Shown here: positions 1 through 64,000 of the stretch, piece after piece
How the letters are laid out: the number at the start of each line of letters is the position of its first letter
Numbering within the stretch: the stretch's first letter is position 1
Origin: Planctomycetota bacterium
GTDB lineage: Bacteria > Planctomycetota > Phycisphaerae > FEN-1346
Assembly: GCA_030602705.1 (NCBI GenBank)
Contig: JAUVZF010000005.1
Location: forward strand, 2,663-66,662
Length of the DNA: 64,000 nucleotides
Direction of reading: 5' to 3'
Program-made: the position numbers and the translations under genes
The notes under the pieces: model-generated
What the model saw: only the letters and a program-made list of their open reading frames with translations
Database searches by the model: none
What the model was told of the DNA's origin: nothing

Positions 1-233
1 GCATCAGCGTCAGCGTCCACGAGACGCGGCCGGGCCACCGCTGGTCGATCATCCAACCCAGGAGGATGCCCAGCACGGTCGGCACGGCCACCGACCAGCC
101 GACGATGCCGAACATGCCGGCGTAGAACAAGGGGCTCCGGCGCCGCTGGCGTCGGCCCTTGATCTTGCGTTTCTCCTTCGTACCGACCTCGCGGGCGAAC
201 TGTGCCCGCTCGGCCCGTCCGCGTTCGGCGGTT

Positions 234-250
<17 letters not shown>
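1..250 (-). CDS. AtpZ/AtpI-like small membrane protein (ATPase_gene1 family; N-ATPase AtpQ-like). Partial: C-terminus runs off the window start.
   Basis: Reverse-complement translation from ATG at 250: MARTDKTAERGRAERAQFAREVGTKEKRKIKGRRQRRRSPLFYAGMFGIVGWSVAVPTVLGILLGWMIDQRWP..., a basic N-terminus followed by a TM helix. Lies 15 nt downstream of atpC on the same strand. It is absent from the supplied ORF track because no stop codon falls inside the window. Confidence 0.55.
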
Positions 251-2149
<1,899 letters not shown>

Positions 2150-2265
2150 TCAGTGACGTTTTGGGAACTGAATCGCTGAACTCGGCAGCGCTATGCGTGT
2201 CGCGCCGAGGAACACGCGGTCACGCTGCGCGTGGCCGTGTAAACAGGTGCCACCCCAAGAGGGCC

Positions 2266-3387
2266 TCACGGGCACCACGGCAGTCTCATGGCCCAGCGCC
2301 TCCAGGCGGGCGAAAATATGACGCGGGCCTTGATAAACTTCCGTGCCACACGCCGGGCCAGCCTTCGAAACGTCCGGCCGTAGGCGACCTCCGGCGACGG
2401 TTCCCCGGCGGCGCGACCGGCGGCGGCGCCGCTTGCGATGGCGAAGGAGAGTCCCTCGCCGCTCGACGGGCTTACGAGCCCGGCCGCCTCCCCCGCAAGG
2501 AGCACCCGTCCTGAGCCGGCCAACAGGTCATGGCCGGCTCGCGGCCGCGTGAGCCGCCGCGCCGAGTTCTCGAGCACCTCACCGTCCAGGCCGAACGTCT
2601 CGCGGTACCACGCGAGGATTTGCTGAAATCGCTCGCGTGCCCCGCGCGGCCGCCCGAACGCGCTGCCCACCAGCACGGCACCCGGCTTCGGGATGGACCA
2701 CGCGTAGAAGTCCGTCATGCGGCTGGCGAACAGGACCTCGTGAACGGGCGTCGGCTCGGCGGCCGCCAGCCGTACCTGGATCGCCAGCATGGTTGGGGGG
2801 GCCGGTGCGAGCGGCAGCGCCGCCCGGCGCACGGCCGACGCCGCACCGTCGGCGCCGACGAGCAACCGTGCCCGCACGTTCTCCTCGATGCCGGCCGACG
2901 CGATGCGCGCTGCCACGCCTTCGCCCTGTATATCCAGGCCGACGAGCCGCGTATGCGGACGAAACTGGGCCCGCGCCGCCGCAAGACCCAGCAGCCACGC
3001 GTCGAACCGCCTGCGGTCAAGGTTCAGGTAGTCTCGGCGATAGACCTGGTCTCGCCCGGAATCGAGATCGTGGACGTGGACGGCCTGCGGCTCCGGACGG
3101 ACGCGTACGTCCTGCGGCAGCGTAAGGCCAAGCCGTGCGATCACGCGCTGCGCATCCGGCGCCAACAGCCCGCCGCAGCAGCGACCGTCGGACGGCTGGC
3201 CGCGATCCACAAGCAGCGCTCTCACGCCCCGTGGCAGATTCATGGCGGCGGCACAACCGGCTGCGCCGGCCCCAACGATCAGAACATCGTAGGTCCGCTC
3301 GCTCAAGCGCCACCCCGCAAACGGCGTCCTCGGGCCACGCACGAAGTCTAGGGCCGGTCCAGCCGCGTGCAAGCGGATTATCCGCAC
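2266..3387 (-). CDS. FAD/NAD(P)-binding oxidoreductase (geranylgeranyl-reductase-like family).
   Basis: YDVLIVGAGAAGCAAA Rossmann GxGxxG near the N-terminus, GGLLAP, and the overall ~370-aa flavoprotein layout. The start codon is uncertain and may lie downstream of the listed M1. Confidence 0.65.
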   Translation of the reverse strand: MRIIRLHAAGPALDFVRGPRTPFAGWRLSERTYDVLIVGAGAAGCAAAMNLPRGVRALLVDRGQPSDGRCCGGLLAPDAQRVIARLGLTLPQDVRVRPEPQAVHVHDLDSGRDQVYRRDYLNLDRRRFDAWLLGLAAARAQFRPHTRLVGLDIQGEGVAARIASAGIEENVRARLLVGADGAASAVRRAALPLAPAPPTMLAIQVRLAAAEPTPVHEVLFASRMTDFYAWSIPKPGAVLVGSAFGRPRGARERFQQILAWYRETFGLDGEVLENSARRLTRPRAGHDLLAGSGRVLLAGEAAGLVSPSSGEGLSFAIASGAAAGRAAGEPSPEVAYGRTFRRLARRVARKFIKARVIFSPAWRRWAMRLPWCP

Positions 3388-3449
3388 GCGCCGTTACGCG
3401 GCCGTTACCGACGCTGCGGCCCCCTGCGCGTCTATGAGCAGGTAGGAAC

Positions 3450-5114
3450 GTGGTCTGGAACGAACCGCACGAAAGGAGGTGTCTTATGAGAGGCTCACAT
3501 GGAAGATGCCGGCTGAAGCATCCGGCGACCGTCGCGCTTGCCGTGTTGCTGGTGTTCGTTGCCGCCGCATGCGCGGCCGCGCCCGCACGCGCTGCTGCGC
3601 CCCCGGCGGCGGACGGGGACGAGAACCCCTATCTCTGGGAACCGCGCGTCACGAGCGTCGCGGTCTTCAAGAACGGCCTGGGGTTCTTCGTGCGGGAAGG
3701 GGAGGTAGGCCTGCGCGACGGCTGGTGCGTCGCACGGGAGGTCCCGCCCGCAACGTTCGGCACGCTGGCCATCTACTCGCACTCGCTCCAGGAGACGGTG
3801 GACGTCGTCGGCTCCGGGCCGGGCGAAGTCGTCGAGTTCGATGGCATCGACGCCCCGAAGGACCTGGAAACCAAGCGGGCGCGCCTGAGGTCCTGCCTGC
3901 ACCTGAAGGTTCAACTGACCTACACCCACAAAGGCGGCGAGCGGACGGCGGCGGGACGGCTCGTGTCGGTCGAACGCGATTACGCCGCACTCGAAACCGG
4001 CACCAACACCTTCGCCGTGCCGGTCGAAGGGGTCAAGCGGCTGGTAGTTCTCGAACTGCCGGTCCGCGTCCACCTTACGGGCCGCGACGAGGAGCCGCCG
4101 AAACGGGCGAAGATCGGCATGGCGTACCTCAGGAAGGGCATCACGTGGATCCCCGAATACACGCTCAAGGTCATCGACGAGGAGACGGCGGAACTCGTGC
4201 TCCGCGGCACGCTCGTCAACATGGCCGAGGACCTGATCCACGCCGACGTCAACTTCGTCGTCGGCGTGCCGCACTTCGTGCACACCGATTACCTGGCGCC
4301 CGTCGCGGTGGGTCAGATCATCCGGACGATCGGCGCAGCGGTCGCACCGGCGCAGGTTCGGACGCAGATCGCCAGCCGCGCCGCCATCACGTCAAACCTC
4401 CAGCGGGCGAACCAGTTCGGCGTGGGCCCGAACGTGGTCGATCGGCCCGTGGCCGGCGGCGGCGACGTGAAGGCGGCCGTCGGAAACCTGCCGCAAATGG
4501 CGACCGTCGCCGGAACCGATTTCACCGTCTACACGAAGAAGAACCTGACCGTCCGCCGGGGCGAGAAGGCCATCGTCACGCTTTTCACGAAACGGATCAA
4601 ATACGCGCACCTGTACCGTTGGACGCCGCCCGAGCGGATGAAACATTTCCTCGTGCTGCACAACGCGACCGACACCGCCTGGACGACCGGCCCGTGCCTG
4701 GCCGTCAGCGGCGCCAGCCCCTTGAGCGAGGACCTCTTGAAGTACACGCCGCGCGGCGGCAAGGTCGAGATTCCCGTGACGGCGGCCGTCAACGTCGCCC
4801 ACGACCAGACCGAGAAGGAGGCCGACCGCAAACTCCGGGCCTACTCGCCGGCGCACAACTACTGGCTCGACCTCGTGACGATCGACGGCCGCCTCAAGGT
4901 CCGAAACTATGAGAAGAAAACCGTGGACATCATCATCGAGCCGGCCATCATCGGCAAACCGACCGATGCGTCCGACCGCGGGGCCATCTGGCTCGATACA
5001 TCCAAACTCAAACTGCTGGAGCGGCGCGGCCGGATTCGCTGGCGCGTCACGCTTGAGCCGAGCGAGACACGCGAGTTCACCTACACCTACGAGCGCTACG
5101 TCCCGTCGCGGTAG
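3450..5114 (+). CDS. Secreted hypothetical protein (possibly DUF4139-like). The start is probably at M13, near 3486.
   Basis: Signal-peptide-like N-terminus MRGSHGRCRLKHPATVALAVLLVFVAAACAAAPARA, no TM segments afterwards, and high GC3. I cannot assign a function from sequence alone. Confidence 0.55.
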   Translation: MVWNEPHERRCLMRGSHGRCRLKHPATVALAVLLVFVAAACAAAPARAAAPPAADGDENPYLWEPRVTSVAVFKNGLGFFVREGEVGLRDGWCVAREVPPATFGTLAIYSHSLQETVDVVGSGPGEVVEFDGIDAPKDLETKRARLRSCLHLKVQLTYTHKGGERTAAGRLVSVERDYAALETGTNTFAVPVEGVKRLVVLELPVRVHLTGRDEEPPKRAKIGMAYLRKGITWIPEYTLKVIDEETAELVLRGTLVNMAEDLIHADVNFVVGVPHFVHTDYLAPVAVGQIIRTIGAAVAPAQVRTQIASRAAITSNLQRANQFGVGPNVVDRPVAGGGDVKAAVGNLPQMATVAGTDFTVYTKKNLTVRRGEKAIVTLFTKRIKYAHLYRWTPPERMKHFLVLHNATDTAWTTGPCLAVSGASPLSEDLLKYTPRGGKVEIPVTAAVNVAHDQTEKEADRKLRAYSPAHNYWLDLVTIDGRLKVRNYEKKTVDIIIEPAIIGKPTDASDRGAIWLDTSKLKLLERRGRIRWRVTLEPSETREFTYTYERYVPSR

Positions 5115-5377
5115 AGTTACCCGCGGGGCTTGTCCCGCCGGGTCGAAACAGAGAACAGGGAGCAAGTCGATGCGCGGCCCGTACGGGCCGCGCTCGGCCC
5201 TCACGTTGTTACAAAGTCGTTACCCGCGCGGCGGGCGTCGTGTACGATACTGCTTGTGGAGAGCGACGTTGCGAGCCGGTGCGCGGGCAGTGTGTTGTGT
5301 GGTGGCGTTGAAGAAGTAGAATGGATTGATGCAGGCGCACGGGCATCCGCGCCAATTGCGTCCGGGGAGCCTGAAAC

Positions 5378-6085
5378 ATGCAGCAGCGGACCGTCCTGGT
5401 TATCGAAGACGACGACGCCATCCGCACCGGCATCGTCGATACCCTCTCCTACGCCGGCTACACGCCGCTTGAGGCCGCAGACGGCGATGACGGTCTGCGG
5501 CTGGCGCGGGAGGCCGAGTGCGACCTCATTCTGCTCGACCTGGTGCTGCCCGGCCCCGACGGCCTGGAGATCCTGAAGGCGGTTCGGACGGAGCGGCCGA
5601 CGCTTCCGGTCATCATCCTGACTGCCCTCGGCTCGGAGGACGACCGCGTCCAGGGCCTGCGCCTGGGCGCCGACGACTACGTCGTCAAACCGTTCAGCGT
5701 GAAGGAACTCCTGGCCCGGGTCGAGGCCGTCCTTCGCCGCAGCCCCGAGCGGCCGGCCGACGTTACGGTGGTCAAGATTCCGGGCGGGGAGGCCGACCTC
5801 GCTCGCCGCGAGGTCCGCTTCGACGGCGGCGCGCGCGAGGAACTCTCGGAAAGGGAAGCGGCGCTCCTGGAGTACCTGGCCGCCAACGCCGGACGGGCCA
5901 TCTCGCGCGATGAGATCCTGACGCGGGTCTGGCGGCTCGACCCGCGGGGCCTTGCGACCCGCACCATCGACATGCACGTGGCCCGCCTGCGCGAAAAACT
6001 CCACGACGACCCGTCCGAGCCGTCCGTCATCCTGACCGTCCGCGGCACCGGCTACATGTTCGCCGAGCGGAGGGCGAGCGGATGA
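5378..6085 (+). CDS. OmpR-family two-component response regulator.
   Basis: Receiver domain (VLVIEDDDAIR...DLILLDLVLPGPDG...DDYVVKPF) plus a winged-helix trans_reg_C domain (LTVRGTGYMF). Confidence 0.9.
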   Translation: MQQRTVLVIEDDDAIRTGIVDTLSYAGYTPLEAADGDDGLRLAREAECDLILLDLVLPGPDGLEILKAVRTERPTLPVIILTALGSEDDRVQGLRLGADDYVVKPFSVKELLARVEAVLRRSPERPADVTVVKIPGGEADLARREVRFDGGAREELSEREAALLEYLAANAGRAISRDEILTRVWRLDPRGLATRTIDMHVARLREKLHDDPSEPSVILTVRGTGYMFAERRASG

Positions 6086-7884
6086 AACGCCCGTGGCAGA
6101 TCGCACTGGCCTTTGCCCTGGCGCTGGCCGTTCTCCTGGCCGCCATGGGATGGATCAGCCGCGAGGTCCTGCGCCTGGACCGGGCCCAGGCCGAGGCGAA
6201 GCGTCTCGCGCTTCGGGAAGAGAACGTGCGCCTGGCGCTGTGGCGGATGGACTCGGCCGTGGCGCCGCTCTTGGCACGGGAGAACGCGCGCCCGTACTTT
6301 GTGTACGCCTCCTTCTACCTGCCCGAACTCCCATACGCTGAGATGCTCAAGGACGTCTCGACGCATCAGCGGGTGTATGCCCATCTGCCGTCGCCGATCC
6401 TCGTCCAGACGTCGCCGTACATCCGGCTGCATTTTCAGATCGGGCCCGATGGGCGCCTCACCTCGCCGCAGGTCCCGCCTCCATCGGAGGCTGCCGGCGG
6501 ATATGCTCTGCCGAAGTACGTGAGTGCGAAGACCATCGCTGCTGCCAGGGCTCGGCTCGCGCGACTTGAGAAAATCGTCGGCCGCGAGGCGCTCGAGACG
6601 GCGCTCGCCGTGCGCCCCGAGCCGATGCCTCCGATGGCGGCTGCCGCGCAGGCCGATCTGCAACAGGAGATCCAGGACCCGTCCCAGGCTCCTCAGCAGG
6701 AACGGCCGCAGACCCAGGCCCGACGCAACGTTCAGGAATGGCAAGCCAGGTACCAGCAAATGACCATGATGCACCGTGACATCAACGACCAGATCGCCGG
6801 CAACCTGTACGCCTTCGGCGCCGTCGGGGCTAGCGTGATGCGGCCGGTTTGGGTTGGCGGCGAACTGCTCCTGGTGCGTTGGGCACGGATCGACGGCGCG
6901 GATCATATGCAGGGCGTGTGGCTTGCCTGGCCCGCGATTCGCCGGTGGCTCCTCGACGGTGCGGCCGACCTCGTGCCGCAGGCAGACCTGGCGCCCATCA
7001 CCGATGGTCCGGGCGAAGCCCATGCGCGGCGGCTGGCGGCGCTGCCCGTACGACTCGTGCCGGGCAAGGTGCCGGCCGACGCCGTGGACGGCCTCTCGCC
7101 GGTCGTCCTGTCGCTGGTCGTGGCGTGGGCGTGTGTGCTGGCGGGGGCGGCGGCGGTCGGCGTGCTGCTGATGGGGGCCGTTGCCTTGAGCGAGCGCCGC
7201 GGCGATTTCGTCTCGGCCGTCACGCACGAACTGCGCACCCCCCTGACCACGTTCCGCATGTACTCCGAGATGCTCGCCGAAGACATGGTTGCCGACCCAG
7301 ACAAGCGCCGCCGCTACCTTACCACCCTGTGCGCCGAGGCCGAACGCCTGACCCACATGGTCGAGAACGTCCTGGCCTACGCGCGCCTGGAGCGAGGCCG
7401 GGCAAGCGACGAGGCCGAGCGTCTGACGCTCGCGGACCTGGTGGGCCGGGTTCGCGATCGTCTCGAACACCGCGCCAGCGGGACCGGCATGGAACTGGTT
7501 GTCGAGGTGCCCGAAGAGGCCGGCTCCGTCGCCGTATGGGCACGCGTCTCGGCCGTCGAACAGATCCTCTATAACCTGGTGGACAACGCGTGCAAGTATG
7601 CCGCCTCGGCCTCCGACAGGCGCATCCATCTGACGGCGTCTCTCGCCGCCGGCGGCACCGTCCTCACGGTCCGCGACTACGGGCGGGGTATCTCGCGGGC
7701 CGAGGCCCGGCGCCTGTTCCGTCCGTTCTCGAAATCGGCCCGCGAGGCGGCGACCAGTGCACCCGGCGTGGGCCTGGGCTTGGCGCTGGCGCGGCGGCTG
7801 GCGCGCGACATGGGCGGCGACCTGGTCTTTGATCGCTTGGACGCCGAGGGCGCGTCTTTCACCCTCCAACTGCTGTCCGCGTGA
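6082..7884 (+). CDS. Sensor histidine kinase.
   Basis: N-terminal TM segment and a second TM around residues 330-360, a HisKA H-box (VSAVTHELRTPLTT) and an HATPase_c region (NLVDNACKYA...DYGRGIS...GVGLGLALARRLA). Its start overlaps the response-regulator stop (ATGA). Confidence 0.85.
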   Translation: MKRPWQIALAFALALAVLLAAMGWISREVLRLDRAQAEAKRLALREENVRLALWRMDSAVAPLLARENARPYFVYASFYLPELPYAEMLKDVSTHQRVYAHLPSPILVQTSPYIRLHFQIGPDGRLTSPQVPPPSEAAGGYALPKYVSAKTIAAARARLARLEKIVGREALETALAVRPEPMPPMAAAAQADLQQEIQDPSQAPQQERPQTQARRNVQEWQARYQQMTMMHRDINDQIAGNLYAFGAVGASVMRPVWVGGELLLVRWARIDGADHMQGVWLAWPAIRRWLLDGAADLVPQADLAPITDGPGEAHARRLAALPVRLVPGKVPADAVDGLSPVVLSLVVAWACVLAGAAAVGVLLMGAVALSERRGDFVSAVTHELRTPLTTFRMYSEMLAEDMVADPDKRRRYLTTLCAEAERLTHMVENVLAYARLERGRASDEAERLTLADLVGRVRDRLEHRASGTGMELVVEVPEEAGSVAVWARVSAVEQILYNLVDNACKYAASASDRRIHLTASLAAGGTVLTVRDYGRGISRAEARRLFRPFSKSAREAATSAPGVGLGLALARRLARDMGGDLVFDRLDAEGASFTLQLLSA

Positions 7885-7896
7885 CCGGCCGCTGCC

Positions 7897-7980
7897 GCGG
7901 CCGGCTCGAACGGCTCGCGCGGTGGGCAATCTTGCCCACCGCGCCCAAGGCCAACCCTGCGCGCGGCCGGCTCGAACGGC
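7897..7980. repeat. Perfect palindrome CGGTGGGCAA-TC-TTGCCCACCG (7920-7941) flanked by two 18-bp direct repeats GCGGCCGGCTCGAACGGC (7897-7914 and 7963-7980). Hairpin or protein-binding site just after the kinase stop.
   Basis: Read directly from the sequence. GC-rich 10-bp stem with no U-tract, so not a canonical intrinsic terminator. Confidence 0.35.
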
Positions 7981-8434
7981 AATCCGAAATCGTTTTGCTG
8001 CTCCATCCGCTTGCTTTGGCGTCCGATTCTGGTATACTTTGGGTGTGTGGCGAAGTCGCACTGTGGTACGCGATTTGCACACGCTTTCTGGAGAGGGAAA
8101 AATGGCCGTGCTAGGCGGGGGGTCAGGCGCGGCTTCCTCTTTATCTGCTTTGCCCTTCCACATCCGCTGAAGACTGAACCAGTTCATGGCGCGGGACCAT
8201 GAAGTATAGAACTGGATTAGCCAAGGGGGTGTTCCGCGTGGCGGGTTAGCGAACTGGACCTTTTCGGCCGTCACGCACACCCCCCTTGCCCGGAAGGAAA
8301 AGCACATGGGCACACGGCATAAGCCACCGTGTTGGACCGCCTAAAGGCGTCCAATGCTGCTGCGGGGCGCTTCGGTGCGTTCCCGCCTCGCAGCGGCTGC
8401 CCCTTATTGGCCAGGAACGCAAAAAGAAAGTGCC

Positions 8435-9346
8435 ATGAAGAAGCTAGGTTACGAGTATCTTGATGAAGCCCCCTATGTCAGCATCCCCCTTCCCCTTCTT
8501 TGGCATACAAGGTTGAGTGCCACCGACAGGGAAGTTCTTTGCTACATCAGGGGTCGGCAGGGAGCCCAAAGTTTCATCTCTTTGGGCCAACGGCTCATAG
8601 CGAAAGAATTGGGCCACAATCGAACTACGGTCACGCGTTGCATCCGGGTATTAGAGGCAGAGGGTTTGTTGGTGACAAAAGGCGAGGAGAAACGGCGACT
8701 CGACTATGATGCACGTCCGTTGGATCGGTGGCTCAAGAAATGGGCGCCCAGGTGGTTGAAGAAAACCAATCATCAAAACTGGTCGCGTAACGCGACCAGC
8801 GCATGTAGCCAAAAGCGACCAGCGCATGTGGCCAAAAGCAACCAGATTCGCCCAAACTGGTCGCATGCTTCAACCACGGTAAGAAAAGGGAAGAAGGGGA
8901 AGAAGGGGAAGAAGGCGAAAACGGCCCCCTTTGCTTCGCATCCCTCAAAACGGCCATCTTCCCTGGTAGGACGACGTCTGGTTCGACGGATTGAATCTGC
9001 CCTGGGTTCGGACTTCTGTCTGGAACGGAAAGATCGGCAAGCGCGGCTGGATCACTTAGCGCAGCGGTTGGATTATGTCAACCGAAGAGAGGCCGGTGCC
9101 CTGGAGGAGTTGTTGGAAGAAGCTCGGCGGTTTGCCGCCCGCCCTGGCTTTGATCCGCCCATGCGGGTTTCGACCCTGCTAAGCGCCCGGCTTTGGAAGC
9201 CGCTGCTAACGCGCCGAGGGTTTGCAATGGAAGAATTCTTTCCCAAACAGGACAAGGGGATAATAGATTACAACCACCCCGAAGACGACGGAGATGATCT
9301 GGATCGCAGGAACATCAGGAATCCGTATGAAGGGCTGCTTGATTGA
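8435..9346 (+). CDS. Winged-helix DNA-binding protein, replication-initiator (Rep)-like, with a poly-Lys/Gly linker.
   Basis: The N-terminal wHTH (LGQRLIAKELGHNRTTVTRCIRVLEAEGLL) resembles the helix-turn-helix of plasmid or phage Rep/O proteins. Start taken at MKKLGYEY (ATG 8435). The gene contains direct and inverted repeats at about 8776-8868. Confidence 0.5.
   Translation: MKKLGYEYLDEAPYVSIPLPLLWHTRLSATDREVLCYIRGRQGAQSFISLGQRLIAKELGHNRTTVTRCIRVLEAEGLLVTKGEEKRRLDYDARPLDRWLKKWAPRWLKKTNHQNWSRNATSACSQKRPAHVAKSNQIRPNWSHASTTVRKGKKGKKGKKAKTAPFASHPSKRPSSLVGRRLVRRIESALGSDFCLERKDRQARLDHLAQRLDYVNRREAGALEELLEEARRFAARPGFDPPMRVSTLLSARLWKPLLTRRGFAMEEFFPKQDKGIIDYNHPEDDGDDLDRRNIRNPYEGLLD
8776..8868. repeat. 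Iteron-like repeats inside the Rep-like gene.
   Basis: AACTGGTCGCGTAACGCGACCAG is an inverted repeat. CGACCAGCGCATGT(A/G)GCCAAAAG occurs twice in tandem, and the ..CAAACTGGTCGCATGC element recurs. Confidence 0.4.
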
Positions 9347-9504
9347 ACCCCCCGCTGCGGCGAAGGCGCAGGACAAGCAGCAGGAGGCCCGGACGTATCG
9401 AAGTGCCCCGATGTCTAAAATGTCATCATCCGCTGGCCCGCTTCCGATATCGCACAGGGAAGCGGGCTCGCCACTTTGAGCCGGTTCTAAAGACCCAATT
9501 TTAG

Positions 9505-9533
9505 TTGACTTTTGAATATCTAACCCCTACACT
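9505..9533 (+). promoter_or_regulatory. Sigma-70-like promoter for the serine recombinase gene.
   Basis: -35 TTGACT (9505-9510), 17-nt spacer, -10 TACACT (9528-9533). The SD GGGGGAAAGGAA precedes the ATG at 9568. Confidence 0.4.
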
Positions 9534-9567
9534 CATCGGGGCACGTGAGGGGGAAAGGAAATTGACG

Positions 9568-10173
9568 ATGGAACGGCACACCGCGATTTACGTAAGGGTT
9601 TCAACGCGGCAGCAGAGGGACCGCAGCCAGCGGGATGCGCTGGAGCGGTGGATTGCCGCTCAGAACGGCATCGGGCCGGTCAAGTGGTACGCCGACGAGT
9701 TCACGGGCAAGACCATGAAGCGGCCCGGATGGGCAAGGCTTGAAGCCGCGATGCGTAAGGGACTCGTGACGCGCCTTGTAGTGTACCGGCTGGACCGCCT
9801 GGGCAGGACGCTCTCAGGCTTGGCCGCGCTGTTCGATGAGTTGCAGGAACGCGGCGTTGGGTTTGCATCCTTGACCGAGGGCCTTGATCTGGGCACGCCA
9901 GCAGGACGGCTCGTGGCGGGTGTCCTGGCGAGCGCGGCCCAGTACGAGACGGAGATACGGGCCGAGCGTGTCAAGGCGGGCCAACAAGCCGCCCGCGAGA
10001 GGGGCAAGCGCTGGGGCGGCAGCAAGAAGGGGCGCATCTTGAAACTGACGCCGCAGGTGTTGGACGCGATCAAGGACGGCAGGCAGCGGGGTGAAAGCAA
10101 GACCGCGCTTGCTCGGTTGCTAGGGCTATCGTGGCCGACCGTGCACGAGGCCTGCCGACGGCTGGGGGTGTGA
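9568..10173 (+). CDS. Small serine recombinase (resolvase/invertase family) with a C-terminal HTH.
   Basis: AIYVRVSTRQQ (catalytic Ser), LVVYRLDRLGR, and C-terminal HTH ALARLLGLSWPTVHEA. Start at MERHT with a strong SD. Confidence 0.85.
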   Translation: MERHTAIYVRVSTRQQRDRSQRDALERWIAAQNGIGPVKWYADEFTGKTMKRPGWARLEAAMRKGLVTRLVVYRLDRLGRTLSGLAALFDELQERGVGFASLTEGLDLGTPAGRLVAGVLASAAQYETEIRAERVKAGQQAARERGKRWGGSKKGRILKLTPQVLDAIKDGRQRGESKTALARLLGLSWPTVHEACRRLGV

Positions 10174-10350
10174 GACTTGCTGTGAGGCGTTGACTCAGGG
10201 CGCCTCAAGGGCGCTGGCGGTGGGATAAGGGTTTGACGTACCCTTAGCGGCACAAGCCCACCAGCAAAAGGTTTCAAGGAGCCACGAAGCAGGCTTGCGA
10301 CGTTTGCGCCTGGCAGGAAGTGGCAGCCTTCCATGCAGCCAAACTCAATG

Positions 10351-10599
10351 TCAACGGGAAGGATGTTCAATAAGTCGCATACGAATTCTGGGCATGAGAC
10401 GGCCAGGCTGGACCCCCAGCGCAACGGCAAGTCTCTCAACGGTTTCCAGGCGTACGGATCGCTTGCCGCGCTCGATCAGGCTGATATGCGTCCGGTGTAA
10501 CCCCGCAGCGTCTGCAAGCGCCTCTTGTGACATGCCTCTGGCCCCCCTGAAGGCTCGGACCCTTCCGCCGAACTCTTGTGCAAACCGGTCGCCTTTCAT
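10351..10599 (-). CDS. XRE-family HTH transcriptional regulator (~82 aa).
   Basis: MKGDRFAQEFGGRVRAFRGARGMSQEALADAAGLHRTHISLIERGKRSVRLETVERLAVALGV is a canonical Cro/C1-type HTH. The upstream part of the listed ORF is probably non-coding. Confidence 0.75.
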   Translation of the reverse strand: MKGDRFAQEFGGRVRAFRGARGMSQEALADAAGLHRTHISLIERGKRSVRLETVERLAVALGVQPGRLMPRIRMRLIEHPSR

Positions 10600-10842
10600 G
10601 CTTGACAAGCATCCGGTTTTATAGACAATCAAGCCACAGACAATGCGCAACACAAAGAGGAAGAAAAAACATCTGCCCCCGGAAAACCATCCGGCCAAAA
10701 GGCCGTGAACGGTTACGGTTTTTGTCTTGCACTTTGCGGGCGGAGTATGCTCTTGGTTATCAGGCTCATCGGGATCCTGAACGACTGTAGAACCGTGAAC
10801 GGTTACGAGTCTGGGCTGTCGCATGGACACAAGGACCGATTG

Positions 10843-11175
10843 ATGCGAACTGCCGACCTGATCCGCCCATACAAACCGGCGATCCTCGACTTGTTGTCCG
10901 TGCGCACTCTCATGCTTCCCGCGCTCGTTGCCTATGGATTCCTGGTGAATCCGCTCACCGGTCACGGAGGACTACCGTGCATTTGGCGAGTGTGCTTTGG
11001 ATTTGAATGCCCTGGTTGTGGCCTCTCCCGGGCTGATGCGCTCCTTGTGCGTGGCTCTTTCCGGGATGCAGTGGCCTTGAATTGGCTCATCGTTCCGGTG
11101 TGGCTGGTCGCCATTAAGTCATTTGTGTCCCAAGTGCTCACCCTCATCAAGAAAGGCGGGGAGACCCATGGCTGA
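10843..11175 (+). CDS. DUF2752-family membrane protein.
   Basis: ECPGCGLSRA motif plus flanking hydrophobic helices. Start taken at MRTADLIRPY. Confidence 0.55.
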   Translation: MRTADLIRPYKPAILDLLSVRTLMLPALVAYGFLVNPLTGHGGLPCIWRVCFGFECPGCGLSRADALLVRGSFRDAVALNWLIVPVWLVAIKSFVSQVLTLIKKGGETHG

Positions 11176-11470
11176 ACTAGGCGCTGCAGAAATCGCACAA
11201 CTCACGAAAGGCTTTGACGACTCGAAGAAAATGATCTTCCAGTCGCAATTCGCTTCCGAGAAGAAGGACCGCGGAACGGCGACGATCCTGGCGCTGTTTC
11301 TCTACGACCGCATCTGGCTGGGTGATATCGGCCTCGGCATCGTGAAGATGATTACCTTCGGTGGTTGCGGCATTTGGGGGTTGATCGATATCTTCACCGC
11401 CGGCTCTCGGTGCGACAAGTACAACCGGCGGAAATCTCAGGAAATCATCGCGGCCTTGAAGGCATCCTGA
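11168..11470 (+). CDS. TM2-domain membrane protein.
   Basis: TATILALFLYDRIWLGDIGLGIVKMITFGGCGIWGLIDIF is the TM2 two-helix signature. DUF2752 and TM2 proteins commonly co-occur. Start MAELGAAE has an SD. Confidence 0.65.
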   Translation: MAELGAAEIAQLTKGFDDSKKMIFQSQFASEKKDRGTATILALFLYDRIWLGDIGLGIVKMITFGGCGIWGLIDIFTAGSRCDKYNRRKSQEIIAALKAS

Positions 11471-11499
11471 GCAGCGCGAGTGCCGCGCGACCGAGTTCC

Positions 11500-11578
11500 G
11501 GGGACACCCATAACCGTACCCGTCAAGGCCCTGGCCACAGGGGTCCAGAGTTTTTTTCCCACAGCATGGGGTGTCCCC
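11500..11578. repeat. Inverted repeat GGGGACACCC ... GGGTGTCCCC (about 58 nt apart) containing CCACAGGGGT twice and a T7 run. Possible structured RNA or regulatory element.
   Basis: Read from the sequence in the non-coding gap between the TM2 gene and the methyltransferase 3' end. Confidence 0.25.
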
Positions 11579-11769
11579 AAGAAATAGGCACGACCAGATT
11601 CGTGCCAGGTAGCATTGAGGACGTATCCCACAGGGGTATGGCGCGCCGACGCCCTCGGCGCTTGGCGCTCAGTTTGGCGCTCGGCGCGCCCGGGACCGAC
11701 GCTGAGAGCCACAAAAGCGCTGGCCGGAATATGCCTGCTCTCCGACTTGCGACGGCATCCTCAGTTTGG

Positions 11770-14604
11770 CTACGCCTCGGTGTCATACACCCTCAACACC
11801 TCATCCCCGTAGTGGTTGATGACCTTGATGGCGATCTTGCCGGTTTCGGGCGGGTCGAAGGGGCGGCTCACGGTCGAGTAGAGGGCCGACCACGCGCCCT
11901 CGTCGATCTCGGCGCGGAGGGCACGCTTCAGTTTGTCGTAGGGCTCGTCGCCGCCGGTGAAGTAGGCGTGGCGGACGAAGAATGACTCGCCGTTGTAGTT
12001 CGTGTCAATGAACCAGCACGCGATGTCGTCGGTCGAGTTCGAGCGGATCTCGCCCGTCGTCGGGTCGTAGATGTCCACGCCCTTGATCTCGACCGTCAGT
12101 TTCCCGTCCTTGGCCTTTTTGACCTCCAGGTCCGGCTCGCCGAAGACCATGAACAGGTTCCCGGCCCCGGTACGCTTGAGGAACTCATCGCCCATCGCCA
12201 GGTCAGCGTTCATACGGCAGGGAAGGACCACAAGTTCCCCGTACCGCTTCGCCTCCTCCGAGACGTGCGGATCGAAGGCGAGGCCGCAGACGATGAGCAC
12301 GTCGAACCCGACGCCCTGCACAGCCTCCTTGGCCGCCTCCTTGATGAGTTCCGGCCCGACCGTGCCGTATTCGGGGCCAATCGAAATGGCCGCGCGCCGC
12401 TCCGTGCCGTCTTTCTCGGTGTAGCGGCCCTCGCCGTGAATCCACACGCCGGGGTACGGGTCGAGTGTGTCAAACTTCAGGCGTTCGTTCTTGATCGTGT
12501 TCTGGACGCCGGCCTTCTTGAGGTTCTCAAGGATGATGTTGCCGAACTCGTTGGGTCCGCGCGTATCGACGGTGACGCCGATCTCCGGCATGCCCTTCTC
12601 GGCCCGCTCCTTCTTCTCTTGGGCGCTGATGGTGCGGTGGGGCGAGAGGCTTTCGACGGTCAACGGCCCGCTCACGCGCACGCGCTTCGTGTCCTCATAG
12701 GGCTGGTCGTAGAGGATCTCGGTGTCACTGGCGCGGGCGATGGAGGCGTCGATCTCGTCCTGGCGTTTCCGCCGCAGCCGCCACCACTCGGCCAGGAGGT
12801 CCTTGGCCTTCTTGGGCCACTCCTTGTCCGCCGTGCGCGGCACCTCCCATTCCTGCCACTTCTTTTTGAGCAGGCTATTGAGTTCCTTTCTGAGTGGTTC
12901 CAGGCGCTCCTCGTACCTGGCGTGGATATCGTTGATCTCCTCGTTGTTGGCGATGGACTTGAGCGTGACGTGCGGCACGCGCTTGTAAACAAAGCCCATC
13001 TTGATGTCGCCTTGGGGCGTTGCCATCGAGGGCGGGCGGCCGGTGACTTCGGCCTCCTTCTTGATGCCTTCGGGCGAGTCGGCGAGGAGATAGTACGGAT
13101 ACCGTGCGGCCATCAGGCGCGTCCGCGCCAGAGCCAGGGCCACGCGGCTCGTGTCGATGGTGATCCAGCGCCGGCCCCACTGTTCGGCAACGTAGGCCGT
13201 CGTTCCACTGCCGCATGTGGGATCGAGAACCAAGTCGCCTGGGTCTGTCGTCATGAGCACGCACCGCTCGATAACCCGGCGTGCCGTTTGCACCACGTAG
13301 ACCTTCCCAGAGGCCGGGGCTGTGTACGCCCATATGTTGTGAATGGGCGAGACGGGGTAGTCAGAGAGTTTCAGCACGTAGCGAACGGTGTTCCCGCCCG
13401 CGTAGGGTTCGAGCCGCTCTGCCCAGTCAAGCCTCCTCATCCCCTCTATGGGGCTCTTCCACGAGCGTCCGGTGGGGGGCCTGTAAGTCCTGCCTCGGCA
13501 GTCGAAGGCGTAGATCCCCGTGTCAAACGGCCCGGCCGGATATAGAGAAGCCAACTGGTAGATCTCCGCCTCGGCTGGGATTTTCTTGGGATCGTTGATC
13601 TGCTCGCGGGCCAGGGCGTGTCTGGTTCCGTCCGGGAGCATGTACTTGTTCCAATGGGAGTCGCCAGCCGTCTCCGTCTGCTCATACAGCCGCCTGAACT
13701 TGGCTGCTCCCTTGTCCTTCGCGTACCAGACGATATAGTCGCAGACGCCCTCAAGCATCGTCCCCCCAAGCGTCATGCTCTTGGTACGGTAGGCGATGAG
13801 TTCCACGAAGTTCTCGCAGCCAAAGACCTCATCCATCAGGCAGCGAACCAAGTGGACATTCTCGGTACCGATCTGAACGAAGACGGAGCCCGTTTCCGTC
13901 AGGAGTTCGCGTGCCGTGACCAGCCGGTCACGCCAGTAGGACAAATAGGAGTGGATGCCGAGTTTCCAGGTGTCGCGAAAGGCCCGGATCTGTTCCGGCT
14001 GACGGGTCGCGTCCTCTACCTTGCCGTCCGTCACCCTTCTCTTACGCGTGGAGACCTGCCAGTTCGACTTGAACTGGATGCCGTAGGGCGGGTCGATGTA
14101 GATCATCTGGACCTGCCCTTTGAGACCCTCCTTCTCGACGAGGCTGGTCATCACGAGGAGCGAGTCGCCCAGGATCATCCGGTTCGACCAGTTCGCCTCG
14201 TGCTGGTAGAACTCGATGAGTTGCTCGAAGTCGATGCCGTTGAAATCGGCAAAGAGTTCCAGTTGCTCCTCGGCCGGCTCTCTCTTCGCCTGGGCCCGCA
14301 CGTCCTCGATGATGGCCTGGGGATGAATCTTCTCCTGGATGTAGATCGGGACCGACGGGGCCGTCAGTTCTTCCTGGTCCTGCTCGTCCTTCCCTTTCCA
14401 CACGAGTTGCGGATCGAGCGACGGATCCCGCGCATAGAGGAGGCCGGGGTAGGTGATCTCCTCCGGCCGCGCCTCGTCCTCGGCCACGAAATCCCGCAGT
14501 TCCTCGGTGGGGATGTTCCTGCGCTTGTCCTTGTGCCGGACAGACTCCACCTTCTTCTTCGATCCGGCGCTTCGCTTCCGTCCGCGTGTGCTCTTTTTGG
14601 CCAT
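11770..14604 (-). CDS. N6-adenine-specific DNA methyltransferase, beta-class (Type III Mod-like order), 944 aa, with a ~450-aa C-terminal extension of unknown function.
   Basis: Motif IV IYIDPPYG lies upstream of motif I LDPTCGSGTTAYVAEQ, about 300 aa apart, which is the TRD position in the beta-class arrangement. Basic N-terminus MAKKSTRGRKRSAGSKKK. Confidence 0.8.
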   Translation of the reverse strand: MAKKSTRGRKRSAGSKKKVESVRHKDKRRNIPTEELRDFVAEDEARPEEITYPGLLYARDPSLDPQLVWKGKDEQDQEELTAPSVPIYIQEKIHPQAIIEDVRAQAKREPAEEQLELFADFNGIDFEQLIEFYQHEANWSNRMILGDSLLVMTSLVEKEGLKGQVQMIYIDPPYGIQFKSNWQVSTRKRRVTDGKVEDATRQPEQIRAFRDTWKLGIHSYLSYWRDRLVTARELLTETGSVFVQIGTENVHLVRCLMDEVFGCENFVELIAYRTKSMTLGGTMLEGVCDYIVWYAKDKGAAKFRRLYEQTETAGDSHWNKYMLPDGTRHALAREQINDPKKIPAEAEIYQLASLYPAGPFDTGIYAFDCRGRTYRPPTGRSWKSPIEGMRRLDWAERLEPYAGGNTVRYVLKLSDYPVSPIHNIWAYTAPASGKVYVVQTARRVIERCVLMTTDPGDLVLDPTCGSGTTAYVAEQWGRRWITIDTSRVALALARTRLMAARYPYYLLADSPEGIKKEAEVTGRPPSMATPQGDIKMGFVYKRVPHVTLKSIANNEEINDIHARYEERLEPLRKELNSLLKKKWQEWEVPRTADKEWPKKAKDLLAEWWRLRRKRQDEIDASIARASDTEILYDQPYEDTKRVRVSGPLTVESLSPHRTISAQEKKERAEKGMPEIGVTVDTRGPNEFGNIILENLKKAGVQNTIKNERLKFDTLDPYPGVWIHGEGRYTEKDGTERRAAISIGPEYGTVGPELIKEAAKEAVQGVGFDVLIVCGLAFDPHVSEEAKRYGELVVLPCRMNADLAMGDEFLKRTGAGNLFMVFGEPDLEVKKAKDGKLTVEIKGVDIYDPTTGEIRSNSTDDIACWFIDTNYNGESFFVRHAYFTGGDEPYDKLKRALRAEIDEGAWSALYSTVSRPFDPPETGKIAIKVINHYGDEVLRVYDTEA

Positions 14605-14606
14605 GT

Positions 14607-15149
14607 TTATGCCGCCTCGTTACTCGGTGTCTTGTCAGCCCAGGGAACCTCCACCACAGCACCCAAGCCTCTGCTGACCAGCCTGTTTCCGTAATCCCCG
14701 TGATGATCGAACAGACGCAGAAGGACCATCTCCAAGTACCACAGGCCTAGATTCCAGGCTTCGTAAAACGCCTTCTCGTACTTGCCATACTGCTTGTGTT
14801 CTGGGTGAACGATGGAGTTGCGCACCTCAGTGAGCCCGTCCATCGCATCTCTCCAGTTCCAGCCCTTCTGCAACGCGGTCAATTTGGCCAGGCTCGCAGG
14901 AATGACAGACGGGATATCCAGCGAAGCGAATAACAACCTGAGCCTGTCCGACGCAGTGAGCCTTTTGAACCCGTCCTTCGTGATTAGCCCTCTGTCCTCA
15001 ACGGTGTACGTCCATGACAGGAGCTCCAGGGCCGTCTGAGTTAGGACGATGCCCCCATCGACACCGCGGCGACCGCTGTTGCTCGAAAGATACCAGTAGA
15101 TCGCGGTTTGAGTGGGCCTCCTCCAGACTTCGCTGTTCCACCGAACCAT
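14607..15149 (-). CDS. Hypothetical protein (~180 aa) with an R-x4-H HEPN-like motif, 3 nt upstream of and co-oriented with the methyltransferase.
   Basis: Start taken at MVRWNSEVW; the listed ORF's N-terminal 180 aa look like a non-coding extension. Motif EVRNSIVHPEH. Function not established. Confidence 0.4.
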   Translation of the reverse strand: MVRWNSEVWRRPTQTAIYWYLSSNSGRRGVDGGIVLTQTALELLSWTYTVEDRGLITKDGFKRLTASDRLRLLFASLDIPSVIPASLAKLTALQKGWNWRDAMDGLTEVRNSIVHPEHKQYGKYEKAFYEAWNLGLWYLEMVLLRLFDHHGDYGNRLVSRGLGAVVEVPWADKTPSNEAA

Positions 15150-15310
15150 GAAGCCAGGAAACACTTCCTCGCCTACGTTCACTCGTCTGATAGGCGTGCG
15201 GTTCGCCTGGACGCCGCGGCAGACGTGTGAGAGCAAACCGTATGCGGTCGTCGGCTTGGAGTGATCAGAGGCTTGGGGGGGCGTTCGCCGTCGAGTCCCC
15301 AAGTGCCCGT

Positions 15311-15907
15311 CTATGCGTCCGGAGGGGAACCGCCGGGCAGGCGGGATACGGCGATGTCTTCGGGAAGGCCCTCGTGGACCCGGTGGACGAGTCCGATGAG
15401 CAGGAGGCCCGTCCCGTCGTCCGGCAGCGTCGCGTCGATCCTCTTGCGTATGTATGCATCGCGCCGCTTCAGCAGGTCGTCGGCCTCCTTCTGACAGGCC
15501 TTGCCGGCGGCCCGTTCCTGAGCGGCTGCGGCGAAGACGTTCCGCATGAGTTCGTATTCTTCGAGGAGGAGTTTCGGCGCCTCGGTTCCGACGAGGGTGG
15601 CTCCCTGGTCGACGAGCCAGAGGATCAACTGGTGGTTCCGGCTGTCGCGGCGCGCCAGGTCGGTGACGATCTGGAGTTCTTTGCCACACACAGGGAGACC
15701 GTCCTGGTAAACGTAGGTGCGCGCGTAATCCAGACCGAAGCCGTCAATGCGTTCCCGCAGGTTGCGCCAGAACTGTTCGATGGTCTCGATGTGTTCTTGC
15801 CACTCGCGCTGAGTGTACCTGGAAAGGAACTCAGCCTTGGCCCCCGGCAGGAGCGAACCCATATCGGCCCCCGTGTGGACGATCGGGACGTGGATCAGTC
15901 TTCTCAC
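15311..15907 (-). CDS. Hypothetical protein (198 aa).
   Basis: ORF with high GC3 and no recognisable motifs. Confidence 0.45.
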   Translation of the reverse strand: MRRLIHVPIVHTGADMGSLLPGAKAEFLSRYTQREWQEHIETIEQFWRNLRERIDGFGLDYARTYVYQDGLPVCGKELQIVTDLARRDSRNHQLILWLVDQGATLVGTEAPKLLLEEYELMRNVFAAAAQERAAGKACQKEADDLLKRRDAYIRKRIDATLPDDGTGLLLIGLVHRVHEGLPEDIAVSRLPGGSPPDA

Positions 15908-15929
15908 GGCTCCTCTTTCGAGGGTGGGT

Positions 15930-16595
15930 TCAGGAAGAGACTTCCACCACCTGGCGCCAGCGGTCGCGCACCCTGCTGCGCACTTCCTCCAACTGCTCGA
16001 CGACGTGGAAGATATCCTTCTCTCTAGTCACCCAGCGTGTCGTCAGCGTCTTGACCGCGCTGCGTAGATGTGTAACGGTGGCCTTCTCTCCTTTATCGAG
16101 CAGCCACCGTAACGAAGTCAGCAGTTCGTGCTCCTGGATTTCGAACTTGCGCAAGACGGCGATGACTTCTCGCTCGCGTTGTTTCTGGCGCGTGAGGATA
16201 TCCTCCCGTATCTTACGCAGGTCGGCAAGGTCGCTCGCCTTGCCGCCGGCAAGAATGCGGCGCAGCCGCATGATCACATCTTCGTCTTCCGCGGCGAAGG
16301 CGTCAAGACGTTCCGAGACCTGCTGTTGGCAACGGGCGCGGGTGTCGGCCAGGTCGCGGATGATGCTGTCGAAGTCGCAGCGGCGCAAACTCTGGCCTTT
16401 GGCCATGTTGCGCTGCAGGAGAGCCAACATGTTCTCCACGTCCTGCTGGTACGATCCGACCAGTTCATAGGCCTGCTTCATCATTTGCGAGATCGTCCTG
16501 ACGCGGACCTCGTAGGCGTCAATGACGCTTTCGGCCAAGTCGCGCAGCATCTGGCCCTTCTCCGCGAGGGGACTGGTTCTGTCGTCCGGCATCAC
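15930..16595 (-). CDS. Hypothetical coiled-coil protein (~221 aa).
   Basis: Start at MPDDRTSPL. The ATGA overlap with the upstream gene's stop suggests translational coupling. Heptad-rich and charged throughout. Confidence 0.5.
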   Translation of the reverse strand: MMPDDRTSPLAEKGQMLRDLAESVIDAYEVRVRTISQMMKQAYELVGSYQQDVENMLALLQRNMAKGQSLRRCDFDSIIRDLADTRARCQQQVSERLDAFAAEDEDVIMRLRRILAGGKASDLADLRKIREDILTRQKQREREVIAVLRKFEIQEHELLTSLRWLLDKGEKATVTHLRSAVKTLTTRWVTREKDIFHVVEQLEEVRSRVRDRWRQVVEVSS

Positions 16596-17554
16596 CGTTT
16601 CCCCTGTTCCACAGCCGGGGCCGACCGATCCGGGCCGCCCCAGCACAGTTCAAGGATTCCATTGCGAAACGTCTGCCGGCAGTTCTCCGGCTCCAGGCCG
16701 GGCGGCAGCGGGACCCTTGCGGGCTTTCCGCCACCGTCGGAGGAGATCTCGACCGCTCCCCCGCAAAACGAGACGCTCACGTCGCGTGCCTCGCCACACG
16801 GCAGGCACGCGAGGATTCGGAAGCCATCCGCCTCATGGAAGGTATCGACCGTGACCTCGGGACGCCGCTGTTCCTGGGTGCGCCGGGCTCCGACGAGCCA
16901 CCAACTGTTGGGGACGTTCCGGCCGGTAAGCGCGTCGGTCCGCGCCGGCACAAAAGTGAGCAGGGGGAAGCCGAGCACGTCCTCCGCGACCGGATTGATG
17001 ACCTCCCTGATCTTCAACAGGACGTCCATCTGCGAGGGTATCCGGGCGTGCTGGGCCAGTTCTCCGACGGTTGCGTGGCGTTGCTGCCAGAGGAACCAGA
17101 CGATGCTCTCGGCGTCGGCATCGAGGTGGGAGGCCAGACGTTCGAGAGCGGCCAGGTCGATCGGCGCTGCCAGGTCGGCCAGTCGTTCCCGCACGGCGTG
17201 CAGGTTGGGCGCTGTCAGCCAAAGGCGCGAACGCTTGTGCTTGGCGTGGCCCGAGCGGTAGTCCAGGCACAGGGCTTCTTTCTTTCGGCCCAGAACGGAG
17301 CGGACGCCCTCAATGCGGAGTCCGGCGATGCGATCGGCGGTCAGGTCGAAGACGGGGCGCCCTCCCTGCGTCAGCGTGATCCCGTTCGGCGTCAGGCGGA
17401 TGCGACACGGCCGCCACCCGGAACGCAGCACGGTTTTGAAGGTTGCCCTGGTCTCGAGGACGGCCTCGCGCGCATCGCAAGCCGCTGCGCGGTCGGTGGC
17501 GACCTTCCGCCTCAGCGGCGCGACGGGCGTTTGGATTCCTGATGCCCTCGTCAT
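16592..17554 (-). CDS. Hypothetical protein with a C-terminal Hsp20/alpha-crystallin-like segment.
   Basis: C-terminus ...FHEADGFRILACLPCGEARDVSVSFCGGAVEISSDG...FRNGILELCW resembles the ACD beta-sandwich ending. The N-terminal domain is unknown. Confidence 0.45.
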   Translation of the reverse strand: MTRASGIQTPVAPLRRKVATDRAAACDAREAVLETRATFKTVLRSGWRPCRIRLTPNGITLTQGGRPVFDLTADRIAGLRIEGVRSVLGRKKEALCLDYRSGHAKHKRSRLWLTAPNLHAVRERLADLAAPIDLAALERLASHLDADAESIVWFLWQQRHATVGELAQHARIPSQMDVLLKIREVINPVAEDVLGFPLLTFVPARTDALTGRNVPNSWWLVGARRTQEQRRPEVTVDTFHEADGFRILACLPCGEARDVSVSFCGGAVEISSDGGGKPARVPLPPGLEPENCRQTFRNGILELCWGGPDRSAPAVEQGKR

Positions 17555-17570
17555 GGCAACGGCCCTCTAC

Positions 17571-17822
17571 CTAGAGTTGATCTTTCTGTGGCGCACGAAT
17601 TAAATACAGATCCATCTGGCGCGAGTATTCGAGGAGCCCGTCGTTCTGCATTCTGGTCAAGTGTTTCTCGAGGCGGTCGCGGGCGGCCAGGATTCTCCCT
17701 CCCCGGATGCCTGCTGCCAGGAGCAGGTCCGCCTCGCGAATCCTCAGTTTGCCGCCGGCACGGTGGACCTGTTCATAGATTCCGCGAGCCACCGGCGGCA
17801 AAGCGGATTTGATTCCGGACAT
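17571..17822 (-). CDS. Small hypothetical protein, possibly wHTH-like. It may be the C-terminal part of a longer gene interrupted by an in-frame TAG at 18012-18014.
   Basis: It is in the same frame as the 18012..18311 ORF. The 190-nt gap between them is open in that frame. Confidence 0.3.
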   Translation of the reverse strand: MSGIKSALPPVARGIYEQVHRAGGKLRIREADLLLAAGIRGGRILAARDRLEKHLTRMQNDGLLEYSRQMDLYLIRAPQKDQL

Positions 17823-18011
17823 CTCATACCCGCCAAGTAGTTTCAGAACCTTCAGGGCATCCGCGTCCTGCTCATCGACCTCGCATTGTTGAGCGGCCTG
17901 CTCCTTGTTCCCGGCAATGGCTTTCGCGTAGAGGTCTCGGTCATGTGGGCGCGAATCGAGGAACTGCGATTCGGCCGACCGGATGGTGGAGTTCAGTTCG
18001 GTGATCTCGTC

Positions 18012-18311
18012 CTACATGGCGCAGATTCTGACGGCCTCCTTGCGTGCTCGCGCAATCCAGGTATTCATGGCTGAGGCGAGTTTGGCCTGGCGGCGTCGTT
18101 CTTCAATGTACATTGGGCCCAGTTCCCGTTGGACGGCCTGCATCGCTTCTTGCCAAGTCGCTTCACGGAGCGCCTTCTCCGCCTCCACGATTTGCGCGTC
18201 CAATTGTGCGAGGGTTTGCTTCATATCGACAGATGTGCTCTCTTTTTGCCCTCTCAGCCTCTCGAACTGCGATTTGCGGTCTGCGACCATGTTAGCGGCT
18301 GTTTTCATCAT
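18012..18311 (-). CDS. Small coiled-coil protein (99 aa).
   Basis: ORF only; lower GC3 than the surrounding cluster. Confidence 0.35.
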   Translation of the reverse strand: MMKTAANMVADRKSQFERLRGQKESTSVDMKQTLAQLDAQIVEAEKALREATWQEAMQAVQRELGPMYIEERRRQAKLASAMNTWIARARKEAVRICAM

Positions 18312-18348
18312 GCGCTCCTTTCGTGGTTGATCATGTCTCAGGTCGGCC

Positions 18349-18930
18349 TCAGCGAATTGAGCCGGAGGTCCTATTCTTGAGTTTCCTCATTGCCCTCTGT
18401 CCTTTGGCAGTCAGGCGACAAGCCCCATCGGCCGCCACGTCGATGAAGTCCTGCCGTCCCAAGGAATTGCAGAGCATCCTGGCATAAGCATTGCTGAGGC
18501 CCATTTTCATTCGAACGGTTCCCACCCTGCCGTGGTCGGCGGCGTCGATGATGATCTCGAGCGCCTCCAGTTCGCTTCCGCCAGGGAGGGCTACGCCGCC
18601 CTGGCGGTCGTGTATGTCGCCGATTTCCCATCCGAAGTCGAAGACCCTGGACTGCTCGTGCTTAAGATCCGCCCGGAGTTCGTTGGCCCCCTCAACCGCG
18701 ACGTTCAGTTCCTCGCGGACCGCCGCGATACTGTCCAGTTGACTGTCTATTTCGTCGGCCAGTCTCCGGCACCCGATGTCCGACGCTTCCAAACCCAAGG
18801 CGTCCAGCCTGGCCTGAAGTTTGCGGACCCTCTCTTGCCCGTATCGGATCGTACTTTGGAGGCCCTCTGCGCGAGTGAGAGCATCTTGCAGTTCGTGCCT
18901 CAACCGAGCAATCCTGTCTTGGGTCTGCAT
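18349..18930 (-). CDS. Coiled-coil protein with a C-terminal wHTH of the cluster-specific family.
   Basis: C-terminal LSNAYARMLCNSLGRQDFIDV matches the recurring x-YA(R/E)-x-(I/L)-C-R-x-L motif. Confidence 0.5.
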   Translation of the reverse strand: MQTQDRIARLRHELQDALTRAEGLQSTIRYGQERVRKLQARLDALGLEASDIGCRRLADEIDSQLDSIAAVREELNVAVEGANELRADLKHEQSRVFDFGWEIGDIHDRQGGVALPGGSELEALEIIIDAADHGRVGTVRMKMGLSNAYARMLCNSLGRQDFIDVAADGACRLTAKGQRAMRKLKNRTSGSIR

Positions 18931-18977
18931 GCAGGGCGACTCCTTTGATCAGGCTGAGTGCAAACTTGGTGCCACAC

Positions 18978-19682
18978 TCACACCTTGCTCACCGAAGAGG
19001 CCACGACTCCCTGGCCGTTGCACGTGAGGCAGTGTTGGCGCATGCGGCGTTTGCCGCGGGCCGTTTTCAGCGTATGCCGCCCCGTGCCATCGCAGTCTTG
19101 ACACATCGCGGGGTTCTTGATCGCCGGGACCTCCCCCGTGCCGCCGCAGGCGAGGCAACTCAGGTTGTCCGTATTGTCCGGCTGTATACCTGTCCCCTTG
19201 CAGAAGGCACACTGTGTCATGCCCCGGCGTTTGGTTTTGCGCATGACTGCGGCACGCGCCCTGGCTATCAGACGTTGGCCGTTGCAGACGAGGCAGCGCT
19301 GCCGCACGGGCCTCTTGCCCTTGGCAGTTCGCTTCATCTGATGCCCGGTTCCATCGCACGCCGGACACTTCACCGGGTCCTCGATCACGGGAACCACGCC
19401 TGTGCCACGACAGGCCAGGCAATGGAGGCGGTCCGTCGTGTTGGGTTGGACGCCGGTTCCGTTGCAGAACACGCAGGGCAGGACAGGCTGGTTCGCGTGG
19501 ATTTCTCCGGTTCCGCCGCACACCTGGCAGTTCGACAGAGCGGAAAGGCAGCCGAAAGGATCTTTGCCGGTGCCCCGGCAGAAAGCGCACTTAATCGTGC
19601 CGGTCGTCGGCTTGGGTTTGGCACGGGTTGCAGTTGCGGGGGTTCGTTTGATCTTCTTCCTTTGCAACTTGGCTTTTCCCAT
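18978..19682 (-). CDS. DnaJ-type zinc-finger repeat protein, with about eight CxxCxGxG units.
   Basis: CAFCRGTGKD...CQVCGGTGE...CVFCNGTGV...CLACRGTGV...CPACDGTGH...CLVCNGQ...CAFCKGTGI...CLACGGTGE...CQDCDGTGR. Basic N-terminus. Confidence 0.7.
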   Translation of the reverse strand: MGKAKLQRKKIKRTPATATRAKPKPTTGTIKCAFCRGTGKDPFGCLSALSNCQVCGGTGEIHANQPVLPCVFCNGTGVQPNTTDRLHCLACRGTGVVPVIEDPVKCPACDGTGHQMKRTAKGKRPVRQRCLVCNGQRLIARARAAVMRKTKRRGMTQCAFCKGTGIQPDNTDNLSCLACGGTGEVPAIKNPAMCQDCDGTGRHTLKTARGKRRMRQHCLTCNGQGVVASSVSKV

Positions 19683-19850
19683 CTTGTTTTCCCCTAACTA
19701 TGGGCAGCGCGCCGGCGGATATCTCTGCGAGTCTGCCGCATCGGCGGCGCAATTGATGCTTGAGTCCTGAATTTGGTCTCCGTCGGGCTATGGGGTCCGC
19801 ACCGTTCGCTTTTCAGTCCGCGTGTGCCATCAGTCAGACAACTTGCTCCT

Positions 19851-20303
19851 CTAGCCCGCCACAACTCCCTGGCCTTTGCAGGTGAGGCAGTACTGACGCA
19901 TGCGTCGCTTGCCACGGAACGTCCGCAATGTATGCCGGCCGGTGCCATCGCAATCCGGGCACTTGACCGAGTCCTTGATGGCGGCGACTTCCCCCGCGCC
20001 GCCACAGACCAGACAGTGAAGGCGGTCTGTGGTGTTGGGCTGCACGCCCGTTCCCTTGCAGAATGCACACATGCGCGTGGGCCCCTTGACAGGGCTCTTT
20101 CCGGTTCCGCCGCAGACCTGACAGTTCGACAGGCGGGAAAGCGAACCGAAACGATCCTTGCCCGTGCCCTCGCAAAAAGCGCACACGCCGTTGCCGACCT
20201 TGCGCTTCGGGGCAACAGTGGTTTTGGGTTCAACCCTTGGGTTGCCCTTCTTCCCCTTCGGTGAACTACCCCCTGCGGTCACTTTTGACTTGGCTCTTGG
20301 CAT
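19851..20303 (-). CDS. DnaJ-type zinc-finger repeat protein, paralog of 18978..19682.
   Basis: CAFCEGTGKD, CQVCGGTGKS, CAFCKGTGVQ, CLVCGGAGE, CPDCDGTGRH. About 70% identical to its neighbour over the repeats. Confidence 0.65.
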   Translation of the reverse strand: MPRAKSKVTAGGSSPKGKKGNPRVEPKTTVAPKRKVGNGVCAFCEGTGKDRFGSLSRLSNCQVCGGTGKSPVKGPTRMCAFCKGTGVQPNTTDRLHCLVCGGAGEVAAIKDSVKCPDCDGTGRHTLRTFRGKRRMRQYCLTCKGQGVVAG

Positions 20304-20494
20304 CTATCGGCCTCCTGTTCTGTTGAGCCCAAATTGCCGGCTATCACAAACAACCAATCCGCCGCGCGCCGCTGCAATTCACGTAAGCGCCGGTTCTCGC
20401 AAGAAGGTGCCCCACCCCTCCTGCAGTGGGCTTTTCGTCAGGCTCCGGACGGTCGGCTCCGGCGCTTCAACCTTCTTTCCCAGAGTGCTGCTGT

Positions 20495-21901
20495 TCAACC
20501 GCCTTCGACGGACAACGGCGCAAACATCTCGTCCATCTCTCCTGCCAAATCGTCCTTGAGACTGCCGAGAACGGTCATGGAATGCGCCTTCCGATACAGG
20601 GAAACCAATTCAAGGTCGTCGTTGATGTTCGGCAGATTGATTATTCCGTGGTCCGGATGGAAGTAACTGTATTCTTCCCAGTTATCCGATCGGAGCCAGC
20701 CATTGCGCTTGCATTTGTCGTACAGATCGGTGCCTGGAAACGGGACGACAATGGAGGCAGTGCTGAACTCGAGGCCGAGGGTCTCGATCAGGTCAATGGT
20801 GGCCTCGATGTCCGCTCTCGTCTCTGTGGGGTAGCCGATCATGAAATTCCCCGTCGGCGTTATTCCAGCGTCGTTTGTCATCTGGACGGCCTTCTTTATC
20901 TGGGAAGGTTTGGTCCTCTTGCCACACTCATCCAGTATTCTCTGGCTGCCGAATTCAATTCCGTAGAATATGACTTGGCAGCCGGCTGCCTTCATTTCTT
21001 CAAGAATATCCTCCGAAACTGTGTCCACGCGGCTATCACAGTTCCAGGCAACCTTCCGGCTCAGGCCTCTTTCGATCATGCCCCGGCAAAGCGAGACGAG
21101 CCACTTCTTGTTCGCCGTGATCAGTTCATCGGTGAAGCGCACGATCCTGATCCCGTACACGTCGGCGATCTCGGCCAGTTCGTCGAGCACATTCTGCACG
21201 GACCTTCGCCGCAGGACCGGCCAGAATCGCGGAACGGAGCAGTAGTCGCAGTGGAAGGGACAACCTCTGCTGGCTGAGACCGCTGTGAACCGCCCCCGGC
21301 TCTTTCCCAACCTGGTCACGTAGAGGTGATTCGGCAACAGATCTCTTGCCGGGAAAGGCAGCGAGTCAAGGTCCTCGATAAACGGACGAGCTGGCGTAAC
21401 CACGACGTGGTCTCCGTCCTTGAACGTGAGTCCTTTCACCTTCTCGAGACTCCCGTCGCCGGAGAGCGCCCGAGCCAGTTCGACGATGGTGATCTCGCCC
21501 TCTCCCCTGACGCAGAAGTCAATGAACGGCTTCTCAATGAGTTCCCTGTGGCAGGGATGGACGTGCGCCCCTCCAAGAACGATCTTTGCTGGAGGATAGG
21601 CCGCCCTTATCTGCCTACAGGCGTCCAGGGCGCTCTTCAAGTTCGAGGTGAAAACGGTAAGGCCGACGAGGTCCGGCTGTGCCTCCGCCACCTGCTGGGC
21701 AAGTCTGTCATGGGGCATCCCGATTGATTTTGCATCCACGATCTCAACCCCGGCCCCCTGTGCCCTCAGTGCCGAGGCGAGATAAGCCAGCCCGATGGGC
21801 GGGAACTTCGAGCCGGTCCGGACCGCTTGCCGGATCACCTTTTCTTTGGTGATGTTGACCGAACGTCGTAGCGGGTCAACAAGAACGCACTTGAGGGTCA
21901 T
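20495..21901 (-). CDS. B12-binding-domain radical SAM protein.
   Basis: N-terminal cobalamin-binding Rossmann region (IGLAYLASALRAQGAGVEIVD...LVGLTVFT) followed by the radical-SAM cysteine triad SRGCPFHCDYCSVP. Confidence 0.85.
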   Translation of the reverse strand: MTLKCVLVDPLRRSVNITKEKVIRQAVRTGSKFPPIGLAYLASALRAQGAGVEIVDAKSIGMPHDRLAQQVAEAQPDLVGLTVFTSNLKSALDACRQIRAAYPPAKIVLGGAHVHPCHRELIEKPFIDFCVRGEGEITIVELARALSGDGSLEKVKGLTFKDGDHVVVTPARPFIEDLDSLPFPARDLLPNHLYVTRLGKSRGRFTAVSASRGCPFHCDYCSVPRFWPVLRRRSVQNVLDELAEIADVYGIRIVRFTDELITANKKWLVSLCRGMIERGLSRKVAWNCDSRVDTVSEDILEEMKAAGCQVIFYGIEFGSQRILDECGKRTKPSQIKKAVQMTNDAGITPTGNFMIGYPTETRADIEATIDLIETLGLEFSTASIVVPFPGTDLYDKCKRNGWLRSDNWEEYSYFHPDHGIINLPNINDDLELVSLYRKAHSMTVLGSLKDDLAGEMDEMFAPLSVEGG

Positions 21902-22080
21902 GTAGTAGTTTCCCCTTCTTCGTTCTCGGTTTCGCCTTTTTCGCCCTGCTCCTCCGGACTCGGTTCACGCTCGTCGCCGCGCGTTTCCTTGGACCCACCA
22001 AACATGCCGCCCACCATGTCGGTGATCTTGTTTGCCGTGTCGCTAACGACTCTGACCACACGCGTAACTGTGTCCATCAT
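21898..22080 (-). CDS. 60-aa peptide with a hydrophobic N-terminal half and a highly acidic C-terminal half, start-overlapping the downstream radical-SAM gene. Candidate substrate or partner peptide.
   Basis: MMDTVTRVVRVVSDTANKITDMVGGMFGGSKETRGDEREPSPEEQGEKGETENEEGETTT. Its stop overlaps the radical-SAM start. Confidence 0.35.
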   Translation of the reverse strand: MMDTVTRVVRVVSDTANKITDMVGGMFGGSKETRGDEREPSPEEQGEKGETENEEGETTT

Positions 22081-22092
22081 TGGTTCACTCCT

Positions 22093-22374
22093 TTACTGTT
22101 GTGATCGCTCCAGTTCCAACAAGAACTGCTCACCCTTCTCGGTAATCTCGTAGCCGGTTACGGTCGTTCCCCTTATATAGTCGCCCCTCCATAAAGACCG
22201 GCAAAGGATGGCGGCATACTTCGTTGAGAACCCCATCTCGGTGCCCACGGCCTCGGCCTTCACCTTTCCCAACTCATCCGCTTTCCCCAGTTCACGGATC
22301 AGTTTGAGCGCCTCTCGTTCGCTGGCCACGATTGATGCCATGTTCATGCCCTCCGAGGCCTTGGGGGCAGACAC
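22093..22374 (-). CDS. Small wHTH protein of the cluster family. Start is probably an internal Met near 22341.
   Basis: MGFSTKYAAILCRSLWRGDYIRG motif. Confidence 0.5.
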   Translation of the reverse strand: MSAPKASEGMNMASIVASEREALKLIRELGKADELGKVKAEAVGTEMGFSTKYAAILCRSLWRGDYIRGTTVTGYEITEKGEQFLLELERSQQ

Positions 22375-22408
22375 GCGAGAAACCGATTCCCGGCCGCGTC
22401 GATCAGGT

Positions 22409-22669
22409 TCATGATGCCGGCCCCGCTGTTCCAGAGAGAAGACGGTATTGGCATTTTTTTCTTTGCTTCACCGCGTCGTCTACCAGTTTGAGTATCGCAT
22501 CCTCATCTCGGCGGCGCCCCTCCTGTGCAATCCGGTTATACTTGGCGAGGGCTTCTCTGGCGCGGCCGGCCACAAGCAGTCTGCCCGCCTCCGAATAGAG
22601 CCCGACCATTCGAGCCCAGATTTCGGCAGCCGTCTCGGTCCGTCCTTCTTCAGCACCCTTCACGGTCAT
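22409..22669 (-). CDS. Small hypothetical, helical or TPR-like protein (86 aa).
   Basis: ORF only. Confidence 0.3.
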   Translation of the reverse strand: MTVKGAEEGRTETAAEIWARMVGLYSEAGRLLVAGRAREALAKYNRIAQEGRRRDEDAILKLVDDAVKQRKKCQYRLLSGTAGPAS

Positions 22670-23487
22670 GGTGCTCCCTGGTTCGCCTTATCGCCAAGCG
22701 TTTGACGTTCGTGCTGCGTTTGCGGCGCGCATGGGACAGGCTTGCACTGTTGGCTCAGCAGGTCCCGCCACAGGCCGGTTGTTTCCGGCGGAACCTCGTG
22801 CCGCGGTGATGGGTCCGCGGCCGCTGCCGGCTGCTGCTCGTGCTGCGTTTGCGGCGCGCGTGGGACAGGCTGTTGGCTCAGCAGGTCCCGCCACGGTCCG
22901 GTTGTTATTTCCGGCGGAACCTCGCGCCCCGGTGATGGGCCCGCGGCTGCTGCCGGCGTCTGCTCCTCGCCTATTCCACGAAGATGTCGCACGAACCCCC
23001 TCATCTGCTCCCTGCGCCTGGCCGACTGCTCCCGCCAGGCCTCTCGCTGCTTCGCGGTCTCTTCCTTATGCTTTCTAATGAGCGCGCGCATATCTTGCCG
23101 CCTAGTCGTCCCCTTTCCCGAAGGCGGCGGCTGGTGCTTGGGGCGAGAGGGCCGCGCCACCACCTTGTCCGGCCCAACCTCGGGCTGTTTATTGGCAGCC
23201 GCGGATATCCATTTCGCGTATTTTTCATCCGCCGACAAACGAGGCCCCTGCCGTTGTTCTTCGCGCTGCTTCTTGCCGATCGCTCCCATTCCTAAGTCCG
23301 TGATCCTGACCCTTCCCGCGGCGGACACGTCAAGGAAACCCCTCCTGCCCACTGAGGCCAGCACCGTTCTGGCATAATCGACGCGCCATCCCATGTGGTT
23401 GGCGATCCGCACCTCGTGAAGTTCGCCGTCGCCCTCTTCCAGCAGAAACTCCATGATCTCCTTCTCATCAGGAGTAGGCATGCTCAC
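22666..23487 (-). CDS. N-terminal wHTH protein with a long disordered tail containing a ~125-bp tandem duplication.
   Basis: N-terminus ...HMGWRVDYARTVLASVGRRGFLDV. The repeated peptide PSPxxEVPPExTTGxWRDLLSQQ occurs twice, and the DNA repeat lies at about 22680-22930. Confidence 0.5.
   Translation of the reverse strand: MSMPTPDEKEIMEFLLEEGDGELHEVRIANHMGWRVDYARTVLASVGRRGFLDVSAAGRVRITDLGMGAIGKKQREEQRQGPRLSADEKYAKWISAAANKQPEVGPDKVVARPSRPKHQPPPSGKGTTRRQDMRALIRKHKEETAKQREAWREQSARRREQMRGFVRHLRGIGEEQTPAAAAGPSPGREVPPEITTGPWRDLLSQQPVPRAPQTQHEQQPAAAADPSPRHEVPPETTGLWRDLLSQQCKPVPCAPQTQHERQTLGDKANQGAP
22680..22930. repeat. Tandem direct repeat (2 units, ~125 bp, ~90% identical) within the coding sequence.
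   Basis: gttcgtgctgcgtttgcggcgcgc(a/g)tgggacaggc...ccggcggaacctcg is repeated. Confidence 0.6.
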
Positions 23488-23867
23488 GCTCCGTCTGCCG
23501 ACGGGGCGTTACGCTCTCCCCGCCTTGGGTTCCTCTTGCGAAGATGCGCGACAAGGTCCCTCCCCTCCCGGCGAATCCACTTGATTTCCGACCTGGACCT
23601 GCCTCGTATCTCATGGATGTCGTCCTTGCATCGTGCGCGGAGTTCCTTTACGGCTTCTCGTCTCTGTTGCTTGTTCACCTCGCACAGCGCCTTACGTGCC
23701 TCACGGCCCGCTTGCCAGTCCTGCATCCAGGTCGCGACGTCGCCACGACGGTACCGGCGTTCATCCGCCGCGGTCCGTCGGGTCTTGCGGTTTGACTCAC
23801 TGAGTCGCTGGCGTAACTCTTGGCAGTCGTGCCGCCGGGCGCCCGCATTGAAAGCGCTTACCCCCAT
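23484..23867 (-). CDS. Hypothetical basic protein (127 aa).
   Basis: ORF only; highly Arg-rich. Confidence 0.35.
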   Translation of the reverse strand: MGVSAFNAGARRHDCQELRQRLSESNRKTRRTAADERRYRRGDVATWMQDWQAGREARKALCEVNKQQRREAVKELRARCKDDIHEIRGRSRSEIKWIRREGRDLVAHLRKRNPRRGERNAPSADGA

Positions 23868-23875
23868 GGATCACT

Positions 23876-24301
23876 TCACCCCCTTTTCACGGAGCGCTGG
23901 GGGGCTACTTGCTGTTGGTTTCGCCTAACCCCGCGCCTGCTCTTCTCCGTTTTCGATTTCGTCTGCCGCCTCTTGTCCTTGACCTTCCGGGGGACGAAGC
24001 CTTCGCCCTGACAGTGCAGGCAAACAAGATTCTTATCAGTGCCGGCGCCTGTCCCGCCACAGACCTGACAGGTGTCGTAAGGCTTGTCCACGTACACGCT
24101 CTTACGGCCGTGGCAAACCGGGCATTCCGCCAAAGACGGCACGCCGTAGAAGTGCCCCAATCCGGTGCCTTTGCAGAATGCGCAAGGAAGTTTTGCCAGT
24201 TCCCGCACGGCTTCATGAGCGCCCCGCTTTCTCCCCTTCCCAGGCGCCTCGTTCGCAGCATTCTTTCGGACGTGTTTCGTTTTCACTGCTGTTCTTGCCA
24301 T
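23876..24301 (-). CDS. DnaJ-type zinc-finger repeat protein (paralog).
   Basis: Start at MARTAVKTKH. Repeats CAFCKGTGLG, CPVCHGRKS, CQVCGGTGAG, CLHCQGEGF, with a basic C-terminal tail. Confidence 0.6.
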   Translation of the reverse strand: MARTAVKTKHVRKNAANEAPGKGRKRGAHEAVRELAKLPCAFCKGTGLGHFYGVPSLAECPVCHGRKSVYVDKPYDTCQVCGGTGAGTDKNLVCLHCQGEGFVPRKVKDKRRQTKSKTEKSRRGVRRNQQQVAPQRSVKRG

Positions 24302-24459
24302 TTGCGTGATTTCCTCTCGCTCATTGAGCCGGACACTTGACGGGCATCCCATGCCGCATGCCCCGCCATGTAAGGGACACGCCACGCCTTGGCGCGCCCG
24401 ATGCCGAAGCCCTCAGGCTCGGCGACTGCACCGGTTCGCCGATAACCTCCCTCGCCGTC

Positions 24460-24684
24460 TCACTTGCGGAACTTGCCCGCCACGTCTTTCCCCGTGGGAG
24501 TCAAGCCGAATCGGTGCGACTCCGGCTGTTGTGCTATACAACCGGTTCGGAGCAGCCTCCGACAAATGAGTCGCGCATAACGAGGCTCGATATTCAGCCT
24601 CTTGGCCAGCGCAAATGCGGTGCAGTCGCCTGCATCGGCAATACTCTGGAGTACTTCCCGTTCAACCCCAACGACGCTAACCAT
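24460..24684 (-). CDS. Small wHTH protein of the cluster family.
   Basis: LAKRLNIEPRYARLICRRLLRTGCI. Confidence 0.5.
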   Translation of the reverse strand: MVSVVGVEREVLQSIADAGDCTAFALAKRLNIEPRYARLICRRLLRTGCIAQQPESHRFGLTPTGKDVAGKFRK

Positions 24685-24736
24685 ATTTTCACCCTCCTCC
24701 CTTCAGCCCAGGGCGTCCCCCGACGCGTCGCCGCTC

Positions 24737-24946
24737 CTACTCGCTGCCGGAGAACACGTGCTCAGCCTTGCTCAAAGGTACGTAGTGATAGCCAACCTTG
24801 CGCAGTTTTTTCTTGCGGATGAGGATGTTGCACAGTTGTTCGGCGTAACCGCTGGTTAGGCTTAGCAACTGACCGATTTTCCGCGGCGTTGCTTTCTCGC
24901 CCAAGGTTGCAACAGCATCCATCACGTCCTTCTCCCTTCCGGTCAT
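24737..24946 (-). CDS. Small wHTH protein of the cluster family.
   Basis: Start at MTGREKDV, preceded by AAGGAGGTG. Motif LTSGYAEQLCNILIRKKKL. Confidence 0.55.
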   Translation of the reverse strand: MTGREKDVMDAVATLGEKATPRKIGQLLSLTSGYAEQLCNILIRKKKLRKVGYHYVPLSKAEHVFSGSE

Positions 24947-25018
24947 CGCAGCCACCTCCTTATCTGTAGCCTGTCTGCTCTTGTCCGACAACGCGCCGGG
25001 CAGAACTCCGAGGCCAAT

Positions 25019-25933
25019 CTACTGCCTTCCCATATCCTTCGCGAACACTCCGCGGCAGCACGGGGCGCCGTCGGGGACGGTTGCGCTGAACGAGAAACCG
25101 ATCGCCGGGTTGATGGCGCGTGCGGCGCAGTCCATGTGTTCGGCACATGAGACCGAACACGGTATCCACCCCGGCGAGGCGTCCAAGCCCATGCTTCGTA
25201 TGACGCTGTGCCGCCAGCAGGCGAGGACTTGTATGGTGCAGCGGTCGGCGGTTTGCTCGCCGAGCGTCACTTGCTGTGCGCCGGTAACGGCGGCCATGGC
25301 GCCAACGGTTCTGGCGATGGCAGAGGGTCCATCTCCGTGGATGCCGACTTTTTGCTTGAACCGCCGATAATTCGCTGCGACATCCTGGAGTGCCCCCTGC
25401 CGGATTTCGTGGAGGAAGTGCCAGGAAACGCCCTTCTGGACGTAACCCAGTTCCACCTTGCAGGTTTCGACGAGCGACTTGACCACGTAAATGACCCTGA
25501 TCCACTCCTTGCCGGCCAGTTCGAACTTGGCCCTGGTTGAGAGCCTCTTGACCAGCCGCTCGATTGAGTCGAAGGTTATGCCCTCGAACTCCGGCACAAG
25601 CCTTTCGAGTTTGTGTTGCGCCTGAAGGACGCGGGCCACGGCCTCCTTGTGCTTTCCCTGACCCTGGAGGACCTGCCCAAGCGTAACGTCGGGAAACGCG
25701 TCATCCGGCGCCGCTTCGACGGCCCTGTTCGCGTAGGAGGCGGCCCGGTCGATCCGGCCGCCCTTAAGGCATGCGTCCGCCAGATTGTTGAGCAGGGCCA
25801 CGTCGTTCGGGTTCTGCGCGAGGCCCTTCTTGTAGAAAGAGATCGCCTCCGCATAGAGCCCCTTCGTAGCGCTTCGGCGTCCTATGCGGAGCGCTTCGCT
25901 GGAACGGATTGCCTGTGCGCTATGGACGGTCAT
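25019..25933 (-). CDS. TPR-repeat protein with a C-terminal cysteine-containing domain of unknown function.
   Basis: N-terminal TPR-like repeats (YAEAISFYKKGLAQNPNDVALLNNLADACLKGGRIDRAASYANRAVEAAP). Confidence 0.55.
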   Translation of the reverse strand: MTVHSAQAIRSSEALRIGRRSATKGLYAEAISFYKKGLAQNPNDVALLNNLADACLKGGRIDRAASYANRAVEAAPDDAFPDVTLGQVLQGQGKHKEAVARVLQAQHKLERLVPEFEGITFDSIERLVKRLSTRAKFELAGKEWIRVIYVVKSLVETCKVELGYVQKGVSWHFLHEIRQGALQDVAANYRRFKQKVGIHGDGPSAIARTVGAMAAVTGAQQVTLGEQTADRCTIQVLACWRHSVIRSMGLDASPGWIPCSVSCAEHMDCAARAINPAIGFSFSATVPDGAPCCRGVFAKDMGRQ

Positions 25934-25949
25934 CGATCCATCTCCTCGG

Positions 25950-27308
25950 TCAAGCGAACTGCCGCAGTTGCTCCCTGAACTGGAATTCCAGGCCGGCCCT
26001 CTCGTATAGTTCGCGCAGTTGGGTATCCGTAATATGTTCGAGTTTGATAACGCCCTGCTTCAACTGGTAAGAGTAATACCGCCAGTCCGAGGTCCTCAGC
26101 AGGTTGTGCTCTTTGCAGTAATCGTAGAGCGGGGTGCCGGGGAAAGGAGTTACGATCGAGAAGCCGGCACTATCCAGACCGTGATCGATGGCAAGTTCCT
26201 TGGCGAAGTTGATGGTGTCCTCGACCGTTTCGACGGTTTCGGTCGGATACCCCATCATGAAGTAGCCGTAGGAGGAGATGCCGCTCTTTGCAGTCATTTC
26301 TACGGTCCGGCGAACCTGCTCTGTCGTGAACCCCTTCTTGCAAAGGTCCAGTATCCTCTGATTTCCGAACTCAATCCCGTAGAAGACCACCCGACAGTTG
26401 GCCTGGCTCATGGCGGCCAAGAGTTCCTCCGACATCAGGCCGACCCTGCCGTCGCAGGCCCAGGCGAGGTCCTGGAGGCCCCTGCGGACCATTCCCTCGC
26501 ACAGCGCCATTGCCCACCGGCGGTTCGCAAGGAGGAGGTCATCGAGGAAGCGGACATACGTAACGCCAAGGTTGTTGCGGATCTGTTCGAGTTCATCGAG
26601 CACGTCGTCCACCGACCGTCTCCGTTGCCGTCTGCCCCAAATGGCCGGCGCGTCGCAGAACGCGCAGCAATACGGACAGCCCCGAGACGCGAGCACCGGG
26701 CTGAAGGGGACGCCACCGGTCCACGAGCCTGTGTAGGCGGGATGCCGCAACAGATCGCGAGCCGGAAGCGGCAACGTATCCAAGTCCTGAACGAACGGCC
26801 TGTCGGGCGTTACATGGACCTGGCCGTCGCGCCTAAAAGTGATACCTGCCACATCGGCCGGGTTTGTGCCGTCCCGCAGCGCTCTGAGCAACTCGACGGC
26901 TGTCAGTTCGCCCTCGCCTCTTACGCAGAAGTCGACCGCGTCGTGCTCAATAACCGCCCGATGCTCAAAATGGACGTGCGGCCCCCCAAGGATCACCGTC
27001 GTTTCGGGGTCGAGGCGCTTTACTGCGGCCGCGATACGCACAGCACTGTGGATTCTGGCGGTGATCGCCGTTATACCGACGACTTCGGGGCGTTCTCTCT
27101 CCACCTCAGCCAGCACGTCGTCGCTTGACAGGCGCAGGGCTCTGGACTCGACTATTCCAGAATCGACACCGTGGGCCCGCAGTGCTGCGGCGATGTACAG
27201 AAGGCCGAGAGGCGGATATGCCTCGTGCATTTCGGTGGCGATCTCCTGATCGCCCCCGCAGGAGCCAGCGAACAACTCGTCCGGCGGGTCTATAAGGAGG
27301 CATTTCAT
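25950..27308 (-). CDS. B12-binding-domain radical SAM protein (second paralog).
   Basis: Cobalamin-binding N-terminal region plus radical-SAM cysteine triad SRGCPYCCAFCDAP. Same overall layout as 20495..21901. Confidence 0.85.
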   Translation of the reverse strand: MKCLLIDPPDELFAGSCGGDQEIATEMHEAYPPLGLLYIAAALRAHGVDSGIVESRALRLSSDDVLAEVERERPEVVGITAITARIHSAVRIAAAVKRLDPETTVILGGPHVHFEHRAVIEHDAVDFCVRGEGELTAVELLRALRDGTNPADVAGITFRRDGQVHVTPDRPFVQDLDTLPLPARDLLRHPAYTGSWTGGVPFSPVLASRGCPYCCAFCDAPAIWGRRQRRRSVDDVLDELEQIRNNLGVTYVRFLDDLLLANRRWAMALCEGMVRRGLQDLAWACDGRVGLMSEELLAAMSQANCRVVFYGIEFGNQRILDLCKKGFTTEQVRRTVEMTAKSGISSYGYFMMGYPTETVETVEDTINFAKELAIDHGLDSAGFSIVTPFPGTPLYDYCKEHNLLRTSDWRYYSYQLKQGVIKLEHITDTQLRELYERAGLEFQFREQLRQFA

Positions 27309-27778
27309 GTGGTCAGTCGCTTCCTCGGTGGTGTCCGTGCAGGGCGAGGGCCGGGCTTCGGCTGAAGTTCTCCGCCGCCAGGCTCCGCCTCGGCGCCGTC
27401 CACCGTCCGAATGAGGGCCTGCAACCGGTCCCGCCAGGACTCGAGGTCATCGATGCGCAGGTGGATGGTGCTTTCGCCGTGTGCGGTTGCCCGCCGCACG
27501 GCCAGTTGCGGGCACGTCTTCTTGGAGATCCAGCGGCGCTCGACGATCTCGACGCCGAGAACGGCTTCGGCCGGCAGTTCCCACAACTTGTTCGGGCCCT
27601 GGTAGAACAACAGGCGCGTCGGAGCCTGGTAGAGATACCCGGGTTTCCAGGACGGAAACATCTTGTTGCCGCCGTCCCACGAGGCCTGCTCGCGCCGGGT
27701 GTACCTCTCGCCGTCTATCACCGGCGGGCCGAGCGACTCGCGGTGCCTTTCCAGGGCGCTTTTGAGAATGCCGCGCAT
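27305..27778 (-). CDS. Hypothetical protein (157 aa), start-coupled to the radical-SAM gene.
   Basis: Its stop overlaps the radical-SAM start (ATGA). No recognisable motif. Confidence 0.45.
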   Translation of the reverse strand: MRGILKSALERHRESLGPPVIDGERYTRREQASWDGGNKMFPSWKPGYLYQAPTRLLFYQGPNKLWELPAEAVLGVEIVERRWISKKTCPQLAVRRATAHGESTIHLRIDDLESWRDRLQALIRTVDGAEAEPGGGELQPKPGPRPARTPPRKRLTT

Positions 27779-27851
27779 CAGCCGCGTTCCTTCACACGTC
27801 TTGCCCAGTCAGCGCGTACGGCTCTACGCCCAAGGTGTCCTTGAGCGGGTC

Positions 27852-29627
27852 TCATTGCGCGCTCTCGACACTTTCGGGAATGCCGGCTCGCCGCGCGCCG
27901 GCTCCCGCACGTTCGGCGGCCTGGATTGCTGCCACCGCCTTGTCGGTCTCGGCTGCGAGGCGTTCGATGTCGCCGTCCGCGAGCAGCGTTTCGAGTGTAG
28001 CGTGTGCCTGTTGGATATCGGCCACACGCTCGTCCGGCAACTGCTCGCCGGCGTCGCCGGTTCCCGCCAGGATGGCGGCGCTTTCGCTGAGCGCGTTGCG
28101 CGCACGGGTGCGTGCCTCGAATTCGCGACGGCGCCGCCTGTCTTCGGCGTAGAACGCCTCGGCTTCTCTGAGCCGCGCCCGCACGTCCGCCTCTCCAAGG
28201 AGGGCGTCGCTGCGGATCTCGATGCTGCTGCACTCGTCGGTCCGCAGGTCTTCCGCCTCGACCCGAACAACGCCGTCGGCATCGACGAAGAACGTCACTT
28301 CGACGCGGCCTCGCCCGCGTTCGAGCGGGTGGATGTCGAGGTTGAAACTACCGAGCGAGACGTTCTCGCCGGCCACCTCGCGTTCGCCCTGAAGCACCTC
28401 GATGTTCATCGATTGCTGTCCGTCGGCGGCGTTGGTGAACAACCGGTTTGCGGAACAGGGAATCGTAGTATTGCGGCGGATGAGCCGCGAGAACAGCCTG
28501 CCCTCGGTCTTGATTCCCAGCGACAGTGGAATGACATCGACCAGGACGGCCCTTCGCGGCAGCCCCGACAGCATGCCCGCCTGCACCGCGGCCCCGATTG
28601 CCACAACCTCGTCGGGGTTGACCTTTGTGTAGGGTTCCTGTCGAAACATCTCCCGGACCAGCGCCCGCACGGCGGGCATGCGCGTTGAGCCGCCGACCAA
28701 CACCACGCGGTCGATCTGATCGACCTCCAGGCGAGCGTCCTTGAGGGCTTGGCGGGTCGGCCCGACCATGCGGCCGAGGAGGTGCCTGGTGGCCGCCTCG
28801 AATTCAGCGCGCCTCACGCGCGATTGCAGTTCGTGATGCCGGTCCGTCTCGGCGGAGGCGACCGTCAGAGAGACGAATGCCTCGGCGTGGTCGGAGAGGT
28901 CGCGTTTGGCCTTCTCGGCGGCGTCCAGGGCTCGGCGCCTCAGTCTCCGGTCTGCCAAGACATCAAAGCCGGACTGCCGGCGGAACCGTTCCGCCAGGAG
29001 CATGAGCATGACCTCATCCCAATCATCTCCGCCCAGATGGTTGTCGCCGTTGACCGCCTTGACCTCGAACAGGCCGTCACCGAGTTCCAGGATCGAGACG
29101 TCGAACGTGCCGCCGCCCAGGTCCCAGATCAAGACGGTTTGGAGGTCCTCCCGGTCGAGGCCGTAAGCCAGTGCTGCGGCCGTAGGCTCGTTGATGACGC
29201 GCAGGACCTGGAGTCCGGCCAGCCGCCCCGCCTCGAGAGTTGCCTGACGCTGCGTATGGGTGAAGTACGCGGGTACGGTGATGACGGCGCGGCGGATTTC
29301 GGTGCCGAGCCGGGCGGCGGCCCGGGCCTTGACACCTTCCAGTATGCGGGCAGAGACTTCCTGGGGTGTCATCCGGCGTCCGCCCAGAGAGACGACATGG
29401 GCCGTGCCCATGCGTCTCTTGATCGAGAAGACGGCGTCGTCCGGCTCCGCTTCGGCGCGGGCGCGGGCCGGGGCGCCGGCGAGCACTCTGCCGCCGGCAT
29501 CGACTGCGACGACGGACGGCAACAGCCGCTCGCCGGCAGCGTCTGTGATGACCTCCGCGCGCCGGCCGTCGTAGAGTGCCGCGACGGAGAACGTTGTCCC
29601 CAGGTCGATGCCGATGGCCTCATGCAC
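27852..29627 (-). CDS. Hsp70-family chaperone (DnaK-like), about 590 aa.
   Basis: IGIDLGTTFSVAAL, AVITVPAYFTHTQRQAT, VLIWDLGGGTFDVSIL. Start taken at the GTG (VHEAIGIDLG) at 29627, 6 nt after a perfect AAGGAGG; the listed upstream extension overlaps gvpJ. Confidence 0.85.
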   Translation of the reverse strand: MHEAIGIDLGTTFSVAALYDGRRAEVITDAAGERLLPSVVAVDAGGRVLAGAPARARAEAEPDDAVFSIKRRMGTAHVVSLGGRRMTPQEVSARILEGVKARAAARLGTEIRRAVITVPAYFTHTQRQATLEAGRLAGLQVLRVINEPTAAALAYGLDREDLQTVLIWDLGGGTFDVSILELGDGLFEVKAVNGDNHLGGDDWDEVMLMLLAERFRRQSGFDVLADRRLRRRALDAAEKAKRDLSDHAEAFVSLTVASAETDRHHELQSRVRRAEFEAATRHLLGRMVGPTRQALKDARLEVDQIDRVVLVGGSTRMPAVRALVREMFRQEPYTKVNPDEVVAIGAAVQAGMLSGLPRRAVLVDVIPLSLGIKTEGRLFSRLIRRNTTIPCSANRLFTNAADGQQSMNIEVLQGEREVAGENVSLGSFNLDIHPLERGRGRVEVTFFVDADGVVRVEAEDLRTDECSSIEIRSDALLGEADVRARLREAEAFYAEDRRRRREFEARTRARNALSESAAILAGTGDAGEQLPDERVADIQQAHATLETLLADGDIERLAAETDKAVAAIQAAERAGAGARRAGIPESVESAQ

Positions 29628-29880
29628 GGATGGCCTCCTTCGGCTCCGGTGTTCTGCGGGCGCGTTCCCATGCGCGGATGTTCTCATCCCACTGGGTGAA
29701 TATGCCGTAGTTGAGCATGGTTTCCATGCCGGCCAGGGCCGCCCGCAGTTTCACGCCCAGCAGCGGAATGCCCGCCACCGAAATGACGACGTCGGCGTCG
29801 ATGATCAGTCCCTTTTCCAGGACGCGATCCAGCAGATCGACGAGTGTCGCTTTCGCCGCGAATTCGGGAACGTCGTTCAT
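29620..29880 (-). CDS. Gas vesicle protein of the GvpA/J/M family (GvpJ-like).
   Basis: ATLVDLLDRVLEKGLIIDADVVISVAGIPLLGVKLRAALAGMETMLNYG matches the GvpA-family core LxDxLDRxLDKGxVIxAD...GIELL. Confidence 0.8.
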   Translation of the reverse strand: MNDVPEFAAKATLVDLLDRVLEKGLIIDADVVISVAGIPLLGVKLRAALAGMETMLNYGIFTQWDENIRAWERARRTPEPKEAIRA

Positions 29881-29896
29881 CTCGAATTACCCCAGG

Positions 29897-30895
29897 CTAT
29901 GTAAAACTGTAAGGCGGCCACGGGCCCGTCACGCGGACCGAGAGGCCCTTGCCGGTGCAGTAATCCGTGAAGGCCGCCCTCAACGCCTCATCCGTGCCGT
30001 TCTCGACCAGGCAGGAGAGGTTCGCCACCATGCGCAGGTTGTCTTCGCCTGTCTTGAGTTTGCCGACCGACACCTCGACCGCGTGTCGGCCGGCCAGATC
30101 GAACGCCTCGCGGAAAACGGTCTCGGCACGTTTCAGGATCTGTTCCCTCACCCGCTTCTCCAACTCCTGCCTCTGGAAGTAGAGGGCGCCCTCGGATTTG
30201 CCGGTCAGGCCCTTTTTGAGTTCGACAACCTCCGGGCAGGTCGCCATCACGTCGGGCGTGGCCGATTCCACGTCCAGAAAGACCTGGACGCCGTACTCCT
30301 GCCGGCGTCGCACCCGGTCGGCTTTCTGGAGCAGTACGTCGCCCTCATCGTGGAGCCACCTTCGGAGGTGATCCGCGGCATCCGCACGGTCCTTTCCGGA
30401 GACCATCGTGTCGAACGCCATCGGCAGGACGGCCGCATAGCGCTGGCATGCTTCCGCCACCACCGCCTGATGGCGGATGACCCACTTCTCAACGGTTTCC
30501 TTGTCTTTCGAGGCATACGGCTTCGCCGCGCACTCATGGACAACGGCCACCAGGCCATTCCCAGGAACGGCAAACACTTCGGCGTCGTCGATGCCGGCGG
30601 TTTCAAACGGGATGGGCTCTCCCACCGTCACGGCATAGACGTAGAGGGCCCGCTGATGGGTGTCCTGGGCGTTTTCCGTTCTCGGCCGTGGGGATGCCTG
30701 TCTCGCCGGCCGCCCTTGGGGACCCGTTGCCGGCCCGCCCTCGACGAGGGAAAGCAGGGCGTCGACCTCGGCCGGGTCCGTCTGGACGCCGGCCGCGCCC
30801 AGCAGCGTGCTCAGGTTCTCACGTGTCACCGGTTTACCGGCCGATCTCAGCGTTGCTGCCGCATAGATCAGGCTCGCGTCGTCTCTTTTGTTCAT
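29897..30895 (-). CDS. GvpF/L-family gas vesicle protein with an N-terminal extension resembling the ribosomal P-stalk (aL12/P1/P2) N-terminal domain.
   Basis: The C-terminal two-thirds is GvpF/L-like (ALYVYAVTVG..., ending VTGPWPPYSFT). N-terminus LIYAAATLRSAGKPVTRENLSTLLGAAGVQTDPAEVDALLSLVEGG versus archaeal P1 [47 protein letters not shown]. Start overlaps the gvpK 3' end by ~60 nt, so the start is uncertain. Confidence 0.7.
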   Translation of the reverse strand: MNKRDDASLIYAAATLRSAGKPVTRENLSTLLGAAGVQTDPAEVDALLSLVEGGPATGPQGRPARQASPRPRTENAQDTHQRALYVYAVTVGEPIPFETAGIDDAEVFAVPGNGLVAVVHECAAKPYASKDKETVEKWVIRHQAVVAEACQRYAAVLPMAFDTMVSGKDRADAADHLRRWLHDEGDVLLQKADRVRRRQEYGVQVFLDVESATPDVMATCPEVVELKKGLTGKSEGALYFQRQELEKRVREQILKRAETVFREAFDLAGRHAVEVSVGKLKTGEDNLRMVANLSCLVENGTDEALRAAFTDYCTGKGLSVRVTGPWPPYSFT

Positions 30896-31214
30896 CGTTC
30901 ACCGCTCTGTTGGCCGCCTCCGTCACGCCCGGCGCGACGAGGGTCCGCAGGGCGTCGTCCACCAGGTCGTCGAGGCCTTCGCGGACGTTGGCGACCGCTT
31001 CTGAAATGCCCTGCTCCCGTTTGATCTGCTCGATGGCCTTGTCGAGTTCGATAAACGCGTTGCCGAGCCGCTCGACCTCCTCTTCGGTAAGGCTGCCGCC
31101 TTCCACACGGCGCATGGCCTGGAGGCGCAGGGCGTCTCGAATGATCTCGATAAGCGCGAGGACGAGCCCCAACAGGCCGGCCTTGAGTTTTTTCTCGTCG
31201 ATATTGATTGCCAC
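30834..31214 (-). CDS. gvpK: Gas vesicle protein GvpK.
   Basis: LLGLVLALIEIIRDALRLQAMRRVEGGSLTEEEVERLGNAF is the GvpK signature. Confidence 0.8.
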   Translation of the reverse strand: MAINIDEKKLKAGLLGLVLALIEIIRDALRLQAMRRVEGGSLTEEEVERLGNAFIELDKAIEQIKREQGISEAVANVREGLDDLVDDALRTLVAPGVTEAANRAVNDEQKRRREPDLCGSNAEIGR

Positions 31215-31241
31215 GATAGATACACTCCCGGCTTTGAGCCT

Positions 31242-31634
31242 TTAGGCCTTCATCGCCTCCGCGCTGATCCAACCGCACCACGGGCAGCCCTGCTCGATCA
31301 ATTCCGTACGCGCCATGCGCTTGCCGCACTGCGGGCAGGTGTCCTTGGCCTCCATTGCGTCCTTCCATGCTGGCGTCTGGAGGTTGGTGCCGGAGGGGAA
31401 CTCAAGGCCGTACTGGGCGGCGGTCTCAAACGATGCCAGCGCCGCCCGGATCCTGATGCCCAGCAGTTCCACGCCGACAAGGTCAATCGTGATATCGGCG
31501 TTGATCACGAGGCCCTTGTCGAGGATACGGTCAACGAGATCGACAAGGGTGCCGCCCTGTCGCTGGGGGGCCTGTTGCTGGAGGGCCTGTTCAGGAGCCA
31601 CGAATTCTCCTTCCCTTCGCCTTGGCAAGCGCAA
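31242..31634 (-). CDS. GvpA/J-family gas vesicle protein fused to a C-terminal C4 zinc ribbon.
   Basis: GvpA-family core [48 protein letters not shown], then ...CPQCGKRM...CPWCGW at the C-terminus. Confidence 0.7.
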   Translation of the reverse strand: MRLPRRREGEFVAPEQALQQQAPQRQGGTLVDLVDRILDKGLVINADITIDLVGVELLGIRIRAALASFETAAQYGLEFPSGTNLQTPAWKDAMEAKDTCPQCGKRMARTELIEQGCPWCGWISAEAMKA

Positions 31635-32625
31635 CCATTTCCCTGCCGAGATCGGTGGTGTGGTATCGGCGTCCCCCTAGCGCGGCCAGAAGCCCCTTGT
31701 CGCACAGTTTCTTGCGCAGCATTTGCACGTAGCCGTCGGTCAGACGGGTACGGTACGGGACATTGGGGGCCTGGCCGGCGTCTTCCGCCTCACAGTAGGC
31801 TCGGAGGACCTGTAGTTCCGTGGCGGTGGGTGACGCCCGCGTTTGAGGGGCCCCGCCGGTGTCCGAACGGTGTGGAGTGACCACGCCCTTGCCTTTGCAC
31901 CCCTTACAGTACAAGTTAGTACCGGGCTCTTTGCCCCTTCCCCGACAGGTGGCGCACGTGATCGCCCCCTCATCAACCTCGACGTATCCGCGCCCTCGGC
32001 AGACCAGACAGGTCACATAGTTCCTGGCCTCTTTCGAACCGCGGCCCTTGCAGAAAGCGCACACGACCACAGGCGGCTTAAGCACGATCGCTCCCGTGCC
32101 GTGACAGACGGGACACCTGGTGCCGGCCGGGCGTTCGCCCTTGCCCTTGCAGAAGGAGCAAAGCAGGTGGCTCTCGTACAAGAGTTCAGCCGGCCCCGAA
32201 GTCCACTTCTTGACAGTGCCCTTTGGGCTGGACCCGCCACTGCCGGCCACCCTGATCGCATTCCACAGATCAGGTTCTTGGCCCGGCTTTGCAAAGGACC
32301 TGGCTTGCGGCGAGCGACGAACGCCACGGCCCATAACCTTCCAGGGCTCGCCTTCCCGGAAGGAGACGGGCTGGGCCCCTGTGTCACCGCCGGCGGGCGC
32401 CAGCACATCCCCATTGCCGCCAACCGCCTGTTTACCTTTTTGGGTGACACAGAATCCCCGATTGGGCTTGAAAGCCACATAATCGGCCTTGACGAGGTCG
32501 ATGCACAGCCCGAGGGCCTCTTCGACGGTCGTACCGATTCTCTCGCTGACAGCGCCCGTGGATGCATGTCCATCCAACGCAGCCACGGCCTCCAGTGCTT
32601 GTTGTTCGATCGTGCTCGCACTCAT
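31591..32625 (-). CDS. wHTH, DnaJ-type zinc-finger repeats, wHTH three-part protein.
   Basis: N-terminal wHTH, central CSFCKGKGE/CPVCHGTGA/CAFCKGRGS/CLVCRGRGY/CATCRGRGK/CKGCKGKGV, and C-terminal ...TDGYVQMLRKKLCDKGLL. Start probably at MSASTIEQ with SD GGGAGA. Confidence 0.6.
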   Translation of the reverse strand: MSASTIEQQALEAVAALDGHASTGAVSERIGTTVEEALGLCIDLVKADYVAFKPNRGFCVTQKGKQAVGGNGDVLAPAGGDTGAQPVSFREGEPWKVMGRGVRRSPQARSFAKPGQEPDLWNAIRVAGSGGSSPKGTVKKWTSGPAELLYESHLLCSFCKGKGERPAGTRCPVCHGTGAIVLKPPVVVCAFCKGRGSKEARNYVTCLVCRGRGYVEVDEGAITCATCRGRGKEPGTNLYCKGCKGKGVVTPHRSDTGGAPQTRASPTATELQVLRAYCEAEDAGQAPNVPYRTRLTDGYVQMLRKKLCDKGLLAALGGRRYHTTDLGREMVALAKAKGRRIRGS

Positions 32626-32739
32626 GTTTACCGTCTCCCTTGCCATGAGGTGTTGGCTCAGTTCCAGGCTGACTTGGGCCGGTTTTCATCGGCGCCGCGA
32701 GGCTGCAACGGCCCGCGTGCCGCGTTCGGCCGCGGCGGT

Positions 32740-33018
32740 TTATTCTGCGGCAGCCTCGTCTGCCCGCGCGCGCCTTGCCCTTTGTTCTGCTTGCAGTTCT
32801 CGGACCTTCGACCGCCAGGTTTCGCGAGGGACGTCCGGTTCGTCGTCCGTCTCCTTTCCGGTCCGTGTGCCCGTAAAATGCTCTATAGGCGACTCGCGCC
32901 CTGTTGAATAGCGGATCCTGCCGTAGCGCCTGTTTTTCCGCTGATACCGCCTCAGTTCGTCCCAGTCCATGCCCGTGGACTTCTTGACCTTTGACTTTCT
33001 ACCGATCGAGTACCTCAT
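32740..33018 (-). CDS. Small 'YSTG'-motif protein (92 aa), paralog of 34305..34556.
   Basis: MRYSIGRKSKVKKSTGMDWDEL...RIRYSTGRESPIEHFTGTRTG aligns with MKYSTGKSGRVLHSTGTEWDEV...RVRYSTGRDSRMLHFTGTMTG. Confidence 0.5.
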   Translation of the reverse strand: MRYSIGRKSKVKKSTGMDWDELRRYQRKNRRYGRIRYSTGRESPIEHFTGTRTGKETDDEPDVPRETWRSKVRELQAEQRARRARADEAAAE

Positions 33019-33060
33019 CTTCCGTCCTCCGATCGTGCCCGCGGTTGCAAAGAAGAGCGC

Positions 33061-33753
33061 CTACTCGTCAGGCACATACTGAATCTTGGTTCCACAGTTG
33101 TGACACGCTACTTTCTTCCCGCTGAGAGGAAGTGAAACGATCTCGTCACATGTGGGACAGTATTCCCAAGACTTGCCTTCAACGGGCTCTCGATCGATTG
33201 GTTTGCCAGCCTTCAAACCTCGTCTTCCCCGCACCGGGACAGGCCTGTAGGGCTTGATGGGGACAGGGGTGTAAGGCTTGATGGGGACCGGCGTGTAGTC
33301 CTTGATGGGCACCGGCTTGTAGGGTTTGAGCGGCGCCGGCGTATAGTCCTTGAGGGGGGCCGGCCTATAGTCCTTGAGCGGCGCCGGCCTATAGGGCTTG
33401 AGCGGCGCCGGGGTGTAGGCCTTGGGAGGGACAGGCTTGTAGGGCTTAGGCGGCACCGGCGTGTAGTCCTTGACAGGGACAGGCTCGTAAGGCTTAAGCG
33501 GCACCGGTGTATAGTCCTTTAGCGGGGCTGGCGTGTAGTCCTTCAGAGGGGCGGGCTTGTAAGGCTTAAGCGGCACTGGCGTGTAGTCTTTGAGTGGGAC
33601 CGGCTTGTAAGGTTTAGGCGGCACTGGCCTGTAGGGCTTTAACGCCACCGGCCTGTAGGGTTTGGACGAACCCGGCGACGGTGTCCGCTTTGTAGTTGAA
33701 GGTTGATGACGGCTGTCGGTCCGCATGTTAATCTGCTTTCCTGTGAGGGGCAA
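33061..33753 (-). CDS. Proline-rich octapeptide-repeat protein (about 25 copies of KPYxPVPLK/DYTPxPLK) with a C-terminal zinc ribbon.
   Basis: The protein is dominated by P-x-P-L-K-(D/P)-Y-(T/K) octads. The DNA shows the matching 24-bp periodicity at 33200-33700. C-terminus CPTCDEIV...CHNCGTK. Confidence 0.6.
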   Translation of the reverse strand: MPLTGKQINMRTDSRHQPSTTKRTPSPGSSKPYRPVALKPYRPVPPKPYKPVPLKDYTPVPLKPYKPAPLKDYTPAPLKDYTPVPLKPYEPVPVKDYTPVPPKPYKPVPPKAYTPAPLKPYRPAPLKDYRPAPLKDYTPAPLKPYKPVPIKDYTPVPIKPYTPVPIKPYRPVPVRGRRGLKAGKPIDREPVEGKSWEYCPTCDEIVSLPLSGKKVACHNCGTKIQYVPDE

Positions 33754-34039
33754 CTCCTTCCGCGATTTCGTTTCGATCCAGGTACGACTTCAGAATCCAG
33801 AGTTGCCGATAGCCCATGATTCGGCGGAACCTTTTTTCGGCGTCCCGTCCCGATCCCGAGGCCTCGGAAAGACCGGGGCGGCCCGGTGAAGCACCATCGC
33901 TCCAGCCTGCCACCGGCTCACGCCGCGCGTCCGCCGCTCAGCGGAACCTCTGGAAGCATCGAGGCGGCCCATAGCCGCGCCACCGGCCGCTGGACCACCC
34001 GTTCCGTAAGCGAGCCATCTTGTCCGTAGGCCCGGACCG

Positions 34040-34175
34040 CCTCGGCCTCGACCACATGGACGGTTTTTCGGGCTTTGAAAACCGCGAGCGTTTTTCGGGC
34101 GGCCCGGAGAACACAGAGGGACGTTCGGGCCGCTCGGAAAACACGGAGGGACGTTCTGGCGGCTCCGACCAGCGC
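34040..34175. repeat. Three to four tandem ~30-bp repeats, TTYKGGCBGCYCGGARAACACRGAGGGACG, in an apparently non-coding gap.
   Basis: Read from the sequence. The overlapping ORF 33938..34399 has GC3 near 65%, against 85-90% in the neighbouring genes. Confidence 0.4.
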
Positions 34176-34304
34176 GATGATTCCCTGTGCCGTCGTCTTG
34201 GCGCGACTATCCAGTTTTCCATTCTGTTTTGCTCCCGGCTATGCGCTATCTCGGGCCGGCTGACCTGCCCGGCAAGGACTGCCGGCACAGGTTGACCTGG
34301 CCAT

Positions 34305-34556
34305 TCACCAAGGGAACCGCTCTTGCCGACTTTCGTTTTCATCCCTGACGTCGGGCTTGGGCCGGGGCTCAGGTTCGTCCTCGTCCTCAGGGGGCTCATA
34401 GCCCGTCATTGTGCCCGTGAAATGCAGCATGCGCGAGTCGCGGCCCGTTGAATAGCGGACCCTGCTATTGCGCTTCTTCTTTTGTCGTTCCACTTCATCC
34501 CATTCGGTACCCGTTGAATGGAGTACTCGTCCGCTTTTTCCGGTGGAGTATTTCAT
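34305..34556 (-). CDS. Small 'YSTG'-motif protein (83 aa), paralog of 32740..33018.
   Basis: See the paralog alignment above; acidic C-terminal tail. Confidence 0.5.
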   Translation of the reverse strand: MKYSTGKSGRVLHSTGTEWDEVERQKKKRNSRVRYSTGRDSRMLHFTGTMTGYEPPEDEDEPEPRPKPDVRDENESRQERFPW

Positions 34557-34645
34557 GCCACACTGCTCCTCGTGATTGCGAGTTTCCGGCGCTTGTCCTT
34601 TTCCTGTTTCGCCTGCTCAGTCGGTCGGTGCGCTTGTATCCTTCA

Positions 34646-35101
34646 TCAGTACTCCATTGGCATTCGCTGCCATTTGCCGCGCTTGCCCTTCCGCGTTCTC
34701 GGAAATCCGCGAACGTTCATGCGCTCCTGGAGCGTCGAGACGATCACGGGGCCTCGCCAGCGGATCGCCAGCCATCGCAGCGTGCCGGTGCCTGCAAGTT
34801 TAATCGCCACGTGGCTGTTGGGGGCAAAGCACGTGTCCGTAAGGAGTTTGTCCCCAAGGCAGATACAACCGTCCTCGATCGCGAACCGACCGGTCGCCAA
34901 AACACACTCGAATATGCTCAATGCCGGCACGAAGCCGATTCGAAAAACAAAAAGGTACTCCTTGCGGCTGCCGCAATTCTTCAGACCCACGAGAATATAC
35001 GCCGCTTCGGTGGCATCGAGCATGCGGCAGTGTCTCCAGAGATTGCGTCCGACGTGGATACGTCCGTCGTCGTCCACCTTACTGAAGGCGCGCATCAACA
35101 T
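34646..35101 (-). CDS. Hypothetical protein with an N-terminal AbrB/SpoVT/MazE-like swapped-hairpin motif.
   Basis: MLMRAFSKVDDDGRIHVGRNLWRHC resembles the AbrB-N fold (KVDxxGRIxIP). Noticeably lower GC. Confidence 0.4.
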   Translation of the reverse strand: MLMRAFSKVDDDGRIHVGRNLWRHCRMLDATEAAYILVGLKNCGSRKEYLFVFRIGFVPALSIFECVLATGRFAIEDGCICLGDKLLTDTCFAPNSHVAIKLAGTGTLRWLAIRWRGPVIVSTLQERMNVRGFPRTRKGKRGKWQRMPMEY

Positions 35102-35109
35102 TCCGATGG

Positions 35110-35880
35110 TTACCCCTTACGCCGTTTTCTCTTGGCAGGCGATTTTTTCTTCGCCGGCTTGGCAGTTTTCGCGGCAGGTTCTTCGCCGGCGGCCTCGATC
35201 TGCGCTTTCAGGCGGCGGAACTCGGCCTGGGTGATGTCGCCGGTCTCCAGTTTCATCCGCATGGCGAGCAGTTGCTCGGCCGCGCTCCGTTTCTGTCTTG
35301 ATGCGGCATCGCGAACGCCCTTGGCGATTCGATGCACTAAGCGCGGCCCGCCCAGCACCGGCTGGCTCAGGAACCAGGCCAGCGCGCTGATCAGGCCTAT
35401 CTCTTTGGGTCGGCCGGGGCGGAAAGGCGTGTCCCGGAACTCGGCCGGCCAGTTCGCGCCCCGGGTCCCGAAGTGCCGCGCAAGCGTAATCCGGCCTGTA
35501 ACATTCGCCGGCGACGGGAGACGCCTGCTGATCGATGCGGCGGGAAACTGGCCGGCACCCGGCAGATACCGGCAGGTACGAACCTTCGACACTGCGGCCG
35601 TGGGAGGCAAGGCCGCTGCGGCGATCGTGGGTTCGGCCTTCTTCGCGGCCGCGCGGGGTGCCGCGGCTCTGCGCGCCCCCTCGCCGTCGCCTCCGGAGGG
35701 TCTTTTCTTCGCGCGCGCGGCCTTCTTCGCGGCCGCGCGGGGGTCCACGGCGCTGCGTGCCCCTTCGCCGTCGCCTCTGGGAGGCTTCTTCTTCGCACGC
35801 GCGGTCCGCCTCGCCGCCGTGCGGGTCTTGACGTTCCTGCGGGCGGTCTTGGCGCGGTCTGTGGAAATCTTTCTGATCAT
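35110..35880 (-). CDS. Basic, low-complexity N-terminus joined to a GvpG-like C-terminal domain.
   Basis: C-terminus LISALAWFLSQPVLGGPRLVHRIAKGVRDAASRQKRSAAEQLLAMRMKLETGDITQAEFRRLKAQIEAA parallels GvpG (LLLxPVxG...W...I......LL.LQ...GEISEEEF). N-terminus is a KKA/RAA-rich repeat. Confidence 0.5.
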   Translation of the reverse strand: MIRKISTDRAKTARRNVKTRTAARRTARAKKKPPRGDGEGARSAVDPRAAAKKAARAKKRPSGGDGEGARRAAAPRAAAKKAEPTIAAAALPPTAAVSKVRTCRYLPGAGQFPAASISRRLPSPANVTGRITLARHFGTRGANWPAEFRDTPFRPGRPKEIGLISALAWFLSQPVLGGPRLVHRIAKGVRDAASRQKRSAAEQLLAMRMKLETGDITQAEFRRLKAQIEAAGEEPAAKTAKPAKKKSPAKRKRRKG

Positions 35881-37928
35881 CCTTTTCTCCCCACGTCAAA
35901 CAAGATCGACTCGATGTCCCTGAGGGCGTCCAGCCCTGCAATCGGCTGGGGCAACAGGGGCACCGAGACGACGCGCAGACCGGGATGTGCCTTGCGAAAC
36001 CTGGCCCGGTGCTGCTCCTGTACCTTTCTGGTGCGTCGGCAGAAGGCGCACCGGTTCTTGGGGATCATCTTGTTGAAGACGACCGAATGGACACCGACGC
36101 CCAGTCCGGAGAGCCGTTCGATGAGGCGCTGCGACTCGCGGACGGCCATCTTCTCGGCGACCGTCACAACGACCGATTCGGCCTGCGCGGGGTCCGTCAG
36201 GATGGCCTGAAAACGGCGCAGGCCGCGGGCCAGATCGACCATCTCCTCGCCGGCGGTGTGCCCGTACTTGAGCAATACTTTGAAGATGGCTCGCAGCCAG
36301 GCATGGGCCAGTTCAGGCAGTTCGAGAAACCGCAGCGCATGGCCGGTAGGCGCCATGTCGAAAACGAACAAGTCGTACTGCCCGCCGTCGGCCAGGTCCA
36401 TCACGCTCTTGAGGAACATGATCTCATCGACGCCGGGAGGAGAAAGCGACGCGAACTGCTGCATCGATTCCTTTTCGAACCGGACTTGCACTCCGCTGGA
36501 GGTGAGATTGTCGAAGATGCCGGTAATCGAATCGCCGTAACGCTGCCGGAAACGCTCGAACATCACCTCCGGATCCTGCTCGCAGGCGAAGAGGTTCTCG
36601 GCCGCCACGGACACGATCTCAGGACCGACGGGCGAACCGAGGCAATCGGCCAGGGAATGGGCCGGGTCCGCCGAGAACACGAGGACCCGCTTGTCGGGGT
36701 GGGCACCGGCCAGGCGCAGGCCCGTGGCGGCGGCCAGCGATGTCTTGCCCACGCCGCCCTTGCCCGCGAAGAACGTGAAACGAACGCCCTCGGTGAGCAC
36801 CAGTGGTTCGCCCGGCTTGCACCGGACGGGACGCGTCTCCTTCCCTTGCTTTGGCACCGATCGGACGAACGGATTGACCGAGGTAGGTTCGTCGGCGAGG
36901 CCCTCCAGCACGCCCACAACGCGGTTCAGGCCCTCTTTGCCGTGCACCTCGCCGGCAAACAAGGGGACAGGCAGCAATTTCCGGGGTGACAGCGCCGTCG
37001 TAGCGGCGAGCACCGATGATTGCCAGTGATTTCTGGCGGCACAGAACGCACACTTGGCCGGCTCGACCAACTGATTCACGATCAGTCGTTTTACATGGAT
37101 TCCCAGAGCGGCCAGTTCTTGCAGAAGGCGCTCTGTCTCGGCAAGGGCCATCGGCTCGGCGATCGTCACCGGAACGAATTCCGCCCGGTCACGCGCCGTG
37201 AACATTTGCCTGGCCCTCTCAATCCTCCGATCAAAGTTGATCAGGAACCGCTCCGCGGCGTCAACCGGCGGACGCTTCCGACCGCGGAAATGACGTTTCA
37301 GATAGCGGAACTTGCGCTGCATGATGTCCAGGGCCTTCAGCCAGCGCTTCATCTCCCCCGGCATGGTCAGGAAGCACAGCGCGTGCCCGGTCGGCGCGGT
37401 GTCCACCAGGATTAAACCCCATTGGCCCTCGTCCAGCAGGCGTGCGATCTCCACGACCGCCATCACCTCGTCCACGCCCGGAAGCGTCAGGTCGAAGAAG
37501 CCATCGATGTCGGAGCGGTCCAGGAGCGTCCCCCGATCGAGCAGGGTGCGCAAGGCTTCGCCGTTCTCCCTGGCAAAGGCGTCCGCCAGGCTCGCCGCGT
37601 CGAGTTCCATCGCCCACAGGCCGTCGGCGCCCCGGACGGGAACCGCCTCCGCGCCGACGGTCTGGCCGAGGCTGTCGGCCAGCGAGTGGGCCGGGTCGAC
37701 AGACAGGACGAGAATCCTGCGACCGTCGCGCGAGGGGCGGCGGGCGATGGCGAGTGCGGCGGCGGCTGCCAGCGTCGTCTTGCCCACACCGCCCTTGCCG
37801 CCGAAGAACACGAGTTGTGCCCCGGCCCATTCGTCGAGAAACCCCTTCGGCGGGGCGACCTGCGGCCGCGCTGCCGGCGGCCGCGCCGGCGGCGCCGTCG
37901 GGATCGCTTGTGCCATGGACACAGCCAA
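35877..37928 (-). CDS. ArsA/Get3-family ATPase, internally duplicated into two halves.
   Basis: Two P-loops (FFGGKGGVGKTTLAAAAALA and FFAGKGGVGKTSLAAATGLRLA), two DPAHSLAD(S/C)LG motifs, and two A-loops (VDTAPTGHALCFL, FDMAPTGHALRFL). Confidence 0.8.
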   Translation of the reverse strand: MAVSMAQAIPTAPPARPPAARPQVAPPKGFLDEWAGAQLVFFGGKGGVGKTTLAAAAALAIARRPSRDGRRILVLSVDPAHSLADSLGQTVGAEAVPVRGADGLWAMELDAASLADAFARENGEALRTLLDRGTLLDRSDIDGFFDLTLPGVDEVMAVVEIARLLDEGQWGLILVDTAPTGHALCFLTMPGEMKRWLKALDIMQRKFRYLKRHFRGRKRPPVDAAERFLINFDRRIERARQMFTARDRAEFVPVTIAEPMALAETERLLQELAALGIHVKRLIVNQLVEPAKCAFCAARNHWQSSVLAATTALSPRKLLPVPLFAGEVHGKEGLNRVVGVLEGLADEPTSVNPFVRSVPKQGKETRPVRCKPGEPLVLTEGVRFTFFAGKGGVGKTSLAAATGLRLAGAHPDKRVLVFSADPAHSLADCLGSPVGPEIVSVAAENLFACEQDPEVMFERFRQRYGDSITGIFDNLTSSGVQVRFEKESMQQFASLSPPGVDEIMFLKSVMDLADGGQYDLFVFDMAPTGHALRFLELPELAHAWLRAIFKVLLKYGHTAGEEMVDLARGLRRFQAILTDPAQAESVVVTVAEKMAVRESQRLIERLSGLGVGVHSVVFNKMIPKNRCAFCRRTRKVQEQHRARFRKAHPGLRVVSVPLLPQPIAGLDALRDIESILFDVGRKG

Positions 37929-37932
37929 GGGA

Positions 37933-38262
37933 TCAGCCTCCCCCTTTGAGGACGGGGATGAAGCCGCGCGAAACGGTCCTGGACACGGCCCTGAGGCCGG
38001 CCTCGGAAAGCACGTAGGTCTTTACCTTTGGAAGGGTCTTTATGGGCGAGGGGCCGCGGCCAGGGGCTGCTTCAGAGCCGCCCCTGATGTGGGCTCCGGT
38101 GTTCGCCTGTTTATGGCACCGGAGATAGCCGTCCTCGACCAGGACCTGGCACGCGGCCTCTACCTTGGAGGCTTGCATGCAGATTCGCCGGGCGATACTG
38201 ACCGCCCTGGCCTTTCGGAGTTCGCGCACGACGCTGAGTATCTGTTTCTCAATGCCTTTCAA
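37933..38262 (-). CDS. Small wHTH protein of the cluster family.
   Basis: ARRICMQASKVEAACQVLVEDGYL. Weaker match to the family motif. Confidence 0.45.
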   Translation of the reverse strand: MKGIEKQILSVVRELRKARAVSIARRICMQASKVEAACQVLVEDGYLRCHKQANTGAHIRGGSEAAPGRGPSPIKTLPKVKTYVLSEAGLRAVSRTVSRGFIPVLKGGG

Positions 38263-38687
38263 GGGACTACCCTCCCTCCGTCTCCGATTGCGCCCGCAAC
38301 CGCCCGGGCGTCGGCCTGGGGCGGCTCTGCTGAACCCGTGGTCCAGAGGCGGTATTTCTCTTGTGGGGAAAGCGGCTTCTGATCATCGCTCCGGCTGTCG
38401 GCATCTTGGGATCCGCCGTGGCCGGGCTTCCCGGCGTCGGCCCCTTCGGAAGCCTCCGGCGGCACTGCGGGTTCGGGCGCGGCTTTGCGCAGAGCGGCCA
38501 TGCCCTTTTCGGTGAGCCTGACCCGGCCGTTTCTGAACACGTCCACGTAGTCGCTCATTCCCAGGCCGCGGCAGACAATTCGGGCATAGTCGGAACTCAT
38601 CTTGATCTGGGCGGCGATGGCCGAGACCGACGCTTCGCCGCCTTTTTTTCGCACGGCTTTCAGGACTTCAAGTTCGGTTCCTCCCAC
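38259..38687 (-). CDS. wHTH protein of the cluster family with an acidic disordered tail.
   Basis: VSAIAAQIKMSSDYARIVCRGLGMSDYVDV. Confidence 0.5.
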   Translation of the reverse strand: MGGTELEVLKAVRKKGGEASVSAIAAQIKMSSDYARIVCRGLGMSDYVDVFRNGRVRLTEKGMAALRKAAPEPAVPPEASEGADAGKPGHGGSQDADSRSDDQKPLSPQEKYRLWTTGSAEPPQADARAVAGAIGDGGRVVP

Positions 38688-38696
38688 GACAGCCTC

Positions 38697-38882
38697 CTAC
38701 TTGGTTGTCCTGGTGGTGAAGTGACGGCCCTTGCGGAAAAGTTTCTTGTGCCATACCAGGTCGCGGCAGATCTGTTCGGCGTAGTCCGGTGAGATTCCCA
38801 TCTGACGTCCGATCGTCGCGGGGGATGCGCTTCCGCCCCCTTTGTTAATCGCCTTGAGTACTTCCTGTTCTCGACTGGTCAT
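38697..38882 (-). CDS. Small wHTH protein of the cluster family.
   Basis: Start at MTSREQEVL after GGAGAAGGGAGG. Motif PATIGRQMGISPDYAEQICRDLVWHKKL. Confidence 0.55.
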   Translation of the reverse strand: MTSREQEVLKAINKGGGSASPATIGRQMGISPDYAEQICRDLVWHKKLFRKGRHFTTRTTK

Positions 38883-38981
38883 CTCAGTCCTCCCTTCTCC
38901 TCGTTCTTGCGGCGCGATGGCGTGCTCGCAGCGACTGGAATCGTGTGCGAGCACGCCTGGCGCCTGTTCGCCACTTGCGGA

Positions 38982-39152
38982 CTACCGCACGTCTAGTGGC
39001 TGGTACTTGCCCAGGGTCTTTTCGTACCCGGCGTGCGTGGCCAGGCAGGCCTTGCGCCGTTCCTTGAAGACGCCGGCATCGGCCTTTAGCCGAGCCTTCG
39101 ACTTCGCGGCGTACTCCCTGGACGTGGCCCTCTGCTTGTCCATGTAAGCCAT
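38982..39152 (-). CDS. Unlisted small basic ORF (56 aa), MAYMDKQRATSREYAAKSKARLKADAGVFKERRKACLATHAGYEKTLGKYQPLDVR.
   Basis: Preceded by GGAGGTGAGGAAC. Hand-translated; falls below the ORF-track length cut-off. Confidence 0.3.
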   Translation of the reverse strand: MAYMDKQRATSREYAAKSKARLKADAGVFKERRKACLATHAGYEKTLGKYQPLDVR

Positions 39153-39168
39153 GTTCCTCACCTCCTTT

Positions 39169-39238
39169 CTTTGGGCCCAAAGTGTTCTCTATCTCAAACA
39201 GTCGGGCTGGGCGTGGCCTAACCGGTGTTGCCACGCCC
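39169..39238. promoter_or_regulatory. Perfect 14-bp palindrome CTTTGGGCCCAAAG (39169-39182) followed by an inverted repeat GGGCGTGGC-N12-GCCACGCCC (39209-39238). Possible operator or terminator-like structure between ArsA-like gene 2 and the small ORF.
   Basis: Read from the sequence. Confidence 0.3.
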
Positions 39239-39262
39239 TTTGCGGGCAACGGCCTTTCCCGG

Positions 39263-41560
39263 TCACCGATTCTCCTCTTCCAGCAGGACTTCCTCCCGTG
39301 GTGCGTCTGACAGACCGTGTCTGAACCGTCGTGGCGGCGGCTTTCTTGGCGGATGCGCCTCAAGAACCGGACGTTGCCATGCACGCTCGTGATGATGGCC
39401 GGCGTGAGTCGGGCAAGGCGGGGCATCGGCCGCGCCGCCGCCGTAGAGTTCGGCGCCCATGCGGTCGAGGGCGTCCGGTCCCCGCACCTCTTGAGGAAAC
39501 TGGCGGACCGCCGTTACGACGCAGCCGATGGACGAGGCGAAGTCGGCGATCTCATCGACGCAAGCGAGTTGCTGGCACCGTTTGGCGGCGCAGAACGCGC
39601 AGTCCGTCGCGGGCGCCAGGAAGTTGCAGACGATGCGTGCTACGGGGATTCCGGCCGCCGTCACCGTCTCGAGCATCCGCTGCATCTCGAGTTTGCCCAT
39701 GGCCTCGGCGATCGTGACGGCGACCAGTTCCGTTTGGGCCGGGTCGGTCAGGGCGGCGTGCATCGTCTTGACGGCGTTGGTTGAGCGCACCATTCGCTCC
39801 GCAAGCGTGGCCAGGTGCTCGACGGGGCGCCTCTGTTGGTACTTGAGGATGGCCCGGTAGGTTACACGGAGCCAATCCTTGATTAGTTCCGGGAAGGCCA
39901 GGAGTTTGAGCATGTGCCCGGTGGGCGCCGGGTCGAGCACGTAGAGGTCGAACCGGTCGGCCTCGGTGAAGTCAAAGAGACGCTCCATCACGAGCACTTC
40001 CTCGACGCCCGGCGGGTAACTCTTGACGTACTCGAGCAGGGTGCCGCGGTCGAACTTGATCCGGTCCAGGTTCATGACGCCGATTTCGTGGCTTTCCCAG
40101 GCCTCGAAGGCGGCGTTGATGTTCTCGACGTACTCGGCACGGAACTTCTCGTAGAGCGCCGCGGCGTCCAGTTCCAGCGCGGTCAGGTTGTCGCGGCCGG
40201 GAACCGCGGTCAGGGAGTCGCCGATCTCCAGGTCGAGCGAGTCTCCGAGCGAATGCGCCGGGTCGGTCGAGACCACGAGAACTCGCTTCTCGGGGTAACG
40301 CCGCGCCAGGCGCAGCGCGGTGCTTGCCGACACGGACGTCTTGCCGACGCCGCCCTTGCCGGCGAAGATGAGGAACCGTTTGCCCGCTTCCACGGCCAGT
40401 TCGCTGGGAGGGGCGATTGAGCCGGACACGCTCACGCGGTTCGGCCCGGCCGGCTGCGGGGGCATCGGCTGCACGGAATCATTCTCGCCGGCCAGGACCT
40501 GGCCGTAGCGCACCAGGGCTTCCTGTCCGCGTATCTCTTCGGGGGAAAGTGGAACCTGGAGGATGCGGCGGGGAGCGAACTGCTCCTGAATCTGCTTCAG
40601 ATACGGCGTTTGCCCTTCCGCCTGCGACCGGCAGAAGGGGCAGTCCGGGTCGGCACGTCGCACGCGGTTGACGATCACGTTGCCGGCGGCAATGCCCTGG
40701 CGGTCGAGCGCCCGGGCGAGGCGCACCGTCTCGGCGACGCCCATCTCCTCGGGGATGGTCACCATGACGAACTCGCATCGCGCGGGGTCGGTGAGGAGTT
40801 TCCCGACAAACTCCATGTGCTTAATCAATTTGCTCAGGAACTGCGGCACTCCCCGTCCGCCCCTTTCCTGGCCGGGAATATTGAACAGACCCAGGCCCTG
40901 CAGGCCGGCCGAGGTCCGGTGATACTTGTTGAACGACCTCTTGAAGAGCGTGACCCAGCGAGCGTATTTTTCGGGCATCGTCAGCAGCCGCAGAGTGTGG
41001 CCCGTCGGCGCGGTGTCGATGACCACCAGGTCGCAGCGTGTGGAGGGGAGCGGATCGTGCGGGATGCCGCGCTGCAAGTACTCCGCCACGGCGGCGAAGA
41101 TCATCAGGTCTTCCATGCCGGGCAGACGGAAGGCGAGGAAATCGCGGATATCCGCCTGGTTGGAGAAGACGGTGCCGCGGGCCATTTGCTTGAGGTGCTT
41201 GCCGTACCTGCGTTTGAAGGTCGCCAGCAGGGAGGGCGGATCGACCTCGACCGCCGAGAGGTTGGGGACACCGCGCACGCGAACGATCTTCGGCCCCACG
41301 GACTGGTCAAGACTGTCGCCGAGCGAGTGGGCCGGATCGGTCGACATGATCAGCACCTGGCGGTCGGGCATGGCTTGGACCAGGCGCAGAGCGGTGGCGG
41401 CCGACGAGGTCGTCTTGCCGGTTCCACCCTTGCCGCCGAAGAACAGCAGTTGCAGAGAAGACGGGGCGCTCAGGAAACTCGGCGCCGCCTGCTTGCCGCC
41501 GCTATCCTGCTGGACAGCCTGTTGCTGTGTGGCTTCGGCTAGTAACGCTTGCGCGCTCAT
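39263..41560 (-). CDS. ArsA/Get3-family ATPase, internally duplicated (second paralog, 765 aa).
   Basis: FFGGKGGTGKTTSSAATALRL / STDPAHSLGDSL / IDTAPTGHTLRLL in half 1, and FAGKGGVGKTSVSASTALRLA / STDPAHSLGDSL / LDPAPTGHMLKLL in half 2. Confidence 0.8.
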   Translation of the reverse strand: MSAQALLAEATQQQAVQQDSGGKQAAPSFLSAPSSLQLLFFGGKGGTGKTTSSAATALRLVQAMPDRQVLIMSTDPAHSLGDSLDQSVGPKIVRVRGVPNLSAVEVDPPSLLATFKRRYGKHLKQMARGTVFSNQADIRDFLAFRLPGMEDLMIFAAVAEYLQRGIPHDPLPSTRCDLVVIDTAPTGHTLRLLTMPEKYARWVTLFKRSFNKYHRTSAGLQGLGLFNIPGQERGGRGVPQFLSKLIKHMEFVGKLLTDPARCEFVMVTIPEEMGVAETVRLARALDRQGIAAGNVIVNRVRRADPDCPFCRSQAEGQTPYLKQIQEQFAPRRILQVPLSPEEIRGQEALVRYGQVLAGENDSVQPMPPQPAGPNRVSVSGSIAPPSELAVEAGKRFLIFAGKGGVGKTSVSASTALRLARRYPEKRVLVVSTDPAHSLGDSLDLEIGDSLTAVPGRDNLTALELDAAALYEKFRAEYVENINAAFEAWESHEIGVMNLDRIKFDRGTLLEYVKSYPPGVEEVLVMERLFDFTEADRFDLYVLDPAPTGHMLKLLAFPELIKDWLRVTYRAILKYQQRRPVEHLATLAERMVRSTNAVKTMHAALTDPAQTELVAVTIAEAMGKLEMQRMLETVTAAGIPVARIVCNFLAPATDCAFCAAKRCQQLACVDEIADFASSIGCVVTAVRQFPQEVRGPDALDRMGAELYGGGAADAPPCPTHAGHHHERAWQRPVLEAHPPRKPPPRRFRHGLSDAPREEVLLEEENR

Positions 41561-41578
41561 GTAGGCTCCGTTGTTCCG

Positions 41579-42484
41579 CTATGCGCCACGCAGGGCCGTC
41601 CACCGCAGGCCGTTCTCCCAAGCGTCTGACGGCACCGGAGCGGAGGCGGTGGCCGGCGGCCGGTCCACCTGGTTCTGTTCGAGGGCTTCAGGTCCGGCAG
41701 TACGGTCATCTTTCTCTACAGTCTCGATCCCGCCCCGCTTGCGAACTACCTGCAAGCCGGTGTCGGTGATCTGACATCTGCGGGAGCCGGCTCCGCGCAA
41801 CAACCCCTTCTTGATGAGCGACTTCTGGAGCAGGTTGACGTACGCTGGTGTGTGGCGGGCTTCCCTGGACAGAACAATCCGTTCGCCGAGAGACGCACGG
41901 GCGTAAAGTCGCAGGATCTCCAGTTCGCTCGCGAGGACGGCCGGGAGGTGGGCGGCAGTCGAACCCGCCGCGACCCTTCTGGCCGCCGCGCTCGCGGTGG
42001 CCGCTCTACGGTTGCCGGTTGAAGGCTGCTCGCCTATGCGGAAGGTAAAGGCAGGCCGCGGCACCCGTCCCCCGACCGACACGGCTTTTGTCTCTTCGCC
42101 CCGCGGCTTCACGCTCACGACGCCGGCGCCGCGGCAGGCGATGCACGTCAGGCGCGAGCCTTGCTGTCGGCCCGTGCCGCGGCAAGATGCACACTTCTCC
42201 ACGGGCGGCTTAACCGTGACGTAACCTTTGCCGCGGCAGGCGTTGCAGGTGACGTTGCCTCGGGGTCGTTCTTCGCCTCGGCCCTTGCAGAGGGCACACC
42301 TGACGGCCGGCGGACGGATCTCGACCGTGCCTTTGCCCCGGCACACCGAGCACTTCGAGCCGGCCGGCTTCTCGCCCTTGCCCCGGCAGAAGGCGCAGGC
42401 CTGAACGGGGTCCTCGATGATCGCATAGGCCGCGCCGGTTCCCCGGCTGCTGTCTTTGTCGTCCTTCACTGGACGCCATTGCAT
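41579..42484 (-). CDS. DnaJ-type zinc-finger repeat protein with a C-terminal wHTH.
   Basis: CAFCRGKGE/CSVCRGKGT/CALCKGRGE/CNACRGKGY/CASCRGTGR/CIACRGAGV, then ...PAYVNLLQKSLIKKGLL. Start at MQWRPV after GGAGG. Confidence 0.6.
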   Translation of the reverse strand: MQWRPVKDDKDSSRGTGAAYAIIEDPVQACAFCRGKGEKPAGSKCSVCRGKGTVEIRPPAVRCALCKGRGEERPRGNVTCNACRGKGYVTVKPPVEKCASCRGTGRQQGSRLTCIACRGAGVVSVKPRGEETKAVSVGGRVPRPAFTFRIGEQPSTGNRRAATASAAARRVAAGSTAAHLPAVLASELEILRLYARASLGERIVLSREARHTPAYVNLLQKSLIKKGLLRGAGSRRCQITDTGLQVVRKRGGIETVEKDDRTAGPEALEQNQVDRPPATASAPVPSDAWENGLRWTALRGA

Positions 42485-42619
42485 GATGTGGCCTCCGCAC
42501 AATCCGGCGATCCTCTCCGGCGGGGCATGGCAGGTCCGGCACAGGCCGGTTGGTCAGGCCTGGAGCGGTCCCGCCGTCACGGCCTGTCCGCGCTATGCCA
42601 ACCATCCAGCCGGAGGCGG

Positions 42620-42895
42620 CTACTCTTCGACGAGGGCAACCGCGGTGTCGATGCGCTTCCGCAGTCCGGTCCGCTTGAATCCCGCGACGTTGCCATTGTC
42701 GTCGAGGACGACGTCGTAGGTGGCGAGGATGTCCATGCCGTCGGGCAGTGAGTGCTTCTCGACCACGTCGATCGAGACGCGCCATCCTTCGCCTTCGCGG
42801 TTGGCGGAGAGCGTGCTTCCGAGTTCCAGCCCCGTCAACGAGGCCAACTCGCTACGGGCGGCCTCAACGATGTCAGCCATTCCCATTCCTGCCAT
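42620..42895 (-). CDS. gvpO: Gas vesicle protein GvpO.
   Basis: GEGWRVSIDVVEKHSLPDGMDILATYDVVLDDNGNVAGFKRTGLRKRID matches the GvpO core (..GW.a.vEvvE...vPDtqDilg.Y.v.lDd.G.v.gy.R...Y.R.D). Confidence 0.7.
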   Translation of the reverse strand: MAGMGMADIVEAARSELASLTGLELGSTLSANREGEGWRVSIDVVEKHSLPDGMDILATYDVVLDDNGNVAGFKRTGLRKRIDTAVALVEE

Positions 42896-42936
42896 TGCGA
42901 TTCACTCCTTTCGTTGGATTGCTGTCGGTGCGGCCC

Positions 42937-43152
42937 TTAGCGGACCGTTTGCTCCTGCTCGATGCGCGTCTCGATGCGCGTCCCGCACTTGGGGCAGAAC
43001 GCGTAGTCCGCCTCCCAGTACCGCCATTCTTGGCCACACTCGGGGCACCCGACGTGCAGGCTGAGGCCGCACTCGGGGCAGTTGTCAAAATTGCCTATTG
43101 TCGTGGCCCCGCACCGGGGACATTTGAACGCTCCTGTCGCTTGGTTACCCAT
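42937..43152 (-). CDS. Small double zinc-ribbon protein (71 aa).
   Basis: CPRCG...CPECG...CPECG...CPKCG. Confidence 0.5.
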   Translation of the reverse strand: MGNQATGAFKCPRCGATTIGNFDNCPECGLSLHVGCPECGQEWRYWEADYAFCPKCGTRIETRIEQEQTVR

Positions 43153-43190
43153 TTCGATAGACTCCTTGTGTTTGGTGCCCGCCCGGCCCC

Positions 43191-43439
43191 CTAAACGGGG
43201 GCGCCTTCTTCCTTGAGTTTTCGGATGCGTTCGATCTCCTCGAGCAGGTCGGCCTCTCGCCGCTCGTACTCCTCCTCGGAGACCTCGCCTAGTTCGAGGC
43301 GCATCTGGAGTTCGAGCAGTTGCTGTCGGACCGAGTTTTCGTCGGTCATCTCCGCGTACGCGGCTTCCCCGAGCTTCTTGGAGACCCAGACCGGGACCCT
43401 GATTGGCGCGAGCAAGATGTCGTCTAGCACGAAAGCCAT
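43191..43439 (-). CDS. gvpG: Gas vesicle protein GvpG.
   Basis: MAFVLDDILLAPIRVPVWVSKKL...QLLELQMRLELGEVSEEEYERREADLLEEIERIR is the GvpG pattern. Confidence 0.75.
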   Translation of the reverse strand: MAFVLDDILLAPIRVPVWVSKKLGEAAYAEMTDENSVRQQLLELQMRLELGEVSEEEYERREADLLEEIERIRKLKEEGAPV

Positions 43440-43452
43440 AGGTCCTCTCGCA

Positions 43453-44205
43453 TCATTCCCAGGTCACCACGACCTCAACGAAGTTCAGGGGGGGAATCGG
43501 GCCGACGTACTTGAGGCGCACCCGGCCGTTCGTTTCGCCCTCCAGCGCCTCGACGCACCCGTCGAACTCCTGCTCGTGCCTGCGTTCCACGAGGAACGAC
43601 GCGTTGAGGATCATGGGGTCGCCGAAGACGTCGTTCACTTTGCGGTCGAACCAATGGCCGTCGAAGCGGCGGAGGATGTGCCTGGCTTCCCTGGCTTTCT
43701 TGCGCTCGAGGGCGTTCTTGACCATCTCTCCAAGGCGGACGCCGTCGGCCGGCGTGACGGCTGTGCGGCTGCTGGCGTGGGCGCGGGCGGCCTTGATGCG
43801 GGGGTTTTCGTCGACGATTTCGGCGAAGATGGCCGGCATGTCGGTCCACAGGACTTTGAGGCCCAGTTCGGCCTTGTCCGCCACCATTTCGAGCAGATCG
43901 CACAACTCGTCGTGTCGGGCGAGCAGGACTTTCTCAACGATCTGGTCCCGATGGTTGGCAATGCAGCCAAAGCGGACCGGCAGCATCGGCCAGCGCGCCA
44001 TCGCCGCCTCCATGACGCGCTGGTGCGCGATCACGCTGGCGCGGGCCACGTCGTAGCGGTCGGCCTTGCAGCGGCTGACAACGGCGGCGATATCGCCGTG
44101 CGGCAGCATCTCGACCGGCTCGCCGTTTCCATCGATGCCGGGCACGTCCAGGACGGCCGGTTCGGCTGTGCCGACGATGGCGTAGATGTAGAATCCCCCT
44201 TCCAT
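43453..44205 (-). CDS. gvpF: Gas vesicle protein GvpF/L family.
   Basis: FYIYAIVGTAEP...AAVVS..., VLPVRFG, and C-terminal YVGPIPPLNF. Confidence 0.8.
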   Translation of the reverse strand: MEGGFYIYAIVGTAEPAVLDVPGIDGNGEPVEMLPHGDIAAVVSRCKADRYDVARASVIAHQRVMEAAMARWPMLPVRFGCIANHRDQIVEKVLLARHDELCDLLEMVADKAELGLKVLWTDMPAIFAEIVDENPRIKAARAHASSRTAVTPADGVRLGEMVKNALERKKAREARHILRRFDGHWFDRKVNDVFGDPMILNASFLVERRHEQEFDGCVEALEGETNGRVRLKYVGPIPPLNFVEVVVTWE

Positions 44206-44207
44206 CG

Positions 44208-45227
44208 CTAGGGCGCCTCCACCGGTTCGACGAGCAGGACCTCGGGGCGGTCGGTGTCGCGAAGGTCGAGTCCTTGCGGCGGGCAGAAACGCTTGAGGAG
44301 GTCCGCCGCCGCCTTGACGCGTTCGAACTTCTGCGGGAGGTTAGGGTCTGCGGGATCGGTGTCCGGATGAAAGCGGCGCATGGCGGACCGGGCGGCATCC
44401 GCCACCATCTGCGGGGTGATGCGTTCCGCCAAGTCGATCTCGCGCCGGGCCGCATCCAGGTCAGCCACCCGCGCACGATGCAACTGGACCGTGGTGAAAC
44501 TGTACGGCGGCAGTGGGCCGACGATGCGGAAGTTCAGGGCGCCCTGTTCCTGCCGGTCGGCTTCTGCGACCCGGGCTTCGAGCCGGTCACGCCCCTCGGC
44601 ATTAACCAGGAAGGCCGCGTTGATGATCATGGCCTCGTGGCGGGTCTGGTGCCGGACGGTCCGGCGCGCCACCTGTTCCCACTGCGGCAGGATGCGGTCT
44701 TCGAGGGCACGCTTCCTGTCATCGAGGCGGTCCTTGACGAGTTTGCCCAGGCCCAACCGTTCGGCCATCGACCGGCCGGGCGGGAGTTCGGCAATCCGGT
44801 TCTTGTGTTCCACGATGTCTTCTTCGCGGCCTATCTCCCGGAACACCTGCTGGATGTCCGGCCACATGGCCACCACGTCGATTTCGATCAGGCCGTCGAC
44901 TTCGGCGAGCAAAGCCTGCAGGTTGTCGCGGTTGGTCCGGAGCATCTCGGCCACCTGGACCTCGCTGTCAAGCACGGTTCCGAACTTCATAGGCAAGACG
45001 GTATGGCCGGCGTTCATAACCGTCTCAGAAACGAACTGGTGCTGGGCCAGGTGCCTGGCCAGTTCCTCCTTCGGCACCGAGGTGACGTCGCCGTTGCCGG
45101 TGTCGCTGACGACGGCGGCAATGCTGCCGTAGGCGATGCTATGGACGCTGGTCGCCTCGCCACCGACGCCGATCGGCCCGAAATCGGCGGATGCGCCGTC
45201 CGCGATGAATCCGTAGGTGTACTTCAT
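44208..45227 (-). CDS. GvpF/L-family protein fused to a C-terminal J-domain (Hsp70 co-chaperone module).
   Basis: GvpL core (YTYGFIADGA...IAAVVSD...LPMKFGTV...IVGPLPPYSF) followed by RREIDLAERITPQMVADAARSAMRRFHPDTDPADPNLPQKFERVKAAADLLKRF, which contains the J-domain HPD motif. Compare ...AYRKLAMKYHPDRN...KFKEIKEAYEVL. Confidence 0.75.
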   Translation of the reverse strand: MKYTYGFIADGASADFGPIGVGGEATSVHSIAYGSIAAVVSDTGNGDVTSVPKEELARHLAQHQFVSETVMNAGHTVLPMKFGTVLDSEVQVAEMLRTNRDNLQALLAEVDGLIEIDVVAMWPDIQQVFREIGREEDIVEHKNRIAELPPGRSMAERLGLGKLVKDRLDDRKRALEDRILPQWEQVARRTVRHQTRHEAMIINAAFLVNAEGRDRLEARVAEADRQEQGALNFRIVGPLPPYSFTTVQLHRARVADLDAARREIDLAERITPQMVADAARSAMRRFHPDTDPADPNLPQKFERVKAAADLLKRFCPPQGLDLRDTDRPEVLLVEPVEAP

Positions 45228-47419
45228 CAGGGGGCGTCTCCTTTTGCCGGCGGCTCGGCCGATTCGCCGATGACCTCACGCACCGCGGCATCCATATCGG
45301 CCGCCGTAAGGGCCATCTTCGAGAGCGGCAATTCCTTCTTCTCGGCAAGGTGGATGAACCGCCGGATGGCGTTAAGCGCGGCACAGCGGCAGATAGCGGC
45401 AATCCGGGCGCCGCTGGCGTGACCGCAGGCTTTTGCGATCCGCTTCAGGTCCACGTCGTCGGCCAGCGGCTTGCCGCGCATGTGCACCTTGAAGATCTCC
45501 AGTTTCGCGTCCTCGTCCGGAAACGGCAGTTCGATGATGAGGTCGAAACGGCCTTCTCGCAGGAGTGCGGGGTCGAGCATGTCCATGCGGTTCGTGGCCG
45601 CCAGGACAATGACGTCTTTGAGTTCTTCGATGCCGTCCATTTCGCTGAGGAACTGGCTGATGACGCGGTCTGCGGCGCCCTGGGCGGTGCCCCGCCTGGG
45701 CACCAGGGCGTCGATTTCGTCGAAGAACACGATGCAGGGCGCCGCCTGCTTGGCCTTGTGGAAGACCTCTCGCACGCCGCGCTCGCTCTCGCCCACCCAC
45801 TTGGACATAAGTTCCGGCCCTTTGACGGGGATGAAGTTGAGGCTGCTCTCCTTGGCCAGCGCTTTCGCCGCCAGCGTCTTTCCGGTGCCGGGGGCGCCGT
45901 GCATGAGGATGCCCTTGGCTGGCCGGGTCTTGGCGTGCTCGAAGAGTTTGCGGTGCTTGAGCGGCCACTCGACGGCTTCGCGGAGCGACTGCTTGACCTC
46001 CTGGAGGCCGCCGACGTCCGCCCAACCGACGTTGGGCACTTCGACGAAGACCTCGCGCATGACGGACGGCTCGACCTCGCACAGGGCTTCGCGGAAGTTG
46101 TCCATGGTGACCTCAAGCGTCTCGAGCGTCTCGTAGGGTATCTCTTTGAGTTCGAAGTCGATGTCGGGGAAGATGCCGCGCAGCGCTGCCATGGCGGCTT
46201 CGCGGCCGAGGGCCTCGAGGTCGGCGCCGACGTAGCCGTGTGTGATCTCGGCGATCTTGTCGAGGTCAACGTCTTCGGCCAGGGGCATGCCGCGGGTATG
46301 GATCTGGAGGATGTCGGCCCGGCCGTTGCGGTCCGGAATGCCGATCTCGAGTTCCCGGTCGAACCGCCCCGGCCGCCGCAGGGCGGGGTCGACCAGGTTG
46401 GGCAGGTTCGTGGCGCCGATGACGATGATCTGGCCGCGGCTCTTCAGGCCGTCCATCAGGGCGAGCAACTGGGAGACGACGCGTTTTTCGAGTTGCTTCT
46501 CGCCGCCCAACTCCGCGCGCTTCGGCGCGATGGCGTCGATCTCGTCGAGGAACACAATCGCCGGGGCGTGCGCGGAGGCGTCCTCGAAGATCTGGCGCAG
46601 GTGAGCCTCGCTCTCTCCGTAGTACTTGTGCATGATCTCCGGGCCGCTCAGGTGGGTGAAATAGGCGTCGGTCTCGTTGGCCACCGCCCGCGCGATCAGC
46701 GTCTTGCCGCATCCCGGAGGACCGTGAAGAAAGACCCCTTTCGGCGGTTCAATGCCAAGCCGCTCGAAGACCTCGGGGTACTTCAGCGGCAGTTCGATCA
46801 TCTCGCGTACCCGCTGGGTCTCACGCGCCAGCCCTCCGATGTCCTCATAGGTGACCCTTGCGCGAGCCGCGGGTTCGCCGGCCTTGGCTTCGCCGCGCAT
46901 CTCAATCGTGGTGGTCGATTGAATGAGCACGGCGCCCTTGGGCACGGTGGTAACGACCTCGAAATCCTGTGTCCGCGAGCCGAACATCGTCGCGCGCACG
47001 GAATCCCCCGCCGTAAGCGGCAGGCTCTCCAAAAGCGTTCCGATGTAACGCATGTCCCGCTTGCCGCGCAGGCCGCGCATCTCTGTCAGCGGCGCCAGGA
47101 CGATCTTCCTGGCGGGGGCGGCGTCGGCCTTCTCGATCTGGACGTGCTCGTCGATCCCGGCGCCCGCATTGCCGCGAAGGATGCCGTCGATGCGGATCAT
47201 GTCGGTGCCGCGATCCTCGACGTACGTCGGCATGACCTTCGCCGGCGTCGCACGCTTGCCGCGCACCCAGACAACGTCGCCGACCTTCACACCGAGCGGA
47301 TCGAACAGTTTCGGGTCGAACCGTGCGAGGCCGCGGCCGACGTCCTTGGACGCGGCTTCGGCCACCTTCAGCGAGAGCGTTGGGGCCTTCTTCTCTTTCT
47401 TCTTCGCGCTCGGAGTCAT
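45227..47419 (-). CDS. Cdc48/VCP-like AAA+ ATPase (N-domain, D1 and D2).
   Basis: Cdc48-type N-domain ([22 protein letters not shown]...[12 protein letters not shown]), two Walker A sites ([15 protein letters not shown]; [15 protein letters not shown]), and second-region-of-homology motifs. Start taken at MTPSAKKK. Confidence 0.85.
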
Positions 47420-47535
47420 GACGACTTTCCTGTTGCTCTCCCGCCGCTCGCCCGGTAGGCGCACGCCGCGGATGGGTATGCCGGCGCCGTCGCTTGCGTT
47501 CCTCGAGCCCGCCGCCTCAGGAGACCGGCAGTAAC

Positions 47536-48126
47536 CTATTCGCCTTTCTTCTTGAGGACGATCTCGAGGATGCCGTTCTCGTAGGAGGAGGTGACGTTCT
47601 CCTCGTCGACGACTGCGGGGAGCAGGACTTCCTTCTGGTACTTCCTCTTGCCCTCGGCCGAGAGCGTGAGCATGTCGCCCTTGACCTCCACGTGGATGTC
47701 GGCTTCCTGGATTCCCGGCAGTTCCGCGATGGCCCGGATGGTGTCGCCTTCCTCGAAGACGTCGACGATCGGCTCGCGCATTTCCTCGACGACCGGCCCC
47801 TTGGGGGTCTTCTTGATGTTGCCGAACGTCTCGACCTTCGGCTTGCCTCCGGCCATGGTGCGGACCGTGAAGCCGTAAACGCCTTTGATGTCCCTTCCGC
47901 GCCGCACGCCGGGAGGGATACCCCCGACGCGGAACTCGCCGGTCTTGCTCAGTTCCTCGCCCTTCTCGGCGAGTTCGGTGGCCTTGTCCACGAGGCTGCT
48001 GAGACCATTGATGAGCCCGCCAAGGCCAAGGCCCTTGAAGATGCCGCCAAGGTCAACCACGGGCGTGGCATCTTCCTCTGCGGCTTCCTCTTTCTTGTCC
48101 TGGTCTTTCTCTTCTTTTTTCGCCAT
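47536..48126 (-). CDS. Hsp20/alpha-crystallin-family small heat-shock protein (GvpH-like position).
   Basis: Start at [11 protein letters not shown] segment ...[34 protein letters not shown]...[13 protein letters not shown]. Confidence 0.75.
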
Positions 48127-48200
48127 GGTTCGATTCCTCTCTCGGTTTGTCGGCCCGGCGCCGCTTCCGATTGCGGAGGGTCTGCCCCGCGGCGCCTTGT

Positions 48201-48551
48201 TCACTCGTCGGACACGTTGGCGGCGGTCGCCATTTCCTCGATCCGGTCGGCCCGCTCCTCGACGATGGCGGTGATGCGGCGTGCTCTGGCAACCCGGCCT
48301 CTCAGGTTCTTCACCACTCCGCGCCACATGTCCGCCAGGATCGCTTGCGACTTCGGTGTCAACCGGTAAGCGCGCCTGGGCCTTTTGCCCGAATCGTCCA
48401 CGCATTCGGTCAGAAGGTCGCGGTTGACCATCCCCGCGCAGAGGTACTTCGTGTACTCAACGGAGTTCTCCAGGTGTTTGGCAACCTGGCGGAGGGTGAC
48501 CGTGTCGGTGTCGTCGAACAGGAGCAGGATGTGGTATTCGTTGGGCGTCAT
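48201..48551 (-). CDS. Small wHTH protein of the cluster family.
   Basis: LRQVAKHLENSVEYTKYLCAGMVNRDLL. Confidence 0.5.
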   Translation of the reverse strand: MTPNEYHILLLFDDTDTVTLRQVAKHLENSVEYTKYLCAGMVNRDLLTECVDDSGKRPRRAYRLTPKSQAILADMWRGVVKNLRGRVARARRITAIVEERADRIEEMATAANVSDE

Positions 48552-48563
48552 CCAGGCGGCCCC

Positions 48564-49469
48564 TTAACAATGCTTCTCGATCAGTGTGATGAGCCCTTTT
48601 TCCAGGCCGGGATCGGCATCTCCGTCCCCCCCGCCCGCGAGCACGTCGAGACACGTTTGCCGGAATGCCACGTCGGAAGCCGACATTCTCATGCCGTTCG
48701 TGCTCACGAGTCTGGCGATCATGATGCTGGCCCGGACGGTGGGAACCGTGCCGGTGTCCGTTTCCCTGGCGCCGCGCACAACGTCCACGATGGCGCGGGC
48801 CGTCTCGTTCGCCACGCCGCCCTTGGCGGCGGCGATGGCGATCTCGCTGTCGCGATCGTAGTGGCCGAGCCGGATGGTGATCATGCGGTCCAGCAGCGCA
48901 TCCTGTGCCCTGTGGATCCCGGCGTACTCCTCGGGGTTGCTGGTGAAGATGGCGCAGAACTCCGGTGCCACGCGCAGGTACCCGTCCTCTCCCCGGGCGG
49001 CCGGCAGGTCGAGAATCTTCTCCTCCAGGATGGGCAGCAGGACGTTGTTGGCCTCGGCCTTCGAGCGTGTGAACTCGTCGTAGAGCAGCGTGTAGCCGTT
49101 TTTGCAGGCCGCGGTCACGCGGTTGTCGACCCATTCGGGCGAGACGCTCTCTTCCGACTTGAGGACCGTGTGGATGAAGTTATCGACGAGTTTCTTTCGC
49201 CGGTATCCGTACTGGCCGCCGATCAGGTCCGAGGTGCCGAACTCCTCGTCGCCGTGGATCAGCATCACGGGGCGGCCGATCTGGCCCGCGACGTACATGG
49301 CGATCGTCGTTTTGCCCGTGCCGGCCGGCCCGCTCAGATGGACGGGGAAGCCTGCCGCCAAGTACCTCATGGCCCGTTCCACCACGTTCTGCACCGCGGG
49401 CGTGACGACGAAGCCGGGCTGCTCCTTGTCGATGAGGATCGGTGAGACCTCTGAATGTGTTGCGGTCAT
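48564..49469 (-). CDS. gvpN: Gas vesicle AAA+ ATPase GvpN (CbbQ/NirQ/MoxR-like).
   Basis: FPVHLSGPAGTGKTTIAMYVAGQIGRPVMLIHGDEEF...LLYDEFTRS...AIFTSNPEEY. Start at MTATHSEV after GGAGG. Confidence 0.85.
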   Translation of the reverse strand: MTATHSEVSPILIDKEQPGFVVTPAVQNVVERAMRYLAAGFPVHLSGPAGTGKTTIAMYVAGQIGRPVMLIHGDEEFGTSDLIGGQYGYRRKKLVDNFIHTVLKSEESVSPEWVDNRVTAACKNGYTLLYDEFTRSKAEANNVLLPILEEKILDLPAARGEDGYLRVAPEFCAIFTSNPEEYAGIHRAQDALLDRMITIRLGHYDRDSEIAIAAAKGGVANETARAIVDVVRGARETDTGTVPTVRASIMIARLVSTNGMRMSASDVAFRQTCLDVLAGGGDGDADPGLEKGLITLIEKHC

Positions 49470-49594
49470 GGTCTGCCTCCGGGTCTGGAGAGGCGCCTTC
49501 CTCGGGAAGCCAGGCGAACCGCCGGTGCCATCTCTATGGTTTTGATGGGGCACATGTGCGGGTCCCCGAACGGCTTCCGAGGAAGGCTCCCTCT

Positions 49595-50515
49595 CTAATG
49601 ACAGGGCTCACAACGGATGTTCTCCAGTGCAGGGTCGGCGCTGACCATGTACACGATGGCCGGCGCCTGCCCGGTTCGTTCCAGCCTGCGTCGTCTGACC
49701 TCTTCCCAGGGCTCGACGCCCGTGGCGATGCCGCCGTCGCTCATGTCTCTGTGGCCGACGACGCGGCCGACCCGGCGGAGCGCATTGTGCAAGGCCTGGG
49801 GTGTGCGGCCGTGGGTGCGCAGGGCTGCCTGGAGGCGGTCCACAATGGATTCGCGTCGCGATGCCTCGTAGCGCGCACCCTCCAGCGGCACGCAGTCCGT
49901 CAGGTGGAGGCCGGCGTCCACGCTGGCCCGGAACAGGACCGGGCGTCCAGCCCGGTTCTTGCGTCTCAGCCGCCTTTCGTCCCAAGGCTCGAATACGATG
50001 TGACACCCGTCCGAGTCCCAGTGGACGTGGTCGACCTCGCCCACAGGGCGTATCGACTCGGCGAGGAGGTCCGCGGCACGGGCGGGGCGTTCTTCGGGCG
50101 GCAGTTCGCTAAGACGGGGCCCGAAGGCGGACAGCGCCTCCTGAAGCGAACCGCTCAGGCGCGCCGCCCGCCCCAGCGCAAGGGCCCTCATTCTCTTCTT
50201 CCTCTCGTTTCCCTGCTGGTACTCGGCCGCCTCTCGTTCAAGCCGGGCCACCCGCTGTCTTGCGAGCCTTGTCCCGAGCGTTCCCCTGGCCCTCGCCCAT
50301 TCCCGCGCCATGATCTTTCGGGCAAGGCGGTTCAGGCCGGATGCGGAAAGGCTCTTCGGCTTTTTCTTCTTGCGGAAGGCGGCGCCGGCGGGCGTTGCGG
50401 GCAGTTCCCTCCACCCGGCGGAATCCGGCTCGGAGGGCCACAAAGGGGCCAATTTCTTCGCAGGATCGCCGCCCTTCTTGAAGGCAATCGTGGAACCCGA
50501 CGGTCCATCGGTCAT
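49595..50515 (-). CDS. Hypothetical protein (306 aa).
   Basis: ORF with high GC3 and no recognisable motif. Confidence 0.45.
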   Translation of the reverse strand: MTDGPSGSTIAFKKGGDPAKKLAPLWPSEPDSAGWRELPATPAGAAFRKKKKPKSLSASGLNRLARKIMAREWARARGTLGTRLARQRVARLEREAAEYQQGNERKKRMRALALGRAARLSGSLQEALSAFGPRLSELPPEERPARAADLLAESIRPVGEVDHVHWDSDGCHIVFEPWDERRLRRKNRAGRPVLFRASVDAGLHLTDCVPLEGARYEASRRESIVDRLQAALRTHGRTPQALHNALRRVGRVVGHRDMSDGGIATGVEPWEEVRRRRLERTGQAPAIVYMVSADPALENIRCEPCH

Positions 50516-50529
50516 GCCAGGTCCTTTCC

Positions 50530-50868
50530 TCAGTATGGCAGGTCCATCTTCTTCATGGATCGGGGGAGTTTCTTGGCTTTGCCGGCACCCGGCTTAGGCG
50601 TCCCATGCGCGTTTGCGGGCAATTGGGCCTCGAGCACCTGGCCCAGTTTTTGCTGGATCCTCTGCATGTCTTTCAGCATAAGTTTTTGATCCAGGGCGAC
50701 GAACTCCTTGCGGGTCTCCATGTTTTCACATTCGCGTTCGTGGCGTTCCTGCCTCTTCTGCTGAAGGTACATGTCGAGGAACTCTTGCCCGACTTGCTTG
50801 GGCATAGCCCGCAGTCGCATCTTCTGCGAGGTCCTCAGGTTGTTGATCCCCGTCATTTTCTGTTGCAC
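50530..50868 (-). CDS. Hypothetical coiled-coil protein (112 aa).
   Basis: ORF only. Confidence 0.4.
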   Translation of the reverse strand: MQQKMTGINNLRTSQKMRLRAMPKQVGQEFLDMYLQQKRQERHERECENMETRKEFVALDQKLMLKDMQRIQQKLGQVLEAQLPANAHGTPKPGAGKAKKLPRSMKKMDLPY

Positions 50869-50882
50869 GAGGGGCCTCCCTT

Positions 50883-51059
50883 CTATCTCAGCCGGCCCTT
50901 CTTGCGTGCGTGAACGGTGATGAACCGGCCCGGCCCGGGGCCGCAGGCCTTGATCTCGACGGTGGCTCCGGGCTTGAGGCCCGTCTCGCGCGCGATGTTC
51001 TTGGCGATTCGGATCTTGCCTTCTTCGTCCACCTTCGCGAACGCTCTCATCAGCGCCAT
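50883..51059 (-). CDS. Unlisted small AbrB/SpoVT/MazE-like protein (58 aa), MALMRAFAKVDEEGKIRIAKNIARETGLKPGATVEIKACGPGPGRFITVHARKKGRLR.
   Basis: Hand-translated. The KVDEEGKIRI swapped-hairpin motif is paralogous to the N-terminus of 34646..35101. Sits 3 nt downstream of gvpN-2. Confidence 0.45.
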   Translation of the reverse strand: MALMRAFAKVDEEGKIRIAKNIARETGLKPGATVEIKACGPGPGRFITVHARKKGRLR

Positions 51060-51062
51060 GGT

Positions 51063-52088
51063 TTACTCTCCTTCCGTTGCGCCCGCCATTTCGAGGACAG
51101 GCTGCTCAGACTCAGGCCCGAGGCCGGGCTGTTGCGGCTCGGGCGGCCCTTCGGCCGGCATCGGCCGCGAGGCGCAGTGCTTGTCGATCAGATTCGAGAT
51201 CACCTCCGCCGCCCTGGAGTGGTGCGCGCGGTCGCCCACGCGGCTGGTCTCGGAGGACAGGATGTCGATGCAGGTCTGCCTGAAGACGGTGTTGTCGCGG
51301 GCGACGACGCCCTTGCGAATCCTGAGCGTCTTGGCAATCATCATGGCGCCGCGCACCGTCGGGGCGAACTCGATCGCGTCGGACTCGCGCAGGGCGCGCA
51401 CGATCCGCACGATGCTCGTGGCGTCGGCCTCGGACAGGCCCGACTTGGCCACCGTAATCTGGATCTCGGTCTCCTCGTCGTAGTGGTCCAGGTCGAGGGT
51501 GATCATGCGGTCCCTGAGGGCGTCCTGGCTGCGGTGGACGCCGGCGTATTCCTCCGGGTTGCTGGTGAAGATGGCGGTGAAGTCCGGGTCGACCCGCAGG
51601 TAGTTCCCGTCACCCTCGCGTGCGGCGGGCAGGTCCATCATGCGTTCCTGGAGGACCGAGAGCAGGACGTTGTTGGCTTCGGGCCGCGAGCGCGTGAACT
51701 CGTCGTAGATGAGCGTAAAGCCGTGCTTGCAGGCGACCGTCAGGCGGTTGTCCACCCAGCGGCGCTGCATGTCCTCTTCGGTCTTCAGGACCGAGTGGAT
51801 GAAGTTGTCCACGACCTTTCGGATGCGGTACCCGTACTCGCCGCCCACCAGGTCGGAGGTCGAGAACTCCTCGTCGCCGTGGATCATCACGACCGGCCGG
51901 CCGATCTTGGCCGCAACGTGCATCGCCAGCGTGGTCTTGCCGGTGCCGGAGACGCCCCGGAAGTGAATGGGGAACCCGGCAGCGACGTACCCGAGTGCCC
52001 GCGCCGTGATGTCCTTGACCGCCTTGGTCTCGACGAAGTTCGGCAAGGGGCGCGGTTCCAGAACCGTCGTCATCTCCTCGATTGGCAT
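51063..52088 (-). CDS. gvpN: Gas vesicle AAA+ ATPase GvpN (second paralog).
   Basis: FPIHFRGVSGTGKTTLAMHVAAKIGRPVVMIHGDEEF...LIYDEFTRS...AIFTSNPEEY. Confidence 0.85.
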   Translation of the reverse strand: MPIEEMTTVLEPRPLPNFVETKAVKDITARALGYVAAGFPIHFRGVSGTGKTTLAMHVAAKIGRPVVMIHGDEEFSTSDLVGGEYGYRIRKVVDNFIHSVLKTEEDMQRRWVDNRLTVACKHGFTLIYDEFTRSRPEANNVLLSVLQERMMDLPAAREGDGNYLRVDPDFTAIFTSNPEEYAGVHRSQDALRDRMITLDLDHYDEETEIQITVAKSGLSEADATSIVRIVRALRESDAIEFAPTVRGAMMIAKTLRIRKGVVARDNTVFRQTCIDILSSETSRVGDRAHHSRAAEVISNLIDKHCASRPMPAEGPPEPQQPGLGPESEQPVLEMAGATEGE

Positions 52089-52200
52089 GAGTCTTCTCCC
52101 TCCCTTTAGTAAGGATCCCGGTGCAGCCCTCGCGCTGCCGGTCGGACCGTTCCCACCCTCGCACGGAGCCTGGAGGCCGGAGACGACGAGATCACAAACG

Positions 52201-52788
52201 TCACTCGTTCGCCTTGGCCTTTTTCTTCTTCTTCGCCCTCTTGTTTTTGTTCGCCTTCTTGTTCCTATTCGCTTTCTTGCGGGCCGCTGCTTTGGGGGCA
52301 GCGACCGTCGTCTTCCGGTCGGCTGAGGACGTCCAACGCATCGAGGTCGAACTGGGAGCGGCGGCCGTCGTCTTAGGCCTGGGTACGTCTCGCGGGGCCC
52401 CTTGCTCGATGCCCTCCGGGTGCAGCGCTGCGTGCTCCTTGCTCACAACGCCCGTGCCGCCACAGTCGGTGCAGGTCAGGTAGTACCCGTGCACGTGGCC
52501 TTTGCCGTCACAGGAAGGACACTTGACGGCGTCCTTGGGCACCGTGACCATGCCCTTGCCCCTGCATACCATGCAGGTGATGCGTTTGTTTCGTTCGACG
52601 CCCGTGCCGCCGCAGAAGGCGCACTCGATGGCCGGCTTGGTGAGGCTCACCTTGCCGCGCCCGCCGCACACCTGGCACTTCGAGAGTTTTGACATTATTT
52701 CAAAGGGGTCCTTCCCGGTTCCTCCGCAGAAGGCACACGTCGTGGTCAACCTTCCGGCGGTCCTGGTTAACACTTTTATCTGTGCCAT
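52201..52788 (-). CDS. DnaJ-type zinc-finger repeat protein with a Lys/Ala-rich basic tail.
   Basis: CAFCGGTGKD/CQVCGGRGK/CAFCGGTGV/CMVCRGKGM/CPSCDGKGH/CTDCGGTGV, and C-terminus ...KKANRNKKANKNKRAKKKKKAKANE. Confidence 0.65.
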   Translation of the reverse strand: MAQIKVLTRTAGRLTTTCAFCGGTGKDPFEIMSKLSKCQVCGGRGKVSLTKPAIECAFCGGTGVERNKRITCMVCRGKGMVTVPKDAVKCPSCDGKGHVHGYYLTCTDCGGTGVVSKEHAALHPEGIEQGAPRDVPRPKTTAAAPSSTSMRWTSSADRKTTVAAPKAAARKKANRNKKANKNKRAKKKKKAKANE

Positions 52789-52891
52789 TGGTTATCTCCT
52801 CATCCGTTGCCCGCAGGTCCGGGCCGTCAGGCGCGCCTGGCGGCGTGCCGGCGTCCGGCCGCTCGGGCGGCCGGCGGTTACCGAAGGCTCG

Positions 52892-54088
52892 CTACGCGAA
52901 ATAGACCGAACCTTCCTTCTCCACCTTGCCTTCCTCAACCAGTTCCCGGGCAACGGGAAGGAGGTCGCGCCAACTCTCGAAGCCCAACCGCTCGGCCACG
53001 GCGGCCAGTTTCATGCCGTCTTCGCTCCCGGCGATCAGGGCCAGGACCTTCCGTTTCAACTCAGCGGGTGAAGGCCCTTCCTTGGCGCCTTTGGCAGGCT
53101 TGGGCTTCGCGGGCGCCGGCCTGCCGTCGCCGCCGTGGACATGTCTCATCTTCGCGAGCAGGTCCTGCCACGCCGCCGCCGTCTCGGCACGGTCCGCAGC
53201 AGCCTCTGCCTTGAGTTCGACGTTCTCTTTGTGGAATTGGTCCAGAAGGCCCGCCACCTCCTGTGCACGCGCCTTGTCCTGTTCGGCCGCCTCGGCGATC
53301 AGTGCGGTGTTCTGCTGCGCGAGATCCTTGACCGTGGCGTCAGCCTCCGCCCTGATATCAAGATTCTCCTGATGGAACTGGGTGACCAGTTCCGTCATCT
53401 CCTGGGCCCTGGCCTTGTCCTCCTCGGCGGCCTCAGCCTTCAGGGCGACGTTCTGCTGCGCGAGGTCCTTGACGGTCGCGTCAGCCTCCGCCTTCAGGTC
53501 CACGTTCTCTTTGTGGAATTGGGTGACCAGTTCCGTCATCTCTTGTGCCCGCGCCTTGTCCCCCTCGGCGGCCTCAGCCTTCAGGGCGACGTTCTGTTGG
53601 GCGAGGTCCTTGACCGTGGCGTCAGCCTCCGCCTTCAGGTCCACGTTCTCTTTGTGGAATTGGTCCACAAGACCCGCCATCTCCTGTGCCCGCGCCTTGT
53701 CCTCTTCGGCGGCCTCGGCGATCAGGGCGGCGTTCTGCTGCGCGAGATCCTTGACCGTGGTGTCAGCCTCCGCCCTGATATCAAGATTCTCCTGATGGAA
53801 CTGGGTGACCAGTTCCGCCATCTCCTGCGTCCGCGCCTTGTCTTCCTCGGCGGCCTCGGCGATCAAGGCGACGTTCTGCTGCGCGAGATCCTTGACCGTG
53901 GCGTCAGCCTCCGCCTTCAGGTCGACGTTCTCTTTGTGGAATTGGTTCAGAAGGTCCGCCACCTCCTGCCTCCTGGCCTTGCTCTCCTCGGCGGCTTCGG
54001 CGATAATGCGCGGCACGTCCTGCTTGCGCTGCGTGTGACAGGCAGCCATCTCCTCGGCCAGGCTCTTTAGATCCGTTGCGTTCGACAT
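52892..54088 (-). CDS. GvpC-like repeat protein (about seven 45-aa repeats) with a C-terminal wHTH-like domain, directly downstream of gvpA.
   Basis: Repeats of AEAAEEDKARAQEM(A/T)ELVTQFH(K/Q)ENVDLKAEADATVKDLAQQNVAL(I/K), with matching 135-bp DNA periodicity at 53150-54050. Start taken at MSNATDL after GGAGGA. Confidence 0.6.
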   Translation of the reverse strand: MSNATDLKSLAEEMAACHTQRKQDVPRIIAEAAEESKARRQEVADLLNQFHKENVDLKAEADATVKDLAQQNVALIAEAAEEDKARTQEMAELVTQFHQENLDIRAEADTTVKDLAQQNAALIAEAAEEDKARAQEMAGLVDQFHKENVDLKAEADATVKDLAQQNVALKAEAAEGDKARAQEMTELVTQFHKENVDLKAEADATVKDLAQQNVALKAEAAEEDKARAQEMTELVTQFHQENLDIRAEADATVKDLAQQNTALIAEAAEQDKARAQEVAGLLDQFHKENVELKAEAAADRAETAAAWQDLLAKMRHVHGGDGRPAPAKPKPAKGAKEGPSPAELKRKVLALIAGSEDGMKLAAVAERLGFESWRDLLPVARELVEEGKVEKEGSVYFA

Positions 54089-54254
54089 TGCCTGTTCCTC
54101 CATCCTGCATCGACTTGACGTTACTGACTCAGGAGAGGGGTGCCCGTTACACGCCTCTTCGCAAAGACTCCAGGCTGCGCCCGAACCGCCTGCCTTGCAT
54201 CGGCCGGTGCAGGAGGGCCCGTGTCGGACGCTCCTACCGCTCGGGGGCAACCCA

Positions 54255-54281
54255 GCGTCCTGTCCGACTCAGAGCCGGACG
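54255..54281 (-). terminator. Stem-loop immediately 3' of the gvpA stop (between gvpA and the gvpC-like gene). Possible attenuator or partial terminator, or an mRNA-stabilising hairpin.
   Basis: Minus-strand RNA ACGUCCGGCUCUGAGUCGGACAGGACGC forms a 5-6 bp outer stem plus a 5 bp inner stem. No U-tract. Confidence 0.25.
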
Positions 54282-54488
54282 TTACGCCTCTTCGGGAAGA
54301 AGCCCCACGGCCTCGGCGTACTTCAGGAACGTCTCGACGCCGGCGATGACGATCCGCGCCTCGATGGCCAGGAGTTCGATCCCGACGAGCGACACCCGCA
54401 CCCAGGCATCGATGACGATGCCCTTGTCGAGGATGCGGTCCACGACTTCGACCAGACTGGAACTCGCGATTGCTTTCTCGACAGCCAT
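54282..54488 (-). CDS. gvpA: Major gas vesicle structural protein GvpA.
   Basis: [63 protein letters not shown] is near-identical to the GvpA consensus. Start at MAVEK. Confidence 0.92.
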
Positions 54489-54924
54489 TTCCGTCTCCCT
54501 TCCTAAGAACGTGTGCGTACATAGCGATACGGCGAGCCTGCACCGAGCAGGCTCCACCTCCGGAGGTTATCAGGTAAGATCCGACGTGCCGGCGGCGCGC
54601 GGCGGCGGCGCTTATCGCCTCGGCGCCGCCTCGAGAGCGTTTGGGAACGAGGAAGAAGGGAATAAGCCGCCCCGGCCCGGCCGCATCGGACGGCCGGCGG
54701 GGCGGGCGACTGATCACCGCGACTTTACTCCTACGCATCTCCATCCCAGCGTTCCCAGCGCTTACGGCATCGAGACGTGCATCCTTGCAACCACTAATTG
54801 ACGGGTTGCGGGTGCAACTTAAAGGTTTTTCTGCTTTTCATCAAAAATTCCGGCCGAGCCAATCACGCATGCACAATCGTCGTACCCGCCCGTCCTCGCC
54901 GGCGTCCTTCCGCGGCCGCCGGTG

Positions 54925-54950
54925 CCTTCTGTGTGTGTGTGGGGGGGTGT
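54925..54950. repeat. (GT)5 followed by a G7 homopolymer, CTGTGTGTGTGTGGGGGGGTG, in the gvpA leader.
   Basis: Read from the sequence. A simple-sequence tract with slipped-strand potential. Confidence 0.5.
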
Positions 54951-55059
54951 GCGTCGCGGCCGCGCGTGGGGGACGCGGCCGCGACGACGTGGGGTCCAAC
55001 GCGTGCAGGCCGTTGGTCATGTCGATGCGGGCTCCAGTGCTCATTGCTGATTCCAGAAG

Positions 55060-55078
55060 GGGCAAACGCCGTGCCATC
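55060..55078 (-). promoter_or_regulatory. Consensus sigma-54 (-24/-12) promoter, TGGCAC-GGCGT-TTGC, oriented toward gvpA.
   Basis: Plus-strand GCAAACGCCGTGCCA at 55062-55076 is the reverse complement of TGGCACGGCGTTTGC. A sigma-54 activator gene sits immediately upstream. Confidence 0.5.
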
Positions 55079-55247
55079 GGGAGCGAGCGCGTCGCGGCGC
55101 CAAGCATGCGGCCATATCAGTATTGGCAGAGGCGATGCGCGACGATGGCCGTTCGCGCGGCAGGAGCGGAAGCACCTGCGGTTGTGGAGAGCGTTCCCCA
55201 TAGTTGCGGAATCCATTCCATAGGCGGCAGGGGCTGCCCATCCGGCG

Positions 55248-56291
55248 TTATGCCCGAGAGATGCCGTAATCCCTTGCCTTGGTGAGGAGGGTTTTGTAGT
55301 CGATCCGGAGGAGCCGAGCGGCCTTGGCCTTGTTTCCGCCGGTCCGCCTGAGGACCTCGGCGAGGATCTGCCGTTCGACGCGGGCCACGACTCGCCGCAC
55401 GACTTCCTTGAAGGAAGCGCTGCCCCCGATCACCTCGTTGATGTCGGGCGGCGCGGCATCGGCCTCCAGGGGCGCCCCGGAGATGTCCAGGTGGTCGGGT
55501 TCGATGCGGGTATCGGCCATGAGGACGCCCCGGCGGACGACGTTGCGGAGTTCGCGGACGTTGCCCGGCCACGGGTAGTTCAGGAGCCGCTCGATGGCGG
55601 CCTCGGAGAGCCCGCGGACGTCCTTTTCGAGTTCGCGGTTCGTCAGTTCGACAAACCGGTTCGCTAGTGGGATGATGTCGGCCCGGCGCCGGCGCAGCGG
55701 CGGCACCTCGATGTGGAACTCGTTCAGGCGGTGATACAGGTCGCGGCGAAAGCCGTCGGCCCGAACGAGCGAGCCGACATCGCGATTGGTGGCGGCGATG
55801 ACGCGGATGTCCACCTCGATGCCGTCTGTGCTGCCGACGCGCCAGATGCGCCTCTCCTGGAGCGCGCGGAGGAGCCTTGGCTGGAGGTCAAGGGGCAGGT
55901 TCGAGACCTCATCGAGGAAGAGCGTCCCGCCGGAGGCCAGTTCGAACTTGCCCGGCCGTGCCCGGTCCGCCCCCGTAAAGGCGCCCTTCTCGTGCCCGAA
56001 CAGTTCGCTCTCGATGAGGGTCTCGGGTATCGAGCCGCAGTCCACCGCGATGAACGGCGCCGAGGCGCGGCGGCTGATGCGGTGAATCGCCCGGGCGACG
56101 ACTTCCTTTCCGGCGCCGGTCTCGCCGGTGATGAGCACCGTAAAGGACGTGGGGGCCACCCGCTCGACGGTCGCGAAGACCGCCTGCATCGCCTCGCTTG
56201 ATCCGATGACGTCGCGCGTGGAGATGCCGCTGTCCAGGCAGGGGGCTTCTGCGACGTTCTCCTGGATGGTGCCGCTCGTTGCCGTAGTCAT
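55248..56291 (-). CDS. Sigma-54-dependent transcriptional activator, PspF-like (AAA+ domain plus C-terminal HTH, no receiver or sensor domain).
   Basis: [33 protein letters not shown] (GAFTGA motif), and C-terminal [22 protein letters not shown]. Start taken at MTTATSGT; the upstream part of the listed ORF is probably non-coding. Confidence 0.85.
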
Positions 56292-57010
56292 GAGGAGCCC
56301 TTTCCGTTGCTCGCCATGAGATTGTGGCCGGCTCTCGACGTACGCAATCTGCCGTGGGAGCAGGCGACGAACACGGGACAGGCGCGGCGTGAGGGCGGAC
56401 AGAGCACCACCGCTGAAGAACGGCCGGACCTCTGGTCCAGGCATGCGCTCAACATTCTCTCCCATCCCAGCAGCGCCAACTAGGACGGTTATCGGACGTT
56501 CTCCGCCGACGGCTTGAGGAATTCTTGCACGGATTCGGAGTCTGTGAGACGGAGCCGCACCAGGCGTCTTGGGGAAGACGAATCAGGGCGGGCACGTTCT
56601 TCGCATCTCCGGCGGCGCTGCCGACGAGACACACGAACTCTCTCGCCCCGGCGCCGGAGGCGTCTGTTCCAACAAGGACCGAACGCGAGAACCTAGCACA
56701 CGCCCTGCCCGCCTGTCCGAAGTCCGGACCCGTTCCGGGGAAGACCGCCGGGTGGATGGACTCCAGGAAGATAGAGTGGTGGTATCGGCGGGCGAGGCGC
56801 CTCGCCCGGGCCTGCCGACGGCCAGATACCCCAGGACGCCCAGCACGAGGACGGCACGATGTGGGTCTGGGACTTCGAGGTCACGCTGCTGTAGCCGCAT
56901 CACACATCTGCCTTCGCCCCGGTCATAGCCATGGCTGGGGCGCTCTCCGGGCCTTCGGGCCAGCCTTGACCGTTGCAGCAGAGAATCGGCCAACGACTTC
57001 CATCTGAGGC

Positions 57011-58081
57011 TTGGCGCGCCGCCCGGCGCCGGTTAGACTCCGCCATCACAGTCCAGGCGATGGGAATGGCACACGTCTGGCGAGGGGCCCTGCGTTGGCA
57101 GACGACTTCTCCGACACGATCATTGACGCCATCGACCGCGAGGTGCTCTCGCTTCTGCGCACGGCGTCGCCGGACTGGAGCCCGGCAGACGTCGACCGGA
57201 TGCCACACAACCGTGCCGTGGCCTTGGCCTTGCTGGTCCAAAGCCACCTCGTTGAAATGCGTTTGCACGTCCGGGCGTGGGGAGAAGGGACGCCGCGGGT
57301 CGTCCACGCCGACTGCATTGTCTCCGGCCGCTGGCGCGACGTCCTGCCCGAGGAGGTGCGCCGCGCGATTCCGGATTTCCCAGGCCATGTCATGGTCCAG
57401 CCGGAGCCGCAGTTTGAGTACCGCCTGACGCTCGAGGGCCAGGAGGCCCAGCGGGACGCCACGAGGGCACAGGGCCCCGACCTCATCGGCTTCCTCATCG
57501 CCATCAAACGGGTGCTTCCGGGCCGGGTGCAGGTCCGTATCACAGGCTTTGGCGAGGAGACACATGAGCAGATCCCGACGGCAGTCGCCTCGTCGCAGGC
57601 GAGTGCGAGTGTGGGGGATGTTGACATTAGCCTCGCGCCGGTCTTCAACATCGACGTCTCGAAGGTCGTCCATCCCCAGGAGCAGACGGGGCACGGCAGA
57701 GCCGAGGCGCCGGAAGAAAGCCATCCTGCTCCGGAAGCCACTGATGGCACGAAAGGGCGGCCGCTGGAATCTGAGGAGTCCGACGATCCCGTGGACAGGC
57801 TGCCGAACCGGGTGCGTCGGGCCTATGCTCAGTATCTGCTCGCCGCGGAGCAGTACGAGGGCAACGCAGGCGGACCACCAACGGACCGCCAGTTGCACGC
57901 TTGGCTGAAGCGCCACTCCGAGGAGCGTCTGCCAGCCTTCGAGACGTGGGCGAGATACCTCCGGGATGCTCGACAGGCCTTGGGTACGCAGAAGAACTCC
58001 CCGCTCGCGGGCCGCGAACACGGCCGGTCCGTTGTTTCCTGCCACGACGTTGAGCCGCTCCGCCGACACGAGGTGGACTAA
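57011..58081 (+). CDS. Hypothetical protein (356 aa; start uncertain).
   Basis: High GC3 in this frame. The antisense ORF 56900..58069 was judged spurious. Confidence 0.4.
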   Translation: MARRPAPVRLRHHSPGDGNGTRLARGPALADDFSDTIIDAIDREVLSLLRTASPDWSPADVDRMPHNRAVALALLVQSHLVEMRLHVRAWGEGTPRVVHADCIVSGRWRDVLPEEVRRAIPDFPGHVMVQPEPQFEYRLTLEGQEAQRDATRAQGPDLIGFLIAIKRVLPGRVQVRITGFGEETHEQIPTAVASSQASASVGDVDISLAPVFNIDVSKVVHPQEQTGHGRAEAPEESHPAPEATDGTKGRPLESEESDDPVDRLPNRVRRAYAQYLLAAEQYEGNAGGPPTDRQLHAWLKRHSEERLPAFETWARYLRDARQALGTQKNSPLAGREHGRSVVSCHDVEPLRRHEVD

Positions 58082-58267
58082 AGCGGACCCCTCCGCAGAA
58101 ATCCCCCCTCCTTCCCGCCTGACCGAAGTGCCTTAGCATCAGCAGCTTACTGTTCCCTGGTGCGGATTCCGCGCCGGCATCCGCCCCCCATCCGCCCATC
58201 CGTTTTATGGACTGTGGAATCGCGCGTGCGGAATCACACACGGATGGTTCCGAAAGGAGAAGCGGCC

Positions 58268-58474
58268 ATGATCGGCACGAAGCAGGCGGCGGCCATCCTG
58301 GGTGTCCGGCCGGGGACGCTGACCCGAGCGATATGGGAAGGGCGCATCCCTGCACCCGCGAAGGGGCCCGGCGGGGCCTACGTCTGGAGCCGCCGGGACA
58401 TCGAGCGCGCCAGTTGGGTGCTACGGCACTGCAGCGCCGCCAATGTCCTGCCCGAGGAACGGGGTGACCGGTGA
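58268..58474 (+). CDS. Excisionase/AlpA-like HTH DNA-binding protein (~68 aa).
   Basis: MIGTKQAAAILGVRPGTLTRAIWEGRIPAPAKGPGGAYVWSRRDIE is the HTH_17/Xis-like pattern. Confidence 0.5.
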   Translation: MIGTKQAAAILGVRPGTLTRAIWEGRIPAPAKGPGGAYVWSRRDIERASWVLRHCSAANVLPEERGDR

Positions 58475-58734
58475 AAACGGACACCTCCAAGACCAAACCC
58501 GTCGGCCGGTTTACGGTCTGGGTCGAGCGCGCCGAACCGTCCCCTGAAAGCCAGGAGCGCTGGTCCCGTCGCGCCGAGGCGTTGTGCGCATGGCTTGTGC
58601 GCCGGTGGGAGGAGAAGCGATCAGAAAGGGAATGCGCATGAGACAGGTGGAACGCGCCTGGTCTGGTTTGAGGGGTGGATCTCGCTTGTGCAGCGGGCGG
58701 CCACGGCTGCGGTGTGGATGATCGAGGGGGCGCG

Positions 58735-59382
58735 ATGAGCATCCTGGAGACGGCCACGTCGTATCGCCGCACCGGCCTGTGCGTCCTGCCGGCCATTGCG
58801 ACCGAAAAACGGCCGGCCCTCTCCTCCTGGAAGCCGTACCAGACCCGTCTGCCGACCGACGACGAACTGCGCGCCTGGTTCACGGACAGCCAGGTCATGT
58901 GCCTAGTTACCGGGGCCGTCAGCGGCAACCTCGAGATGCTCGACTTCGATGGCGGCGGTGCACTGTACGGTCCGTGGGCCGAACTCGTCATGAGTGAAGC
59001 CCCGGGGCTTCTGGAGCGGCTCGTCATTGAGCGCTCGCCGTCGGGTGGTTGCCACGTCGTTTACCGGTCCGAAGTGGCCGTGTCCGGCAACCAGAAACTT
59101 GCCCAGCAGCTCGTCGACGGGCGGCCGGTCACGCTCATCGAAACGCGTGGTGAAGGTGGCCTCTTCCTGTGCGACCCGACTCCCGGCTACGAACTCAAGC
59201 AAAGCCGGTTCGAGGACATGCCAACCCTCTCGGCCGTTGAGCGCGACGTCCTGATCAAGGCGGCCGGGGCGCTGAACGAGGTTATCCCCGGGCCCGACTC
59301 GCCTCGTGTGCCATCCGAGCCATGCGGTCGGCCCGGCGGGAGAGTGCCGTCTGAGTCCGCCGGTCGTGCCGTTGACCTGTGA
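58735..59382 (+). CDS. Bifunctional primase-polymerase (Prim-Pol) N-terminal-domain protein.
   Basis: GLCVLPAIATEKRPALSSWKPYQT...NLEMLDFDGGG...LIETRGEGGLFLCDPTPG matches the Prim-Pol motif pattern. Start MSILETAT after GAGGGGG. Confidence 0.65.
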   Translation: MSILETATSYRRTGLCVLPAIATEKRPALSSWKPYQTRLPTDDELRAWFTDSQVMCLVTGAVSGNLEMLDFDGGGALYGPWAELVMSEAPGLLERLVIERSPSGGCHVVYRSEVAVSGNQKLAQQLVDGRPVTLIETRGEGGLFLCDPTPGYELKQSRFEDMPTLSAVERDVLIKAAGALNEVIPGPDSPRVPSEPCGRPGGRVPSESAGRAVDL

Positions 59383-59851
59383 GGGCCAGCACCGCGACGA
59401 TACGCCCGGCCACTGGCCCATCGTGTTCGCGTCGGGCTGGTGCGGCCAGTATCGACCGCGGGAATCGCCGGAGGCGAGGCCGGCCGAGCCCGAACCTGAG
59501 AAAACCGGGGCACGGGAGCGGTTGTGCAGACCTGTAAGGCGGTCGGGAAGGCACCGAGAGGACGATCAGGAAGACGCTGAAGGCGAACCGACGCTCATCA
59601 TCGACGGCAACGCCCTGACGATCCGCTGGAACAACTTGGCCGCAGGCGGCATCTGCCCCGTCTGTGGCGGACCGACGGACCCGCAGGAGGGACCGGAACT
59701 GTGCATTCGTGGAACGTGGAAGGTCGTCTGCCACGAGTGCGGCAAACGGCTGAATCCTGAGCTGATGGCAACACTCCAGGAGATGTGGGACGATCCGGCA
59801 TGGCCGCACCATGCGTACCTGTTCGGCCGGGCCGAGACGCCTTCGCGCTGA
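59306..59851 (+). CDS. Hypothetical Zn-finger protein (CPVCGG...CHECG). It overlaps the Prim-Pol 3' end in another frame, so the start is uncertain.
   Basis: ORF with a C4 motif. It may be a frameshifted continuation of the Prim-Pol gene or a separate gene. Confidence 0.35.
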   Translation: MCHPSHAVGPAGECRLSPPVVPLTCEGQHRDDTPGHWPIVFASGWCGQYRPRESPEARPAEPEPEKTGARERLCRPVRRSGRHREDDQEDAEGEPTLIIDGNALTIRWNNLAAGGICPVCGGPTDPQEGPELCIRGTWKVVCHECGKRLNPELMATLQEMWDDPAWPHHAYLFGRAETPSR

Positions 59852-60052
59852 GGTGGGACCCTGATGGGCGGCGTTGCCGGCCACGAGGGCCCGTCCGCTC
59901 CAGGAGTTCCGACAGCGATGATGGATATGTGGGGAATAGGTACTTCGCCGCCGGCGGTCCGTTCTCGATGGCCGCGGGAACAATCGCAGGCCATCTTTTA
60001 GTTTGTTTGTTAGCGCGCGAAAACGCCGCGATGTTAGCGCAGGAGGCCAGAC

Positions 60053-60514
60053 ATGGCATTGACGCCGCACATGGAGACCATCCTGACGGCCGTGCTGCAC
60101 GACATGCGCCGGATCGAAGCCGTCCCGGACCGCCCCCTGCCCAGCATGGACCGGGACACATGGCGTACGCTCTGCCAGGAGAAGCAGGAACTCAGCCTCC
60201 ACGGCGTGCGCTACGACTTGGCTCGGTGGCTCGGCTATCCGCCCACGCGGTCCGACTCGGCAGTCTTCTCCCGGGCGCTTCGGCGCATGGAGGACCTGGG
60301 CCTCCTGGTCCGTGTGAACTACTGGGGCGGCCGACGGACAACGCACCTACGGCTCACGCCCCTGGGGAGGCGCGTCGTGGAGCAGTTCATGGCTGCGGAC
60401 AACGCAGCGGAGGGGGCCGGCACAGAGGTGAACAACGGCGTGCCCATCGACTGGGCCCACCCCGACCTCTTGCCCCTGGAGCCGCCGCCGGAAGACGGGT
60501 TGGCCGACAATTAA
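60053..60514 (+). CDS. Hypothetical wHTH-like protein (153 aa).
   Basis: ...RALRRMEDLGLLVRV... helix-wing pattern. Preceded by an AT-richer region with duplicated GTTAGCGC. Confidence 0.45.
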   Translation: MALTPHMETILTAVLHDMRRIEAVPDRPLPSMDRDTWRTLCQEKQELSLHGVRYDLARWLGYPPTRSDSAVFSRALRRMEDLGLLVRVNYWGGRRTTHLRLTPLGRRVVEQFMAADNAAEGAGTEVNNGVPIDWAHPDLLPLEPPPEDGLADN

Positions 60515-60588
60515 GTGGATTCCCCCGGCCCCGTGAGTAAAGGTCCAGGTGCGGCCGGGTCGGCCGGCACGGGACAAGGAGAAGCGAC

Positions 60589-62379
60589 ATGGCAGCCAAG
60601 CGCAAGGTCAGGGCGGTCGGATATGCCCGACGCTCGACGGACATGCAAGAGCGGTCCATCCCGGACCAGAAGGCCTACGTCCAGCGCTGGGCCGAGGAAC
60701 ATGGCTACACGATCCGCCGGTGGTTCACGGACGACGCCGTCTCGGGCACGTCCACCAAAGGCCGCGAGGCCTTCGAACGATTCATCCACGACGCCGAGAA
60801 CAGCCGCGACTTCGACGCGGTGCTTTGCTACGACATTTCCCGCTTCTCCCGCGGCGGTACGAACGAGATTGGCTACTACCTGTATCGCCTTGAGCAGGCC
60901 GGCGTCCGGGTCATCTTTTGTGCGGAGGCCCTTCCCGATGACGACGGCGGCGAACTCCTGTTGGGCGTCAAGTCGTGGCAGGCTCATCAGTACAGCGTGA
61001 AGTTGTCGCGCGACTGCATCCGAGGGGCCGTCTCCAGCATCACGGTCAAACGCAGCGCCCCCGGCGGCCGGGCGCCCTACGGCTACGACAAGCGGTTCCT
61101 GACGGCCGACGGCCAGGTCCTTCGGACCATCCGGTACCTGCCCGACGGGCGCAAACGGGAGTTCGACGCCCAGGGCCGCCACGTCCGGTTCATCCCGGGC
61201 TCGGAGGGGGTCGGTAAGGTGAAGTCCGACGTCGTTCGCTACGTGCCCGGCGATCCGCAGTACGTGAAGACCGTCCGCCGCATCTTCGAGATGTGCTGCC
61301 AGGGCTACGGGTTCCGCTGCACCGCCATCGCCCTGAATGACGACGGTATCCCGAGCCCGACCGGTGGCCGCTGGAACCACAGGCAGGTCAAACTGATGCT
61401 CACCAACCCCGTCTACCGCGGCGCGCTCTGCTACAACAAAACAAGCCAGGCGAAGATACACGGAATCGCGGCCGACGGTCGGCCCCGCACGAGGCAGGGC
61501 AAGGGCACGGAACGAAACAGCCGCGACCGCTGGCTCGTCGTCGAGGATGTGCACGAGCCGCTCGTGAGCAAGGAGGTCTTCGAGAAGGCCCGGGCCGAGA
61601 TGGCCTGCCGACGCGACGCCAAGGGTGAGGCGCGGCCGACGCACCGATACCTCTTGTCGGGCCTGCTCAAGTGCACCCACTGCCGTCTGAACTTCTGGGG
61701 CGCCATCCTGACGCTGTACCCCAAGAACGCTCGCCGCCGCTATTATGTGGACGCCGGGTACAGGAAGTACGGGCCGAAGGTGTGCAAGTCGACCAGCATC
61801 CAGGCCGAGCCGCTGGACCGCTGGGTGCTGGGCAAGGTCCGCGAGGTCATCCTGGCCGACGCCGAGGGGACTCAGGCGGCGGTGGACGCGTTCGTCAAGG
61901 CCGTCATGGCCAAGCAGAAACGCGGTGCGGATACGTCGGCCATCGAGAAGGAATTGGCGGCCGTGAACAGGCGCATCAAGACCACGGTCGCCATGCTGGC
62001 CGACCACGACTTGGCGGACATGGACGAACTCAAGGTGGCGCTGGTGGACCTGAAGCGTCAGCGCGAACTGCTGGAGGCCAGGAAGGAGAAGGCGGCGGGC
62101 AAGAAGGGCGAACGGCTTGACGAGGCCGCGCTGCGGAAGTGGGCGATGGAAAAACTCGACCGGCTGGGCGAGGCCCTGGACGGGAACCTCTCGCCGCTGG
62201 AGACGCGGCGGCTGGTCCACAGTTACGTGAGCCACATCGACATCGACCCGTACGCCTGCACCGGCACCATGTTCATGGTGCCCGACGCCCTGGCCGCCCT
62301 CGAGGCCGAATCTATCAGACGAGTGAACGTATCCTCAAGAAGATTGCCGTGGTGTGTGTCGAACCAACTCGGGACATAG
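60589..62379 (+). CDS. Large serine recombinase (integrase).
   Basis: N-terminal resolvase domain (AVGYARRSTDMQ with catalytic Ser, VLCYDISRFSR), recombinase domain, zinc ribbon (CTHCRLNFWG...C), and C-terminal coiled coil. Confidence 0.85.
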   Translation: MAAKRKVRAVGYARRSTDMQERSIPDQKAYVQRWAEEHGYTIRRWFTDDAVSGTSTKGREAFERFIHDAENSRDFDAVLCYDISRFSRGGTNEIGYYLYRLEQAGVRVIFCAEALPDDDGGELLLGVKSWQAHQYSVKLSRDCIRGAVSSITVKRSAPGGRAPYGYDKRFLTADGQVLRTIRYLPDGRKREFDAQGRHVRFIPGSEGVGKVKSDVVRYVPGDPQYVKTVRRIFEMCCQGYGFRCTAIALNDDGIPSPTGGRWNHRQVKLMLTNPVYRGALCYNKTSQAKIHGIAADGRPRTRQGKGTERNSRDRWLVVEDVHEPLVSKEVFEKARAEMACRRDAKGEARPTHRYLLSGLLKCTHCRLNFWGAILTLYPKNARRRYYVDAGYRKYGPKVCKSTSIQAEPLDRWVLGKVREVILADAEGTQAAVDAFVKAVMAKQKRGADTSAIEKELAAVNRRIKTTVAMLADHDLADMDELKVALVDLKRQRELLEARKEKAAGKKGERLDEAALRKWAMEKLDRLGEALDGNLSPLETRRLVHSYVSHIDIDPYACTGTMFMVPDALAALEAESIRRVNVSSRRLPWCVSNQLGT

Positions 62380-63125
62380 CGCCACGAGTCACATGAACCG
62401 CTGCCCCACATCTCCCAGGCACAAACGCTGTCCCGGTCAAAACCCACGGGAAGGATCGGAGCCGCCCAACCACCCTTTGCGAAGGACAGGAAGTAGTGCA
62501 GCGCGGTTAGGATTTCCTCTGCGTCACGTTGGCCAATTGCCTGCTCGTCGTCGCGCTCAACCAGCCCTACTTGCGTAATCGCAAATCCCCCGGACTCCTT
62601 CAGGAGTTTGACGTGCTCCCGCGTCGTAACGAGGAGGGACAGGGCGATTCTCCAACCATCCGCCGATAGGGTGACCCGATCAATCCGGTGCTGCTTCTTT
62701 CCTTCCCCTGCGGTTGCAGCGGCTGTACCTGTGAATGCGGGAAAGTTCACGAGATGGAAAACCACGTGCGTGATATTCTTCGCGCCTGGCCTGAGGGCAG
62801 TAATCGGCTCGCATGTTGGCGTCAGCACAAGGTGCTTGCCCTCGGCCCGCACGCACAATGTGGGAACAACAATCTCGCGCTCCGTGAAGGTCAGTTCCGA
62901 ACCCACTTCATCGATGAGTATGAAGGGGGAACCGTTCTCGACTTCTACTTCGAAGACAAGGCGTGGCGCGGGGAGAAATCGCACGGACACCTGGGCGGTT
63001 CCCGTCACTTGCTCTCCACGAATTTCGAGGCTGACTGCTTCCCGGGCTAGGGAAATGGTCTCGTTGGGCGAAGGGGTCGTGTAAATGGGCGTGATTCCCT
63101 GCGACACGTTGTCGTTCGAGCCCAT
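62223..63125 (-). CDS. Hypothetical protein (300 aa). Its 3' end overlaps the recombinase 3' end convergently by ~150 nt.
   Basis: ORF with no motif. The overlap suggests one of the two C-termini is an artefactual extension or an insertion junction. Confidence 0.4.
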   Translation of the reverse strand: MGSNDNVSQGITPIYTTPSPNETISLAREAVSLEIRGEQVTGTAQVSVRFLPAPRLVFEVEVENGSPFILIDEVGSELTFTEREIVVPTLCVRAEGKHLVLTPTCEPITALRPGAKNITHVVFHLVNFPAFTGTAAATAGEGKKQHRIDRVTLSADGWRIALSLLVTTREHVKLLKESGGFAITQVGLVERDDEQAIGQRDAEEILTALHYFLSFAKGGWAAPILPVGFDRDSVCAWEMWGSGSCDSWRYVPSWFDTHHGNLLEDTFTRLIDSASRAARASGTMNMVPVQAYGSMSMWLT

Positions 63126-63190
63126 GGCTAATCGATCCTGACGACCGCCTCCGCGGTGGTATCATCGCAAAGGCTGCTGCACTTTATGCC

Positions 63191-63730
63191 CTAGCGAGCC
63201 TTGCCGCTCCCGTCTTGCGTCATTGCCATCGAGAACAGGTGCAGCGTTCTCATCGTATCATCATCGTGGTAGGGCCGTTCGCCAATGACGGTCTGTGCAA
63301 TCTCTCTCATGAGGTCCCGGAAGTCCCACAGGACAATGCTATGTCGCCGGGCCTCTTCGGCTACGCCCTGCTCCCATCCCCACGAAACGATTACCTTGGT
63401 GTAGTTGCCGTTGCGGAAGCCAAACTTCGCCAAGGTTTCCAAAACGCTAGGGTTTCCGAACTTGCGCTCGACGAAATAGCCCAGTGTTCGTCTCTGGCCA
63501 GCAGCCTTGACGCGCTGTTTCAGATCCTCGCTGCTGAAGGGCTTGGTCGTCAACTTGCTGTATGCGCCGGAGATGGAGACGCCGCTCTCGATGTGGTAGC
63601 GCTCAAGATTGACCGGATCCACGGCCAACAGATCGATTTCAAGTTGGCCCTTGCACTTGATGTTGGGGATCGTGGCCCAGCCCTTGACGTAGCGGACGTA
63701 GGCTTCAACTACCTTCTCGGTCGTTTCCAT
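63191..63730 (-). CDS. Hypothetical protein (179 aa), possibly nuclease-fold; lower GC.
   Basis: ORF. Segment ...GQLEIDLLAVDP...YHIESGV... weakly resembles a PD-(D/E)xK nuclease. Confidence 0.4.
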   Translation of the reverse strand: METTEKVVEAYVRYVKGWATIPNIKCKGQLEIDLLAVDPVNLERYHIESGVSISGAYSKLTTKPFSSEDLKQRVKAAGQRRTLGYFVERKFGNPSVLETLAKFGFRNGNYTKVIVSWGWEQGVAEEARRHSIVLWDFRDLMREIAQTVIGERPYHDDDTMRTLHLFSMAMTQDGSGKAR

Positions 63731-63732
63731 CG

Positions 63733-64000
63733 CTATCGGGTTTCCTTAGCCCCAAGCCCCTCCAGCCTCGGTCGGATCAGGTTCTTAGCATCCCAGGGAT
63801 CGGCGATCTCGATGAACGCCCACCGCCCGAAGCCGCCGTGGTTGTTGACGGCGGGGACCCAGAGGTCGCGCGCCGTGGCGACCTTGGCCTCCTTGTCCTT
63901 CCTGCGCTCGCCCGTCACTTCGACGATGAGATTCAGTGGCTCCTCGGGGCCGCGGCCGTCGTCGAGGCGAACGATGAAGTCGGGGACGTAGTTTCGCTGC
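63733..64000 (-). CDS. C-terminal tail of a restriction-endonuclease-like protein (Type III Res-like nuclease-domain end); partial, the N-terminus runs off the window end.
   Basis: The frame is open to the window edge: ...QRNYVPDFIVRLDDGRGPEEPLNLIVEVTGERRKDKEAKVATARDLWVPAVNNHGGFGRWAFIEIADPWDAKNLIRPRLEGL. The YxPDF...(I/L)xVE(V)(K/T)G...AVNNxGxFGRWAF pattern is what I recall from Res-subunit C-termini. The ORF track lists only the last 61 aa from an internal GTG. Confidence 0.45.
   Translation of the reverse strand, partial: QRNYVPDFIVRLDDGRGPEEPLNLIVEVTGERRKDKEAKVATARDLWVPAVNNHGGFGRWAFIEIADPWDAKNLIRPRLEGLGAKETR

Follow-up and report, generated by a model that had tools for sequence, protein, structure and literature searches.

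A probable GvrA/sigma-54-type control region ahead of gas-vesicle genes, comprising a receiver-less activator gene and a long predicted gvpA leader

Results

The window, by which we mean the whole 64-kb stretch of DNA analyzed, carries a minus-strand gas-vesicle cluster that opens with gvpA. Ahead of this gene lies the gene for a sigma-54 activator, followed by a promoter and then directly by gvpA itself, with the genes Hsp20/GvpH-CDC48-GvpL-GvpF located 7–11 kb further downstream (Table 1). The neighbors of the activator gene in the window are gas-vesicle and mobile-element genes. An exact look-up with the window GvpA sequence returned no match, and a look-up of identical GvpN returned only a 4.4-kb Logan contig that ends short of the leader.

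Table 1. Features at the head of the gas-vesicle cluster (window coordinates)
Feature	Position	Strand	Basis or remark
Receiver-less sigma-54 enhancer-binding protein, GvrA-like, 347 aa	55248..56291	minus	Pfam domains, motifs, homologs, identity matrix
Candidate UAS site 1, CTATGGAATGGATTCC, core GGAA-N4-TTCC	55208..55223	minus	No other perfect match in the window
Candidate UAS site 2, degenerate, CTATGGGGAACGCTCTCCAC	55184..55203	minus	20 bp downstream of site 1
Sigma-54 (-24/-12) promoter, TGGCACGGCGTTTGC	55062..55076	minus	Exact consensus; predicted start near 55050
Predicted gvpA 5' leader, ~562 nt	54489..55050	minus	L090 alignment, identity profile
Perfect 13-bp inverted repeat, CGTCGCGGCCGCG / CGCGGCCGCGACG	54952..54986	minus	z = -2.8; identical in L090
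(GT)5G7 compound repeat; transcript reads C7(AC)5	54931..54947	plus	Most variable leader stretch
Conserved AT-rich block	54725..54845	minus	88–100% identity to L090, flanks 60–80%; GC 38%
Conserved 5'-UTR stem-loop, GAGCCUGC-UCGGU-GCAGGCUC	54534..54554	minus	46 nt upstream of the gvpA ATG
gvpA, major gas-vesicle structural protein, 68 aa	54282..54488	minus	ATG 54488, stop 54282; PF00741 and NCBIfam GvpA model above cut-off

The activator has no Pfam domains other than Sigma54_activat (PF00158, 5.9e-70), AAA_lid_14 and HTH_8. Its AAA+ module contains Walker A, the GAFTGA loop and Walker B (LFLDE), with these motifs at residues 56, 103 and 124, and a Fis-type helix-turn-helix (HTH_8, residues 303–338) lies at the C terminus; this is the combination that characterizes enhancer-binding proteins. 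Because its homologs are 347–350 aa long and cover 99–100% of the window protein, we place the start at the ATG at 56291 and not at an in-frame ATG at 56465. These homologs sit inside gas-vesicle clusters with the order activator-GvpH-CDC48-GvpL-GvpF ... gvpA, and the window protein is one of a receiver-less group of activators linked to gas vesicles. A scan of genome contigs with the activator yielded 80 loci, 79 of them without gvpA and only one (L010) a gas-vesicle locus, because the back-translated activator patterns are common AAA+ motifs.

An earlier note on this DNA had described the protein as a PspF-like AAA+ and HTH activator without a receiver or sensor domain. The Pfam domains bear out that architecture, but membership in the PspF family does not hold, as the protein scores 278 bits against an equivalog cut-off of 443.55 (TIGR02974). 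With NtrC-type proteins it has the AAA+ and HTH_8 core in common but lacks their receiver, and it scores far below the NtrC equivalog cut-off. Three receiver-containing relatives (L010, L094 and L096) have the NtrC-type architecture and are 54–55% identical to the window activator over the shared part.

The promoter lies on the minus strand and faces gvpA, with GG at -24, GC at -12 and the exact TGGCAC-N5-TTGC spacing, the five spacer bases being GGCGT. An exact element of this kind is expected 0.15 times per 64 kb; the window contains two, and none of 100 shuffles contained two or more. We compared every fetched related gas-vesicle locus that reaches gvpA, a set spanning seven lineages and including a Spirochaetota metagenome-assembled genome. 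The promoter sequence is identical in L004, L090 and L091, and L005–L009, L093, L010, L090 and L094–L096 have one exact consensus each, always directly upstream of gvpA. The -24/-12 element that the earlier note had recognized upstream of gvpA is thus a conserved sigma-54 promoter for this gene in seven lineages. Transcription is predicted to start near 55050 and to continue across the 562 nt to gvpA, a reading drawn from the sequence. No RpoN box was found within the 64-kb window. The other exact TGGCAC-N5-TTGC match in the window is at 18960–18974.

Activator binding sites are expected about 80–150 bp upstream of such a promoter, and the candidates here span -147 to -108, with both position and sequence conserved across lineages. 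Counted from the T of TGGCAC, the core of site 1 begins 143 bp upstream, and the degenerate site 2 is 95–98% identical in L090, L004 and L091. In the window, L090, L005, L007, L093 and L010, a GGAA-N4-TTCC(ATAG) core starts 121–143 bp ahead of the promoter, and L094 and L096 have paired degenerate sites at -150 to -105. All seven lineages carry a palindrome of this type ~105–150 bp upstream of the promoter, degenerate in two of them. The stretch from these sites to the promoter is 90–98% identical to L090, L004 and L091, which is above much of the leader. We propose the GGAA-N4-TTCC sites as candidate binding sites for the activator. A conserved block of the leader was also considered as a duplicated operator; it resembles the upstream sites at 17 of 24 positions, a likeness for which we estimate ~4 matches by chance in this region, and we rejected it.

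The predicted leader is 3–8 times longer than in other lineages, where it measures 70–209 nt, and the promoter-to-ATG distance in the relatives is only 96–235 nt. Its description in the earlier note as long and devoid of a convincing open reading frame stands: there is no Pfam match and no frame conserved against L090, in which the candidate reading frames are disrupted by 1-, 4- and 11-nt indels. L090, a relative that is ~90% identical, supplies the one orthologous leader on which our conservation profile rests, and against it the leader is conserved in blocks. About 400 nt are specific to this lineage, and only the 3' stem-loop is common to the leaders of other lineages. The leader has no other copy within the window and is therefore not a dispersed repeat. 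An origin of the extra ~400 nt as a remnant of the gvrC-gvpA intergenic region of L094/L096 or of gvrB/gvrC was discarded, with no similarity above shuffles, and CGGCACGTCGGATCT at 54591 was dropped as a decayed ancestral promoter because the match is at chance level.

The fold energy of the whole leader gives z = -1.4 against shuffles, and other window segments range from -0.56 to -1.27. A covariance-model search of the leader, suggested by the earlier note, returned no Rfam family even with a permissive threshold, the hits being at chance level (E of at least 0.15; 11–22 bits against gathering thresholds of 70–100). The 13-bp inverted repeat is not followed by a U-run and so is not a canonical terminator. 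The 3' stem-loop is also present in L090, where it is tandemly duplicated, and in L094/L095 and L096; every pair of the stem is retained, the differences being one compensatory change, one wobble and one paired deletion. Local alignments of this element reach scores of 30 and 43, where those of shuffles peak at 25 and 32, and its pairing statistics across four sequences are not significant (177 of 500 shuffles). A covariance model built from it found no further copies in 15 sources.

The AT-rich segment and its half-sites are as the earlier note reported, with a GC content of 38% at 54790–54849 against 64% for the window, and with TTGCAACC at 54785–54792 and GGTGCAAC at 54811–54818. The conserved block contains a GTTGC-ACCC-GCAAC hairpin, direct repeats of GATGC and CGCTGGGA, and a GGGAAC-N15-CGTA motif. 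It is a candidate protein-binding site or internal promoter region that probably contributes another level of control.

The (GT)5G7 tract lies where the earlier note had placed it, at ~+103 to +119 of the predicted transcript, which is ~115 nt past the -12 element and 440 nt before the ATG. A repeat that acts as a contingency locus lies inside an open reading frame or between core promoter elements; this one is in neither the promoter spacer nor a reading frame, and phase variation is therefore unsupported. Identity around the tract is 60–70%, the lowest for any 100 nt of the leader. In L090, non-repetitive sequence replaces the tract while its flanks are conserved, so that it is absent and not merely shifted in length. 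The tract is equally long in the window and in L001, a Logan assembly from the same type of sample. The window contains five G7/C7 runs, and (TG)6 is its only non-CG dinucleotide repeat of at least 9 nt. The suggestion that slippage in the tract switches expression thus finds no footing here, and the tract is most likely neutral.

Discussion

In our view, this region likely forms the control segment at the head of a GvrA/sigma-54-type gas-vesicle cluster. From the features, their conservation and their positions, we infer the following route to gvpA expression. The C-terminal HTH of the activator would bind one or two GGAA-N4-TTCC-type sites that lie just past its own stop codon, ~110–147 bp upstream of the promoter, on which sigma-54 RNA polymerase would wait as a closed complex. 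Through DNA looping, the AAA+ ring would reach this complex and, by means of the GAFTGA loop and ATP hydrolysis, open the promoter. The resulting transcript would run from near 55050 through the ~562-nt leader into gvpA, a GvpC-like gene, gvpN and onward, and the conserved stem-loop that the leader shares with related clusters would lie just upstream of the ribosome-binding site.

That GvrA and sigma-54 (RpoN) control the gvpA1 operon of Serratia sp. ATCC 39006 was reportedly described by Ramsay in 2011. In Serratia 39006, transcription of gvpA1 requires the NtrC-like GvrA together with RpoN, 5'-RACE places the start downstream of a consensus sigma-54 site, and an operon headed by gvrA is said to be the common arrangement among Proteobacteria (Tashiro 2016, PMC4982088; PMC11778176). 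Given the match to this published system, sigma-54 control of gas vesicles, which the earlier note had called not standard, is already documented. [quoted passage not shown] The relatives L005–L009 and L010 have an activator-gvpH-AAA ATPase-gvpF-gvpF operon like the Serratia gvrA-gvpH-gvpZ-gvpF2-gvpF3, and genes resembling gvrB and gvrC, for a PAS histidine kinase and a stand-alone receiver protein, are present in L010, L094–L096 and L092. In the window, unlike in Serratia, no gvrB- or gvrC-like genes were found beside the activator, which has no receiver domain, and the activator gene lies directly upstream of gvpA and its ~562-nt leader. The host is probably a Planctomycetota bacterium, whereas Serratia is a proteobacterium.

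PspF and HrpR/HrpS are receiver-less enhancer-binding proteins that are controlled by partner proteins (PspA and HrpV). The window activator likewise consists of only AAA+ and HTH domains and so has no N-terminal sensor domain through which its activity could be set. Its output probably depends on its abundance or on a trans-acting factor, and not on its own phosphorylation. Regulation by a partner protein, as the earlier note had implied, is plausible. In contrast to PspF and HrpR/HrpS, the window activator has no psp or hrp genes around it, and no PspA- or HrpV-like partner was identified for it; the only neighbor conserved in other loci is an uncharacterized protein of ~195 aa, encoded at 15311–15907 in the window. 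In the nearest cluster relatives, the activator instead contains a receiver and is joined by a PAS-type histidine kinase and a stand-alone receiver. It is quite unlikely that two-component input was lost here and that the ~400 nt of added leader with its AT-rich block took over signal integration. If so, the leader could be an RNA- or DNA-level sensor or a docking platform for a regulator, and a constitutively active sigma-54 activator would be gated after initiation.

Several other explanations bear on how gvpA is expressed. Transcription could come mainly from a second promoter of the sigma-70 or ECF type in or just after the AT-rich block (54845–54725), with the upstream sigma-54 promoter as an extra input or a relic. 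We regard this arrangement, which is compatible with our main explanation, as somewhat unlikely. The block is the sole AT-rich stretch of the region and far better conserved in L090 than its flanks, its invariant part contains the ECF-promoter-like GGGAAC-N15-CGTA, and the promoters of the relatives lie only 96–235 nt from the ATG; such a block could also hide a promoter type outside the coverage of our scans. However, a minus-strand scan of the region found no sigma-70-like site, and there is no second GG-N10-GC match of any quality. The ECF promoter consensus usually has a spacing of 16–17, one base more than the motif here, and a match of this kind is only mildly unlikely by chance. The clear conservation of the upstream sites and promoter (90–98%) further disfavors the sigma-54 promoter as a relic.

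The lineage-specific leader might alternatively act as a cis-acting RNA, or contain a small RNA or peptide gene, that gates gvpA after initiation through attenuation, stability control or masking of the ribosome-binding site. Block-wise conservation of this non-coding sequence is consistent with such a role, as are the perfect 13-bp hairpin, a GC-rich hairpin with a pyrimidine tract after it (54704–54643), a CCUCC that in L090 as in the window is predicted to pair with the Shine-Dalgarno region, and the conserved 3' stem-loop with its compensatory change. We nevertheless judge it unlikely: no Rfam family matches, fold energies apart from that of the 13-bp hairpin are indistinguishable from shuffles, the stem-loop statistics over four sequences are not significant and no open reading frame keeps its frame in L090. 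A contingency repeat that toggles gas-vesicle expression by slippage is very unlikely, even though no other compound repeat like (GT)5G7 occurs in the window, (TG)6 is unique there and the tract lies in a regulatory region. Its place in the transcript fits no known slippage mechanism, its G7 is short and has four other G7/C7 runs for company, its length is unchanged in L001, and L090 is non-repetitive at this point of the least conserved part of the leader. That the -24/-12 match is fortuitous or vestigial and the activator regulates something else seems extremely unlikely. The second exact match does show that the motif occurs elsewhere, but seven lineages have an exact match in the equivalent place, in each case with a palindrome upstream, and this and the low expected frequency of the motif argue against it.

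The arrangement for sigma-54 control of gas vesicles seen here, with its conserved promoter and its activator, is real but largely ordinary, and our findings do not overturn current understanding. They extend a GvrA/sigma-54 logic for which experiments have so far come only from Serratia to uncultured Planctomycetota-like and Spirochaetota genomes, and they point to GGAA-N4-TTCC(ATAG), whose spacing from the promoter is fixed, as a candidate operator motif. The window and its nearest relatives also amount to a natural experiment in rewired regulatory input to the same structural operon: the window combines a receiver-less activator with a long leader, whereas in the relatives the activator contains a receiver, the leader is short, and a kinase and a stand-alone receiver are also present. 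The compact, sensor-less activator and its own promoter could serve the engineering of gas-vesicle reporter cassettes.

Probable sigma-54 promoter and candidate operator

Reading of the minus strand recovers every feature named by the earlier note, including the exact sigma-54 consensus before gvpA (see table). By chance, 0.15 exact TGGCAC-N5-TTGC matches are expected in the window; two are observed, and 0 of 100 shuffles reached two. Our comparative set consists of the genomic contexts of homologues of the activator, the enhancer-binding protein encoded upstream of gvpA, and of the cluster's GvpN (L numbers). Each locus reaching gvpA has a single exact match, every time closely 5′ of the gene, and the close relatives L004, L090 and L091 (90–94% nucleotide identity to the window) carry the identical promoter 15-mer. 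This conservation in seven lineages strongly supports the prediction that gvpA is served by a sigma-54 promoter.

The promoter-anchored lineages also share a palindrome with the core GGAA-N4-TTCC, mostly extended to TTCCATAG. The core starts 121–143 bp 5′ of the T of TGGCAC in the window, L090, L005, L007, L093 and L010, the spacing usual for enhancer-binding-protein sites in sigma-54 systems, and L094 and L096 likewise have two degenerate sites, at −150 to −105. Between the activator stop codon and the promoter, the window and L090 are 90–98% identical. We infer that the activator binds at these candidate sites.

Coordinates of features around gvpA in the window, and of promoter and gvpA start in homologous loci
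Feature	Position	Strand	Details
Activator gene, 347 aa	56291–55248	minus	Sigma54_activat AAA+ domain, AAA lid and Fis-type HTH only
Candidate operator CTATGGAATGGATTCC	55223–55208	minus	sole copy in window
Degenerate second operator copy CTATGGGGAACGCTCTCCAC	20 bp downstream of the CTATGGAATGGATTCC site	minus	
Sigma-54 promoter TGGCAC-GGCGT-TTGC	55076–55062	minus	read from sequence
Leader segment	55050–54960		88–98% identity to L090; perfect 13-bp hairpin inside (z = −2.8)
Leader segment	54960–54860		60–70% identity to L090; holds repeat tract
(GT)5G7 tract	54931–54947	plus-strand reading	read from sequence
Leader segment	54845–54725		88–100% identity to L090; AT-rich block
Leader segment	54740–54640		68–80% identity to L090; GC hairpin and pyrimidine tract
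Leader segment	54640–54489		90–100% identity to L090; final 150 nt 5′ of ATG
Stem-loop GAGCCUGC-UCGGU-GCAGGCUC	54554–54534	minus	only leader part that L094 and L096 also have
gvpA, 68 aa	ATG 54488, stop 54282	minus	above cut-off for PF00741 and NCBIfam GvpA model
L005/L006	T of TGGCAC 15637; gvpA ATG 15756		
L007–L009	T of TGGCAC 15491; gvpA ATG 15726		
L093	T of TGGCAC 15388; gvpA ATG about 15533		
L010	T of TGGCAC 16717; gvpA ATG 16813		Rectinemataceae MAG, Spirochaetota
L094/L095	T of TGGCAC 5020; gvpA ATG 5145		
L096	T of TGGCAC 4077; gvpA ATG 4268		

The window's second exact match (18960–18974, minus) falls within a 48-bp gap; 30 nt downstream of it begins a 193-aa ORF (18930–18349, minus), directly after a DnaJ-type zinc-finger gene. 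This ORF has a good ribosome-binding site, encodes a coiled coil and a probable winged helix and is without a homologue among the fetched loci. No GGAA-N4-TTCC site was found within 400 bp upstream of the match, which a different activator may serve.

The earlier note had regarded sigma-54 control of gas vesicles as not standard, a premise that published work on Serratia sp. ATCC 39006 shows to be wrong. There, transcription of gvpA1 requires the NtrC-like GvrA, and 5′-RACE places the start site downstream of a consensus sigma-54 site (PMC4982088, PMC11778176); an rpoN transposon mutant loses both gas vesicles and transcription of the gvpA1 operon (PMC11778176). The window system is this known GvrA/RpoN control logic in a new host, not something unusual.

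A receiver-less activator and its relatives

The description of the activator as PspF-like holds for its AAA+/HTH architecture only; the protein is not PspF, its score of 278 bits falling short of the 443.55-bit cut-off. Its sequence contains the Walker A, GAFTGA and Walker B motifs. The frame is open back to an ATG at 56465; the start at 56291 is likely because dozens of 347–350-aa homologues cover 99–100% of the short form. The nearest homologues (59–78% identity) are all receiver-less, about 303–350 aa long and from gas-vesicle clusters, the nearest named ones belonging to Planctomycetota MAGs and one Acidobacteriota MAG; for the window's ATP synthase beta subunit, too, the closest homologue with a name (82% identical) is from a Planctomycetota MAG. 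The host is thus probably a member of the Planctomycetota. The usual gene order around them is (~195-aa protein)–activator–GvpH/Hsp20–CDC48-type ATPase–GvpL–GvpF, then the promoter and gvpA-...-gvpN-....

Receiver-containing relatives of 474–477 aa (L010, L094 and L096) are 54–55% identical to the activator across the shared part and are adjoined by a PAS histidine kinase and a stand-alone receiver, a set for which ATCC 39006 provides the comparison (PMC9501494, PMC4982088). In L092 a receiver-less activator also stands beside a PAS kinase and a stand-alone receiver, so control of such activators in trans is possible, and the earlier proposal that a partner protein regulates the activator is reasonable.

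The ~195-aa protein, a candidate functional partner of the activator, is encoded immediately upstream of it in Planctomycetota-like, Spirochaetota and Deltaproteobacteria gas-vesicle loci (L002 5141–5743; L003 5117–5707; L005 8733–9317; L007 9130–9720; L010 8892–9590; L011 16–486). One copy has a weak, sub-cut-off TraB/PrgY/GumN match, and the L010 and L007 copies are 47% identical. The window homologue (15311–15907, minus; 40–48% identity) lies 40 kb from the activator.

The structural cluster of the window, ordered gvpA, GvpC-like protein with 47-aa repeats, DnaJ-type zinc-finger protein, gvpN and further genes, is closest to that of L094–L096, sharing gene order and a GvpN 84% identical. 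In L094–L096, a receiver-containing activator, a kinase and a stand-alone receiver precede the operator and promoter, and the leaders span about 99 and 165 nt, whereas in the window and L090 a receiver-less activator of another group is followed at once by the operator and promoter, with leaders of about 562 and 599 nt. A scan of window ORFs outside 22.4–25 kb and 32.7–34.6 kb found no genes resembling the Serratia regulators gvrB or gvrC; the sole two-component pair, an OmpR-type regulator with a kinase, lies outside the cluster (5378–7884). What sets this lineage apart is its receiver-less activator, the loss of the kinase and receiver genes, and a leader that is expanded and partly conserved.

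The gvpA leader

The predicted leader is, as previously described, without a convincing ORF: it has no domain matches, and its candidate ORFs are frame-broken in L090 by 1-, 4- and 11-nt indels. No Rfam family matches it, and its overall fold is not unusual (z = −1.4). Conservation relative to L090 is markedly uneven along its length. The stem-loop nearest gvpA keeps full pairing in four of four sequences, with a single compensatory C-G to U-A change, a single wobble and a single paired deletion. Because covariation is not significant with four sequences (177 of 500 shuffles), we call the element a conserved hairpin and no more. In L090 (380–440, minus; window 54560–54525) a 30-nt tandem duplication of the unit (GGAGCCTGCTCGGTGCAGGCTCGCCGTATCG) yields two adjacent hairpin copies before gvpA. 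The other ~400 nt do not detectably resemble the intergenic regions or the regulatory genes of the relatives and have no repeat copy elsewhere in the window.

A slippage switch at the (GT)5G7 tract, as once suggested, finds no support. Because the tract would lie at about +103 to +119 of the predicted transcript, slippage could act neither through a promoter spacer nor through a frameshift. The tract falls where the leader is least conserved, and L090 retains both flanks around a non-repetitive CACCTTCCCC----TGCCCGGAGACC; its length is unchanged in L001, the Logan assembly of this sample. The window contains five G7/C7 runs. The AT-rich segment is real (38% GC versus 64% for the window). In the main alternative, this conserved block may hold a promoter within the leader or a site bound by a regulator. 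A GGGAAC-N15-CGTA motif lies within its invariant part. Scans covering sigma-70-like and sigma-54 promoters, but not ECF or other types, found no sigma-70-like site on the leader strand and no second sigma-54 match. An internal promoter would be compatible with a functional sigma-54 promoter and would give gvpA two inputs instead of one.

Antisense to the leader, a small hairpin at 54803–54820 (plus; GGGTTGCGGGTGCAAC) with a T-rich run after it has a terminator-like score; it might terminate an antisense transcript, or it might be an incidental part of the conserved AT-rich block.

Gas-vesicle supercluster and mobile-element-like surroundings

A very large gas-vesicle supercluster occupies about 27850–54490, entirely on the minus strand. 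It comprises gvpA, a GvpC-like gene, two gvpN, Hsp20/GvpH, a CDC48-type ATPase, three GvpF/L, GvpG, GvpO, GvpK and two more GvpA/J-type genes. Also encoded within it are two double ArsA-like ATPases of 765 and 683 aa, an Hsp70 and three zinc-finger proteins of DnaJ type; directly outside it come two B12/radical-SAM enzymes and another zinc-finger protein, the fourth. On the cluster strand, no good sigma-54 site was found besides the promoter before gvpA. The gene after gvpA (52892–54250, minus) contains 5.3 tandem copies of a 141-nt (47-aa) repeat (53251–54004) and is GvpC-like in position and repeat structure, without a Pfam GvpC match. Of the Logan contigs of the window's sample, L001 ends in gvpA and L097 starts in this repeat gene.

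Upstream of the activator, a divergent, mobile-element-like plus-strand set (57011–62379) encodes a 328–356-aa protein, an excisionase-like HTH_17 protein, a Prim-Pol and a large serine recombinase (60589–62379). A small serine resolvase (9505–10173, plus) and a 944-aa N6/N4 DNA methylase (11770–14604, minus) are located between housekeeping genes and the 15–20 kb gene group; with the recombinase at 60.6 kb, they suggest mobile or recombination functions on both sides of the gas-vesicle region. Compared with L004 and L091, the window contains 760 bp extra (56706–57465), with an 11-bp junction overlap and without terminal inverted repeats, and L090 diverges completely from the window upstream of 56653.
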